Shown here piece by piece: positions 1 to 40,517 of a DNA stretch of 40,517 bases (positions within the stretch are counted from its first letter, which is position 1; every line of letters begins with the position of its first letter). The notes beneath the pieces are model-generated. The model saw only the letters and a list, made by a program, of their open reading frames with translations, searched no databases and was not told the origin of the DNA. The stretch lies in the NCBI GenBank assembly GCA_012837565.1, contig DUQY01000066.1, positions 1 to 40,517 on the forward strand. The letters are read 5' to 3'. Origin of the DNA: Bacteroidales bacterium (GTDB taxonomy: Bacteria; Bacteroidota; Bacteroidia; Bacteroidales; P3). The position numbers were made by a program, and so were the translations under genes.

Positions 1-209
1 AAAGAAGTAAGACAGATAGAAGAAGGGTTTATGATATGGACCCTGAAATAATTATTCATCGTCTTGAAGGTTATGAAGAGTCGGCAGCAAAGGTGAGATC
101 ATATTACCAAAAGAAAAACAAATACTATAGTGTTAATTCTGATGGTCCTGTTGATGTTGTTTTTGATACTCTTTGCAACATTGTTGACGAAGCTTTAAAG
201 AAAGCCTAA
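1..209 (+). CDS. adk: adenylate kinase, C-terminal fragment (5' end lies outside the window)
   Basis: Open frame from the window edge (codon phase from position 3) to TAA at 207-209. It translates to ...DPEIIIHRLEGYEESAAKVRSYYQKKNKYYSVNSDGPVDVVFDTLCNIVDEALKKA, which fits the adenylate kinase C-terminal pattern (RL..Y.E....V..YY......V.G.....VF). adk directly upstream of obg is a common Bacteroidota arrangement. It is absent from the supplied track because it has no start codon. Confidence 0.6.
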   Translation, partial: RSKTDRRRVYDMDPEIIIHRLEGYEESAAKVRSYYQKKNKYYSVNSDGPVDVVFDTLCNIVDEALKKA

Positions 210-245
210 TTAAGAAAACATACATTAAAAGAAAAATAAAATAAT

Positions 246-1247
246 ATGCGTTCAAATTTTGTAGATTATGTGACGATTAACTGTAGGAGTGGAAATGGAG
301 GAAAGGGAAGTACCCACCTTCTAAGATCACGTCTAACAGCTAAAGGAGGTCCCGATGGTGGAGATGGAGGAAGAGGAGGACATATTATTTTAAGAGGGAA
401 TAAGCAATACTGGACTCTTTTACATCTAAAATACACTAAACACTTAATTGCTAAGGATGGAGGTGATGGTGGTAAGAGCCGTCTTACTGGAGCAGATGGA
501 AAAGATGTTATTATTGATGTGCCTCTTGGAACAATTTGTAGGGACGAACTAAGTGGAGAAATTGATTGTGAAATTATAGAGGAAGGTCAAATGGCTATAA
601 TTTCAAGAGGAGGAAGAGGTGGACTAGGCAATGACCATTTCAAAACTCCAACTTTCCAAACACCTCGTTATGCACAACCAGGAGAAGAGGGGCAAGAGCT
701 TTGGAAGGTTGTTGAGTTAAAGATTTTGGCCGATGTTGGGCTTGTAGGATTTCCAAATGCAGGCAAGAGCACATTACTTAGTGTTATTTCAGCAGCTAAA
801 CCAGAAATAGGGGATTATCCATTTACTACCCTAACTCCAAATCTTGGAATTGTAGGATATAGGGATGATAAATCTTTTATTATGGCAGATATTCCAGGAA
901 TCATTGAAGGAGCATCAGAGGGTAAAGGTTTAGGGCTTCGTTTCCTTAAACATATTGAAAGAAATTCACTACTTCTTTTTATGGTTCCTTGCGATACAGA
1001 TGATATTACAAAAGAGTATAATATCCTATTAAAGGAACTTGAAAACTTTAATCCAGAACTAATGGATAAGGATAGGATTCTTGCAATAACTAAATCTGAT
1101 ATGCTAGATGAGGGTATGATAGAAGAAATGAAAAAGCTTCTTCCAAAGGGAGTTAAGTCTTTGTTTATATCTTCTGTTGCAAGAAAAGGACTAACAGAAT
1201 TAAAGGATTTAATTTGGAAAATTCTAAATGAGGAGATTGATAGATAA
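246..1247 (+). CDS. obg: GTPase Obg/CgtA
   Basis: 333 aa. N-terminal glycine-rich Obg fold ([26 protein letters not shown]), followed by a G domain with [11 protein letters not shown] (G1), DIPG (G3) and TKSD (G4). Confidence 0.95.
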
Positions 1248-1830
1248 AGACATTGAACTCTTTTACCTCATTAATGGGCATAGGAGCGACTTCTTTGACT
1301 ATGTTTTTTCATTTCTAAGTCATAGCCTTAGCTTCATTATAGCTATTCTTGTTGCAACTGCGTTTCTTACAATAAAGAAGTTCAACAAGAAGTTTTGGAT
1401 TCTAATTATATTAGTTGCCCTATCATTTCTTTTTGCAGATAGAATATCTGTTATTTGTTTTAAGGATGTTTTTGAACGGCTTAGACCAAGCCATGCATTG
1501 GCAGGAGTTAATTTAGTCAAGCTTGATTCTTGGCGACTTGTTTTTGACCATAAAGGAGGGCAATTTGGTTTTGTGTCTTCTCATGCTGCAAACGTATTTT
1601 CATTAGCAACAATATTCGTTATACTTGGAAAAAGGTATAAAGCTTTCTCAATACTTATAATATTGTGGGCGGTTTTAGTTGCCTATTCAAGAGTTTATTG
1701 TGGAGTACACTACCCAGGTGATGTGGTTTGTGGAGCCTTCCTTGGAATATTAGTAGGTTATATTATTACGCTATTATACAAGTATCTCCAAAAGAAGTTT
1801 AAGTTCTTATCTACTGATATAAATAATTAA
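1228..1830 (+). CDS. PAP2-family membrane phosphatase (undecaprenyl-diphosphatase/phosphatidic acid phosphatase type 2 like)
   Basis: 200 aa, multi-TM. Carries the three PAP2 motifs: K..FERLRP, VSSHAA and [12 protein letters not shown]. It overlaps the obg stop by 20 nt. Confidence 0.85.
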
Positions 1831-3687
1831 TATTGATATATCGGAAGGAGAAACTCCACTTATGCGTGAGGCTTGTCCTATTGTTTTTGGACGAATCTTA
1901 GATAGCTTTTCTCTTGCCTCAAAGCTTAGGGAGTTTAAGGCTTGATAGTTGAAATCATCTTTAATAATTAGATTTTCGTGCTTTGATAACTTCTCCGATA
2001 TTTCTTGTTCCTTAACTATATAGCTCTTATATTTTATCTTAATTTCAGCTGACTCAATTGTTTCTTCCTTTATGCTTTCTTCAATTCCATCTATTTGTTC
2101 TTTAAGATAAGGAATATTATCAGCTAAGTCCGTAAGTGTTATTTGTGGACGAAGAAGTAGCTGACCAATCTTTGTTTTCTGATTTATTTTAGGGGTTTCT
2201 TTTTCATCTAATAGCTCGTTTACTTCATTTGGATTTGCATTCTTATTTTCAATAAAAGTTATTAAATCATCACAACTCTTTGTTTTTCTTTCAACCCTTT
2301 CCATTCTTTCTTTGGATGCTAATCCAAGTGCATACGAAAGAGGTGTTAATCTTTGGTCTGCATTGTCTTGACGCAAAAGAATCCTAAACTCTGCCCTCGA
2401 AGTAAACATACGATAAGGTTCATCAACTCCTTTTGTAATAAGGTCATCAATCAAAACTCCAATATAGCTTTCTGAACGTTTAAGAACAAAGGCTGGTTTC
2501 TCGTTAAGCTTTAGATGTGCATTTATTCCTGCCATTAAACCTTGTGAACCTGCTTCTTCATAGCCTGTTGTACCATTAATTTGTCCAGCAAAGTATAGGT
2601 TTTCAATTTGTTTTGTCTCTAATGTGTCCTTAAGTTGTGTTGGTGGGAAATAATCGTATTCAATTGCATAGCCAGGCTTTTGTATTACTGCATTTTCAAA
2701 TCCTTTTATCTTCTGTAAAGCTTCATATTGCACACTTAGTGGAAGTGAGGATGAGAATCCATTAATATAATATAAACTAGTATGGTTGCTTTCTGGTTCT
2801 ATGAAAAGTTGGTGTTGATTTTTCCCTGCAAAGCGGTCTATCTTATCCTCAATTGAAGGACAATAACGAGGACCTACACCTTGTATTCTTCCTTGAAACA
2901 TTGGTGAATGCTCAAATCCTGTTCTTAATATATCGTGAACATCCAAAGATGTGTATGCTAAAAAGCAACTTCTTTGAACAAGTGTTTCTTTCCTAAGATT
3001 CATAAAAGAGAATTGCCTAGGGTTATCATCTCCCTTTTGCTCCTCTAACTTACTAAAGTCAATACTGCGTCCGTCAACCCTCATTGGAGTTCCTGTTTTA
3101 AGGGTTAAGACCTCAAAGCCGTAGTTATTATGTAGGTCTTCTGACAACCCTATTGAATTCATTTCACCTATCCTCCCTGCTCCAAAGTTTTGCTCTCCAA
3201 TATGTATCTTTCCATTCAGGAAAGTACCATTTGTTAGAATAACACTTCTGGCCTCTATCTCTAATCCCATATTGGTTTTAACACCACAAACCTTACCGTT
3301 CTTTATATCCAAACCAATCACATCATCCTGCCATAGGCTTAGGTTTTCAATTGAATCCAAGACCTTATGCCAAGTTACGGAAAACATTATATTGTCCACT
3401 TGGGCTCTTGGACTCCACATTGCAGGTCCTTTTGAGAGGTTAAGCATTCTAAATTGGAGTGTGTTTTGGTCGGTAATAAGTGCTGAATAACCTCCTAGAG
3501 CATCAATTTCTTTAACAATTTGTCCTTTTGCAACTCCACCCATTGCAGGGTTGCAAGAAAGTTGTGCAATTGCATTAAGATTTTGTGTGATAAGCAAAAC
3601 AGAAGAACCTAAATTGGCTGCTGAGCAAGCTGCCTCGCACCCTGCATGTCCTGCTCCTATAACTATAACATCAAACTTTTTAAACAT
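1807..3687 (-). CDS. mnmG: tRNA uridine-5-carboxymethylaminomethyl synthesis enzyme MnmG (GidA)
   Basis: 626 aa. FAD motif DVIVIGAGHAGCEAA at the N-terminus, with GidA-typical GPRYCPSIEDK and TSRAEFR motifs. Confidence 0.95.
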   Translation of the reverse strand: MFKKFDVIVIGAGHAGCEAACSAANLGSSVLLITQNLNAIAQLSCNPAMGGVAKGQIVKEIDALGGYSALITDQNTLQFRMLNLSKGPAMWSPRAQVDNIMFSVTWHKVLDSIENLSLWQDDVIGLDIKNGKVCGVKTNMGLEIEARSVILTNGTFLNGKIHIGEQNFGAGRIGEMNSIGLSEDLHNNYGFEVLTLKTGTPMRVDGRSIDFSKLEEQKGDDNPRQFSFMNLRKETLVQRSCFLAYTSLDVHDILRTGFEHSPMFQGRIQGVGPRYCPSIEDKIDRFAGKNQHQLFIEPESNHTSLYYINGFSSSLPLSVQYEALQKIKGFENAVIQKPGYAIEYDYFPPTQLKDTLETKQIENLYFAGQINGTTGYEEAGSQGLMAGINAHLKLNEKPAFVLKRSESYIGVLIDDLITKGVDEPYRMFTSRAEFRILLRQDNADQRLTPLSYALGLASKERMERVERKTKSCDDLITFIENKNANPNEVNELLDEKETPKINQKTKIGQLLLRPQITLTDLADNIPYLKEQIDGIEESIKEETIESAEIKIKYKSYIVKEQEISEKLSKHENLIIKDDFNYQALNSLSFEAREKLSKIRPKTIGQASRISGVSPSDISILIIYISR

Positions 3688-4082
3688 TCTTCTTCAGCCT
3701 TTCTCATTTCTTTTTCTTGAGCCTTTGTCTTATCCTTTAATCCTAAAAGATGAAGGACCCCATGTATAATTACCCTATATAGTTCTTGTTCGAATTCTTG
3801 GTTTAGGTTTTGGGAGTTTTCCATAACCCTTTCAACACTTATAAATAAATCTCCTGCAACCTTATCCTTGTCTGAATAATCGAAACTAATAATATCTGTG
3901 AAGTCGTCATGGTTAAGGTAGTTCTGATTAATATCCAATAAGTATTCATCTTTGCAAAAAATATAAGATATATCACCTACTTTCATCCCTTTTTTTTCAA
4001 CCACAGACTTAATCCAAGCCTTAATCTTATTCTTTTTAGATAGAATATCCTTAGTTTCCACAAAATTAAAACTTATTGCCAT
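3663..4082 (-). CDS. ybeY: rRNA maturation endoribonuclease YbeY
   Basis: 139 aa with the zinc motif HGVLHLLG. It overlaps the mnmG start, consistent with an operon. Confidence 0.9.
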   Translation of the reverse strand: MAISFNFVETKDILSKKNKIKAWIKSVVEKKGMKVGDISYIFCKDEYLLDINQNYLNHDDFTDIISFDYSDKDKVAGDLFISVERVMENSQNLNQEFEQELYRVIIHGVLHLLGLKDKTKAQEKEMRKAEEECLKSLML

Positions 4083-4119
4083 TTCAAATATTCTTTTTCT
4101 TTAATGCTTTTGCTAAGAC

Positions 4120-5382
4120 TTATTCTCCAAATGAATCTCCAATAGGTTTACGAAGAATCATCTCCATTGATTTTTTCATTACTATTGAACCTCTTTTATC
4201 TAATTTATATGGTTTTAATAATCCACCCATTGCTTCAAAAGCTCCAGGTTCTCCTTCTTTTGCTGGATAGAAATAGTTAGACATCTCTTTTTCATCTATT
4301 TTCTTACCAACATAAATTGTGTCTAATTGAAAAGCAGAAAGACTTCCTATTATTGCTTCAAGCTTGGTTTCTCTGTCTTTTTCTTTTTTTGTAGGTATTA
4401 TTTTATATTCCCATGTTCCATTAGGCTTATATGTCTTTGCATAGAATTTAAGTCTTGCATCATTTTGTTGCATTTCCAGAGGAAGTCTTATGGTTATGTT
4501 TTGTGTGAAGGTATCTTTTAGCAGACATGTCTCAAAGTCTGGTTGGTGATTTGATTTTAAAACAAAATACCCAGCATTGATAATATACTGTCGATGATGT
4601 GGAACTAACTTATAGCTTCTTGTTAGATCCTCAAATGATATCACATCTTCAAATTGAATTGTCATTTCACTATTAAGAGTATCTTTTGTATGGATAATGC
4701 TTTCTAATGCACCTTTAGGCATTTTGAGCATTGACATATTTTTAGTAACTATTGTTGTGTCTTGTGATGGATAATAATAATCGTTGAACTTGCCTAAGCA
4801 TTCATCTGGGTTGTTTTCAACTAATATATATACTTTGTTTTTTAAATCTATGCCGTTATGTGTTCTTTCCTGTGCTGATTTATCGTTTAGATTTATCCAT
4901 TTGAAATCGAATGGCATCTTGTATTTAATAATACATTCTGCTTCACCACTACATGAATGATAGAAACTGCTTGGTGTTTTGCGAACAATAAACTCTGTTT
5001 CTTCTCTTGAGGCAAAATAATCAAAAACTGTTATTGCTCTTTCTCTTGCTAGTGAAGAATTCTCTTGCTGAACAACTTCACCATCATCATAACCAATAAT
5101 AGTAATTTTATAGAATTTATCACTATTGAGATCAAAAGCAATCTTATAAACACTATCCAAAGCATCTAATGCCTCTTCGGTATAGTTTGATTTTCTTGGT
5201 TCGAAACAAATATATGCTTCAAATTTCTCAGGAAATAAAGACTGAGGCTTAAGTCCTTTTGGAGTTCTTTGTCTTTGGGTAGCTGGAATAAGGATTTGGC
5301 TACAAGATGAGGTTTTTGTTTTTTGGGCAAAAAGGTTTGTCCCTATTACCATTATTATTAAAAGAAGTATTGTTTTTTTCAT
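4120..5382 (-). CDS. secreted hypothetical protein with a degenerate OmpA-like segment
   Basis: 420 aa. N-terminal signal peptide MKKTILLLIIMVIGTNLFAQ. The segment ITIIGYDDGEVVQQENSSLARERAITVFDYF resembles the OmpA C-terminal-like signature (I.GHTD......N..LS..RA..V..Y). The rest is unrecognised. It lies immediately downstream of MoxR on the same strand. Confidence 0.5.
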   Translation of the reverse strand: MKKTILLLIIMVIGTNLFAQKTKTSSCSQILIPATQRQRTPKGLKPQSLFPEKFEAYICFEPRKSNYTEEALDALDSVYKIAFDLNSDKFYKITIIGYDDGEVVQQENSSLARERAITVFDYFASREETEFIVRKTPSSFYHSCSGEAECIIKYKMPFDFKWINLNDKSAQERTHNGIDLKNKVYILVENNPDECLGKFNDYYYPSQDTTIVTKNMSMLKMPKGALESIIHTKDTLNSEMTIQFEDVISFEDLTRSYKLVPHHRQYIINAGYFVLKSNHQPDFETCLLKDTFTQNITIRLPLEMQQNDARLKFYAKTYKPNGTWEYKIIPTKKEKDRETKLEAIIGSLSAFQLDTIYVGKKIDEKEMSNYFYPAKEGEPGAFEAMGGLLKPYKLDKRGSIVMKKSMEMILRKPIGDSFGE

Positions 5383-5387
5383 AGGAC

Positions 5388-6371
5388 TTATGAATTAATT
5401 AAATCAATAATAATTTTTTCTGCTGTGTATCCATCTGCTTGCGAGGAATAGTTTTGAACTATCCTATGGCGAAGCACCGATACTGCAACAGCCTTAACAT
5501 CTTCTATATCTGGAGAGTATTTCCCTTTAAGCACTGCGTGGCATTTAGCACCAATAATCAGATATTGTGAAGCTCTAGGGCCTGCTCCCCATGAAAGGTA
5601 TTTTTGAGCAATTGGGTGGACATTTGGGGTTGAAACTCTTGTTTTCTCAACCAAGCGAACAGCATATTCATAAACATTATCAGTAACAGGAATCTTTCTA
5701 ATTAAGTCTTGCATTAGAATGATTTCTTCTTTCGATAATATTTTATTTACCTTGACATCTTTCCCTGTTGTAGTAGCTTTTAATATATTTATTTCTTCTT
5801 CAAAGCTAGGATAATCTAACCAAAGCATAAACATAAATCTATCTAGTTGTGCCTCAGGTAGGGGGTATGTTCCCTCTTGCTCGATTGGGTTTTGTGTAGC
5901 AAGAACGAAGAAGGGTTCTTCTAATATATTAGTATGTCCAGAAACAGTAACCGAATGCTCTTGCATAGCTTCCAAAAGAGCTGCTTGAGTTTTTGGAGGG
6001 GTACGGTTGATTTCGTCTGCTAAAATAATATTAGCAAAGATTGGTCCTTTAATGAATTTGAACCTCCTATTTTCATCCAAAACCTCACTCCCAACAATAT
6101 CTGAGGGCATAAGGTCTGGTGTAAATTGTATCCTATTATATGATAAGCCTAAGGCAGATGAAATGGTGTTTACAAGTAGTGTTTTTGCTAAGCCAGGCAC
6201 TCCAACTAATAAGCAATGACCTTTTGAAAATATTGAAATAAGAACTTGGTCAATAATATCTTCTTGCCCAATTATTATCTTGCCTATTTCCTGTTTTAAT
6301 AATTGAGTTTTTTCAACAAGCGTGTTTAGTTGATTTACATCAGAGGAGTAGTTATTAGAAGAGTCTTGCAT
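5388..6371 (-). CDS. MoxR-family AAA+ ATPase
   Basis: 327 aa. Walker A GVPGLAKT and Walker B ILADEINR, with the typical MoxR length and the LQAMQE-like motif LLEAMQEHSVT. Confidence 0.9.
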   Translation of the reverse strand: MQDSSNNYSSDVNQLNTLVEKTQLLKQEIGKIIIGQEDIIDQVLISIFSKGHCLLVGVPGLAKTLLVNTISSALGLSYNRIQFTPDLMPSDIVGSEVLDENRRFKFIKGPIFANIILADEINRTPPKTQAALLEAMQEHSVTVSGHTNILEEPFFVLATQNPIEQEGTYPLPEAQLDRFMFMLWLDYPSFEEEINILKATTTGKDVKVNKILSKEEIILMQDLIRKIPVTDNVYEYAVRLVEKTRVSTPNVHPIAQKYLSWGAGPRASQYLIIGAKCHAVLKGKYSPDIEDVKAVAVSVLRHRIVQNYSSQADGYTAEKIIIDLINS

Positions 6372-6373
6372 AA

Positions 6374-7726
6374 TTAATTGTTTTTCATCCAGTTCATTTT
6401 ATAATTACAATCCTTATAATCATTGTCTATCTTAAGATAGGTTTTAGAAATTCTATTCTCAGCCCACTCAATAACAGCTTTTGTTTTTGCAGTCTCAAGT
6501 GCAGAATTATAAATTTTGTCGTAGTCGTCCTTTAGGTTAATTTTATGTTGTGCTGTTTTAGCCATAACTTTAATTAATCTATAAGCTGAGCCCGACTCTG
6601 TTTTGAAGACTGTTGGACTAATTATATCTCCTTGATTGTATTTTTCGAAATTTATTTTATCAATGTTTTCCATCATTTCATTTGTATTTTCTTTAGGAAA
6701 ACGAGCATTGGCAGTATAAGGATTGATAATCTTTCCTCCGGTTAGTTTTGAAGGGTCATCGGAGTATTTCTTTATTGCATCCTCAAATGTTATTTCTTTG
6801 TTATTGATAAGTGTTTGTATGCTATCAAGTAATTTCTTTGTTCTTGCAAGTTCAATGTTAGATACCTTTGGTTGAATAAGAATATGGCGACAATTTATTT
6901 GGTCACCTCTTCTTTCAATCATTTGAATAATATGAAATCCAAACTTTGATTCAAAAACTGGCGAAACCTCTCCTTCTCTTAGTGGGAATGCAACAGCTTC
7001 AAATTCTGAAACCATAAATCCTCTTGAAAAGAAACCTAGCTCACCACCTTTTTTTGCAGATGCCTCATCTTCTGAGTAAAGAGTTGCAAGGGTGGAAAAC
7101 TTATCTCCCTTAAGTATTCTTTCTCTATAACCATTGAGTCTATCTTTAATTATCTCCTTTTCTTTTGGAGATATTTTAGGAGTAATAACTATTTGAGAGA
7201 ATTCATATTCTTGCTCAATTGTTGGGAGGCTATCTTTAGGGATATTATTATAGAAATCGGTAACTTCTTTAGGAGTTATCTTAATACTTGAAGTGATTTT
7301 ACCATTAACTTCAGTTATAAGTAGATTCTCCTTAATTACTTCTTTATAGAATTCCTTTATCTCATTAATAGATTTATTCATTTGCTTTTCCAAGTTCTCT
7401 CTTGAGCCTGCCGAATGCATCATATAGTTAATACGATTATCCATCTCTCTATTTATTTGGGCATCTGAAATTACTATTGAATCAATTTCTGATTGGTGTA
7501 GCATTAGTTTATTGATAAGAAGGCTTTCAAATATCTCACATTTAACATTAAAAGGTTCTTCAACTACTCCATAGTTTTGTTTTTGCTGTAAGTAGGTTGT
7601 TTCAAGTTCCGATTGCTTAATCATGTTCTTTCCAACAACGGCAATAACTTTATCTAATATATTTGTTTGAGCAAAAACATTGGTGCCAAGTAAACAAACT
7701 AAGCCAATAAGGATAAATTTCTTCAT
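6374..7726 (-). CDS. periplasmic parvulin-type peptidyl-prolyl isomerase (SurA-like chaperone)
   Basis: 450 aa. Signal peptide, and a PpiC/parvulin core (GGELGFFSRGFMVSEFE..FGFHIIQM). Confidence 0.8.
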   Translation of the reverse strand: MKKFILIGLVCLLGTNVFAQTNILDKVIAVVGKNMIKQSELETTYLQQKQNYGVVEEPFNVKCEIFESLLINKLMLHQSEIDSIVISDAQINREMDNRINYMMHSAGSRENLEKQMNKSINEIKEFYKEVIKENLLITEVNGKITSSIKITPKEVTDFYNNIPKDSLPTIEQEYEFSQIVITPKISPKEKEIIKDRLNGYRERILKGDKFSTLATLYSEDEASAKKGGELGFFSRGFMVSEFEAVAFPLREGEVSPVFESKFGFHIIQMIERRGDQINCRHILIQPKVSNIELARTKKLLDSIQTLINNKEITFEDAIKKYSDDPSKLTGGKIINPYTANARFPKENTNEMMENIDKINFEKYNQGDIISPTVFKTESGSAYRLIKVMAKTAQHKINLKDDYDKIYNSALETAKTKAVIEWAENRISKTYLKIDNDYKDCNYKMNWMKNN

Positions 7727-7736
7727 TAAATACTAA

Positions 7737-9746
7737 TTAATTGATTATGGAATTGAAAACGTCATCATATACCTTATAAGTATAATCTTTGCGTAATTTC
7801 TTTATCCACTCGTCTTCTAAATATTCTTGATAATCTGAAGTTGCAATACCTTTTGCCTCTCCAAGTGTTTTTAGTGAAGGCGAAAGAATAGCATGAGTTA
7901 TTACAATATATTTCTTTTTGTCGTTATCAAATTCAATAATATCGCTTACTCCAACCTTCCAGTTAGTTTTGTCAACAACCCTATTATCTCTTTTTTCAAA
8001 TCTATTCCACTTGTAGTCGAAATACTTTGAAGTGTCTGATTTGACTTTAAAGTTCTTAGCTAATAAGTTTTGAATCTCTTGGTTTGATTTCTTTTTCTTA
8101 AAGCCCTTTTCAATTACTTTCTTTGCCTTTACGAAATCAATATCTTTTCCAAAGCTAAATATTGTAGCATCAGCTCTTTCTTTCCACTGGTATTTCGAAT
8201 TATTGTTTTCAAAGAACTTGCTTAAACCTATGGTGTCAACAATTGATTTGTTCCAAATAAACTTATCTGTTATTGTGAAAATTAGAATACCATCTCTAAA
8301 CTCATCAACAGTTAGTTTAAGTTCAGGGTGCTTTTGTTCTAATTTTGAATCTGCGTAAGTTATTACCTTTTCGTTTGCAATCTTTTTATAAAGTTTATGA
8401 ACGTATGTAGGAATATACTCTGGGGTTTGTTCTTGTTGCATTGATTCAATCTCTTCTGCTAGGTCTTTTTGTGTAAATGAATAATCTCCAATAGTGAAAA
8501 TTACTTCTCCACCAATAAAGTTTTCTGGAACATCCCATTTTGCTGAGAAAATAGAATCTGTAATTATTCCACTAACAGCATCAAGTTTTGTTAAGTCTTC
8601 TTTGAAACTATATTCTTCTTTGCTTTTCTTAATAAACTCTTCAATTGTCCTATAACTTCTAACATCTCTTGCAATACGTTGTTCAATATCCTTACGTTGC
8701 ACCTCCAGACTTTGCACAGGAACCAAAGATACTGGCTTAAGTATATGCCAGCCATATCTTGTTTCAAATGGTTTTGTGAATTCTTTAAGTGGAGTTTTGA
8801 TAATCATATCAGTATATTCAACAGGCATATTTACCACCCTTTGACCAGCAAGCACGCCTTGACTTCTTGCAGAATACTTATCATCTGAGTATTTTGCAAC
8901 AATTGTATCAAAAGGAACATTATTTTGAATATCAGCATATGCTCTATCAACTATATTCTTGCATTCTTGAGGGCTTGAATGATTGTCGAAATTAACCCAA
9001 ATGTGAGCAATTGTTGCTGTTGAGTAAGGAGCTGGCTTACGATCGGTTAATTGTATTATATGATATCCTCTTTGAGAACGTATAGGCATTGAAATTTCAT
9101 TAACTTTTAGGTTGTAGCATGCTGTTTCAAAAGGATATATCATACTAAATGATGTGAAATAACCTAAGTCACCTCTATTTCCTTTCATTTTGTTTTGACC
9201 CTCGTTAGTGTTTTGGTCTTTTACTGAAGGATCTTCAGAATACTGAACTGCTAAATCTCCAAAGTTCTCTCCCTTTAAGATTCTTTTCCTAAGGTCTAAT
9301 GCTTTGTTATAAGCCTCTAAAGTGTCTTTTGGAGTAGCATTGGTTGGTATCATAATTAGAATATGAGAAGCTCTAATAATCTCTTTTGTTCTCTCATAAG
9401 CCTCATTAACCAATTCCTCAGTAACGGTTTTATCGTTTAAATATGGTTCAATTAATTGCTTCCTATATGTACTAACTTCTTGAACATATTCAGGTAATGT
9501 GTCAAGTCCTAATTTCTTTGCCTCAGCAAGCTTTAGCTTAAAGTTAATATATAGATCTAAGTATTCATCCAAGTCTTTTTTTATTATCTTCTTTTCAGGA
9601 TTTGGATTATTCCTTTGGTACATTTCAACAAATGTTTCTTTAGAAATGTTTTCCCCAGCAACTTTAAGAACGATATCGTTGTCTGTTTGGGCAAATGTAA
9701 ATGAAGCAATTAAGCTAAATAATACAATACTGATAAATCTCTTCAT
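7737..9746 (-). CDS. periplasmic peptidyl-prolyl isomerase with two parvulin domains
   Basis: 669 aa. Signal peptide MKRFISIVLFSLIASFTFAQ. Two parvulin signatures (ASHILI..GDLGYF..RGYHIIQL and YGWHILKP). Confidence 0.8.
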   Translation of the reverse strand: MKRFISIVLFSLIASFTFAQTDNDIVLKVAGENISKETFVEMYQRNNPNPEKKIIKKDLDEYLDLYINFKLKLAEAKKLGLDTLPEYVQEVSTYRKQLIEPYLNDKTVTEELVNEAYERTKEIIRASHILIMIPTNATPKDTLEAYNKALDLRKRILKGENFGDLAVQYSEDPSVKDQNTNEGQNKMKGNRGDLGYFTSFSMIYPFETACYNLKVNEISMPIRSQRGYHIIQLTDRKPAPYSTATIAHIWVNFDNHSSPQECKNIVDRAYADIQNNVPFDTIVAKYSDDKYSARSQGVLAGQRVVNMPVEYTDMIIKTPLKEFTKPFETRYGWHILKPVSLVPVQSLEVQRKDIEQRIARDVRSYRTIEEFIKKSKEEYSFKEDLTKLDAVSGIITDSIFSAKWDVPENFIGGEVIFTIGDYSFTQKDLAEEIESMQQEQTPEYIPTYVHKLYKKIANEKVITYADSKLEQKHPELKLTVDEFRDGILIFTITDKFIWNKSIVDTIGLSKFFENNNSKYQWKERADATIFSFGKDIDFVKAKKVIEKGFKKKKSNQEIQNLLAKNFKVKSDTSKYFDYKWNRFEKRDNRVVDKTNWKVGVSDIIEFDNDKKKYIVITHAILSPSLKTLGEAKGIATSDYQEYLEDEWIKKLRKDYTYKVYDDVFNSIIN

Positions 9747-9779
9747 AGTAAAATCTAATTGTTTTTTGAAATTTTTTTA

Positions 9780-11246
9780 TTAGCGAGAGTAATTTGGAGC
9801 CTCTCTTGTAATTGTTATATCGTGTGGATGACTTTCGGTATATCCTGCAGCAGTTATTTTAATAAACTTAGCTTGTTGTAATGCTGCAATATCTTTAGAG
9901 CCCGTGTAGCCCATTCCTGCTCTTAGTCCACCAAGTAGCTGATGAACAACCTCAGATATAGTCCCTTTAAATGGAACTCTTCCAACGATTCCTTCAGGAA
10001 CTAATTTATTAAGATCTTCTTCCATATCTTGGAAATACCTATCTTTCGAGCCTTGCTGCATTGCCTCCAAAGATCCCATTCCTCTATATGCCTTGTACTT
10101 TCTTCCTTCATAAATAATGGTATCACCAGGAGACTCTTCAACACCAGCTAGCAAAGAACCAGCCATAATGGAGCTTGCACCAGCAGCCAGTGCCTTAACA
10201 ATATCCCCAGAATATCTAATACCACCATCTGCAATAATTGGAATATTCATTCCCTCCACAGCATGTGCAACATCATAAATTGCACTTAGTTGAGGAACTC
10301 CAATACCAGCAATAATTCTTGTTGTGCAAATACTGCCAGGTCCAATACCCACCTTTAAAGCATCAGCACCAGCTTCCACCAATGCAATTGCAGCCTCAGC
10401 AGTAGCAATATTCCCAACAACAATATCAATATCCTTATATTTTTTTCTAACATTTCTAACAACATCAATCACATTCTTGCTATGACCATGAGCCGTATCA
10501 ATAACAATTGCATCAACTCCTGCTGCAATTACAGAATCAATCCTTTCATACATATTAGGAGTAATTCCAATTCCAGCAGCAACCCTCAAACGTCCCAAAG
10601 TATCCTTGCAAGCATTTGGACGCTCCTTAACCTTAATAATATCTCTGTAAGTAATTAGCCCAACAAGCTCTCCTTTATCATTAACCACAGGCAGTTTTTC
10701 AATCCTATGTTGTTGAAGGATATCTGCAGCCATCTCAAAGTCTGTGTTCTCAGGAGCAGTAACAACTTCTTTTGTCATCACCTCTGTAATAGGGCGATGA
10801 AGATCTCTTTCAAATCTCAAGTCTCTATTGGTTACAATACCAATTAACCTATGATTATCATCAATTACAGGAATCCCTCCAATGCTATATTCCTTCATAA
10901 GAGCTAAAACGTCCTTCACAATTGCATCCTTTTGAATTGTTATAGGATTTATTATCATCCCATTTTCAGCCCTCTTAACCTTTACCACCTCAGCAGTTTG
11001 CTGTTCTATGCTCATGTTTTTATGAAGAACACCAATACCACCCTCTTGTGCCATTGCAATAGCTAACTTAGCTTCTGTAACCGTATCCATAGCTGCAGAA
11101 ACAATTGGAATATTAATTGGAATATTACGTGAAAAGAATGAATTTGTCTGAACCTCTCTTGGGATAAGCTCAGAATATGCAGGGACTAATAAAACATCGT
11201 CATATGTAAGCCCTTCGCCAACGAATTTGTTTGAATTTGAAAACAT
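9780..11246 (-). CDS. guaB: IMP dehydrogenase
   Basis: IMPDH signatures: [11 protein letters not shown], tandem CBS domains, the catalytic loop [11 protein letters not shown] and GGIRYSGD. The track ORF starts at 11273, but that ATG overlaps a consensus -7 promoter box (11271-11278). The next in-frame ATG (11246, [17 protein letters not shown]) is the likely start. Confidence 0.93.
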
Positions 11247-11270
11247 CTCTTTTGAATATATTATATCAGG

Positions 11271-11278
11271 CAAAGGTA
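11271..11278 (-). promoter_or_regulatory. Bacteroidota -7 promoter element (TACCTTTG on the minus strand) for guaB
   Basis: The plus strand reads CAAAGGTA, which is the reverse complement of the TAnnTTTG consensus. It lies about 25 nt upstream of the ATG at 11246. Confidence 0.55.
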
Positions 11279-11384
11279 GTAATTATTTATTAATCCAAAA
11301 AATAAAAAACAGAAAAACTAAAAACCTAATAAGTTTGGCAAATAGCAAACGAAAAGTTTTTAATAAATAAAGGTTTAGGAGTTG

Positions 11385-11409
11385 GCACTAAGCTAACTTG
11401 TCTTAGTGC
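11385..11409. repeat. inverted repeat / hairpin GCACTAAG-N9-CTTAGTGC
   Basis: Perfect 8-bp arms at 11385-11392 and 11402-11409. They can be extended by 3 bp (GTT/AAC) with one bulged G. Confidence 0.7.
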
Positions 11410-11439
11410 AACACTGAACCTATTAAAGTACATTAGTTG

Positions 11440-11534
11440 AGTGTCACCGTTTCACTCTTCTTAGGGGGTGCGAAACAGAGAAACAAGATTCATTTCCAAT
11501 ACTTTGCAAAATAATGGTGACACTTTCGCCCTAA
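11440..11534 (+). other. two interleaved inverted repeats (pseudoknot-compatible)
   Basis: AGTGTCACCGTT (11440-11451) pairs with AATGGTGACACT (11513-11524): 12 bp including one G.U. TTAGGG(GGTG)CGAAA (11461-11475) pairs with TTTCGCCCTAA (11524-11534): 6 + 5 bp with a 4-nt bulge. The arm order is 1-2-1'-2'. Confidence 0.6.
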
Positions 11535-11645
11535 AACAGCCAAAATCATCAAAATAATCTGTGGCATTAAAAAGCATTTCAGTATAGTTTAGAATACCAA
11601 AAAAGAAAAGAGTCAAAAACTATTGATTAACTGCAAAAAAATTCG

Positions 11646-11653
11646 TATATTTG
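11646..11653 (+). promoter_or_regulatory. orphan Bacteroidota-type promoter (TATATTTG, with TTG at 11623-11625)
   Basis: Exact TAnnTTTG -7 box with an upstream TTG at about the expected -33 spacing. No ORF of 60 aa or more follows before 12382. Confidence 0.5.
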
Positions 11654-11723
11654 CAAAATAGAAATGATAGGAATAAGCCCTAGAGATTTCAGTCCAAAAC
11701 CCCATATAAATTTCCTTAAAGTA

Positions 11724-11787
11724 AAATGATGCACATCTTTCACCCCGAAAGATGTACATCATTTGATATGAAAGATGTGCATCATTT
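11724..11787. repeat. 17-mer present three times (one forward, two inverted)
   Basis: AAATGATGCACATCTTT is at 11724-11740. Its reverse complement occurs at 11748-11764 (AAAGATGTACATCATTT, 16/17) and at 11771-11787 (AAAGATGTGCATCATTT, 17/17). Confidence 0.9.
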
Positions 11788-11792
11788 GGTTA

Positions 11793-11897
11793 GTGAAACG
11801 AAGATTCAGTAATTTATTACAGCGTTTCAGAAAATTAGAACAAAGAAAGAAAAAAATGAAACGAAGATCTACGACGCTCAAACGAAGATCTAATATT
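11793..11897 (-). repeat. 21-bp-period tandem array, 5 units, core CGTTTCA (array A, minus orientation)
   Basis: Minus-strand units: AATATTAGATCTTCGTTTGAG / CGTCGTAGATCTTCGTTTCAT / TTTTTTCTTTCTTTGTTCTAA / TTTTCTGAAACGCTGTAATAA (degenerate) / ATTACTGAATCTTCGTTTCAC. The CG/TG of the core recurs exactly every 21 bp. Confidence 0.8.
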
Positions 11898-11925
11898 TGC
11901 AAGCTTTTCGATTGATTATTAGGTT

Positions 11926-11970
11926 TGTTTCCGTGTTTCCAACCCTATAGTAAGAGGAAACATGGAAACA
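11926..11970. repeat. 15-bp-stem hairpin / inverted repeat
   Basis: TGTTTCCGTGTTTCC (11926-11940) and GGAAACATGGAAACA (11956-11970) pair over 15 bp with one G.U on the plus strand, around a 15-nt loop. Each arm is itself a GTTTCC direct duplication. Confidence 0.85.
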
Positions 11971-12231
11971 CCAATAATATACTTTATAAAACGCCAAAGC
12001 ATAAATAAAACCTAAGAAAAGTTTCAATCCAAGAAAATATAAACTCTTAAGCACTCGTATTATATCAAGACGGGTGAAGGAAATGGAAAATTCCTACAAA
12101 GATATCATCTTCACGGGATTATTCTTGTTGCAGCGTTTCACTCTAATAAGGGTGGTGCTACAGTGCAATTTTGTTAATAATCAACAGTTTGTATAAGAAG
12201 CCGTGCAAAAAGGGTGGATATCATAGAAAAA

Positions 12232-12290
12232 CTCTGTTTAGTTAAAATACTTTTATCACTTGTTGAGGTAGATATATTTTAACTAAAGAG
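12232..12290. repeat. long AT-rich hairpin / inverted repeat
   Basis: CTCTGTTTAGTTAAAATA (12232-12249) pairs with TATTTTAACTAAAGAG (12275-12290): 13 + 3 bp with a 2-nt bulge and a 25-nt loop. Confidence 0.8.
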
Positions 12291-12348
12291 CTATACATAT
12301 TATATAGTGGTTTTTTCTTATCTATGATGAAAGTTGTAAAAATCATTG

Positions 12349-12356
12349 TATTTTTG
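12349..12356 (+). promoter_or_regulatory. Bacteroidota -7 promoter element (TATTTTTG) for the C25 peptidase gene
   Basis: Exact TAnnTTTG match about 25 nt upstream of the ATG at 12382. Confidence 0.55.
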
Positions 12357-12381
12357 CACGTTATTTATAATAGTATGACTT

Positions 12382-15300
12382 ATGAAAAATTTAATTTTCA
12401 AAATATTTGTTCTATCTATATTGATATTTAGTTCAAAATTAAATGCTCAAATTATTATTGGGCAAGACGTTAAAAATCCAAATCCAATTATTAAGGAATC
12501 ATCTGAGAGTTTGTTCCTTTCCCAAACATTTTCTTTTTTAAGCCTTGAAAAGGAGAGGACAGAAAAAGGTATCTTCTATAAAATTGATATGGGAGATGAC
12601 TTTGGAACAAGCCAAAAGGTTGGTATGCCTGAATTGCCTACTTATTCTCAATTGATTGAGCTGCCTTACGGTGCTAATATAGAAATAGAGTATAGCAATG
12701 TGGTTACTGAAACGTATGCATTAGAAAAATATGGTGATTATAAAATTATACCATTTCAAAAATCTATGTCTAAGAGTGAGACTGAAAATCCTTTTCTTAT
12801 TAATGAAAAAGAATATCTTAATAATAGATACTTTGGTAGTGACTTGGTTGTGGTTGAGAAATTAGGTTTTATGGGTGGGGTTAGATTGGCTCGTTTGTCT
12901 GTTTCGCCAATCCAATATAATCCTGTTTCTAACACAATTATTTTTGTTAAATCTTTTGATGTTAACATTAAGTTTGTCAATATTGATATTAAGGCAACCA
13001 GTGAGGCTAAACTCAAATATAATAATCAGCAATCTGCTTTTGTGGGACAGAAAACCGTTAATAATAAGGGTTTGTCGGCAGCAGTTCCTTCCTACCCAAT
13101 TAGTAGGCCTTTGAAAATGATTATTCTTTCAGATCCTATGTTTGAAGATGCTTTGCAGCCTTTTATTCTTTGGAAGAAAGAAAAAGGGATTGAAATTGTT
13201 GAGCTGTATAAAGGTCAGCCTGGTGTTGGAACAACAAGAGAGGAGATGAAGGACTATCTGAAATCGTTATGGGATAATGCCTCTGCTAGTTCTCCTGCGG
13301 CTGATTATCTTCTAATTTGTGGTGATATTGACCAAATTCCTGCTTTTCCTATTGTAAATAATCAAAGTGGTTCGGCTCCAACCGATTTATATTATGCTGA
13401 ATATACTGGTGACTATTTGCCAGACTTGTTTTATGGTAGGTTTTCTGCAGAAACTGTTGCTCAAATGACTAATATAGTTAATAAGACTATTGTGTATGAG
13501 AAGAAGCTAATGCAAGATAATTCATACTTAAAGAAAACTCTCTTGGTAGCTGGTAGAGAAACTAACTCTCCTGCTCCAACTTGTGGTAATGGTCAGGTTA
13601 ATTATGCAAAGTCTTACCTTAAAAACAATCCTAATATTGATACCTTGGTATATTATAATCCTGCCTCTGGTAGTCTTTCTACTCAAATTAGAGATAGTAT
13701 TGCAAAAAATGGATATTCATATATTAATTATACAGCTCATTGTGATCAAAATGGTTGGGCAAGTCCTACATTGTCACAGTTTGATGTTAAGAATATGAAT
13801 AATACTGGAAAATACTCATTCTATATTAACAATTGTTGTCTCTCAAGTAAGTTTAGTGATAATGAATGTTTTGCTGAAGCTATACTAAGAGCTGATAATA
13901 GAGGTGGTGTTGGTGCTATTGGTGGAAGTAGTTATACATATTGGTTTGAAGACTTTTATTGGTCTGTTGGTAGTAAGGCGATAAATGTAAATCCTACTTA
14001 TGATGCTAATAATTTAGGGTCTTACGATAGGATATTTCATAAAAACAATGAGCCTTATGCAAAATGGTACACAACTGCTGGACAAATTATGCAAGCAGGG
14101 AACCTTTCTGTTCAACAATATGGCTCAAACTTATCAAATTATTATTGGGAGATATACCACTTAATGGGCGATCCATCACTTACTCCTTATATTGGTTTGC
14201 CAATAACTATGACAAGCACTATTGCTGATTCAATTCCTCTTGGAACATCAAGCATTTCAGTTTCAACAGATCCCTATGCTTTTGTTGGAGTCTCTCAAAA
14301 TGGCATCCTATTAGGAGCTTCTCAGGCAGATGTAAACGGAAGTGTTGATATTAATTTCAATAACCCAATTAATCTTCCCGAGAATCTAAAGGTAGTGATT
14401 ACTAATCAGTTTTCAAGCCCTATTATCGATTCAGTAGCGATCTTTCTTCCAACTTATCCTTTAATCAATTTAAGTTCGATTAAGTATTATAATACTCAAA
14501 TGGAGGAAGTGACAGAGCTGAAAAACAATGAAGATTATTTTATAAGTCTAAATGTTGAAAACCTTGGCACCGTAGCAATTGATAGTGTGAGATTAGAAAT
14601 TAACAATACGCCAAATTTGCAATTTAGTGACTCAGAAGAATATATTGGATTTGTTGGAGCAATGTCTAGTGTTGTTTCTGAGCATTCTCTGAAGGTGAAG
14701 ATATTAGATGGAGTTTTAGACAGAACTCAAATCGATTATATAATTAATATTTCAGGCCAGAATGGTTATTCCGATTATAAGGACTTTTCAATTGAAGCTT
14801 TTTGTCCTGTGCTGGAGATAGAAAACATAAAACTTTCAAAAGACAGTAATAATAGTTTACTAACAGGACAAGGAGTTATTATTAGTTTTGATATAAAAAA
14901 TACAGGAAGAAACTTGTCAGATGCAGGGAGTGTTTCTTTGCTTGCTATGTCTTCTAACCTTTCTTTCCCAGAAGATAGCACAGACGCCTTAAGTCCTTTG
15001 CCTCCAAATGCTTCATTATCGTATGCTTTTAATCTTATCTTAGATGATGGCATTTCAAATAACAATTATATAAAATTCAAAATATCTGCAATTGCTAATC
15101 AATACTTCAATGCAACAATATACGATTCTATCATATTGAATGGACAAATTGAAACCTTTGAAACAAGAGATCTTAGATCTTTCCCTTGGATTAATGATGC
15201 TCTTAGGCCTTGGGTTATTGAATCAGCTGTAGAGAATGTTTATCAAGGACAATATTCTTTGAAATCAGGTGCCATTACAAATTCCCAAAATACTACTTTA

Positions 15301-15825
15301 AGTATTAATATGAAATCAATATCTAATGATAGCATATCTTTCTTTCTAAAGACTTCCACAGAAAATGGTTATGATAAACTTTTGTTTTATATAGATAATT
15401 CTTTTGTTTTTGAGAAATCAGGAGAATATAATTGGAAAAGGTATGCCTTTGCAGTAAGTGCTGGAGATCATAATTATAAATGGGTATATGAGAAAGATTA
15501 CTCTACAAATAATGGTGATGATGCTGTGTGGTTAGATAATATTAAATTCCCTTTAAATGCAAAAGTAATCTCTATTGATGAAATTGAAGATAAAATGGAT
15601 AAGATTACGATTTATCCGAATCCGGCTAAAGACATAATCAATATTACTAACCTGAAAGCTAATTCAGATATTGTTTTATATGATTTATTAGGAAGAGTTA
15701 AGCTGTCCATTTCAAACAAAATGGTTTCAAATATTAATGTTTCAAGTCTTCCAAACGGAGTCTATTATTTGTCCATTAGATCTGATAAGAGTATTATTAA
15801 TAATAAAATTATTATAGCAAGATAG
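12382..15825 (+). CDS. peptidase C25 (gingipain-like cysteine protease) family protein with a T9SS C-terminal sorting domain
   Basis: 1147 aa. Signal peptide MKNLIFKIFVLSILIFSSKLNAQ. C25-like catalytic region (LLICGDIDQIP, YINYTAHCDQNGW, FYINNCCLSSKF). A lectin/MAM-like jelly-roll segment sits near the C-terminus. The terminal ~80 aa (ITIYPNPAKDIINI...NGVYYLSI...) match the Por/T9SS CTD pattern. Confidence 0.8.
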   Translation: MKNLIFKIFVLSILIFSSKLNAQIIIGQDVKNPNPIIKESSESLFLSQTFSFLSLEKERTEKGIFYKIDMGDDFGTSQKVGMPELPTYSQLIELPYGANIEIEYSNVVTETYALEKYGDYKIIPFQKSMSKSETENPFLINEKEYLNNRYFGSDLVVVEKLGFMGGVRLARLSVSPIQYNPVSNTIIFVKSFDVNIKFVNIDIKATSEAKLKYNNQQSAFVGQKTVNNKGLSAAVPSYPISRPLKMIILSDPMFEDALQPFILWKKEKGIEIVELYKGQPGVGTTREEMKDYLKSLWDNASASSPAADYLLICGDIDQIPAFPIVNNQSGSAPTDLYYAEYTGDYLPDLFYGRFSAETVAQMTNIVNKTIVYEKKLMQDNSYLKKTLLVAGRETNSPAPTCGNGQVNYAKSYLKNNPNIDTLVYYNPASGSLSTQIRDSIAKNGYSYINYTAHCDQNGWASPTLSQFDVKNMNNTGKYSFYINNCCLSSKFSDNECFAEAILRADNRGGVGAIGGSSYTYWFEDFYWSVGSKAINVNPTYDANNLGSYDRIFHKNNEPYAKWYTTAGQIMQAGNLSVQQYGSNLSNYYWEIYHLMGDPSLTPYIGLPITMTSTIADSIPLGTSSISVSTDPYAFVGVSQNGILLGASQADVNGSVDINFNNPINLPENLKVVITNQFSSPIIDSVAIFLPTYPLINLSSIKYYNTQMEEVTELKNNEDYFISLNVENLGTVAIDSVRLEINNTPNLQFSDSEEYIGFVGAMSSVVSEHSLKVKILDGVLDRTQIDYIINISGQNGYSDYKDFSIEAFCPVLEIENIKLSKDSNNSLLTGQGVIISFDIKNTGRNLSDAGSVSLLAMSSNLSFPEDSTDALSPLPPNASLSYAFNLILDDGISNNNYIKFKISAIANQYFNATIYDSIILNGQIETFETRDLRSFPWINDALRPWVIESAVENVYQGQYSLKSGAITNSQNTTLSINMKSISNDSISFFLKTSTENGYDKLLFYIDNSFVFEKSGEYNWKRYAFAVSAGDHNYKWVYEKDYSTNNGDDAVWLDNIKFPLNAKVISIDEIEDKMDKITIYPNPAKDIINITNLKANSDIVLYDLLGRVKLSISNKMVSNINVSSLPNGVYYLSIRSDKSIINNKIIIAR

Positions 15826-15832
15826 AAGAATA

Positions 15833-16672
15833 ATGCAAGATACTACTAACAATCATCTTGATGTAGCTCAAACGCAAAAAACGATTTATCCAATATTTAT
15901 TGTATCTGATTCTATTCAAAAAGATACAAATATAGTTGGGTTTAAAGATTATGTAGTAAGAACCCTAAATTGCCATACTGAACCTTTAATAGAAAGAGAA
16001 TCTTTGTTTGGTAAAAAGACCTATGTGAATAAAGATTTAAAGATGCTTGAACGACCAAACACATCTGCTGAGGGCTGGATATATGGTGTTATTTTTCTTG
16101 CTGCAATTTTTTATTTGCTACTAATAAAGATTTTTTCTAACAAAATTAAGCACGTAATTAGAGGGACATATAGCCATTTAACTTTGTTTATTATTCTTTC
16201 TTTTCTTTTTATTCCAGTCTTTGCTCTCTTGTGTTATACGCCCATAAGTCAGTATAATTATTACTACTATTTCCCAATTAAATCTCATTTCGCAATATTC
16301 CTTTTGCTTTACTTCATTATCCTTACTTATGCTTTAATTAAATACATTTTGATTTTTTTCTTTGGAGAGCTCTTTAGGGCAAGGTCAATATGTTTTAACT
16401 ATAATTCAAATCAACTAGGGTTCTATTTTATTAGTGGAATAATTATGATTCCTTTTCTCTTTTTCTATTATTATTCGCCTAATAGTGCTAAAGATAATAT
16501 ATTAATAGCAATATTAATTGTGTTTTCTATATTGTTGTTAACTAGGCTTGTAAAGGGACTCCTCCTAGTTTTGAGTGAAACAAAGTTCTCTAAATTCTAT
16601 TTATTTGTTTATCTTTGCATTCTCGAATTTATACCATTAATAATAATATATAAGTCTTTAATTGATTATTAA
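15833..16672 (+). CDS. polytopic membrane protein (DUF4271-like)
   Basis: 279 aa. A soluble N-terminus is followed by about 6 hydrophobic helices. Placement immediately upstream of a HemD-like gene matches the DUF4271 context I recall from Bacteroidota. Confidence 0.55.
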   Translation: MQDTTNNHLDVAQTQKTIYPIFIVSDSIQKDTNIVGFKDYVVRTLNCHTEPLIERESLFGKKTYVNKDLKMLERPNTSAEGWIYGVIFLAAIFYLLLIKIFSNKIKHVIRGTYSHLTLFIILSFLFIPVFALLCYTPISQYNYYYYFPIKSHFAIFLLLYFIILTYALIKYILIFFFGELFRARSICFNYNSNQLGFYFISGIIMIPFLFFYYYSPNSAKDNILIAILIVFSILLLTRLVKGLLLVLSETKFSKFYLFVYLCILEFIPLIIIYKSLIDY

Positions 16673-16693
16673 ATACTCTGAAAAATTAAGTCT

Positions 16694-17572
16694 ATGTGTA
16701 AACCAGTAATAAAAAATATTCTTATTTCTCAACCTGCACCCTTAGATATTGAAAAGTCTCAATATAAAATATTAATTGATAATCATGGTGTTGAATTAAC
16801 TTTTAATAAGTTCTTCGATATAACTGGAGTATCAAACAAGGATTTTAGAGCCTCTAAGATTAATATTTTAGATCATTCAGCTGTTATAGTAACTAGTAAA
16901 TTGGCTATTGATAATTATTTTAAATTGGCAAAAGAACTTAGATTAGTTATTCCTGAGAGTATGAAGTTTTTCTGCGTTACAGAAGGTATTGCAAACTATT
17001 TACAAAACTATATTCAATATAGAAAGAGAAAGATTTTTTATGGTAAATTGCAGTTTTCAGAACTAATAGATACAATGTTAAAGCACAAGGAAGAAACTTT
17101 TCTATATCCTTGTTCGGATGATACCTCTTCGGAAAACTTTAAGCTTCTCGACAAAAATAAGATTAAATATACCAAGTCAGTAATGTATCGTTCTGTTCCA
17201 AATGATTTAAGAGGATTAGATATTGAGAAATTTGATATGGTTGTGATGTTTAGTCCAATTGGCGTTAGCTCTTTTATCGAAAGTTTCCCTAGTTATAACC
17301 ATGAGAAAATAGATTTTGCAGCATTTGGATTAAGTACACAGGCAGCATTAAAAGATGCTAAAATAAAAACAATTATTCCTGCACCTACCCCAGCCACTCC
17401 TTCAATGATTATGGCTATTGATAGATATATGAGCCTTAGTCCAGAGGAAAGGGCAGAGCATAAGGAGAGGATTGAAGAGGAATTTAATAAGAAAGCAGAT
17501 AAAAAATCTTCTGTTACTTTAAAAGTTACGACCAAAAAGACATCTAAACCCAAGTCAAATAATATTGGTTAA
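16694..17572 (+). CDS. uroporphyrinogen-III synthase (HemD)-like protein with a lysine-rich C-terminal tail
   Basis: 292 aa. The two-lobed HemD-like layout is judged from sequence character and the conserved DUF4271-HemD-rnpA context. The tail is KKADKKSSVTLKVTTKKTSKPKSNN. Its stop overlaps the rnpA start (TAATG). Confidence 0.55.
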   Translation: MCKPVIKNILISQPAPLDIEKSQYKILIDNHGVELTFNKFFDITGVSNKDFRASKINILDHSAVIVTSKLAIDNYFKLAKELRLVIPESMKFFCVTEGIANYLQNYIQYRKRKIFYGKLQFSELIDTMLKHKEETFLYPCSDDTSSENFKLLDKNKIKYTKSVMYRSVPNDLRGLDIEKFDMVVMFSPIGVSSFIESFPSYNHEKIDFAAFGLSTQAALKDAKIKTIIPAPTPATPSMIMAIDRYMSLSPEERAEHKERIEEEFNKKADKKSSVTLKVTTKKTSKPKSNNIG

Positions 17573-17979
17573 TGTTTCAATTCACTAAGAGAGAAAAACT
17601 ATGTAATAGGACTGAAATACAAAACCTATTTACAAAAGGACAAAGCTTTCTAGTCTATCCTTTTAGTGTGAGATATACTATCAAAGATAATACTATTTCC
17701 CCTAAGGTTAAGGTCTTGTTATTGTCTCCCAAAAGATATCAAAAACTAGCTGTTAGCAGAAACAGGGTTAAACGATTAATTAGAGAAACTTATAGGTTAA
17801 GTAAAGACAGTATTATTAAATTTGCTAAGCAAGAAGCTTGCGATATTAATATTTCAATATCGTTGGTTAGTAAAGATATCCCTACTTATTATTTGGTTGA
17901 CGAGTCAATGAAGAAGATATTAAATAGAATAATTATTAATACTAAGGATGATATTGAAAAGAATTGTCAAAATAATTAA
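17572..17979 (+). CDS. rnpA: ribonuclease P protein component
   Basis: 135 aa, basic. The RNR-like motif [12 protein letters not shown] is present, and it is followed by yidD as in most bacteria. Confidence 0.85.
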
Positions 17980-18196
17980 CAGGTTTTTTTATTATATATT
18001 TATTGGTATTATAAGGTTTTATCAATCAGCTATATCACCACATACACCAGCTACATGTAGGTTTGCCCCAACATGTTCTCAGTACTCACTTGAAGCGATA
18101 AAAAAACATGGACCTTTTAAGGGAGGCTGGCTTGCTTTAAAGAGGATATTTAGATGTCATCCGTGGGGAGGAAGTGGATACGATCCTGTTCCCTAA
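17948..18196 (+). CDS. yidD: membrane protein insertion efficiency factor YidD
   Basis: 82 aa with the YidD signature YQ.AISP....[20 protein letters not shown]...RI.RCHPW. Confidence 0.9.
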
Positions 18197-18201
18197 AAAG
18201 T

Positions 18202-18636
18202 TTAGAATGGCAAGTCGCCTAAGTCATCACCCTCTGGTAATTCATTAATAATACTCGATAGATTTATTTCTGCATTATTAATACGATTTGTATCATTTTG
18301 AGGGTTATTACTTTTAGATAGAACAGTAAAAGTATCGGCAATTATGTCAACAAAGTACTTCTTATTCCCTTCTTTGTCATCCCATTGTCGAGATCTTATT
18401 TTACCTTCAAGATAAATTTGCATACCTTTCTTTAATACTTTCTCAGCATTTTCTGCTATATTATTCCAACAAACAATGTTATGCCATTCAGTTTGTTCAA
18501 CTTTATGACCATCCTTGTTTTTATACGATTCGTTAGTTGCCAAACTAAAAGTAGCTTTCTTTATTCCATCAAAAACTAAAATATCAGGGTCTTTTCCCAG
18601 ATTCCCAATTAAAATTACTTTATTAACTCCAGCCAT
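18202..18636 (-). CDS. ssb: single-stranded DNA-binding protein
   Basis: 144 aa. OB-fold N-terminus (MAGVNKVILIGNLGKDP...TEWHNIV.W) and an acidic tail ending in DDLGDLPF. Confidence 0.92.
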   Translation of the reverse strand: MAGVNKVILIGNLGKDPDILVFDGIKKATFSLATNESYKNKDGHKVEQTEWHNIVCWNNIAENAEKVLKKGMQIYLEGKIRSRQWDDKEGNKKYFVDIIADTFTVLSKSNNPQNDTNRINNAEINLSSIINELPEGDDLGDLPF

Positions 18637-18687
18637 AATCCAATTTATTTTTTAAATTTAATGATAGAAAACAAGTATTTAATGATG

Positions 18688-18695
18688 CAAATATA
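18688..18695 (-). promoter_or_regulatory. -7 promoter element (TATATTTG on the minus strand) for ssb
   Basis: The plus strand reads CAAATATA, the reverse complement of TAnnTTTG. It lies about 50 nt upstream of the ssb ATG. Confidence 0.5.
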
Positions 18696-18929
18696 TAAAA
18701 TAGTTTTAATAAGTTCCTATTTCAAGTTATTAATGCAATCAATTAATAATAAATGACTAAAGTATAATAAATTTGTTTTTCTAATCAAATTAGAACGAAG
18801 CCCTCTTAAGTCTCTATCAAACAATGTTATATGAAGATGCTTGACCTTTTTGAAAAAAAGTAAATAGCAAAAAAAAAATTAAACTGATTGAAAATGAACA
18901 AATTTGTTTTGTTTGAAAAAATGTTTTTA

Positions 18930-18937
18930 TATCTTTG
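18930..18937 (+). promoter_or_regulatory. -7 promoter element (TATCTTTG) for the HU operon
   Basis: Exact TAnnTTTG match about 80 nt upstream of the ATG at 19017. Confidence 0.5.
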
Positions 18938-19016
18938 CAAAATGTTTATAATCAAAAAATGGTTAGACAAATTGAAATTAAAGGATTAATTTTTAATTAA
19001 ATAAGTATAAAAAGAA

Positions 19017-19301
19017 ATGACAAAAGCTGAAATCGTAGCAGAAATTGCACAAAGAACAGGATTAGAGAAAGTTAACATTCAAGCGACTGTTGAAACTTTT
19101 ATGGAAGTTATCAAGGATTCTCTTGGAAAAGGTAATAATGTATATTTAAGGGGCTTTGGAAGCTTTATCATTAAAAGAAGAGCAGAAAAAACAGGAAGAA
19201 ACATCTCAAAAGGAACAACTGTTATCATTCCTGCACATAATATCCCATCATTCAAGCCTTCAAAGACTTTTATGAATGAGATTAAAGTAAACGTAAAATA
19301 A
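19017..19301 (+). CDS. HU/IHF-family DNA-binding protein
   Basis: 94 aa. HU fold signature: MTKAEIVAEIA...V..F......L..G..V.LRGFGSF..K.RAE..GRN...G....IPA...P.FKPSK. Confidence 0.9.
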   Translation: MTKAEIVAEIAQRTGLEKVNIQATVETFMEVIKDSLGKGNNVYLRGFGSFIIKRRAEKTGRNISKGTTVIIPAHNIPSFKPSKTFMNEIKVNVK

Positions 19302-19317
19302 TTTAATATTTAAGAAA

Positions 19318-19410
19318 ATGCCAAGCGGAAAGAAAAGAAAAGGCCATAAAATGGCTACTCACAAACGTAAAAAACGTTTGCGTAAGAACAGACATAAGAA
19401 TAAGAAATAG
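19318..19410 (+). CDS. 30-aa highly basic peptide, candidate bS22-like small ribosomal protein
   Basis: ATG at 19318 to TAG at 19408-19410 gives MPSGKKRKGHKMATHKRKKRLRKNRHKNKK. It starts 16 nt after the HU stop and is followed by a strong intrinsic terminator. The K/R pattern resembles the mycobacterial bS22 / mitochondrial mS38 family. It is too short for the supplied ORF track. Confidence 0.55.
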   Translation: MPSGKKRKGHKMATHKRKKRLRKNRHKNKK

Positions 19411-19461
19411 TTTTCTTAATATGTTTTGATTTATAGAAATATAATTTCAAAAATGCAAATG

Positions 19462-19500
19462 TTGCGAAGCATTATTTAGCTTTAATGCTTCGCAATATTT
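19462..19500 (+). terminator. intrinsic terminator of the HU/small-peptide operon
   Basis: Perfect 12-bp stem, TTGCGAAGCATT (19462-19473) with AATGCTTCGCAA (19484-19495), followed by TATTTTT. Confidence 0.8.
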
Positions 19501-19521
19501 TTAATAATATTTACGGCTCCT

Positions 19522-21075
19522 ATGAATAAAGATTTAATAATTGATGTAAAGGATTTGGGAGTTGAAATCGCTTTGCTTGAGGACAAGCAACTTGTAGAAT
19601 TACACCAAGAAAAGAACGAAACAAGTCATCTTGTTGGCGATATCTATTTAGGTACTATTAAGAAGATAATGCCGGGTCTTAATGCCGCATTTGTTGATGT
19701 TGGGCATGAAAAGGATGCATTTCTACACTATCTTGACTTAGGACTTCATTTCAATTCTTTAGATAAATTTACTCGAACTTGTATCAGTGCTGATGCAAAG
19801 AGTGTTTTTATTGAAAAGATGAAATTAGAACCCGATTTAGAAAAAAACGGGAAACTTAATAATGTCTTAAAGCAAGGACAAATTATTTTAGTTCAAATTG
19901 CTAAAGAACCAATATCTACAAAAGGTCCAAGGCTCACCTCTGAGCTTTCTTTTGCGGGAAGATATTTGGTCTTAATTCCATTTTCAAATAAGATTTCTAT
20001 TTCTTCAAAAATTAAAAGTGTTGAAGAAAGAAACAGGCTTAAACGCTTAATCCAAAGTATTCGTCCAAACAATTTTGGCGTAATAATAAGGACAGTTGCC
20101 GAAAATCAAAATGTTGCTGAATTAGATGCAGACTTAAAAGATTTATTATCGAAATGGGATGTAATCTATAAAAAGTTACCTAAGACTCTACCTCCTAATA
20201 AACTTGTTTCTGAGATTGATAAATCAACCGCTATTCTTCGAGACTTATTGTCGGATGATTTTACAAACGTATTTGTAAATAATGCGGATATGTATGAGGA
20301 CTTAAGGTCTTACATGAAAACAATATCTCCAGAGAAAGTTGATTTGGTTCGTCATTATAAATTACAGACTCCAATTTTCGATCAGTTTGGAGTTTCAAAT
20401 CAAATTCGCAATTCTTTTGGTAAGGTTGTAACAATTAGGTCTGGTATTTATTTGGTAATAGAGCAAACAGAAGCAATGTGTGTTGTGGATGTTAATTCAG
20501 GACACAGAAGTAAATCATCGCAAGATCAGGAAGAGAATGCTCTAATGGTTAATATGGAAGCCGCTGAGGAGATTGCCAGGCAGATGAGACTACGCGATAT
20601 TGGAGGAATAATAGTAATAGATTTTATTGATTTAAATATTGCAACCAATAGGAAGCAACTTTTCACTAAAATGACTGAGCTAATGTTAAGGGACAAAGCT
20701 AGACACACTATTTTACCCCTAAGTAAATTCTGTTTGATGCAGATAACACGTCAAAGAGTTAGACCAGTGATAACTTTTGATTTATCTGAGATATGTCCAG
20801 TATGTGGAGGCACAGGCAAGATTAAATCTTCAATAATAATTGTAGATGAGATTGAAAATGATCTAAAATACTTAGTTCAAGAGCAAAACGAAAAAAACTT
20901 AACAATCATCGTTCATCCTTTCGTTCACTCATACCTTACAAAAGGATTCTTTTTATCACGAATAAAGAAATGGGAAAGAACGTATAAATCAAAAATAAAA
21001 TTACTAGAAGATACTAATTTTAGTCTTTTAGAATATCAGTTTTTGAATGCGAACAAGGATGCAATAAAATTATAA
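19522..21075 (+). CDS. rng: Rne/Rng-family ribonuclease (RNase G)
   Basis: 517 aa. S1 domain (GDIYLGTIKKIMPGLNAAFVDVG), DNase I-like region (VVDVNSG) and the zinc-link CPVCGGTG. Confidence 0.9.
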   Translation: MNKDLIIDVKDLGVEIALLEDKQLVELHQEKNETSHLVGDIYLGTIKKIMPGLNAAFVDVGHEKDAFLHYLDLGLHFNSLDKFTRTCISADAKSVFIEKMKLEPDLEKNGKLNNVLKQGQIILVQIAKEPISTKGPRLTSELSFAGRYLVLIPFSNKISISSKIKSVEERNRLKRLIQSIRPNNFGVIIRTVAENQNVAELDADLKDLLSKWDVIYKKLPKTLPPNKLVSEIDKSTAILRDLLSDDFTNVFVNNADMYEDLRSYMKTISPEKVDLVRHYKLQTPIFDQFGVSNQIRNSFGKVVTIRSGIYLVIEQTEAMCVVDVNSGHRSKSSQDQEENALMVNMEAAEEIARQMRLRDIGGIIVIDFIDLNIATNRKQLFTKMTELMLRDKARHTILPLSKFCLMQITRQRVRPVITFDLSEICPVCGGTGKIKSSIIIVDEIENDLKYLVQEQNEKNLTIIVHPFVHSYLTKGFFLSRIKKWERTYKSKIKLLEDTNFSLLEYQFLNANKDAIKL

Positions 21076-21104
21076 TATAACATATTATAGTTTTGAGATA
21101 TTTG

Positions 21105-21135
21105 ACTCTCTTCTTTTAATAGGAGAGAGTTTTTT
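21105..21135 (+). terminator. intrinsic terminator after rng
   Basis: ACTCTCTTC (21105-21113) pairs with GGAGAGAGT (21122-21130): 9 bp with one G.U and an 8-nt loop, followed by TTTTT. Confidence 0.7.
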
Positions 21136-21136
21136 G

Positions 21137-21220
21137 TTTTCTGAATCTTTGTTTTAACTTATTAGTTCTTTGTTTCAGTAAATTACTTCTTTGATTCAAA
21201 AAATCCTTTCAGCGTTTCAA
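21137..21220 (+). repeat. 21-bp-period tandem array, 4 units, core TGTTTCA/CGTTTCA (array B)
   Basis: Units: TTTTCTGAATCTTTGTTTTAA / CTTATTAGTTCTTTGTTTCAG / TAAATTACTTCTTTGATTCAA / AAAATCCTTTCAGCGTTTCAA. The TG/CG of the core is at 21150, 21171, 21192 and 21213. Confidence 0.8.
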
Positions 21221-21224
21221 TTTA

Positions 21225-21617
21225 CTATAATATATAATGCTGACGACTAAGGTCTTTGTTTTGGGATATAAGTCCTAAAAAGAATAAATCTACACTTACA
21301 AGTGTTCGTGGGTCATTAGTAATTTTGTGAAATTCCATATAGGATTCTTTGCTCTGGTATGGGTTTTTTATACAGAGAATAGTTTTGTCGTCGACTTGGT
21401 TTTGGATATTTTGAAATTCAATATAGGAACAAGAAATTTTAATAATGTTTTCTTTTCCAAATTCTTCTTCAAGTGCATGAATTAATTTGTTTGGATTTTT
21501 CCTATTTTTCTTTATTAGTTTGTTGTATAAATCAAACATATAGGGGGAGTGAATAGAATATTCGTTTTTCTTTTTTAATAAATGTAATAGCCTATTTTTC
21601 TGTTTGAATATATTCAT
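21225..21617 (-). CDS. hypothetical protein
   Basis: 130-aa ORF with its own TAnnTTTG promoter (21651-21658). I could not assign a family with confidence. Confidence 0.5.
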   Translation of the reverse strand: MNIFKQKNRLLHLLKKKNEYSIHSPYMFDLYNKLIKKNRKNPNKLIHALEEEFGKENIIKISCSYIEFQNIQNQVDDKTILCIKNPYQSKESYMEFHKITNDPRTLVSVDLFFLGLISQNKDLSRQHYIL

Positions 21618-21650
21618 ATTATAGTATGGTTGTATATTTATTTATAATTG

Positions 21651-21658
21651 CAAAGATA
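21651..21658 (-). promoter_or_regulatory. -7 promoter element (TATCTTTG on the minus strand) for ORF 21225-21617
   Basis: The plus strand reads CAAAGATA, about 35 nt upstream of the ATG at 21617. Confidence 0.5.
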
Positions 21659-21680
21659 AGCTTTTTTGAAATAATTTATT

Positions 21681-21688
21681 TACCTTTG
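21681..21688 (+). promoter_or_regulatory. -7 promoter element (TACCTTTG) for lptB
   Basis: Exact TAnnTTTG match about 80 nt upstream of the ATG at 21768. Confidence 0.45.
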
Positions 21689-21767
21689 CTGATTAAAGAG
21701 GTTAATTATTGACTTTATAATTAATCTGGAATAATAAAATAAAGAATTAAACTGTTTATTCTTAGCG

Positions 21768-22490
21768 ATGAAATTATACACAGAGGAAGTTGTCAAGAAA
21801 TATAGAAAAAGAACCGTTGTTAAAGGAGTTTCAATTGAAGTTAATCAAGGAGAAATTGTTGGGTTATTAGGTCCAAATGGTGCTGGGAAAACAACAACTT
21901 TTTATATGATGGTAGGCTTGATTAAGCCTTATAGTGGGGAAGTTTTTCTTGATGATCAAAGGATAACAGATATGCCAATGTATCAAAGGGCTCAGCTTGG
22001 GGTAGGATATTTAGCTCAAGAGGCTTCTGTTTTTAGAACCCTATCAGTAGAGGATAACATTATGGCAGTTTTGGAATTTAGGGACCTAACTCAAAAAGAA
22101 AGAGTAACCATAATGGAGGATCTACTTAATGAGTTTGGACTTAACCATATTAGAAAAAGTAAGGGTAATCAACTTTCAGGAGGAGAGAGAAGAAGAACAG
22201 AGATTGCAAGAGCCTTAGCGGCTGACCCAAAGTTTATTCTTCTTGATGAGCCTTTTGCTGGGGTTGACCCTATTGCAGTTCAGGATATTCAAACTATTGT
22301 TTCGAAATTAAAAGAAAGAAATATAGGAGTTTTAATAACAGATCACAATGTTCACGAAACTCTTACCATTACCGACAGAGCTTATTTATTATTTGAAGGC
22401 AGTGTTTTGAAAGCTGGAACTCCTAAAGAGCTTGCATCAGATGAGCAAGTTAGAAAGAAGTACTTGGGAGAAAACTTTGAATTACGATAA
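21768..22490 (+). CDS. lptB: LPS export ABC transporter ATP-binding protein LptB
   Basis: 240 aa. Walker [10 protein letters not shown], signature LSGGERRR and Walker [13 protein letters not shown], with the LptB-typical length and C-terminus. Confidence 0.9.
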
Positions 22491-22501
22491 AAAGGAATAT
22501 T

Positions 22502-23833
22502 ATGCTTTTTATTTTCATAGATAAAATAACAAATAGAGTAGGATATACTTTAAGTTTAATTTTCAAGGATATACTTGGTGTTGATTATAAAATAACAACC
22601 AATAGAGAGGCATTTGAAAGTTATGAAGGTCCTAAATTGTCATATTCTAAAAATAGAATAGCAGATGAACCATTTATTTGTTCAACGGATTTGCTTTTTG
22701 AAACAGTGATTGAAATAAAAGAGCTAAACCTATTTGAATATAAAGGTAATCCTGCAGTGTTTAGAACATATTCAAAGGACTCATTACTGCCTTTTGATAT
22801 TTTTGCAGCTTCTTTTTATTTTGTTTCAAGGTATGAAGAATACCTCCCATTTATTCAGGACAGCCATGGAAGGTTTCGTTACCAAGAAAGCTTTGCTTTT
22901 CAGAACTCTTTCCTTCATAAGCCAATTGTAAATATTTGGGCAAAACTATTAGAGCAAAAGCTTAAGGATATATATCCTGATTTGATATTTACCAAGCATT
23001 ATTTCCGATTCTATAATACTATTGATATTGATTCTGCGTATTCATTTAAGGAAAAAGGGATAGCAAGGAAAGCTGTTGGGTTTATAAGAGATATTATTAG
23101 TGGGAACTTCTCTGAAGTTGTTTATAGATTTAATGTCTTGTTTTTAGGGAGGAAAGATCCTTATGATACTTTCGATTATCAAATCTCTCTAATAAAGAAA
23201 CACAAACTTAAAACAATTTACTTCGTTCTTTTTGGTCATTATGGGAAGTACGATAAAAACATATCGCCATATAATAAGAAGTTTCAGATGCTTATCAAGT
23301 ATCTTTGTGACTATGCAAAGGTTGGAATCCACCCCTCGTATGCCTCTTTTGATGAGGAGGAAGAGTTATATATGCAAATTAAAGAGTTATTACAAGTTAT
23401 ACATAAACCTGTTTTTAGAAGCAGATTTCATTTCTTAAGATTTAGGTTGCCAATATCATTCAGAAGTCTATTAAATAATATGATTACAGATGATTATTCA
23501 ATGGGTTATTCAGATGTTCTTGGATTTAGGGCAGGAATTTGTTCTGGTTATAATTTCTATGATTTAGAGATTGATGGAGAAACAAAACTAAGACTTCATC
23601 CTTTTGCAATTATGGACGTTGCCCTTAGGGATGGAATGCGTTTAAGTCCAAAGGAAGCAATTGAAAAGGTAAAAGAAATTGCTGATGAAGTAATTGAAGT
23701 TGAGGGCGATTTTATTAGTGTTTGGCATAATGAATCGATGTGTGAGAGGTATCAATGGAAGGGTTGGAGAGAGGTTTATGAAAAGATGATAGAATATGTT
23801 TCAGCAGTTGATAGAACACCATTCGAGCAATAG
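22502..23833 (+). CDS. hypothetical protein, possibly polysaccharide deacetylase-like
   Basis: 443 aa with no signal peptide. The central TIDIDSAY and GIHPSY motifs resemble the deacetylase/glycoside hydrolase beta/alpha-barrel superfamily. The assignment is tentative. It lies between lptB and hldD. Confidence 0.35.
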   Translation: MLFIFIDKITNRVGYTLSLIFKDILGVDYKITTNREAFESYEGPKLSYSKNRIADEPFICSTDLLFETVIEIKELNLFEYKGNPAVFRTYSKDSLLPFDIFAASFYFVSRYEEYLPFIQDSHGRFRYQESFAFQNSFLHKPIVNIWAKLLEQKLKDIYPDLIFTKHYFRFYNTIDIDSAYSFKEKGIARKAVGFIRDIISGNFSEVVYRFNVLFLGRKDPYDTFDYQISLIKKHKLKTIYFVLFGHYGKYDKNISPYNKKFQMLIKYLCDYAKVGIHPSYASFDEEEELYMQIKELLQVIHKPVFRSRFHFLRFRLPISFRSLLNNMITDDYSMGYSDVLGFRAGICSGYNFYDLEIDGETKLRLHPFAIMDVALRDGMRLSPKEAIEKVKEIADEVIEVEGDFISVWHNESMCERYQWKGWREVYEKMIEYVSAVDRTPFEQ

Positions 23834-23891
23834 TATGGAACATAAAGAAAGAATAATCGTATAAGTTTCACAATTCACAATATTAATAATT

Positions 23892-24857
23892 ATGATAGTA
23901 GTTACAGGAGCAGCAGGTTTTATAGGAAGTTGTATGGTAAGTAAGTTGAATAAACTTGGAAGGAATGATATTATTATTGTTGATGATTTCAAGAAAAAAT
24001 CAAAGAAAAGCAATTACTCTAACCTTCAATATGCCAAAAAAATAGATAGAAACGAGTTTATAAGTTGGTTTGAAAAGAACGCAAGAAACATTGAATTTGT
24101 CTATCACTTAGGTGCAAGAACCGATACAACAGAGTCAGATTGGAAGGTCTTGTTAGATTTGAACCTTAACTATTCTAAGAATATTTGGAGGATTTGTACA
24201 TTTAATACTATTCCTTTGGTTTATGCATCTTCCGCAGCAACCTATGGAGAAGGAGAAAATGGATATGATGATAATCAAGATATAATTCCAAACCTAAAGC
24301 CGCTTAACCTTTACGGGCAATCAAAGCAAGATTTTGACTTATGGGTTCTAAAACAAGAGAACAAACCTCCTTTCTGGGCAGGCTTGAAGTTCTTCAATGT
24401 TTATGGACCAAATGAATACCATAAACAAAGAATGGCTTCTGTTATCTTTCATTCATTTAATCAAATAAATGAACAAGGATTTGTTAAACTATTCCGCTCA
24501 CATCGACCAGACTTTAAGGATGGAAAACAATTAAGAGACTTTATTTACGTTAAGGACTTGATTTCAGTAATGGCATTTATGTTTGAAAACGATATGGAAT
24601 CGGGAGTTTACAATTTAGGCACAGGTAAGGCAAGAAGCTTTTATGACTTGGCTCTAGCTACATTTAAGGCTATGGGCAAGGAAGCAAATGTTGAGTTTAT
24701 TGATATCCCAATTGACATTAGAGATAAATACCAATACTTTACTGAAGCTAAGATGGAAAAACTTATTAATGCTGGATACAAAGAGAAGTTTCACACATTA
24801 GAGGAAGGTGTCCAGGATTACGTGAAAAATTATTTAATGACAAAATTATACTATTAA
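23892..24857 (+). CDS. hldD: ADP-L-glycero-D-manno-heptose 6-epimerase
   Basis: 321 aa. It aligns by eye along its full length to E. coli HldD/RfaD: MIVVTGAAGFIGS, YASSAATYG, LNLYGQSK, FFNVYGPNE.HK..MASV, RDFIYV.D and NLGTG.ARSF. Confidence 0.88.
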   Translation: MIVVTGAAGFIGSCMVSKLNKLGRNDIIIVDDFKKKSKKSNYSNLQYAKKIDRNEFISWFEKNARNIEFVYHLGARTDTTESDWKVLLDLNLNYSKNIWRICTFNTIPLVYASSAATYGEGENGYDDNQDIIPNLKPLNLYGQSKQDFDLWVLKQENKPPFWAGLKFFNVYGPNEYHKQRMASVIFHSFNQINEQGFVKLFRSHRPDFKDGKQLRDFIYVKDLISVMAFMFENDMESGVYNLGTGKARSFYDLALATFKAMGKEANVEFIDIPIDIRDKYQYFTEAKMEKLINAGYKEKFHTLEEGVQDYVKNYLMTKLYY

Positions 24858-24861
24858 CTAT

Positions 24862-25380
24862 ATGAACTATAAAGCTAAACTACACTCAATAAAAGCATTT
24901 ATTTTTGATTATGATGGAGTATTAACTGATGGGTTTTTGATGGTAAGTGACCATAATAATATATTTCGAAGCGGAAATGTTAAGGATGGTTATGCGATTC
25001 AATACGCAATACGAAAAGGTTATGAAATTGCTATTATATCAGGTGGAAATGGTGAAAGCATATTAGCAAGAATGCAAATGTTGGGAATAAAAGATGTTTA
25101 CACTAGCTCATCAAACAAGAAAGAAGTATACTTTAACTACTTAAAAGAAAAAGGGTACAAATCAGAAGAAATACTCTATATGGGAGACGATATCCCAGAT
25201 TACGATGTAATGGTTGAGGCAGGAGTATCAACTTGCCCTGCAGATGCAGTTGAGGAGATTAAGTCAGTAGCAGATTATATTTCACATAAGAATGGAGGCC
25301 AGGGTTGTGTAAGGGACGTGATAGAACAGGTTATGAGATTGCATAATCAATGGTTTCATGAAGAAGCAAAAGCATGGTAA
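24862..25380 (+). CDS. kdsC: KDO 8-phosphate phosphatase (HAD-IIIA)
   Basis: 172 aa. HAD motif I FDYDGVLTD, and GDD..D near the C-terminus. The size matches KdsC. Confidence 0.8.
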   Translation: MNYKAKLHSIKAFIFDYDGVLTDGFLMVSDHNNIFRSGNVKDGYAIQYAIRKGYEIAIISGGNGESILARMQMLGIKDVYTSSSNKKEVYFNYLKEKGYKSEEILYMGDDIPDYDVMVEAGVSTCPADAVEEIKSVADYISHKNGGQGCVRDVIEQVMRLHNQWFHEEAKAW

Positions 25381-26063
25381 AGTTATTTAGGCCTTTTATA
25401 ATAGTATTAATCTTAATGATTCCTCTTTTTGGTTATTCACAACCAAAGGTAGGTAAGAAATTTGAGAATAGGAAGGCCACTTTTTATCATAATAAGTTCG
25501 TCAATAGGAGAACTTCATCGGGGGAGAAATTCGTTCAAACCAAATATACTGCAGCACATAAAACAATTCCATTAAACACCCTAGTAAAAGTAACGAATCA
25601 AAATAATGGACGTTCAGTTATTGTGAAGGTAAATGACCGTTGTCCTAAGAGAGGAGTTATAGACTTATCTCTTGTTGCGGCAAAGAGATTAAAGATGATT
25701 GAAAAAGGCGTTGCATCAGTGGTAATTGAAATTTTAAGTGACGATTACTTAGATATTTGGCAAAAACAAGATGAAATATTTAATATGTTCGATCGTATTG
25801 AGGAAAAAGACAGCTTAAATACTAGTTGTTTTGATTCAAGTATTATTGGAAATTCAATGATGTTTTTAGGATGTTTTCCTAACATAAAACCTATTCAAAT
25901 ATCCAAACTTGAAATGCAGGTTAAGCAAAGTTGGACAAATATCGAACTATCAAGCAAATATGCGGGTAATATAAGGGTTTTGCCTTATGATAAAAAGCAA
26001 TATTCTTGTGAAAATATAGGGTACTTTAATCCATTAAATTCATTTAATAATGTTGTCATATAG
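25374..26063 (+). CDS. RlpA-like (DPBB domain) lytic transglycosylase family protein
   Basis: 229 aa. Signal peptide, then ATFYHNKF.NRRTSSGEKF....YTAAHKTIPLNTLVKVTN..NGRSVIVKVNDRCP, the RlpA double-psi beta-barrel signature. The C-terminal half is unassigned. Confidence 0.8.
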   Translation: MVKLFRPFIIVLILMIPLFGYSQPKVGKKFENRKATFYHNKFVNRRTSSGEKFVQTKYTAAHKTIPLNTLVKVTNQNNGRSVIVKVNDRCPKRGVIDLSLVAAKRLKMIEKGVASVVIEILSDDYLDIWQKQDEIFNMFDRIEEKDSLNTSCFDSSIIGNSMMFLGCFPNIKPIQISKLEMQVKQSWTNIELSSKYAGNIRVLPYDKKQYSCENIGYFNPLNSFNNVVI

Positions 26064-26140
26064 TCTAAGGAAAAGTATCGTCAAATGTAAATTTAAAAAA
26101 ATAAAAATACAGAATAGTTTTTTATTATAAAATTTATTTT

Positions 26141-26148
26141 TACTTTTG
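26141..26148 (+). promoter_or_regulatory. -7 promoter element (TACTTTTG) upstream of the porP-gldKLMN cluster
   Basis: Exact TAnnTTTG match about 120 nt upstream of the ATG at 26267. Confidence 0.45.
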
Positions 26149-26266
26149 CAAGACACATTTTCTTGAATTATTATGTTGTAAAAGAGCTAAACAATTAATA
26201 ATTATAGTAAAATAATAATAATTACCATTATAGTAGATGGTATTTACATTGCATTTATAATATATT

Positions 26267-27280
26267 ATGTATAAACGAAATATCTTGTTTTCACTCACTA
26301 AGGCAGCAAAATCTTGTTTGTTTGTTATTATAGCAATCATGCCTTTCATAGGTTTTTCGCAACAAGAGCCTCAATTTACTCAGTATATGTTTAATCGTCT
26401 GTCATATAATCCGGCTTATGCAGGTAGTAATGGCGCAATGTGTTTAACAGGATTTTATAGAAACCAATGGATGGGTTTAAAGCTAACAGATATTAATAAC
26501 GGCAACCCTTCAACACCAACTACATTAAATTTTTCGTTTGATCTTCCTATAAGAATTTTACACGGAGGCCTAGGAGCAACAATAGTATCTGATAAGATTG
26601 GATATTGGGACCAAACCTTTGTGAAATTAGATTATGCATATAGATTTGAATTGCCTACAGGTAATTTAGCAATTGGAATAGAAGCACAATTCTTTAGCTC
26701 TGCAATTGATTTTGGAAAATTAGTAGGAAGTGATCAAATTAATGAATTAGATCAAATAATACCTTCAAATGACCCTGTATTAAGAGATGCATCACAACAG
26801 AACGACTTCTTATTTGACCTAGGGTTAGGTGTATATTATCAAATTCCTGGTAAGTTTTATGCAGGATTATCATCAACAAAATTATTAGAAACTAAGAGCG
26901 AAAAGCTTAAATGGCAGGATAAGAGACATTATTTTATTTTAGCAGGATATGAATGGACAATTCCAGCTTACCCTTCTTTTAGGGTTTTGCCGTCTGCAAT
27001 ATTAAAAACGGAATTATCAACATTCCAACTTGATGCATCAGCACTTTTGGAATATAATTATATGTTTTGGGGAGGAGTAAATTTCCGTATCCAAGATGCA
27101 GTAAGTGTTTTAGGAGGATTAACATTGGGTGGCTTTAAACTTGGAATGGCTTACGATATACCAACAGGAAGAGTGTCAGGGAAGTCTTTTGGATCTTTTG
27201 AGCTCTTTGTTAGATATTGTTTCAAGGTTGAGAACCAACCTAAGCCTCCAACAAGCTACAGAAACACTCGTATGAATTAA
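26267..27280 (+). CDS. porP: type IX secretion system membrane protein PorP/SprF
   Basis: 337 aa. Signal peptide, then QQEPQFTQYMFNRLSYNPAYAG, the hallmark N-terminus of the PorP/SprF beta-barrel family. It lies directly upstream of gldK. Confidence 0.85.
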   Translation: MYKRNILFSLTKAAKSCLFVIIAIMPFIGFSQQEPQFTQYMFNRLSYNPAYAGSNGAMCLTGFYRNQWMGLKLTDINNGNPSTPTTLNFSFDLPIRILHGGLGATIVSDKIGYWDQTFVKLDYAYRFELPTGNLAIGIEAQFFSSAIDFGKLVGSDQINELDQIIPSNDPVLRDASQQNDFLFDLGLGVYYQIPGKFYAGLSSTKLLETKSEKLKWQDKRHYFILAGYEWTIPAYPSFRVLPSAILKTELSTFQLDASALLEYNYMFWGGVNFRIQDAVSVLGGLTLGGFKLGMAYDIPTGRVSGKSFGSFELFVRYCFKVENQPKPPTSYRNTRMN

Positions 27281-27356
27281 AATTAATGTAACTAAACGAT
27301 TTCTTTTACGTTTAGAGAAGGAAATAACAGAAAAGAAATATAAAATTTCAGAGAAT

Positions 27357-28733
27357 ATGAAAAAACTCATTTTAATAGCGTCATTAGCATTATTTGCAGT
27401 AGGATGTAGTTCGTCTGACAATGGGGAACTGACAGGGGTACAAAATAGAAAGCAATTTGAAGATATGCAACCTTACGGGATGGTTGAAGTTCCTCAAGGA
27501 AGTTTTATGATGGGCTCCGCTGATGAAGACTTGTATTCATCATACACTTACTCACCAAAAACTGTTCAGTTAAATTCATTTTGGATGGATGAAACTGAAA
27601 TAACTAATAATGAATATCGTCAATTTGTATATTGGGTTAGAGATTCAATTGCATACAAATTATTAGGCGAAGCAAACCCTCAAAAGTATTTAATTGAAGT
27701 TGACCAGTACGGAGAAGAACTTCCAGAGGCTCTAATAAATTGGAGAGCTAAGATTAATTGGGATTTAACCAATGCTGAGGAAAGAGAAGCATTAGATCCA
27801 TTATTCATCCCTTCTGAAGAAAGATTCTACAATAAGAAGCAAATTGATACAAGAAAGATCAATTACGAATATTATTGGATTGACTATAATACCGCAGCAA
27901 AGAAAGAGCATAATACAGGTCTTGAATTAGCTCAAGAACTAAAAGGATCTGCTTTTGCAGGAAGACCAAATGGTATTAAAAACAGAAAACAACTTGTAAA
28001 GAAGGAGATTATAAATATATACCCAGATACATTATGTTGGATGCACGATTATGCATATTCATATAATGATACTTATACTCGTTCATATTTTTCTCACCCA
28101 GCATACGATAACTATCCAGTTGTTGGTATAACATACAAACAAGCTCAGGCTTTCTCAAGATGGAGAACTTTTATAATGAATAATTTCTTAGAATCAAAAG
28201 ATTTCTCAAGAATGGAAGATTTTCGTTTGCCAACAGAGGCAGAATGGGAATATGCAGCTAAGGGTGGTGCACCTGGAGCTCCTTATCCATGGGGCGGACC
28301 ATACGTAAGAAATGGTAAAGGATGCTTTATTGCTAACTACAAGCCTATGAGAGGAAATTATGATAATGACGGAGGAGTTTTACCTGTTGTTGTTGCTCAT
28401 TATGCTCCAAATGATTTTGGTCTTTATGATATGGCAGGAAACGTTTCAGAATGGTGTGAAGACACTTTCGATGAATCTTCATATAATTTCACACATGATT
28501 TAAATCAATCAGCAAGATATCAAGCAACAGACGACGATAGTCCTCAAATGAAGAGAAAAGTTATTCGTGGAGGTTCATGGAAAGATCAAAAACACTTTAT
28601 CCAAACATCAACACGTGCATACGAATACCAAGACTCAGGTAAGAGCTATTTAGGATTCCGTTGTGTTCAATCATACATAGGTAGAGTTAAGGGAGATAAT
28701 CCTAAAACATCTTCTAACGTATACAAAAACTAA
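27357..28733 (+). CDS. gldK: T9SS/gliding lipoprotein GldK (PorK)
   Basis: 458 aa. Lipobox LFAVGCSS. SUMF1/FGE-type domain (RLPTEAEWEYAAKGG, GNVSEWC, RGGSW). Context is gldKLMN. Confidence 0.9.
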   Translation: MKKLILIASLALFAVGCSSSDNGELTGVQNRKQFEDMQPYGMVEVPQGSFMMGSADEDLYSSYTYSPKTVQLNSFWMDETEITNNEYRQFVYWVRDSIAYKLLGEANPQKYLIEVDQYGEELPEALINWRAKINWDLTNAEEREALDPLFIPSEERFYNKKQIDTRKINYEYYWIDYNTAAKKEHNTGLELAQELKGSAFAGRPNGIKNRKQLVKKEIINIYPDTLCWMHDYAYSYNDTYTRSYFSHPAYDNYPVVGITYKQAQAFSRWRTFIMNNFLESKDFSRMEDFRLPTEAEWEYAAKGGAPGAPYPWGGPYVRNGKGCFIANYKPMRGNYDNDGGVLPVVVAHYAPNDFGLYDMAGNVSEWCEDTFDESSYNFTHDLNQSARYQATDDDSPQMKRKVIRGGSWKDQKHFIQTSTRAYEYQDSGKSYLGFRCVQSYIGRVKGDNPKTSSNVYKN

Positions 28734-28778
28734 AAGAAATAATAAACATTTATATACAAAATAAAAAACGATTTTAAC

Positions 28779-29741
28779 ATGGGCATAGATAGTTTTGTAA
28801 GGAGTAAGTTCTATAAAAATATGGCTGCAAAGCTATATGGTATTGGCGCATCAGCTGTAATTATAGGTGCATTGTTCAAAATTCAACACTGGCCTGGTGC
28901 AGGTTTCCTATTAACAGTAGGGATGGTAATTGAGTCCATAATTTTCTTTATCTCTGCGTTTGAACCATTACACGTAGAATACGATTGGAGCTTAGCATAT
29001 CCTGAATTAGCAGGAATGGAAGAAGAGCCTAAAATTGAAGATAAGAAAAAGAAGAAAAAAGGTAAAAAAGATGTAGATTTAGGCTTAGACTTAAGCGCAT
29101 TAGCAGGCTTGCAAATAGGACATCAAGGTATGACCGAAACACAGGTACTAGATGATATGCTTTCTAAGGCAAAAATTGGACCAGAACTAATAGAGAGTTT
29201 AGGAAAAGGCCTTCAAAACTTATCAGATACAGCATCTCAATTAGGAAGTCTTTCTAATGCAGCAGCTTCATCAGAAAACTTTATTAAAAATATTGATGGA
29301 GCATCAGAATCAGTTTTAGAATTATCTAATTCATATAGGAAAACAGCAGACTACTTAAATAAAGACCTAATGGTTTCTGGAGAATACTTAGCAAATGTAC
29401 AGGATGCAGCAACTGCAGTATCAACACTAGCTAATATATATAAAGAAACAGCAGTAGCACTAACAAGTGGAGACTCTTCTTATTTGAGCGAATTGAAAAC
29501 AATGGCTTCAAGCCTTTCATCAATTAATGCTTTATATGAATTGCAAATTCAAAATTCAACTGCTCAACTAGAATCTACAACACAAGTTCAAGAGAAAATA
29601 GATAATTTAGTTGTTAATTTTGCAGATACAGCAGAAAATGTACTTAGATATAAAGAACAAGTAAATGCTCTTTCAAAGAAAGTTACTGCTTTGAATGATA
29701 TCTACGGTAATATGCTTGCTGCAATGCAGACAAGAGCATAG
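28779..29741 (+). CDS. gldL: T9SS/gliding motor protein GldL (PorL)
   Basis: 320 aa. Two N-terminal TM helices (LYGIGASAVIIGALFKIQHWPGA...) followed by a coiled-coil-like cytoplasmic region. Confidence 0.88.
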   Translation: MGIDSFVRSKFYKNMAAKLYGIGASAVIIGALFKIQHWPGAGFLLTVGMVIESIIFFISAFEPLHVEYDWSLAYPELAGMEEEPKIEDKKKKKKGKKDVDLGLDLSALAGLQIGHQGMTETQVLDDMLSKAKIGPELIESLGKGLQNLSDTASQLGSLSNAAASSENFIKNIDGASESVLELSNSYRKTADYLNKDLMVSGEYLANVQDAATAVSTLANIYKETAVALTSGDSSYLSELKTMASSLSSINALYELQIQNSTAQLESTTQVQEKIDNLVVNFADTAENVLRYKEQVNALSKKVTALNDIYGNMLAAMQTRA

Positions 29742-29794
29742 GTGAAATGCCTATTAATTGAATATACAAGAACTAAACAATAGAATAGAGAACT

Positions 29795-31393
29795 ATGGGT
29801 GCAACAAATTGTCCGGAGACCCCGAGACAGAGAATGATTTCGATGATGTATTTAGTGTACACAGCTTTGTTGGCATTAAACGTATCTGTTGAAATTCTCC
29901 AAGCTTTTGTGACTGTTGGAGATAGTATGGAAATAACAAATGAGTTGTTTTCAACTAAAATAGATAATTCTTATTATGTTTTTGAGAAAGCTTATTTAGC
30001 AAATCCAGAGAAAGTTGGACCTAATTGGGAAAAAGCAAAACAAGTTAGAAAAGAAACTAAAGAGATGACTAATTATATTGACGATGTTAAATATGAATTA
30101 GTAGCAGTTGTTGAAGGCTTAAAGGGAGGAAAAGAAGAGGCTAAGAAATTGTTAGCTGAAAAGGGATACGAAGGAATTAAGGCAAAGGATGACTACTCAA
30201 AACCAACACAATACTTTATTGGAGGAACCGAACAAGGAACCGAAGCTAAGGCGATGGAAATTAGAAAGAAGATTGAGGCCTATCAAGAAAGAATGCTAAA
30301 ACTAGCAGATCCAAACTTTCTTGAGAAGTTGAAAAAGATGCAAATTAATACCAAAGCAACATTTGAAAATAGATCAGGTCAGAAATTGAACTGGCAACTA
30401 TATAACTTTAATCAAACTATAACCCTAGCCGATTTAGTTATTCTAAATAAATTTAAATCGGAAATTCAGAATGCTGAGTTTGATATGGTAAACCATTTAT
30501 TAGCCTCAGTAAGTGCTGATGACTATAAGTTTGATAATGTTAGAGCAAAAGTTGTTCCAACAGCAACATATGTTATGCAAGGAACTTCATATGAGGCACA
30601 AGTATTTGTTGCGGCATATGATTCAAAAACCCAATTAACTGCTGATGTTAGAGGAGCAAACCTTGTTAGTGATTCAGGAGTTATTAGGTTGAAATTTCCA
30701 GCTGGAGCAGTTGGACTTCAAAAATACCAAGGTACAGTTTATGTTAAAGGAGATAAAGGTGACGAACCTTATCCATTCTCTGGAGAGTATTTTGTTGCAG
30801 CACCTGCTGTTACAATTTCCCCAACAAATATGAACGTATTCTATATTGGAGTTGATAACCCAGTATCTATTTCTTCTCCAGGAACTAGCTTTGAGCAATT
30901 AGTTACATCAATCACCGGAGGAGGTGGGGCAACCATTAAGAAGGTATCTCCAGGTAACTATATAGTTAATGTTAAAACACAGCAAGAGGTAATTATATCT
31001 GTTGATGCTAACATTAATGGAAAGAATATGAAACAAGGATCAATGAAGTTCCGTGTTAAACAAATACCTAAGCCAAAAGCAGTGGTAGGTGCATCTGATG
31101 GTGGAAGAATAGCTAAGGAAATTCTTATAGCTCAAGGTGGACTAAAAGTTATTATGGACGGATTTGACTTCCCTGTAAGATATGATGTGGTTGAGTTCCA
31201 AATGACCTTCAATACAGGAGGAGACGGACAGGCTCCACTAGTAGCTAGAGGATCACGCTTTACACCAGAAATGATAAGTCAGCTCCAAAGACTAAGAAGA
31301 GGGAATAAGGTTTATATTGAGGGAATTAGAGCAAAAGGACCTGACGGAGAAAAATCAGTTCAAAACCCTCAAATGATTTTTACAATACAATAA
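29795..31393 (+). CDS. gldM: T9SS/gliding protein GldM (PorM)
   Basis: 532 aa. N-terminal PRQRMISMMYLVYTALLALNVS, the GldM TM-helix signature, followed by a long periplasmic region. Confidence 0.88.
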   Translation: MGATNCPETPRQRMISMMYLVYTALLALNVSVEILQAFVTVGDSMEITNELFSTKIDNSYYVFEKAYLANPEKVGPNWEKAKQVRKETKEMTNYIDDVKYELVAVVEGLKGGKEEAKKLLAEKGYEGIKAKDDYSKPTQYFIGGTEQGTEAKAMEIRKKIEAYQERMLKLADPNFLEKLKKMQINTKATFENRSGQKLNWQLYNFNQTITLADLVILNKFKSEIQNAEFDMVNHLLASVSADDYKFDNVRAKVVPTATYVMQGTSYEAQVFVAAYDSKTQLTADVRGANLVSDSGVIRLKFPAGAVGLQKYQGTVYVKGDKGDEPYPFSGEYFVAAPAVTISPTNMNVFYIGVDNPVSISSPGTSFEQLVTSITGGGGATIKKVSPGNYIVNVKTQQEVIISVDANINGKNMKQGSMKFRVKQIPKPKAVVGASDGGRIAKEILIAQGGLKVIMDGFDFPVRYDVVEFQMTFNTGGDGQAPLVARGSRFTPEMISQLQRLRRGNKVYIEGIRAKGPDGEKSVQNPQMIFTIQ

Positions 31394-31406
31394 AAACAAA
31401 TAGTAT

Positions 31407-32273
31407 ATGAAAAAAATAGTTGTAATAGTATTAGTGCTAATGTCTATGTTTGCAATAGATTTGAATGCACAAATATTAGACGAACCAGAAACTCCACCAA
31501 GAGATAGTTTTTATGAAAAAATATCATACAAACAAAGAAAGCCATTTACTTTCCCATATGTGCGTGAGGCAGATGTTGTTTGGCAGTGGAGAGTTTGGAG
31601 AGTTATAGATTTCCGTGAAAAACAAAACCAAGTTTTTTATTATCCGATTGATCCAGACCAAGGAAGAGTAAACCTTTTTTATGCTCTCGAACAAGCAATT
31701 AACGAAGGGAGAATAAAGATATATCTCGACGATGAGTTTACAACAGAAATTGTAGATTGGCAAGAAAGAAAGATGTCATTAATTCCAGCTCAAACAACTA
31801 CAATTGATGTAGAAGATATTGACGGAACCCTATACCAAAAGGACACAGTTATTCAAATCCCTCTTAAAACTGAGGATATAAAAACTCTTCGTATAAAAGA
31901 AGATTGGTTTATAGACAAAAGTAGAACAGTTCAGGATGTTAGAATATCTGGTTTCTCACCAATATTTTACAGAAGTCCTGAAGATGGTTCAACACCAATT
32001 CCTTATCCTCTTTTTTGGGTAAGATATGACGATCCAGAGGTAAGAGATATGCTTGCAAACACAGAAGTATATAATTTTAAGAATGATGCTCAAAGAAGAA
32101 CATATGATGACATATTCTTAAAAAGGATGTTTAACAGCTATATAATAAAAGAATCAAATATCTATAGCGTACGTACTCTTAATCAATACACCTCAGGAGA
32201 CGAGGCACTAATAGAATCTAATAATATTAAAAACGCAATATACAATTTTGAAGAAGATATGTGGGAATATTAG
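31407..32273 (+). CDS. gldN: T9SS/gliding protein GldN (PorN)
   Basis: 288 aa with a signal peptide. It occupies the fourth position of the gldKLMN cluster, and the WRVWRVIDFREKQN region is typical of GldN. Confidence 0.85.
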   Translation: MKKIVVIVLVLMSMFAIDLNAQILDEPETPPRDSFYEKISYKQRKPFTFPYVREADVVWQWRVWRVIDFREKQNQVFYYPIDPDQGRVNLFYALEQAINEGRIKIYLDDEFTTEIVDWQERKMSLIPAQTTTIDVEDIDGTLYQKDTVIQIPLKTEDIKTLRIKEDWFIDKSRTVQDVRISGFSPIFYRSPEDGSTPIPYPLFWVRYDDPEVRDMLANTEVYNFKNDAQRRTYDDIFLKRMFNSYIIKESNIYSVRTLNQYTSGDEALIESNNIKNAIYNFEEDMWEY

Positions 32274-32293
32274 AATTAACTAAAACCACAACC

Positions 32294-32337
32294 AAAAAAA
32301 ATACAGCAATGATTTAATTCTTTGCTGTATTTTTTTT
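32294..32337. terminator. bidirectional intrinsic terminator after gldN
   Basis: ATACAGCAA (32301-32309) pairs with TTGCTGTAT (32322-32330) over 9 bp. It is flanked by an A-run (32294-32300) and a T-run (32331-32337). Confidence 0.8.
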
Positions 32338-32343
32338 GTTTCA

Positions 32344-32490
32344 GAAATTAACTCTGCGTTTCACAAAATTAACTCTGCGTTTCACGAAATTGAATCTTCG
32401 TTTTAAAATTTTGTTTCTGCGTTTCAGCAAATCCTTTCTTTGTTTCAATTTCCTAACTCTGCGTTTCATTTTCTTGTCCCTTGTTTGGCT
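32344..32490 (+). repeat. 21-bp-period tandem array, 7 units, consensus nAAaTTnaCTCTGCGTTTCAn (array C)
   Basis: Units: GAAATTAACTCTGCGTTTCAC / AAAATTAACTCTGCGTTTCAC / GAAATTGAATCTTCGTTTTAA / AATTTTGTTTCTGCGTTTCAG / CAAATCCTTTCTTTGTTTCAA / TTTCCTAACTCTGCGTTTCAT / TTTCTTGTCCCTTGTTTGGCT (degenerate). The CG/TG of the core falls at 32357 + 21n. A further partial unit (TTTGTTTCA, 32335-32343) fuses with the terminator T-run. Confidence 0.9.
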
Positions 32491-32611
32491 TGTTTGTCCT
32501 ATCTTAATAAAAAACTAAGCTTGTAAAACAAACAAAAATTAAAAAAAGGCAGAAAGGACAGAATTAATCAATCAAAATATTAGAAATTTACATGTAATAA
32601 GAGGAAATAAT

Positions 32612-33379
32612 CTATTTTTTGATGAAATCTAGAATTGATTTTAGTAAAAATGCAGGATTATCAACCTGAATTAAGTGACCAGCATTTGGAACCGTTATCG
32701 TTTTCGAGTTTTTAAACTTTTCTTTGAATGTGATTAAGTCTTCATCCCTAACATAGGTTGAATTCTCCCCTCTAAGTAAAAGAGTTGGGATATTTATGTC
32801 GGAAAACTCAATACGAGCCATTACTTTTTCAACTTCTTTAGCAAGCATAATTATATTTGATCTCCATCTAAGAGTTTTCTTAGAGTAATCTAAATTCTTT
32901 AAAAGGACATCTACATAATCTTTCTCTATCCCTTTCTCAACCAAAAACGCCCTAAAATGGCTTACATCTTTAAAATCCGATGGGTTTGCTTCAAGAATTA
33001 GGTTTATTAGCAAGTCCCTTGCTTGAGTCCTTTGGTAGTCTTTAAAATGAATATCAATTAATATTAAGGATTTATAGTATTCAGGATTTTTATCAACCAT
33101 TTTCATCGCTATTTTCCCTCCCATCGAATGTCCAAGTAGTATTGGGTCTTCAAATCCTTGAGTTATGCAAAATGAATATAGAATATCAGCCAATTCATCA
33201 AAGGAAAAGTCTTCGGTGTGGAAGCTTCTGCCGTGGTTTGGAATATCTGGAACAATAACATTATAGCCCTGCTCGGATAAAAACTTAGCTCCTGACATCC
33301 AGTGGTCGCTTAGTCCTAACCAGCCATGAAGAATTAAAATTGCTTGCCCTTGTCCGTGTTGTTGAAAGTAAAATTTCAT
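32612..33379 (-). CDS. alpha/beta-fold hydrolase
   Basis: 255 aa. HGW oxyanion region, nucleophile elbow GHSMGG and a C-terminal GH catalytic His. Confidence 0.85.
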   Translation of the reverse strand: MKFYFQQHGQGQAILILHGWLGLSDHWMSGAKFLSEQGYNVIVPDIPNHGRSFHTEDFSFDELADILYSFCITQGFEDPILLGHSMGGKIAMKMVDKNPEYYKSLILIDIHFKDYQRTQARDLLINLILEANPSDFKDVSHFRAFLVEKGIEKDYVDVLLKNLDYSKKTLRWRSNIIMLAKEVEKVMARIEFSDINIPTLLLRGENSTYVRDEDLITFKEKFKNSKTITVPNAGHLIQVDNPAFLLKSILDFIKK

Positions 33380-33421
33380 ATTATATTTTTGTTTTAATCA
33401 ATAATGCAGTCATATTGAATG

Positions 33422-33429
33422 CAAATTTA
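33422..33429 (-). promoter_or_regulatory. -7 promoter element (TAAATTTG on the minus strand) for the hydrolase gene
   Basis: The plus strand reads CAAATTTA, about 45 nt upstream of the ATG at 33379. Confidence 0.45.
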
Positions 33430-33473
33430 AAAAAAATATGGTAGATATCCTTTGATAGGTTGTAAATTTTAAT

Positions 33474-33481
33474 TAGTTTTG
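33474..33481 (+). promoter_or_regulatory. -7 promoter element (TAGTTTTG) for rnfA
   Basis: Exact TAnnTTTG match about 28 nt upstream of the ATG at 33509. Confidence 0.5.
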
Positions 33482-33508
33482 CATCTTAAAATCTAAAGTT
33501 CTTCAACT

Positions 33509-34087
33509 ATGGAATATGTTGCAATTATTATTTTTGCGGTATTCGTTAACAACGTAATACTATCACAATTCTTAGGTATTTGTCCTTTCCTTGGGGTTTC
33601 CAATAAGGTTAGTACGTCCTTAGGAATGGGAGCAGCGGTTGTTTTCGTTATGACCCTTTCAACTCTTGTTACCTACCTTTTTCAACACTATTTGCTAAAT
33701 CCTCTTGAAATAGGTTTCCTCCAAACCATTGTTTTTATCTTGGTAATTGCAGCTCTGGTTCAAATGGTTGAGATTATATTAAAGAAAGTTAGTCCAAGTT
33801 TATATCAAGCACTAGGAGTTTTTCTTCCACTTATCACAACTAACTGTGCTGTCCTAGGTATAGCAATCTTAGTTATTCAAAAAGATTTTTCTTTAATCAC
33901 AGGGCTTATTTATGCAATTGGGATGTCATTAGGTTTCACCCTAGCAATGGTTCTTTTTGCAGGACTAAGAGAACAGATTGAGCTTTCATTTACCCCAAAA
34001 GGGATGAAAGGAATGCCAATAGTACTTGTAACAGCAGGTATTTTAGCAATGGCATTTATGGGATTTGCAGGCTTGGTTAAAATATAA
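33509..34087 (+). CDS. rnfA: Rnf electron-transport complex subunit A
   Basis: 192 aa. It aligns by eye end-to-end with E. coli RsxA/RnfA: VNN..L..FLG.CPF.GVS.K, FLPLITTNCAVLG and AFMGF.GLVK. Confidence 0.9.
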   Translation: MEYVAIIIFAVFVNNVILSQFLGICPFLGVSNKVSTSLGMGAAVVFVMTLSTLVTYLFQHYLLNPLEIGFLQTIVFILVIAALVQMVEIILKKVSPSLYQALGVFLPLITTNCAVLGIAILVIQKDFSLITGLIYAIGMSLGFTLAMVLFAGLREQIELSFTPKGMKGMPIVLVTAGILAMAFMGFAGLVKI

Positions 34088-34097
34088 TCATATAACA

Positions 34098-34547
34098 ATG
34101 GATAACGAAGTTAAAACTCCTATAAACGAAGAAATATCTAATAAACAAGAAGATAAAATTGATATAAAACCAATTAAGTCAATTGTTAAGGATAAGACTA
34201 GCAGAAAATTATCAAAAGGGCTTAAAGATAAACCCAAAAAGCCATCTTGGTGGTTACGCACAAAAAGGAAGAAACTGGTTTTAGAGCTTCAATCTGCCCT
34301 CAGAGAATTCGGAATAAATAAGGCTTGGGTTCATAATCATTTCATTACAGCAGAAGAAAAGAAGTCTAAGAACATTACCATATATGTTGAGATTAATAAT
34401 TTGAGAATAAACAAGATTGATGCTCAACAAATAGATGTTCTAATGGATAAGAAATTTAAAAAGAAGAAGATAAGCATTATTGATGTTAATACATTACAGC
34501 CTTTGATTAAAGAGTTTGTTTTCAAAGACGTTACCCCTTTACTATAA
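34098..34547 (+). CDS. hypothetical lysine-rich protein
   Basis: The track ORF starts at 34065, inside rnfA. The in-frame ATG at 34098 (MDNEVKTPINEE...) lies just after the rnfA stop and is more plausible. The N-terminal half is K/E-rich and low in complexity. No family was recognised. Confidence 0.45.
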   Translation: MDNEVKTPINEEISNKQEDKIDIKPIKSIVKDKTSRKLSKGLKDKPKKPSWWLRTKRKKLVLELQSALREFGINKAWVHNHFITAEEKKSKNITIYVEINNLRINKIDAQQIDVLMDKKFKKKKISIIDVNTLQPLIKEFVFKDVTPLL

Positions 34548-34554
34548 ATACTTA

Positions 34555-35316
34555 ATGAAAATTTCAGCAAGCATAATTTCATTCAACGAAGAAAAGAATA
34601 TCGAACGTTGTTTAATATCTCTACAAGGTATTGTGGATGAAATAATTGTTCTTGATTCCAATTCTACTGACAAGACAAAAGAGATTTGTTTGAGATACGA
34701 TAACGTAAGATTTTTTTCACAAGACTGGCTAGGTTATTCATCTCAAAAAAACTATGCAAATAGCTTGTCATCAAATAATACCATTCTTTCAATAGATGCC
34801 GACGAGGCTTTGTCCTCCGAATTGAAGCAAAGCATACTTGATATAAAAGCAAAGTATAAAGATATCACTAATCCTAATATAATATTTTCAGTAAAGAGAC
34901 TAACAAACTATTGTGGCTCTTGGATAAAGCATTGTGGCTGGTACCCAGATATAAAACAAAGAATTTTTAGTAAAGAAGTTAATTGGGTAGGAGATATACA
35001 TGAGTCTTTACTTCATTTGCCTAATACAAAAACAATTATGCTTAAGGGCGATTTATATCATTATTCTTATCATACAACCTCTGATCATATTCTTCAAGTA
35101 GAGAAGTTTACAAACCTTACCTCAAAACAAGCTTTTGAGAAAGGGAAGAAAGGTCATATCCTAGGACTATGGTTTAAGCCTCAATGGAAGTTTTTTAGAG
35201 ATTACATATTAAAAGCAGGAATATTAGATGGCTATGCAGGCTATCAAGTTTGTAGGATATCTGCTTTTGCAACCTATTTGAAACATGCAAAGCTTAGAGA
35301 ACTTAATAAGAAATAA
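34555..35316 (+). CDS. family 2 glycosyltransferase
   Basis: The likely start is the ATG at 34555 (MKISASIISFNEEKNIERCL...), in-frame with the track ORF start at 34516. GT2 hallmarks are SxxxxxxNEE, VLDSNSTD and SIDADE (the DxD motif). Confidence 0.85.
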   Translation: MKISASIISFNEEKNIERCLISLQGIVDEIIVLDSNSTDKTKEICLRYDNVRFFSQDWLGYSSQKNYANSLSSNNTILSIDADEALSSELKQSILDIKAKYKDITNPNIIFSVKRLTNYCGSWIKHCGWYPDIKQRIFSKEVNWVGDIHESLLHLPNTKTIMLKGDLYHYSYHTTSDHILQVEKFTNLTSKQAFEKGKKGHILGLWFKPQWKFFRDYILKAGILDGYAGYQVCRISAFATYLKHAKLRELNKK

Positions 35317-36322
35317 AACTAATCCTATCTTCCTAATTAGTAGAACTGATAGCATTGGAGATGTTGTTCTTACTTTGCCAATGGCAGGGATTTTGAAGTC
35401 TATTTACCCCAATGCAAAGATAATCTTTCTTGGAAAAACATATACCGAGCCTATTGTTAGTTTGTCCTCTCATATCGACAAGTTTATAAATTGGGATTCT
35501 TTGAGTTCAGAAGATTGTTCAACCCAAATAAGACTTTTAAAGCAATATAATATCGATGTTTTTATTCATGTATTCCCTTCAAAAGCGATAGGAAAACTTG
35601 CAAAACAAGCTAAAATCCCAATAAGGATAGCTACATCTCACAGGGTATATAATTGGCTTTATTGCAATAAACTAATAAGATTTTCAAGGAAGAAATCTGA
35701 CCTTCACGAGTCACAGCTTAATATTAAATTAATTGAATGCCTTGGAGCAAAATCTAATTATAGGATTGAGGACTTATATGAATACATTGGTATTCAGGCT
35801 AATAATATAACAACGCCAGCAGATAGTTTAATTGATAAAACAAAGTTTAACTTAATTCTCCACCCAAAATCAAAAGGAAGTGCAAGAGAGTGGGGGGTAG
35901 ATAACTTTAATAAGTTAATATCTATTTTGCCCGAATCGGAATATAATATCTTTATTACTGGAACAAAAGAGGAGGGAGACTTAGTTAGAAAAGAGATAAT
36001 TAATAAGAATATTGGAAGAGTTCACGACCTAACAGGCGTATTCTCACTTTCAGAGTTTATCTCATTTATTGGCAAAGTAGATGGCTTAATTGCAGCAAGC
36101 ACAGGCCCGCTTCATATTGCATCTATTTTAGGAGTAAATGCCTTAGGATTATATCCTCCAATAAGACCAATGCACCCAGGTAGATGGAGGCCAATAGGAG
36201 AAAAGACAAAAGTGTTTTCGAAAAATGAAGAATGTTCAAAATGCAGAGAAACACAATATTGTGAGTGTATGCTTTCAATTAATCCAAATGACATTCTAAC
36301 TTATCTCGATAAAATTAAATAA
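35285..36322 (+). CDS. family 9 glycosyltransferase (LPS heptosyltransferase-like)
   Basis: 345 aa. N-terminal ISRTDSIGDVVLTLP and C-terminal GTKEE....I.........L.G..SL.E......K.DGLIAASTGPLHIA are typical of GT9. Confidence 0.8.
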   Translation: MQSLENLIRNKTNPIFLISRTDSIGDVVLTLPMAGILKSIYPNAKIIFLGKTYTEPIVSLSSHIDKFINWDSLSSEDCSTQIRLLKQYNIDVFIHVFPSKAIGKLAKQAKIPIRIATSHRVYNWLYCNKLIRFSRKKSDLHESQLNIKLIECLGAKSNYRIEDLYEYIGIQANNITTPADSLIDKTKFNLILHPKSKGSAREWGVDNFNKLISILPESEYNIFITGTKEEGDLVRKEIINKNIGRVHDLTGVFSLSEFISFIGKVDGLIAASTGPLHIASILGVNALGLYPPIRPMHPGRWRPIGEKTKVFSKNEECSKCRETQYCECMLSINPNDILTYLDKIK

Positions 36323-36323
36323 T

Positions 36324-36359
36324 AAAAAAGGTCGCTAAATAATTATAGCGACCTTTTTA
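36324..36359. terminator. bidirectional intrinsic terminator between the GT9 gene and the oxidoreductase operon
   Basis: AGGTCGCTA (36329-36337) pairs with TAGCGACCT (36346-36354), flanked by an A-run and a T-run. Confidence 0.8.
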
Positions 36360-36387
36360 GTAATAATGTTAGTTAGATTTTCCTAAC

Positions 36388-36939
36388 TTACAATTCAAAT
36401 ACTGTTTCAACAATTGTTTTTCCTGTTTGAACAGCTTTTAAGTTTTCTGGTATCATTTTATGATGACGCTCTGGAAGAGATTTAAGTAAACCTTTTTCAA
36501 TGAATTCTTCAGTAACAACTGGTTTAACTTCTAAGAATGCTCCAAGAACAATCATATTAAATACTTTTGCCATTCCAAGCTCAGATGCTTTTTCTGTTGC
36601 AGCAACCTTGTAGATATTAATATCTTTACGAGTTGGAGGATTAAATACTCCATTAGGGTCGTATAATAATACTCCACCAGGCTTAACTGTCTTTTCAAAC
36701 TTGTCAAGAGATTGTTGGTTAAGTATGATTGCTGTGTCAAATTGGCTAATGATTGGAGAACTGATTCTTTCATCAGAAATAATTACTGATACGTTTGCAG
36801 TTCCTCCACGCATTTCAGGGCCGTAAGATGGCATCCAACTTACTTCTTTATCTTGCATAGCGCCTGAGTAAGCAAGAATTTTACCCATTGATAAGACACC
36901 TTGTCCACCAAATCCGGCTATGATGATTTCTTCTGTCAT
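36388..36939 (-). CDS. 2-oxoacid:ferredoxin oxidoreductase, gamma subunit
   Basis: 183 aa. The start IIIAGFGGQGV.S.GKILA is typical of the gamma subunit. It is the last gene of the delta-alpha-beta-gamma operon. Confidence 0.88.
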   Translation of the reverse strand: MTEEIIIAGFGGQGVLSMGKILAYSGAMQDKEVSWMPSYGPEMRGGTANVSVIISDERISSPIISQFDTAIILNQQSLDKFEKTVKPGGVLLYDPNGVFNPPTRKDINIYKVAATEKASELGMAKVFNMIVLGAFLEVKPVVTEEFIEKGLLKSLPERHHKMIPENLKAVQTGKTIVETVFEL

Positions 36940-36956
36940 TGCTTTTACGTTTAAGG

Positions 36957-37736
36957 TTATTTTTTAACTTTTTCTCCGTCAACTTTTATGTCGCCGATTG
37001 GATACTTAACAAACATGTTTTCTACCATCCATTTGTTAGCTTCAACTGGTGTCATTTTCCAACCTGAATTACAGTTAGAAACAACTTCAACTAAAGAAGT
37101 TCCTTTTTTGTTCTTTTGGTTTTCAAATGCTTGACGAATTGCTTTCTTTGTTCTTCTAACGGCTGCTGCAGTGTGAACAGATTGACGAGTGATGTAATAT
37201 GTTCCTGGTAATTCTGCAAGTAATTCTGTTATTTGCAAAGGATAGCCATTTAATTCAACTGTACGTCCGTAAGGAGAGGTTGCAGTCTTCATGCCAAGTA
37301 ATGTGGTAGGAGCCATTTGTCCTCCTGTCATACCATAGATACCATTGTTGATAAAAATAATAACAATGTTTTCTCCACGGTTACAAGCGTGAATTGTTTC
37401 AGCAGTTCCAATAGCAGCTAAGTCTCCATCTCCTTGGTAGGTAAATGTGTGACGATCTGGGAACATGCGTTGAATTGCTGTTGCAATTGCAGGTGCTCTA
37501 CCGTGAGCTGCACCTATTGCGTCAACGTTGAAATAATTGTAAGCTAAAACAGAGCAACCAACTGGAGCAATGCAAATAGCTTTATCTTGAATACCCATTT
37601 CTTCAATAACTTCTGCTACAATACGGTGTGTTGTTCCGTGCCCACAGCCTGCACAATAATGCATTACAGCATCTGTAAGTACATTAGTTTTTTCGTAAAC
37701 CAAGTTTTCTGGTTTAATTATATCTGGATTAAACAT
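36957..37736 (-). CDS. 2-oxoacid:ferredoxin oxidoreductase, beta (TPP-binding) subunit
   Basis: 259 aa. YCAGCGHG near the N-terminus and the TPP motif GDGD......NNGIYGMTGGQ. Confidence 0.9.
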   Translation of the reverse strand: MFNPDIIKPENLVYEKTNVLTDAVMHYCAGCGHGTTHRIVAEVIEEMGIQDKAICIAPVGCSVLAYNYFNVDAIGAAHGRAPAIATAIQRMFPDRHTFTYQGDGDLAAIGTAETIHACNRGENIVIIFINNGIYGMTGGQMAPTTLLGMKTATSPYGRTVELNGYPLQITELLAELPGTYYITRQSVHTAAAVRRTKKAIRQAFENQKNKKGTSLVEVVSNCNSGWKMTPVEANKWMVENMFVKYPIGDIKVDGEKVKK

Positions 37737-37741
37737 ATTTC

Positions 37742-38827
37742 TTATCCTTTAATGATTTTTTCTTCTAATGCTTCAAGAACTTCGTGTGGAGTATGGATGA
37801 TTCCGCCATAACGACCAAAGTGTTCAACTGGACAACGGAATTCTGCTGCCAATCTTACATCTTCTACCATTTGACCAGCACTCATTTCCACTGCCAACAT
37901 TCCTTTTACTTTTTTAGAGAACTCTGCAACTTGTTTCTTAGGGAATGGGAATAATGTGATAAGACGTAGAAGACCTACTTTTATTCCTTTTTCACGTCCA
38001 AGTTGAATAGCTTTTTGTGCAATACGTGCACTTGATCCATAAGCAACAAATATATATTCAGCATCTTCACAGTTAATGGTTTCGAAAAGTACTTCCTTTT
38101 CTTCCATTTCTCTGTATTTTGCTTGAAGTTTATGGTTATGTAGTTCTTGTTTAGCTGAATCAAGATCTAGTGATGTGATAATGTTATGGTCTCTATCAGC
38201 TGGTTTTCCACAACTTGCCCATGGTGCATTTTTTCTTAGTTCTTCTTCAGTCCAACGAGGAATATGAGGTCCAACATAAAGCTTTTCCATAACTTGACCA
38301 ATTGCACCATCAGAAAGTATCATAACTGGATTACGATATTTAAATGCAATTTCCCATCCTAAGAATACGAAATCATACATTTCTTGTACAGATGCTGGTG
38401 CTAATACATACATTTGGTAGTCTCCGTGTCCGCCTCCCTTAACTGCTTGGAAGTAGTCTGCTTGAGATGGTTGGATAGTTCCTAAACCAGGACCTCCACG
38501 TACAACGTTTACTACTAATGCAGGAAGTTCTGCTCCTGCAAGATAAGTTAATCCTTCTTGCATAAGACTTATTCCTGGAGAAGAAGAAGAGGTCATTACT
38601 TTTTTACCTGCTCCTGCTCCACCATATACCATGTTAATTGATGATGTTTCACTTTCTGCTTGTAAAACAACCATTCCTGTAGTTTCCCATGGTTTTTCAA
38701 TCATAAGATGTTCCATAACTTCAGATTGCGGTGTGATAGGATATCCAAAATATCCGTCGCAACCTGAGCGTATTGCTGCTTCAGCAATAGCTTCGTTACC
38801 CTTCATTAATTTTAGCTCTTTTGCCAT
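37742..38827 (-). CDS. 2-oxoacid:ferredoxin oxidoreductase, alpha subunit
   Basis: 361 aa. MKGNEAIAEAAI..GC...FGYPITPQSE is the canonical alpha-subunit N-terminus. The substrate (2-oxoglutarate or branched 2-oxoacids) cannot be decided from sequence alone. Confidence 0.9.
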   Translation of the reverse strand: MAKELKLMKGNEAIAEAAIRSGCDGYFGYPITPQSEVMEHLMIEKPWETTGMVVLQAESETSSINMVYGGAGAGKKVMTSSSSPGISLMQEGLTYLAGAELPALVVNVVRGGPGLGTIQPSQADYFQAVKGGGHGDYQMYVLAPASVQEMYDFVFLGWEIAFKYRNPVMILSDGAIGQVMEKLYVGPHIPRWTEEELRKNAPWASCGKPADRDHNIITSLDLDSAKQELHNHKLQAKYREMEEKEVLFETINCEDAEYIFVAYGSSARIAQKAIQLGREKGIKVGLLRLITLFPFPKKQVAEFSKKVKGMLAVEMSAGQMVEDVRLAAEFRCPVEHFGRYGGIIHTPHEVLEALEEKIIKG

Positions 38828-38847
38828 TTCTATTATAATTTAATAGT

Positions 38848-39066
38848 TTATAACTTTACTTTGTAAACAGTGATTACTCCGTCAGGACATACTAAAGCAC
38901 AGCTAGTACAACCTATGCAATTGTCAATTATTGCTTCAGAATAATGATAGCCTTTACCATTTACGTTTTTTGACAGAGCCAGAACACTGTTGGGACATGC
39001 GGTAATGCATACTCCACAACCTTTGCAACGCTCTTTATCAATTACAACTGCTCCTTTTATTGCCAT
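38848..39066 (-). CDS. 2-oxoacid:ferredoxin oxidoreductase, delta subunit (2x[4Fe-4S] ferredoxin)
   Basis: 72 aa with two CxxCxxCxxxCP motifs (CKGCGVCITACP and CIGCTSCALVCP). Confidence 0.9.
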   Translation of the reverse strand: MAIKGAVVIDKERCKGCGVCITACPNSVLALSKNVNGKGYHYSEAIIDNCIGCTSCALVCPDGVITVYKVKL

Positions 39067-39115
39067 TGTTTTTATTTTTAATTGGTTTATATTTAGTCTT
39101 ATTAATTTCAGACTT

Positions 39116-39123
39116 CAAAATTA
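39116..39123 (-). promoter_or_regulatory. -7 promoter element (TAATTTTG on the minus strand) for the oxidoreductase operon
   Basis: The plus strand reads CAAAATTA, about 50 nt upstream of the ATG at 39066. Confidence 0.45.
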
Positions 39124-39244
39124 TAACTTATTTTTCATTGTAGCAAATAAATATAGTTAATTAATTATTAAAGCAATAATACAACAGAAATTGCGTTATT
39201 ATTATTGTTAAATAATTTTTGTATTAATTAATATTGAAAACTCT

Positions 39245-39823
39245 ATGTCAAAATTTACATTACCTGTGTTTCCTTTTGCTCAAGATGCATTGGAACCTCA
39301 TATTTCAAAATCTACAATTGAATTTCATTATGGTAAACACCATCAAGCTTATGTAGATAACTTAAATAAGCTAATTGTTGGAACAGAATTTGAAAACGCT
39401 ACCCTAGAAGAAATTGTTATGAAATCAAGTGGTGGAATTTTCAATAATGGTGCTCAAGTTTGGAACCATACATTTTATTGGAATTGCTTAACTCCAAAAT
39501 CACCTCTAAAACCTCAAGGAAAACTTCTTGAAGCAATTGAGAAAGAATTTGGAAACTTTGAAGAATTTAAAACAAAATTCACTGCTGCTGCTGCAACTTT
39601 ATTTGGTGCAGGATGGGCATGGTTAGTTAAAACTGCAGATGGAAAGTTAGAAATTGTTCAAACTTCAAATGCAGAAAATCCAATGAAGCAAGGAAAAACT
39701 CCTCTTTTAGTTTGTGATGTTTGGGAACATGCTTATTATCTTGACAAACAAAATCGCCGTCCTGCTTATTTAGAAGCATTCTGGCAAATTGTTGATTGGA
39801 AAAAAGTAGAAGAAAGATTCTAA
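39245..39823 (+). CDS. sod: Fe/Mn superoxide dismutase (cytoplasmic form)
   Basis: 192 aa. [20 protein letters not shown] and the C-terminal [10 protein letters not shown] metal-ligand motif. No signal peptide. Confidence 0.93.
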
Positions 39824-39849
39824 ATTTCAAGTATTATTAACACATAAAG

Positions 39850-39903
39850 TATTCTGATTATTATAAATATTAAGTATTGAAATAATAATCAGAATATTTT
39901 TAT
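39850..39903 (+). terminator. intrinsic terminator after the first sod gene
   Basis: TATTCTGATTATTA (39850-39863) pairs with TAATAATCAGAATA (39883-39896) over 14 bp, followed by TTTTTAT. Confidence 0.75.
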
Positions 39904-39918
39904 TTATACACCAAGGAT

Positions 39919-40517
39919 ATGAAAAAAAGATTTACTCTTATATTTATAAGTTTAATGTTAGTAACAGTATTTAATGTTCAAGCACAGCCAAATATTGCAA
40001 AGAGAAGTACGGAGCAAGTTAAAGGTCAATTTGTTTTACCTAAATTGCCATATGAAATGAATTCTCTTGAACCTCATATTTCGCAAAAGACTCTTGAATT
40101 CCATTATGGTAAACACCATCAATCATATGTTGATAACCTAAATAAGCTAATAGTTGGAACAGAATTTGAAAAGTCTACCCTTGAAGAAATTGTTATGAAA
40201 TCAAGTGGTGGAATATTCAATAATGCAGCTCAAGTTTGGAATCATACATTCTATTGGAATTGTTTAACTCCCAAATCAAAACTTAAACCTAACGGAAAGC
40301 TACTTAAAGAAATTGAAAAAGAGTTTGGAAGCTTCGAAGAATTTAAAACAAAATTCACCGCTGCTTCTTTAAGTTTATTTGGTTCAGGATGGGCTTGGCT
40401 AGTTAAGAATGCAGATGGGAAATTAGAAATTATTCAAACCTCTAATGCAGAAAACCCAATGAAGCAAGGAAAAACACCTCTTTTAGTATGTGATGTTTGG
40501 GAGCATGCATATTATAT
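39919..40517 (+). CDS. Fe/Mn superoxide dismutase paralog with N-terminal signal peptide (3' end outside the window)
   Basis: ATG at 39919. [23 protein letters not shown] is followed by a ~20-aa linker and then a SOD core nearly colinear with the upstream copy ([26 protein letters not shown] ... DVWEHAYY). It is open to the window end, so it is absent from the ORF track. Confidence 0.88.

Follow-up and report, generated by a model that had tools for sequence, protein, structure and literature searches.

The window analyzed here, a 40,517-nt stretch of a Bacteroidales contig (DUQY01000066.1), contains guaB and a C25 peptidase gene, which diverge from an intergenic island at positions 11279-12348. 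The island had been described as free of ORFs, and none of 60 aa or more was found on either strand across 11279-12381, where the longest is 54 aa. Ten island ORFs of 34-54 aa had no Pfam match and BLAST against plasmids and phages returned no match, leaving a decayed gene unsupported. The preliminary description also ranked the island as the largest spacer. This is true of the island, but only because the other large gap (18636-19522) carries an HU gene. Nearly all of the seven elements listed for the island are present. The features discussed below are as follows.

11271-11278, minus strand: -7 box (TACCTTTG) in the promoter of guaB, whose ATG (11244-11246) lies 24 nt downstream
11347-11439, plus strand: HP1 module, hairpin GCACTAAG...CTTAGTGC (11385-11412) and its flanks; z = -2.5
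11440-11536, plus strand: mod1, a diverged HP2-like module (CACCGTTTCACTCT-N4-AGGGGGTGCGAAAC), the left arm together with HP1
11623-11653, plus strand: unit promoter, TTG (11623-11625), 20 nt, TATATTTG (11646-11653)
11660-11723, plus strand: leader with a small 5' hairpin (11661-11690) and, after it, a linker rich in C and poor in G that ends in AAATTTCCTTAAAGTA
11724-11787, plus strand: three 18-nt near-palindromes, AAAGATG-YR-CATCTTT (core GATG-YR-CATC), with a 23-nt period
11793-11897, plus strand: array with five 21-nt registers of TGAAACGAAGAT units, of which one is weak and one inverted
11911-12015, plus strand: right arm, the HP2 hairpin (11927-11969), then a tail with the HP1 hairpin deleted
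12118-12166, plus strand: mod2, a partial copy (the third) of the HP2-like module
12291-12318, plus strand: short AT hairpin and GGTTTTTTC, just upstream of the C25 promoter
12349-12356, plus strand: -7 box (TATTTTTG) of the C25 peptidase promoter, right island edge
19017-19301: HU gene, 94 aa, inside the gap 18636-19522
21137-21215, plus strand: second 21-bp array, flanked by the rng terminator and a 130-aa gene (3' end)
32338-32470, plus strand: third 21-bp array (6-7 units), flanked by the gldN terminator and a hydrolase gene (3' end)

The guaB -7 box, which forms the left edge of the island, is 100% conserved in the related locus L007. At the center of the island, a core unit (11623-11897, plus strand) runs from a promoter through a 5' hairpin, a C-rich linker and three near-palindromes to a 21-nt array. 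The Bacteroidota-type promoter reported earlier is present. Its TAnnTTTG motif alone is not rare (93 in the window versus 64 expected); in the unit, about 47 non-redundant relatives have the box again, on one strand and at fixed distances from the first palindrome, namely 58-60, 79-86, 90 or 101-105 nt upstream. Promoters of sigma-ABfr carry a TAnnTTTG -7 box and a -33 TTTG, with TTG or TTTG located approximately 19-21 nt upstream of the box (PMC7366714). The unit promoter conforms to this Bacteroidota pattern and is predicted to be active. The position of the 5' hairpin is kept between copies of unrelated sequence (GGGCAAAC/GTTTGCCC; CTACTC/GAGTAG versus TTACTC/GAGTAA), and the leader folds less well than its reverse complement.

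The three copies of a repeat reported downstream of this promoter were found at 11724, 11747 and 11770, versus 0.1 expected. The triple folds with -30.8 kcal/mol (z = -6.6), and palindrome unit 1 mirrors units 2 and 3: complementarity is 88% between units 1 and 2 and 87% between units 1 and 3, compared to 76-79% for any unit with itself. The flank pair of the palindromes covaries (A-U in 12, U-A in 10). Compared to L007, the triple is 93% identical, with changes only at the YR centers and one spacer base, and HP1 is 100% identical, while the sequence between them is 55-77% identical. The YR center is the sole freely varying position of the palindromes. Nearly all occurrences of the GATG-YR-CATC core are in groups of three (rarely four) spaced exactly 23 bp apart, and the same is true of 1.39 Mb of sequence retrieved irrespective of this pattern. 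A covariance model identified exactly one unit in the window (127 bits); its borderline match in L035 is an ordinary terminator. The triple is also found without the unit promoter in a human-gut class, and a human-gut taxon carries a CGAGATGTACATCTC triple. In L111 and L125 the triple is apparently located upstream of promoter-like boxes (read by eye).

The 21-bp-period array noted earlier was recovered with units at 11794, 11857 and 11878, a weak unit at 11836 and an inverted one at 11821, and members of the same family lie at 21145-21177 and 32352-32468, as had been proposed. Matches to the 21-bp unit number 19 versus 6 expected (0 of 100 shuffles). The array adjoining the triple differs in L007 by exactly one 21-nt unit. 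L004, which lies on OY782678.1, has the corresponding array directly after its triple, and carries a whole unit at the position of the second array of the window. Array units (AAAGATGGCGTTTT) in L004, L096 and L143 start with a palindrome half-site, and units are found in both orientations.

The sequences flanking the core are also modular. HP1 is one half of a dispersed two-hairpin module, found as contiguous HP2-HP1 in L006 (238-389) and L152 (505-625), with the HP1 copies (299-389 and 505-580, respectively) in unrelated contexts. Over 11367-11426, HP1 is identical to L007 at 60/60 positions, while coding DNA is 92-96% identical. A 13-bp long-range stem (11439-11451/11513-11525) encloses mod1, which shares 73% identity with HP2 in reverse complement. 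At 11440-11534, the inverted repeats previously considered compatible with an H-type pseudoknot do exist, but the pseudoknot is unsupported because a nested fold explains the repeats and z is only -2.2. The right arm is inverted relative to the left arm, and contains the hairpin listed in the preliminary description (11927-11969, z = -5.9); this inverted arrangement of HP1/HP2 arms around the unit is found in the window only. A module claimed in two copies was likewise recovered, with 71% identity over 35 nt, as was a 16-bp hairpin (12234-12290, z = -2.6), which is window-specific, with no counterpart in any locus compared. The short hairpin and T-run that had been noted next to it (12291-12318) are also in place, and similarity of relatives to the window restarts only at approximately 12292-12311, on the T-run side. 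Outside the core, the island thus consists of two inverted HP1/HP2 copies, a third partial copy and window-specific filler.

The island is not a single conserved object. L007, from a sister genome, retains only 11247-11894 (the left ~650 bp) and the last 90 bp. In L002, L005 and L008 the spacers between guaB and the C25 gene are 215-500 bp (215 bp in L002), and the spacer holds different repeats in each lineage. We conclude that repeated hairpin modules form a patchwork in the island, centered on one copy of a widespread Bacteroidales unit that has so far been uncatalogued. ORF-free islands in such genomes are mosaics of dispersed modules rather than single regulatory regions of adjoining genes.

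The unit family spans more than 119 metagenome contigs, and is multi-copy within genomes, in unrelated gene contexts. Copies within one genome differ in the leader and keep the triple. The gene downstream of the unit is co-oriented in 26 cases and convergent in 16, and the unit is therefore not an obligate 5' leader. No conserved neighbor gene was found, except HU-HIG genes in a minority of units, and no terminal inverted repeats or target duplications were found around the unit. Paralogues on one contig (L157/L181 and L110/L196), read by eye, appear alike from the approximate -35 region to the terminator and not beyond, which corresponds to the extent of a transcription unit. Downstream of the units in L005 and L181 there is a boxA-like GCTCTTTAACAATT, but it is not followed by rRNA, and an rRNA leader was rejected.

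No Rfam 15 model, those for 6S RNA and for the Bacteroidales, Bacteroides and Flavo motifs included, matched the window at the gathering threshold, in agreement with the earlier statement that the island contains no tmRNA, RNase P RNA, SRP RNA or known riboswitch class. In E-value mode, positions 11100-12500 gave only sub-threshold noise, mostly miRNA hairpin models, and in 27 related loci nothing in Rfam overlapped the unit. Literature searches with sequence words matched only primers, and those with keywords returned no description of the element.

Does the unit produce an RNA? A plus-strand transcript from 11660 to 12316 had been suggested. A start near 11660 is upheld by the fixed promoter distance, the conserved 5' hairpin and the terminators of several members; the proposed end is not. 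In relatives the predicted transcript is approximately 200-300 nt, and an end near 11900-11975 is therefore likelier than one at 12316, judging from the sequence. Hairpin-plus-T-run terminators were recognized by eye in L152, L008 and L005/L181/L196, and the window copy has no recognizable terminator. In the hairpin after the triple, a G:C to C:G swap (4 versus 4 sequences) and a G:U pair were observed. Alifold of the family alignment gave about equal values on both strands (-31.0 versus -29.0), and G:U versus A:C counts in the triple, leader and post-triple stems have no clear strand preference. The covariation could to a large extent reflect common descent instead of independent changes.

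We favor the interpretation, with a probability of about 0.5, that the core is an independent small structured-RNA gene insulated by hairpin modules. Of the hallmarks of an intergenic sRNA gene, a predicted promoter of its own and neighbor-independence are found, and a terminator is recognizable in several relatives but not in the window copy. We infer that the unit is transcribed and that RNA rather than DNA is its active form. A housekeeping-type promoter would start the RNA near 11660, and the RNA would open with a short protective hairpin, followed by a C-rich single-stranded linker. The three 18-nt palindromic units would fold into one long hairpin of approximately 64 nt, in which unit 1 pairs with unit 3 or unit 2 and the leftover unit folds on itself. 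The 3' part would consist of 21-nt repeat units, some pairing with each other. Since the leader varies between copies and the palindromes are invariant, the GAUG-YR-CAUC palindromes would most likely be the docking site for a conserved partner, the rest being scaffold or copy-specific. The inverted HP1/HP2 arms would most likely keep the unit apart from the divergent promoters of guaB and C25, serving as hairpin-type insulators or terminators.

Genes of the HU-HIG family, a protein family without assigned function (PMC5499826), lie 70-241 nt downstream of a triple in six sequence flavors (seven ORFs), accounting for 7/8 of the HU-HIG ORFs in the data. This link to the unit is only a lead based on gene position, but the repeated placement just upstream of HU-HIG genes makes it a testable one. 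A more speculative proposal, which we consider rather unlikely, is that the triple is a Bacteroidales-wide platform: fast-evolving HU-HIG proteins, or a partner of theirs, would bind the ~250-nt RNAs or cruciform-prone DNA, and orphan copies would act as decoys, nucleation sites or trans-regulators of the triple-bearing HU-HIG genes. If true, the HU-HIG expansion would gain its first cognate nucleic-acid element.

The invariant palindromes, exact 23-nt period and promoterless triples fit a dimeric protein on double-stranded DNA at least as well as they fit an RNA. It is possible, with rather less than an even chance, that the unit is a DNA-level element whose palindromes are operators for a dimeric DNA-binding protein and whose 21-bp units are arrays of monomer sites or half-sites. 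Such a protein could belong to or cooperate with HU-HIG, and promoter output could be regulated (roadblock) or incidental. The spacing of the core in threes (rarely four) at exactly 23 bp, including the pattern-blind 1.39 Mb, the free variation of the YR center alone, and the half-sites and two orientations of the array units all favor operators, as do triples without a promoter or, by eye in L111 and L125, upstream of promoter-like boxes, the position of 7/8 HU-HIG ORFs, and the lack of RNA-strand bias among wobble pairs. However, self-palindromy is lower than inter-unit complementarity, and promoter, compensated 5' hairpin and terminators are conserved as one package, none of which an operator alone needs. 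Operators 75-135 nt inside a gene-less transcript would also be unusual, and no candidate protein gene lies beside most copies. We regard as unlikely the view that the palindromes, arrays and HP1/HP2 modules are REP/BIME-like or BOX-like dispersed repeats in permissive spacers, whose effects would at most be local (termination, mRNA 3'-end protection). In favor of this view, the elements occur in multiple copies at non-syntenic sites, the guaB-C25 spacer repeats differ by lineage, unit number varies by whole units, and L005 and L178 have a Y1/RAYT-like transposase remnant near the unit. The other two arrays of the window are between convergent genes, beside terminators, and E. coli REPs between convergent genes act as terminator/stabilizer elements (bioRxiv 10.64898/2026.03.23.713779). 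Against this, the unit has its own conserved promoter, same-genome copies retain the triple despite different leaders, terminal inverted repeats and target duplications are absent, the transposase remnant is at only one orthologous locus, and HP1 and the triple are conserved beyond coding DNA.

The suggestion that the C25/T9SS protease gene has the island as its regulatory hub, or as a long and structured 5' region, is very unlikely. In the window and L007, the unit and C25 are co-oriented, but in L003, L004 and L008 the unit is located downstream of rng, 5.5 kb downstream of C25, and the L002 spacer is 215 bp; C25 also has an independent promoter, conserved even in relatives whose spacers lack the island. 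A chromosomal replication origin, suggested by the AT richness of the gap, the switch in gene strand and the proximity of gidA, rnpA and ssb, was given hardly any weight. Cumulative GC skew reaches its minimum at 10-12 kb, with genes diverging from the gap, and gidA, ybeY, obg, rnpA, ssb, hu and rng are all in the window. An oriC, however, has a cluster of DnaA boxes (TTATCCACA-like) beside an AT-rich unwinding element, once per chromosome; no such box was found within one mismatch in 10690-16023 and no cluster anywhere. In addition, skew tracks the coding strand, each genome has several copies of the repeats, and L002 has no island. No parS-like site was found. Equally improbable is a small protein of 26-34 aa (MHIF..ERC.SF..KD.H..) starting at an ATG inside palindrome 1. 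This frame is open for 19-40 codons in 36/45 units, with two longer ORFs in addition, and starts in an A-rich context, but it shuts after 3-8 codons in L004-type units, the L008/L172/L173/L184 type and L127, which keep all other features. Spacer codons vary at all three positions and post-triple differences are mostly non-synonymous and track hairpin pairing (both by eye), while the conserved residues are dictated by the palindromes.

Several known element classes were rejected. A MITE or IS remnant was dismissed on the absence of terminal inverted repeats between paralogues (by eye), of Pfam matches in island ORFs and of plasmid or phage BLAST matches. A type III antitoxin RNA consists of a promoter, direct repeats and a terminator, with a ToxN/AbiQ-type gene immediately downstream; the unit has no conserved downstream gene and its repeats occur in both orientations. 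The periods of 21 and 23 nt without spacers do not fit a CRISPR array, which requires 24-48-nt repeats with unique spacers of comparable length. LexA (SOS) operators of Bacteroidota are GGA-N5-TCC or CTAA-N5-TTAG palindromes (PMC8565304), from which the GATG-YR-CATC core differs. REP/BIME elements mobilized by RAYT comprise tens to hundreds of 20-40-nt imperfect palindromes and a RAYT gene flanked by them, while the core is found only as triples, once in the 40-kb window, and a Y1-like remnant just in L005 and L178.

To our knowledge, Bacteroidales, which include abundant gut and anaerobic-digester lineages, lack Hfq, ProQ and CsrA and have few known non-coding RNA families. An easily recognized multi-copy unit would offer an entry point to a new RNA-protein or DNA-protein partnership. 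Among known systems, the unit can be compared with operator-plus-iteron control regions, such as those of plasmid Rep systems and the three 17-bp lambda operators at 23-24 bp spacing. Both have three palindromes at approximately 23 bp, and the direct repeats of the unit (~21-22 bp) begin with a palindrome half-site in some lineages. However, the unit has no adjoining rep, repressor or partition gene, is chromosomal and multi-copy, and is set in a predicted transcribed unit with hairpins and terminators. BOX elements of Streptococcus pneumoniae have the modular structure boxA-boxB(n)-boxC. Like the unit, they are modular, intergenic, variable in the number of an internal tandem module, and strong in predicted secondary structure, but the unit has no sequence relation to them, belongs to a different phylum, and has a conserved promoter as its left edge.

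REP/BIME clusters of enterobacteria (e.g., REP325 and its RNA naRNA4) share with the unit tandem palindromic units with short linkers and dispersed intergenic positions, often between convergent genes; they are transcribed, as is predicted for the unit. The REP325 RNA naRNA4 is reported to bind HU (PMC4550694), whereas the HU link of the unit is given by the position of downstream HU-HIG genes only. Despite these likenesses, the two have no sequence similarity. The palindromes of the unit number exactly three (rarely four), with a fixed 23-nt period. The unit also has a conserved promoter, 5' hairpin and terminator of its own, and no associated RAYT gene apart from the remnant at one locus. 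It is present in an estimated few to about 10 copies per genome, while REP/BIME elements number in the hundreds. Bacteroides genes for trans-acting intergenic sRNAs of the GibS type have a promoter and an intrinsic terminator (PMC7366714). Such genes and the unit are stand-alone, intergenic and neighbor-independent with a TAnnTTTG promoter, and several unit members have an intrinsic terminator like theirs. The unit differs from them in being multi-copy, with a variable leader, an invariant palindromic core, tandem 21-nt repeats and no Rfam family.

The window is AT-rich Bacteroidales DNA (about 32% GC), in which guaB and the C25 peptidase gene diverge from a gap at 11279-12348, the island. Their core promoters sit at its edges, so the roughly 1 kb between them is explained by neither. 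The gap holds no ORF of at least 60 aa, as the preliminary description had claimed, and 0/10 of its ORFs of 34-54 aa match Pfam. The window's one other large gap (18636-19522) appears empty if the listing is restricted to ORFs of at least 100 aa; it carries an HU gene, so the claim that the island is the largest spacer is upheld, and the island is the largest non-coding stretch of the window.

Features of the island and its surroundings (window coordinates)
9780-11246, minus strand: guaB, diverging from the gap
11271-11278, minus strand: guaB core promoter, -7 box TACCTTTG, at one island edge
11347-11439: HP1 module, left arm
11440-11536: HP2-like copy mod1, left arm
11911-12015: HP2 of the right arm, HP1 hairpin deleted, inverted relative to the left arm
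12118-12166: mod2, a third partial copy of the module
12349-12356: C25 core promoter, -7 box TATTTTTG, at the other edge
12382-15825, plus strand: C25 peptidase gene with T9SS sorting domain, diverging from the gap
19017-19301, plus strand: classical HU gene (PF00216), 94 aa, in the 886-bp gap

All seven elements ascribed to the island were found where they had been placed. The three 17/18-mers at 11724-11787 (0.1 copies expected) and the hairpin at 11927-11969 stand out most, with fold z-scores of -6.6 and -5.9 respectively; the proposed 21-bp family common to the island, 21137 and 32344 is strong too, at 19 matches versus 6 expected (0/100 shuffles). The inverted repeats at 11440-11534 are present; the pseudoknot read from them is the weakest proposal, and a nested fold accounts for the repeats (z = -2.2). 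The 16-bp hairpin and T-run both exist, the hairpin (12234-12290) being window-specific; relatives align to the window only from about 12292-12311 on, the T-run side of a short hairpin-plus-T-run at 12291-12318. Contiguous, intact copies of the two-hairpin module occur in the loci L006 (238-389) and L152 (505-625), both times 3' of a 21-nt array and with unrelated neighbouring genes. The arms would be putative hairpin insulators or terminators separating the intervening unit from the two divergent promoters. The other two 21-bp arrays of the window lie between convergent genes, beside terminators, where the REP elements of E. coli serve as terminators or stabilisers (bioRxiv 10.64898/2026.03.23.713779). 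A 130-aa ORF without a Pfam match (21225-21617, minus strand) abuts one 21-bp array with its 3' end; the same ORF in the related locus L004 (19123-19515) abuts a full promoter-triple-array unit.

The 17/18-mers form a triple, each unit a near-palindrome AAAGATG-YR-CATCTTT repeated every 23 nt, and covariance-model scanning places a single copy in the window. The triple is also present in L003, L004, L005, L007 (the sister genome) and L008, at varying locations: within the guaB-C25 spacer of the window and of L007, immediately 3' of rng in L003, L004 and L008, where the window has a 21-bp array alone, and at yet another location in L005. A metagenome contig scan for three GATGNNCATC cores at triple spacing matched at least 119 contigs, and 3 viral contigs too, with 82 distinct versions of the triple among the matches listed. 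In 1.39 Mb fetched independently of the pattern, 17/19 cores fall in runs spaced at exactly 23 bp. Copies number at least 7 in assembly JAEAME01 and at least 10 in VSSQ01, some pairs on a single contig. Units are frequently less than about 100 bp from contig ends (e.g., L110, 83; L164, 41; L135, 48; L162, 13765 of 13902; L193, 14497 of 14556), which fits repeats breaking short-read assemblies. Phage-like contigs carry a GC-rich flavour (TGATGCGCATCA x3, 23-bp period, accompanied by GGGGGTGCG repeats): IMG/VR contigs L200 (8696-8751), L201 (6730-6785, between portal-side genes and the tape-measure gene) and L202 (8264-8319), and also L125 and L171. It lies 70 nt 5' of an HU-HIG-like gene in L200 and L125.

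Compared across loci whose C25 proteins are related to that of the window, the island is not conserved as a whole. Coding DNA of L007 is 92-96% identical to that of the window, and L007 aligns to the window spacer only at 11247-11894 and over the last 90 bp. Conservation within the aligned stretch is highly uneven: the HP1 block (11367-11426) is identical at 60/60 positions, the triple at 56/60, with differences confined to the YR centres and a single spacer base, and the leader at about 55%. A 55-bp indel lies between HP1 and the promoter. The arrays differ by exactly one 21-nt unit (window 11792-11812, L007 about 9571), which suggests a copy-number change through slippage. In L002, L005 and L008 guaB still adjoins C25, across spacers of just ~215-500 bp with other short repeats, unrelated to those of the island. 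Unrelated short tandem repeats, listed for the guaB-C25 spacers of relatives and the start of L006, occupy L005 9480-10003, L008 9480-10003 and L006 1-150 (e.g., TTTAAATAAATTATCTCTTTAA x2, TTTTTCTCTGAGA x2, AAAAAGACTTA x4). Spacers of this type seem to gather lineage-specific repeats.

The window copy of the unit (about 11623-11897, plus strand) belongs to an AT-rich class whose first core is preceded, on a single strand only, by a TAnnTTTG box at a distance of 58-60, 79-86, 90 or 101-105 nt; the box agrees with the consensus published for Bacteroides promoters (PMC7366714). After it come one to three small hairpins, kept in position and wholly different in sequence between copies (stems GGGCAAAC/GTTTGCCC; GGCGC/GCGCC; CTACTC/GAGTAG vs TTACTC/GAGTAA), then a C-rich, G-poor linker, often with AATTYCCTTAAA at its end, the triple, and an array of ~21-nt units of lineage-specific sequence (tgaaacgaagat; agtccttgatta/atatcaaggtt; tcgccgattta; aaagatggcgttttc). 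Array units occur in both orientations, so neighbouring units could pair, and one array-unit hairpin has a G:C to C:G swap (4 vs 4 sequences). In several members a hairpin and T-run follow, read as a predicted intrinsic terminator (L152: CCTTGTTTT...AAACAAGG-TTTTATTT). Read by eye, paralogues on a single contig appear alike from roughly the -35 region as far as the terminator, and no further. Of the genes 3' of units, 26 are co-oriented with the unit and 16 convergent, which argues that the unit is not the 5' leader of a particular gene. An additional conserved module (L005 1160-1260, minus strand; also L181, L196 and L189) lies 3' of units with 101-105-nt leaders. It combines the promoter-like TTTACCTTTCGCAAAAG with a 13-bp hairpin (GGAGTTTAAAGAC/GTCTTTAAACTCC) and the boxA-like GCTCTTTAACAATTAATAAG; no rRNA follows it in these loci.

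We rank first, with a probability of about one half, that the unit is an independent structured-RNA gene. Ranked second, and rather unlikely in our view, is that the triple is a DNA operator or iteron-like site. In favour of DNA, the primary sequence and 23-bp period of the triple are invariant across deep divergence, the YR centre being the sole variable part, and in some lineages the array units open with a palindrome half-site. The triple is also found without the AT-rich-class promoter (e.g., in the human-gut class), and L111 and L125, as we read them, carry it 5' of a promoter-like box. The joint conservation of promoter, compensated hairpins and terminator as a package would count for RNA. 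So would the complementarity between triple units (1:2, 88%; 1:3, 87%), which exceeds the self-complementarity of any unit (76-79%), and the covariation of one flank pair (A-U 12 vs U-A 10). Strand tests (wobble vs A:C counts; alifold on both strands) singled out neither strand.

In all 2.26 Mb of sequence examined, 7/8 HU-HIG (PF18291) ORFs lie 70-241 nt 3' of a triple.

HU-HIG ORFs 3' of a triple (contig, coordinates)
L097 839-1292
L096 1327-1744
L136 11585-12002
L111 338-719
L128 1769-2300
L125 355-898
L200 8821-9364

L125 and L200 are identical, so these represent six sequence flavours, one of them the GC-rich phage flavour. Published work on HU-HIG describes fast diversification without conserved gene linkage, and makes no mention of an element like the triple (PMC5499826). 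Most units, including that of the window, have no adjoining HU-HIG gene, so HU-HIG is put forward as a hypothetical candidate partner. The family is sharply defined and widespread, and gives a concrete experiment on HU-HIG proteins.

Cumulative GC skew reaches its minimum at the island, and the gidA-to-rng gene set is an origin-type neighbourhood; the window carries obg (246-1247), gidA/mnmG (1807-3687), ybeY (3663-4082), rnpA (17572-17979), ssb (18202-18636) and rng (19522-21075). A replication origin was rejected: no DnaA box lies in or near the island and the window has no cluster of them, skew tracks gene strand and the repeats are multi-copy. A decayed gene or IS, raised in the preliminary description, was likewise set aside, as the island showed no protein signal or database match (Pfam; plasmids and phages by BLAST). 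Elsewhere, a C-terminal remnant that we take to resemble a Y1/RAYT-type transposase (..LNYIHNNPVKEEFVYLPEEYKYSSAIDY..; L005 949-1089 and L178 260-394, both minus strand) lies a few hundred nt 3' of a unit of the family, at this single orthologous locus only. Also rejected were a small peptide (the reading frame is closed in three sub-families), LexA operators (motifs differ from the triple's), an rRNA leader (rRNA does not follow) and a CRISPR or type III antitoxin array (architecture mismatched).

Closest in kind to the unit are the REP/BIME clusters of enterobacteria, among them the transcribed REP325, and the ordinary intergenic sRNA genes of Bacteroides. REP325 RNA is reported to bind HU (PMC4550694), and its chromosome-organising role was later questioned (bioRxiv 10.64898/2026.03.23.713779). 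The unit has no sequence or Rfam relation to either, and is a member of neither group. We rate its family as an uncatalogued non-coding family of unusual architecture, with a fixed unit number, its own promoter and a low copy number.

Follow-up and report, generated by a model that had tools for sequence, protein, structure and literature searches.

The window, by which we mean the whole analysed stretch of 40,517 nucleotides, stems from an uncultured low-GC Bacteroidales of a gut- or digester-type lineage and carries 37 ORFs, all of them housekeeping, together with three short tandem-repeat arrays that we refer to as A, B and C (Table 1). Array C lies past the gldN terminator, at whose T-run it begins, and before the stop codon of a convergent hydrolase gene, outside any ORF or promoter. 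The gldN hairpin was overlooked by a simple terminator scan because its loop is longer than 8 nt. Read in the frame that closes on GTTTCA, the full units of array C are AGAAATTAACTCTGCGTTTCA, CAAAATTAACTCTGCGTTTCA, CGAAATTGAATCTTCGTTTTA, AAATTTTGTTTCTGCGTTTCA, GCAAATCCTTTCTTTGTTTCA and ATTTCCTAACTCTGCGTTTCA, each scoring 18.5-23.5 bits against the family position matrix; units 1 and 2 are near-identical, and four of the six contain the variant core TCTGCGTTTCA. Tandem Repeats Finder (TRF) reported just the first 3.2 copies (period 21, 86% matches, score 97) because the linkers diverge. An initial annotation had placed seven units and a partial one at 32323-32490, with a C/T-G dinucleotide recurring at 32357+21n. 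Six full units and the partial one were recovered and the dinucleotide register holds for these six, while the seventh unit is degenerate and the GTTTCA of the partial unit, though present on the gldN T-run, is spaced by 20 bp rather than 21.

Table 1. Repeat arrays of the window and the features that adjoin them.
Feature	Position	Strand	Evidence and remarks
gldN terminator hairpin	32294..32337	bidirectional (.)	read from sequence; stable hairpin predicted on either strand
gldN terminator parts	A-run 32294-32301; arms TACAGCAA 32302-32309 and TTGCTGTA 32322-32329; T-run 32330-32337		
Partial unit, GTTTCA core fused with gldN terminator T-run	32338..32343	+	20 bp (not 21) to next core
Array C, six full 21-bp units, in phase, all forward	32343..32468	+	family-matrix scores, TRF period 21
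Degenerate seventh unit of array C (TTTTCTTGTCCCTTGTTTGGC)	32469..32489	+	opens with usual terminal linker TTTTCT
Array B, four units and terminal linker ATTTAC	21136..21225 (units 21136-21219)	+	matrix matches
Array A, five slots in exact 21-bp register, pattern FFFRF	11794..11898	-	in 1.1-kb guaB-porU gap
Inverted unit within array A (…CAGCGTTTCA)	11809..11829	+	14.4 bits on + strand
Three 23-bp quasi-palindromes (AAAGATGYRCATCATTTG) abutting array A, leader-like	11724..11790	+	also in L209, 92.8% over 83 bp
Bacteroidetes-type promoter-like element TTCGTATATTTGCA, -7 box TAnnTTTG	11641..11656	+	aimed into leader and array A; conserved in L209

The two other arrays, which had been noted at 11793 and 21137, are both real, with the correction that array A runs on the minus strand. 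Two of the copies lie in convergent gaps after terminators, as had been stated. Array B sits between the RNase G terminator (hairpin and T-run) and the stop codon of a convergent 130-aa ORF; like array C, it abuts terminator and stop codon with no extra sequence. Array A is preceded by a leader, of which a diverged version occurs in locus L266, and by a promoter-like element. The box TAnnTTTG is part of the Bacteroidetes sigma-A promoter consensus. Promoter, leader and array form one module in the window, L209 and L266. When the homologous modules of the window and L209 are compared, the first 15-mer is inverted and most units are opposite relative to the common promoter. The gap upstream of porU could not be aligned with the sequence of relatives. 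Three supposedly solitary cores had also been listed: the one at 11821 is the inverted unit inside array A, and those at 11448 and 12134 are part of a different repeat, a direct one of ~45 nt with 71-75% identity, outside the 21-bp family. The strand of array A, the quasi-palindromy of the unit, the four-unit mode and the blocks common to non-homologous loci, the last three described below, had been missed in the initial annotation.

Each unit of the family consists of a 15-bp quasi-palindrome, TGAAnCnnnGnTTCA, and a 6-bp A/T linker, GnAAAT or its complement ATTTnC, with TCTTYGTTTCA as the conserved core. The 15-mer follows the pattern TGAA-n-C-nnn-G-n-TTCA and always opens with TG and closes with CA; its left half-site TGAA is weakly conserved in the position matrix. 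Among related arrays, the linker shows 22.6% mismatches and the core 7.5%, though the comparison is in part circular, since the core is what defines the family. Of 103 spacings between successive cores on the same strand, 97 are exactly 21, 42 or 63 bp, and all inverted cores fall at offset 17 mod 21, which corresponds to a 15-mer flipped about its own centre and kept in register. The two-helical-turn geometry proposed at the outset is thus stricter than claimed. Head-to-head junctions form 11-6-11 palindromes. Four is the modal number of units (19 of the 39 arrays with at least three units), giving ~84-90 bp, and most arrays are all-forward (e.g. FFFF), inverted units being a minority and some arrays mixed (RFFFR, RRFFF-FF). 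Over 84-126 nt, the forward strand is rich in pyrimidines and poor in G. Unit variants follow no fixed order within the four-unit arrays, an unusual trait for a classical MITE; a fixed four-unit master element in the strict form was rejected on this ground. Coding potential was also rejected: of 35 arrays, 27 have two open frames, as expected for a stop-free 7-codon repeat, and the arrays lie outside ORFs.

That the array at 32323-32490 belongs to a dispersed 21-bp family, as first suggested, is borne out by 19 matrix matches of at least 13 bits in the window against 1.05 expected from Markov shuffles. Enrichment over shuffled sequence was likewise found for CTCTGCGTTTCA, which with up to two mismatches occurs 12 times in the window (2.1 expected; 0 of 100 shuffles reached 12). 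In line with the intergenic character ascribed to the family, 16 of the 19 strong matrix matches are intergenic, though intergenic DNA makes up only ~10% of the window. Among the matches listed in a genome-collection scan for three YGTTTCA at 21-bp spacing, the true family was present on at least three contigs, which belong to one MAG, and the other matches were mostly unrelated 7-mer microsatellites and coding repeats. About 40 further arrays of the family were found in metagenome contigs with a GC content of 28-41%, and extrapolation suggests a copy number of roughly 20-200 per genome. In metagenome assemblies of an abundant uncultured Bacteroidales, the arrays are located at synteny breakpoints and contig ends.

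The arrays lie mainly in permissive DNA at the 3' ends of genes, many of them within a few bp of the stop codon and often touching the T-run of a terminator. Their flanks were classified as co-directional sense (14), convergent (11), co-directional antisense (9) and divergent (5), and relative to the upstream gene 29 arrays are in sense and 15 in antisense orientation. The 74 array-flanking proteins that we scanned matched 102 Pfam families, mostly housekeeping, and no transposase family was among the 25 Pfam families listed for them; local BLASTP of 89 flanking ORFs gave no recurrent neighbour family beyond orthologous pairs. The idea of a transposase or binding-protein gene that regularly accompanies the arrays was rejected on these results. 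Within the window, no transposase, Rep, cas, RAYT or tnsB/MuA-like gene was found, which upholds the earlier statement that neither a transposase nor a Rep gene is nearby. BLAST revealed no plasmid or phage match for array C, and viral contigs contained only an unrelated conserved repeat, CTGCAGTTTTTCTTCGTTTCA, on which basis a phage origin was rejected. Rfam gave no match for the whole window at the gathering threshold (0 hits) and only chance-level ones for the array A region at E up to 1. In CRISPR loci, repeats are separated by unique spacers of ~26-40 bp and cas genes lie nearby; here the units are contiguous, with no spacers and no cas genes, so that the exclusion of CRISPR stands. Related arrays of 22-23-bp palindromes (GATGYRCATC, GGCGTTTTCT, GACATGGGCATGTC) occur in the same gaps of relatives.

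Comparison between loci revealed how the arrays are distributed. Three pairs of contigs have an array block in common (L177/L199, 76 bp at 90.8% identity; L148/L212, 110 bp at 97.3%; L124/L134, 79 bp at 91.1%), and in each pair the array is the sole similarity, with sharp boundaries, the loci being non-homologous. Such sharing points to an element that is mobile or copy-pasted and not to a regulatory array specific to one locus. In ~119 kb of syntenic DNA from the loci of seven relatives, no array was found. Array C is unchanged in six other assemblies that are 99.6-99.96% identical to the window and likewise in L197. In the 90% and 70% relatives, gldN is not followed by an array. Array B is identical in L268-L270, three loci that represent 24 contigs, and is missing from the orthologous gap of an 89% relative, where comparison with L264/L265 reveals a clean ~91-bp indel. 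This indel may be an insertion or a deletion, since the outgroups L266 and L267 have other repeats in the gap; the single filled/empty pair shows no clear target-site duplication, as the flanking hexamers (GTTTTC vs ATTTAC) match at four of six positions and the length of the T-run differs too. The orthologous loci L026 and L200 have six and four units, respectively. As is generic for MITEs, the same element thus stands at non-homologous loci and shows presence/absence polymorphism, but no terminal inverted repeats were found that are distinct from the module palindromy, and no parent element was found: the ends of arrays look inverted solely because the modules are quasi-palindromic (e.g. GTAAAATGAATC…GATTCATTTTTC in L134).

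On balance, and with confidence only somewhat above even, we interpret array C as one copy of a dispersed repeat element that is non-autonomous and lineage-restricted. Several related genomes carry the element at many intergenic sites that are unrelated to each other, and copies are gained or lost between species as clean indels. An enzyme whose gene lies elsewhere in the genome would move or copy blocks in trans. Either this mobilising enzyme or a host architectural protein might recognise the conserved core on one helix face as a site of the dimer type, which would explain why core and phase are kept while linkers drift. After insertion, whole modules may be duplicated or deleted, as units 1 and 2 of array C suggest, and the quasi-palindrome may be inverted in place. 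Array C, which lies beyond the gldN terminator, would need no function for gldN; it looks like neither a gldN regulator nor a phase-variation switch, and the convergent hydrolase gene probably carries it passively in the 3' UTR of its mRNA.

In our best reading the element is of the same kind as REP/BIME, NIME or BrickBuilt and yet a member of none of them. BrickBuilt, which had been named as the nearest precedent, is a minisatellite-containing MITE of Porphyromonas gingivalis with a 23-nt tandem unit (Klein et al. 2015, PMC4596501). The precedent proved a good lead as to kind: the host order is again Bacteroidales, the copies are always intergenic and number in the tens, the tandem units are spacer-less, imperfect, about two helical turns long and conserved mainly in one part, unit number varies between loci, and some copies have a promoter-bearing leader (here array A, L209 and L266). 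Membership fails, however. The period is 21 bp here, arrays are short whereas BrickBuilt reaches 22.8 units, most copies, including B and C, have neither leader nor tail, and the units are quasi-palindromic and invertible in register. No similarity to the leader or tail of BrickBuilt_5 was detected by BLAST, and the IS5-like terminal repeat (GAGACCTTTGCA / TGCAAAGGTCTC, up to two mismatches) gave five window matches against 3.1 expected, none of them near an array. In that study (PMC4596501) the 23-nt unit is published only as a logo figure; GTTTCA and TGAAAC are absent from the text supplementary files.

REP/BIME, the bacterial interspersed mosaic elements of Proteobacteria, are mobilised by RAYT transposases (PMC2817692; PMC3184786). 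Like them, the 21-bp element is a short, multi-copy extragenic repeat found mostly at gene 3' ends and in convergent gaps, forms mosaic arrays whose regularly spaced elements may face either way, is non-autonomous and has a lineage-specific sequence; REP/BIME are in addition bound by host proteins. In contrast to REP/BIME, whose imperfect palindromes of 20-40 bp form stable stem-loops, the modules are mostly direct rather than alternating, the palindrome arms are only 4-6 bp long and AT-rich with no stable GC-rich stem-loop, a GTAG-type 5' tetranucleotide is lacking, no RAYT gene, a Y1 transposase gene that REPs flank in their host genomes, occurs in the window or among the families listed for array neighbours, and the host belongs to the Bacteroidota. 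Other intergenic mosaics are built on a comparable principle. In the Neisseria intergenic mosaic elements (NIME), RS units of 50-150 bp lie between 20-bp dRS3 repeats, and pneumococcal BOX elements have tandem boxB modules with distinct A and C end modules. With both, the family described here shares a modular intergenic mosaic design of short dyad-symmetric modules in locus-variable number and with no coding capacity; it differs in module sizes, sequences and taxa, and in that every module follows the same 21-bp design in strict helical phase. Plasmid iterons and OmpR/PhoB-type or partition-site arrays are direct sites of ~20-22 bp with a conserved core and a variable spacer on one helix face, features that recur in our ~21-bp direct sites. 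Iterons, however, adjoin a Rep gene or origin and form one or a few clusters per replicon. Here no Rep, Par or regulator gene is adjacent, and dozens of chromosomal copies, three of them within 40 kb, lie among unrelated housekeeping genes and are not retained at orthologous sites.

A host function could account equally well for the strict phase and the conserved core; this is the main rival and is compatible with mobility. According to this possible, though on the whole unlikely, alternative, the arrays form a protein-binding lattice in which the 15-bp quasi-palindromes are operator-like sites for a dimeric nucleoid-associated protein or a dedicated regulator. The 21-bp spacing would align the dimers on one face in a cooperative filament or bent segment. 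This structure would insulate convergent transcription units from each other or mark the boundary between them, or else serve as an upstream platform for regulation. A phase that is nearly invariant despite diverged linkers, a core 3-4 times better conserved than the linker, inverted modules whose exact dyad position a symmetric binder could tolerate, the palindromic head-to-head junctions, the lack of a fixed orientation relative to transcription, and about eight arrays located 9-73 bp upstream of a promoter-like TAnnTTTG box are all consistent with such a lattice, and by analogy its geometry may be likened to that of iteron and OmpR/PhoB-type tandem sites. Nevertheless, close relatives do not keep the arrays at orthologous sites, no common feature links the neighbouring genes, the left half-site is weakly conserved, and the occurrence of identical blocks at unrelated loci speaks for copying and against independent selection. 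More speculatively, and in our opinion doubtful, the arrays might be genome-wide phased landing pads of four to six quasi-palindromes, coated by a lineage-specific dimeric protein, possibly a domesticated recombinase, to form a nucleoprotein plug at gene 3' ends. Such a rigid or bent plug would block read-through and antisense transcription or fix the boundaries of supercoil domains; the family would then be a bacterial counterpart of insulator arrays, with one and the same protein both reading and spreading them, and the 22-23-bp palindrome arrays of relatives would represent parallel site/protein pairs.

We consider it improbable that the element acts at the RNA level, with arrays transcribed in 3' UTRs or as promoter-driven small RNAs and the 11-nt motif sponging up a protein or sRNA, stabilising the transcript, or, being C-rich and G-poor, loading Rho in support of the intrinsic terminator. 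Most arrays do adjoin gene 3' ends, the pyrimidine-rich composition would suit such a role, array C is probably transcribed, given that it is bounded by the stop codon of the hydrolase gene and by a bidirectional terminator, and a promoter-like box is aimed into array A, L209, L266 and L151/L166/L174. A promoter of this kind is found in a minority only, since most arrays have none aimed at them within 200 bp, and an own promoter was rejected as a general array feature. The proposal of an RNA motif in 3' UTRs, which had been raised in the initial annotation, is further weakened by the mixed orientations to neighbouring genes and the opposed units of the window and L209 relative to their common promoter. 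Moreover, the arrays exhibit no excess RNA stability apart from terminator and leader palindromes (array A alone, z = +0.57; the negative folding z-scores around array C stem from the terminator), Rfam gave no match, and exact DNA helical phasing has no obvious RNA rationale. As regards the origin of the arrays, transposons of the Tn7/Mu/Tn402 type have ends with three or four direct transposase-binding sites of ~19-22 bp within about 90 bp and termini TG…CA. The modal array size, the TG and CA that bound every 15-mer and the mixture of inverted and direct units in some arrays recall such ends, yet descent from them as remnants or miniature derivatives appears very improbable to us: no tnsB/MuA-like or other transposase was found in the window or among the families listed for the flanking proteins, most arrays are purely direct and solitary with no opposing end nearby, and housekeeping genes lie on both sides within ~100 bp. 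Finally, a slippage-prone contingency locus had been suggested, which here would cause phase variation of gldN or of the hydrolase gene next to it; tandem repeats without spacers as well as the different unit numbers of the orthologues L026 and L200, a difference at the species level, would fit it. This idea is hardly credible in light of the invariance of arrays B and C in all near-identical assemblies examined, the imperfect units (82-86% matches), which disfavour slippage, and the position of array C.

We therefore return to the reading of a dispersed, non-autonomous element. A literature search by unit sequence and keywords found no published description of a 21-bp repeat of this type, and the 21-bp-module element is in this sense previously undescribed. 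Short dispersed repeats such as REP/BIME, BOX, NIME and MITEs have a bearing on transcription and mRNA stability as well as on genome rearrangement and the quality of assemblies, and to our knowledge they are almost unexplored in Bacteroidota outside P. gingivalis. If merely selfish and minisatellite-like, the element would be a modest addition to the bacterial repeat catalogue. The arrays account for the contig breaks next to the T9SS operon and are a practical marker for this Bacteroidales lineage. What sets the element apart is a very simple and regular design, a 15-bp quasi-palindrome and a 6-bp linker in two-turn phase with in-register inversion, that has evidently been copied as blocks without recognisable transposon hallmarks. 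The trans-acting protein, if found, could define a new mechanism of mobilisation or DNA architecture.

We found that the DNA downstream of gldN (32323-32490) reads as the initial annotation had described it, with corrections in detail. Array C, which lies 3' of gldN and is convergent with a hydrolase gene, comprises six complete 21-bp units, and the last of the seven units originally counted is degenerate. The partial unit reported on the T-run of the gldN terminator does carry a GTTTCA core, but not at the expected spacing. Because the linkers diverge, Tandem Repeats Finder (TRF) detects period 21 over the first 3.2 copies of array C only. The gldN terminator is a long-loop hairpin, whose flanking A-run and T-run suggest that it is bidirectional. 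A hairpin with a 13-bp stem (GCTTGTTTGTCC…GTAAAACAAAC) separates array C from the stop codon of the hydrolase gene (32490-32545); it has a U-run on neither strand and is therefore no obvious terminator. All three loci previously assigned to the family, near 11793, 21137 and 32344, are genuine arrays (A, B and C), although the minus-strand orientation of array A had been missed. When tested for enrichment over chance, the family is clearly non-random in the window: the 12-mer with at most two mismatches occurs 12 times (2.1 expected), and a 21-column position matrix derived from confirmed units gives 19 matches of at least 13 bits (1.05 expected), 16 of which fall in non-coding DNA, about 10% of the window.

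Coordinates of the repeat features in the window and in contig loci (L-numbers) from metagenomes or relatives
Feature	Position	Strand	Remarks
Array C, six complete 21-bp units	32343-32468	+	frame closing each unit on GTTTCA
Array C, degenerate seventh slot	32469-32489		
Partial unit, GTTTCA core fused to gldN terminator T-run	32338-32343		20 bp, not 21, from next core
Array B, four units	21136-21219	+	after RNase G, convergent with a 130-aa ORF
Array A, five slots	11794-11898	-	exact register, one slot inverted; in the 1.1-kb guaB-porU gap
Promoter-leader-array module	window 11641-11790; L209 994-1135; L266 ~11690-11810		
~45-nt direct repeat (…CA.CGTTTCACTCT…AGGG.G.G…ACAG)	11432-11476 and 12118-12160		71-75% identical; in the guaB-porU gap
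21-23-bp-period duplications of relatives	L262 11634-11679; L264 616-654, 7946-7999; L266 7062-7101, 11749-11918; L267 2546-2587, ~11650-11730		

In the matrix, the 11-mer TCTTYGTTTCA at positions 11-21 is conserved, and positions 1-10 are variable apart from a conserved T at position 7. Re-framed, each module consists of a quasi-palindrome of 15 bp (TGAA-n-C-nnn-G-n-TTCA) and, after it, a linker of 6 bp that reads GnAAAT or, as the complement, ATTTnC. We analyzed core spacing at 34 family loci using the core alone, so that the register was not built in. Successive same-strand cores were exactly 21, 42 or 63 bp apart in 97 of 103 cases, which bears out the 21-bp phase first noted, and every opposite-strand core lay at offset 17 mod 21. 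This offset is exactly what an inversion of the 15-mer around its midpoint produces, and head-to-head junctions therefore form 11-6-11 palindromes. At the same position in homologous modules of the window and L209, the first 15-mer reads TGAAACGAAGATTCA in one and the reverse complement TGAATCTTCGATTCA in the other. Four is the most frequent unit number (19/39 arrays with at least three units).

The same units were present on at least three contigs of one MAG among the matches listed in a genome-collection scan, which otherwise returned mostly unrelated repeats. The metagenome scan, which was unbiased, complete and based on a strict two-core pattern, was more specific; it yielded 109 loci, about 40 of them family arrays, on contigs of 28-41% GC, and recovered array C of the window itself (L197). 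No family members were found in viral contigs, plasmids or phages. A repeat, …TTTCTTCGTTTCACTGCAGTTTTTCTTCGTTTCATCGTATTTC…, common to many viral contigs of ~30% GC (L230-L248; also L139, L141, L155, L193 and others), appears to be coding and has no relation to the family; a chance match to the search pattern brought it into the results.

True orthologues excepted, the genes flanking the arrays are mutually unrelated. The 74 flanking proteins scanned matched 102 different Pfam families, mostly housekeeping, and the 25 families listed for them include no transposase. Relative to the forward strand of the array, flanks were co-directional sense in 14 cases, convergent in 11, co-directional antisense in nine and divergent in five, and many arrays end a few bases from a stop codon. 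Gene 3' ends are therefore preferred and divergent promoter gaps avoided, and array orientation is not fixed relative to transcription. A two-unit array is conserved in three metagenomes (L151 8272-8313, L166 8516-8557, L174 552-593). A strong promoter-like box (AATTCGTATCTTTGCA) precedes it by 36 bp, and a conserved gene of ~750 aa follows after ~100 bp; here, the units are in the 5' leader and conserved along with the locus. Two other arrays (L184 ~281-330; L220, array at 2736-2819, minus strand) are directly followed by a palindromic repeat of another type (TGACATGGGCATGTCGCA… and TGACATACCCATGTCGCA…), which further supports the view that the intergenic regions are mosaics of different dyad-symmetric modules.

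By Pfam, every ORF in the window has a housekeeping function (obg, mnmG, ybeY, PPIases, guaB, PorU-like C25 peptidase, hemD, rnpA, yidD, ssb, HU, RNase G, ABC ATPase, α/β-hydrolase, Rnf, glycosyltransferases, 2-oxoacid:ferredoxin oxidoreductase, SOD and the T9SS genes porP and gldK/L/M/N). No transposase, integrase, Rep or cas gene is among them, in agreement with the earlier statement that no transposase or Rep gene is nearby. Among GldN and RNase G homologues with a source name, the nearest carry the annotation MAG 'Bacteroidales bacterium', and the window sequence was found again in MAG GCA_947631795.1 and many metagenome assemblies.

A comparison of unit number between strains showed arrays B and C to be invariant. 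Six assemblies with 99.6-99.96% identity to the window carry array C without any change, the three loci shown for array B, which represent 24 contigs, likewise agree with the window throughout the array, and there was no sign of hypervariability of either array among near-identical assemblies. The proposal of a slippage-prone contingency locus is thereby essentially refuted. For the species-level comparison, relatives are designated here by percentage. In the 90% and 70% GldN relatives, gldN is not followed by an array, and a methyltransferase gene takes the place of the convergent hydrolase of the window. Synteny breaks exactly in this gap (window 32274-32611; L257/L262 ~10868-10950; contig ends L258, L259, L260, L261), and the contigs of the 85% and 74% relatives, from four independent assemblies, terminate 225 and 118 bp past gldN, respectively, that of the 85% relative within a family unit. 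This suggests that repeats 3' of gldN favour rearrangement or interrupt assembly.

In the RNase G gap, the 89% relative has the terminator only and differs from the window by a clean ~91-bp indel that corresponds exactly to array B, a single filled/empty pair that is unpolarised. In this gap, the 86% relative carries three GATGYRCATC palindromes and a related 22-bp repeat (AAAGATGGCGTTTTCT) in four to five copies, and the 84% relative yet a different 22-bp repeat. The loci of seven relatives, together ~119 kb of syntenic DNA, contained no window-type array. Three contig pairs share the array alone, with sharp boundaries (L177/L199, 76 bp at 90.8%; L148/L212, 110 bp at 97.3%; L124/L134, 79 bp at 91.1%), and whole multi-unit blocks have therefore been copied between unrelated sites. 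Between the orthologous loci L026 and L200 (~90% identity across 4.9 kb), array length differs by two complete units. The relatives also contain several unrelated intergenic tandem duplications with periods of 21-23 bp. TRF rows in ~160 kb comprise 12 with these periods, two with periods of 18-20 and four with periods of 24-26, which hints at a general bias to two-helical-turn duplications in the lineage.

The guaB-porU gap (11274-12381), upstream of the PorU-like gene, is unusually long for non-coding DNA and packed with repeats; it was unalignable with the relatives' gaps (521 and 849 bp) except beside the genes. One module opens with a promoter-like box, TTCGTATATTTGCA, followed by a ~65-nt leader and three 23-bp quasi-palindromes (AAAGATGYRCATCATTTG), which can fold into alternative long hairpins, and directly thereafter by a 21/22-bp array. 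The leader module recurs in L209 (92.8% over 83 bp), where its surroundings are different, and a diverged copy lies in a relative's RNase G gap (L266). The module may represent a small transcription unit, or else serve as the 'leader' to a composite element. Downstream of the family array in L209, a perfect (ATGT)n microsatellite of ~100 bp (1353-1452) lies in or beside a small ORF. The cores at 11448 and 12134, formerly listed as solitary family members, belong to the separate ~45-nt direct repeat and thus lie outside the 21-bp family.

Among known families, BrickBuilt, initially named as the nearest precedent, is indeed closest in taxon and style, but tests for its defining features (PMC4596501), namely the 23-nt unit, the leader and tail segments and the terminal repeats of IS5 type, were all negative here, and we reject membership. 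The family shares location and mosaic logic with REP/BIME elements, which are characterized by stable GC-rich hairpins, alternating orientation and RAYT association (PMC2817692); neither the hairpins nor the alternating orientation were found. Dispersal and polymorphism are as in a generic MITE; as for terminal repeats, the array ends look inverted only through the quasi-palindromy of each module, and the hexamers flanking the array B indel (GTTTTC and ATTTAC) agree at 4 of 6 positions, an ambiguous target duplication. Iterons, CRISPR and transposon ends of the Tn7/Mu type were also weighed and do not match. The literature searched held no description of such a repeat or of its unit sequence. 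Based on these comparisons, we class the family as a dispersed intergenic mosaic repeat that belongs to no named family.

The best-supported reading is that the arrays are a non-autonomous dispersed repeat element that spreads as blocks of 21-bp modules and later changes by duplication or loss of whole modules and by in-place inversion, because they are dispersed among unrelated housekeeping genes, show clean presence/absence differences, recur as identical blocks at non-homologous loci, prefer permissive 3' DNA, contain no gene of their own and are restricted to one lineage. The main rival is that selection may keep the arrays because they serve the host as architectural or insulating DNA, with which their geometry is compatible; this reading is weakened because their positions are not conserved and the neighbouring genes lack a functional theme. 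Action at the RNA level appears improbable: although transcription of the hydrolase 3' UTR probably runs passively through array C and a promoter-like box precedes a minority of the arrays, both orientations occur, the array itself has no structural signal, in-place inversion separates the window and L209 modules, and no Rfam family was matched.

For a non-autonomous element, we propose that a trans-acting protein, either a mobilising enzyme or a host factor, would read the core as a dimer-type site on one helix face. Such a reader would explain the near-absolute phase and the retention of the core while linkers drift, bearing in mind that the core-versus-linker statistic is partly circular.
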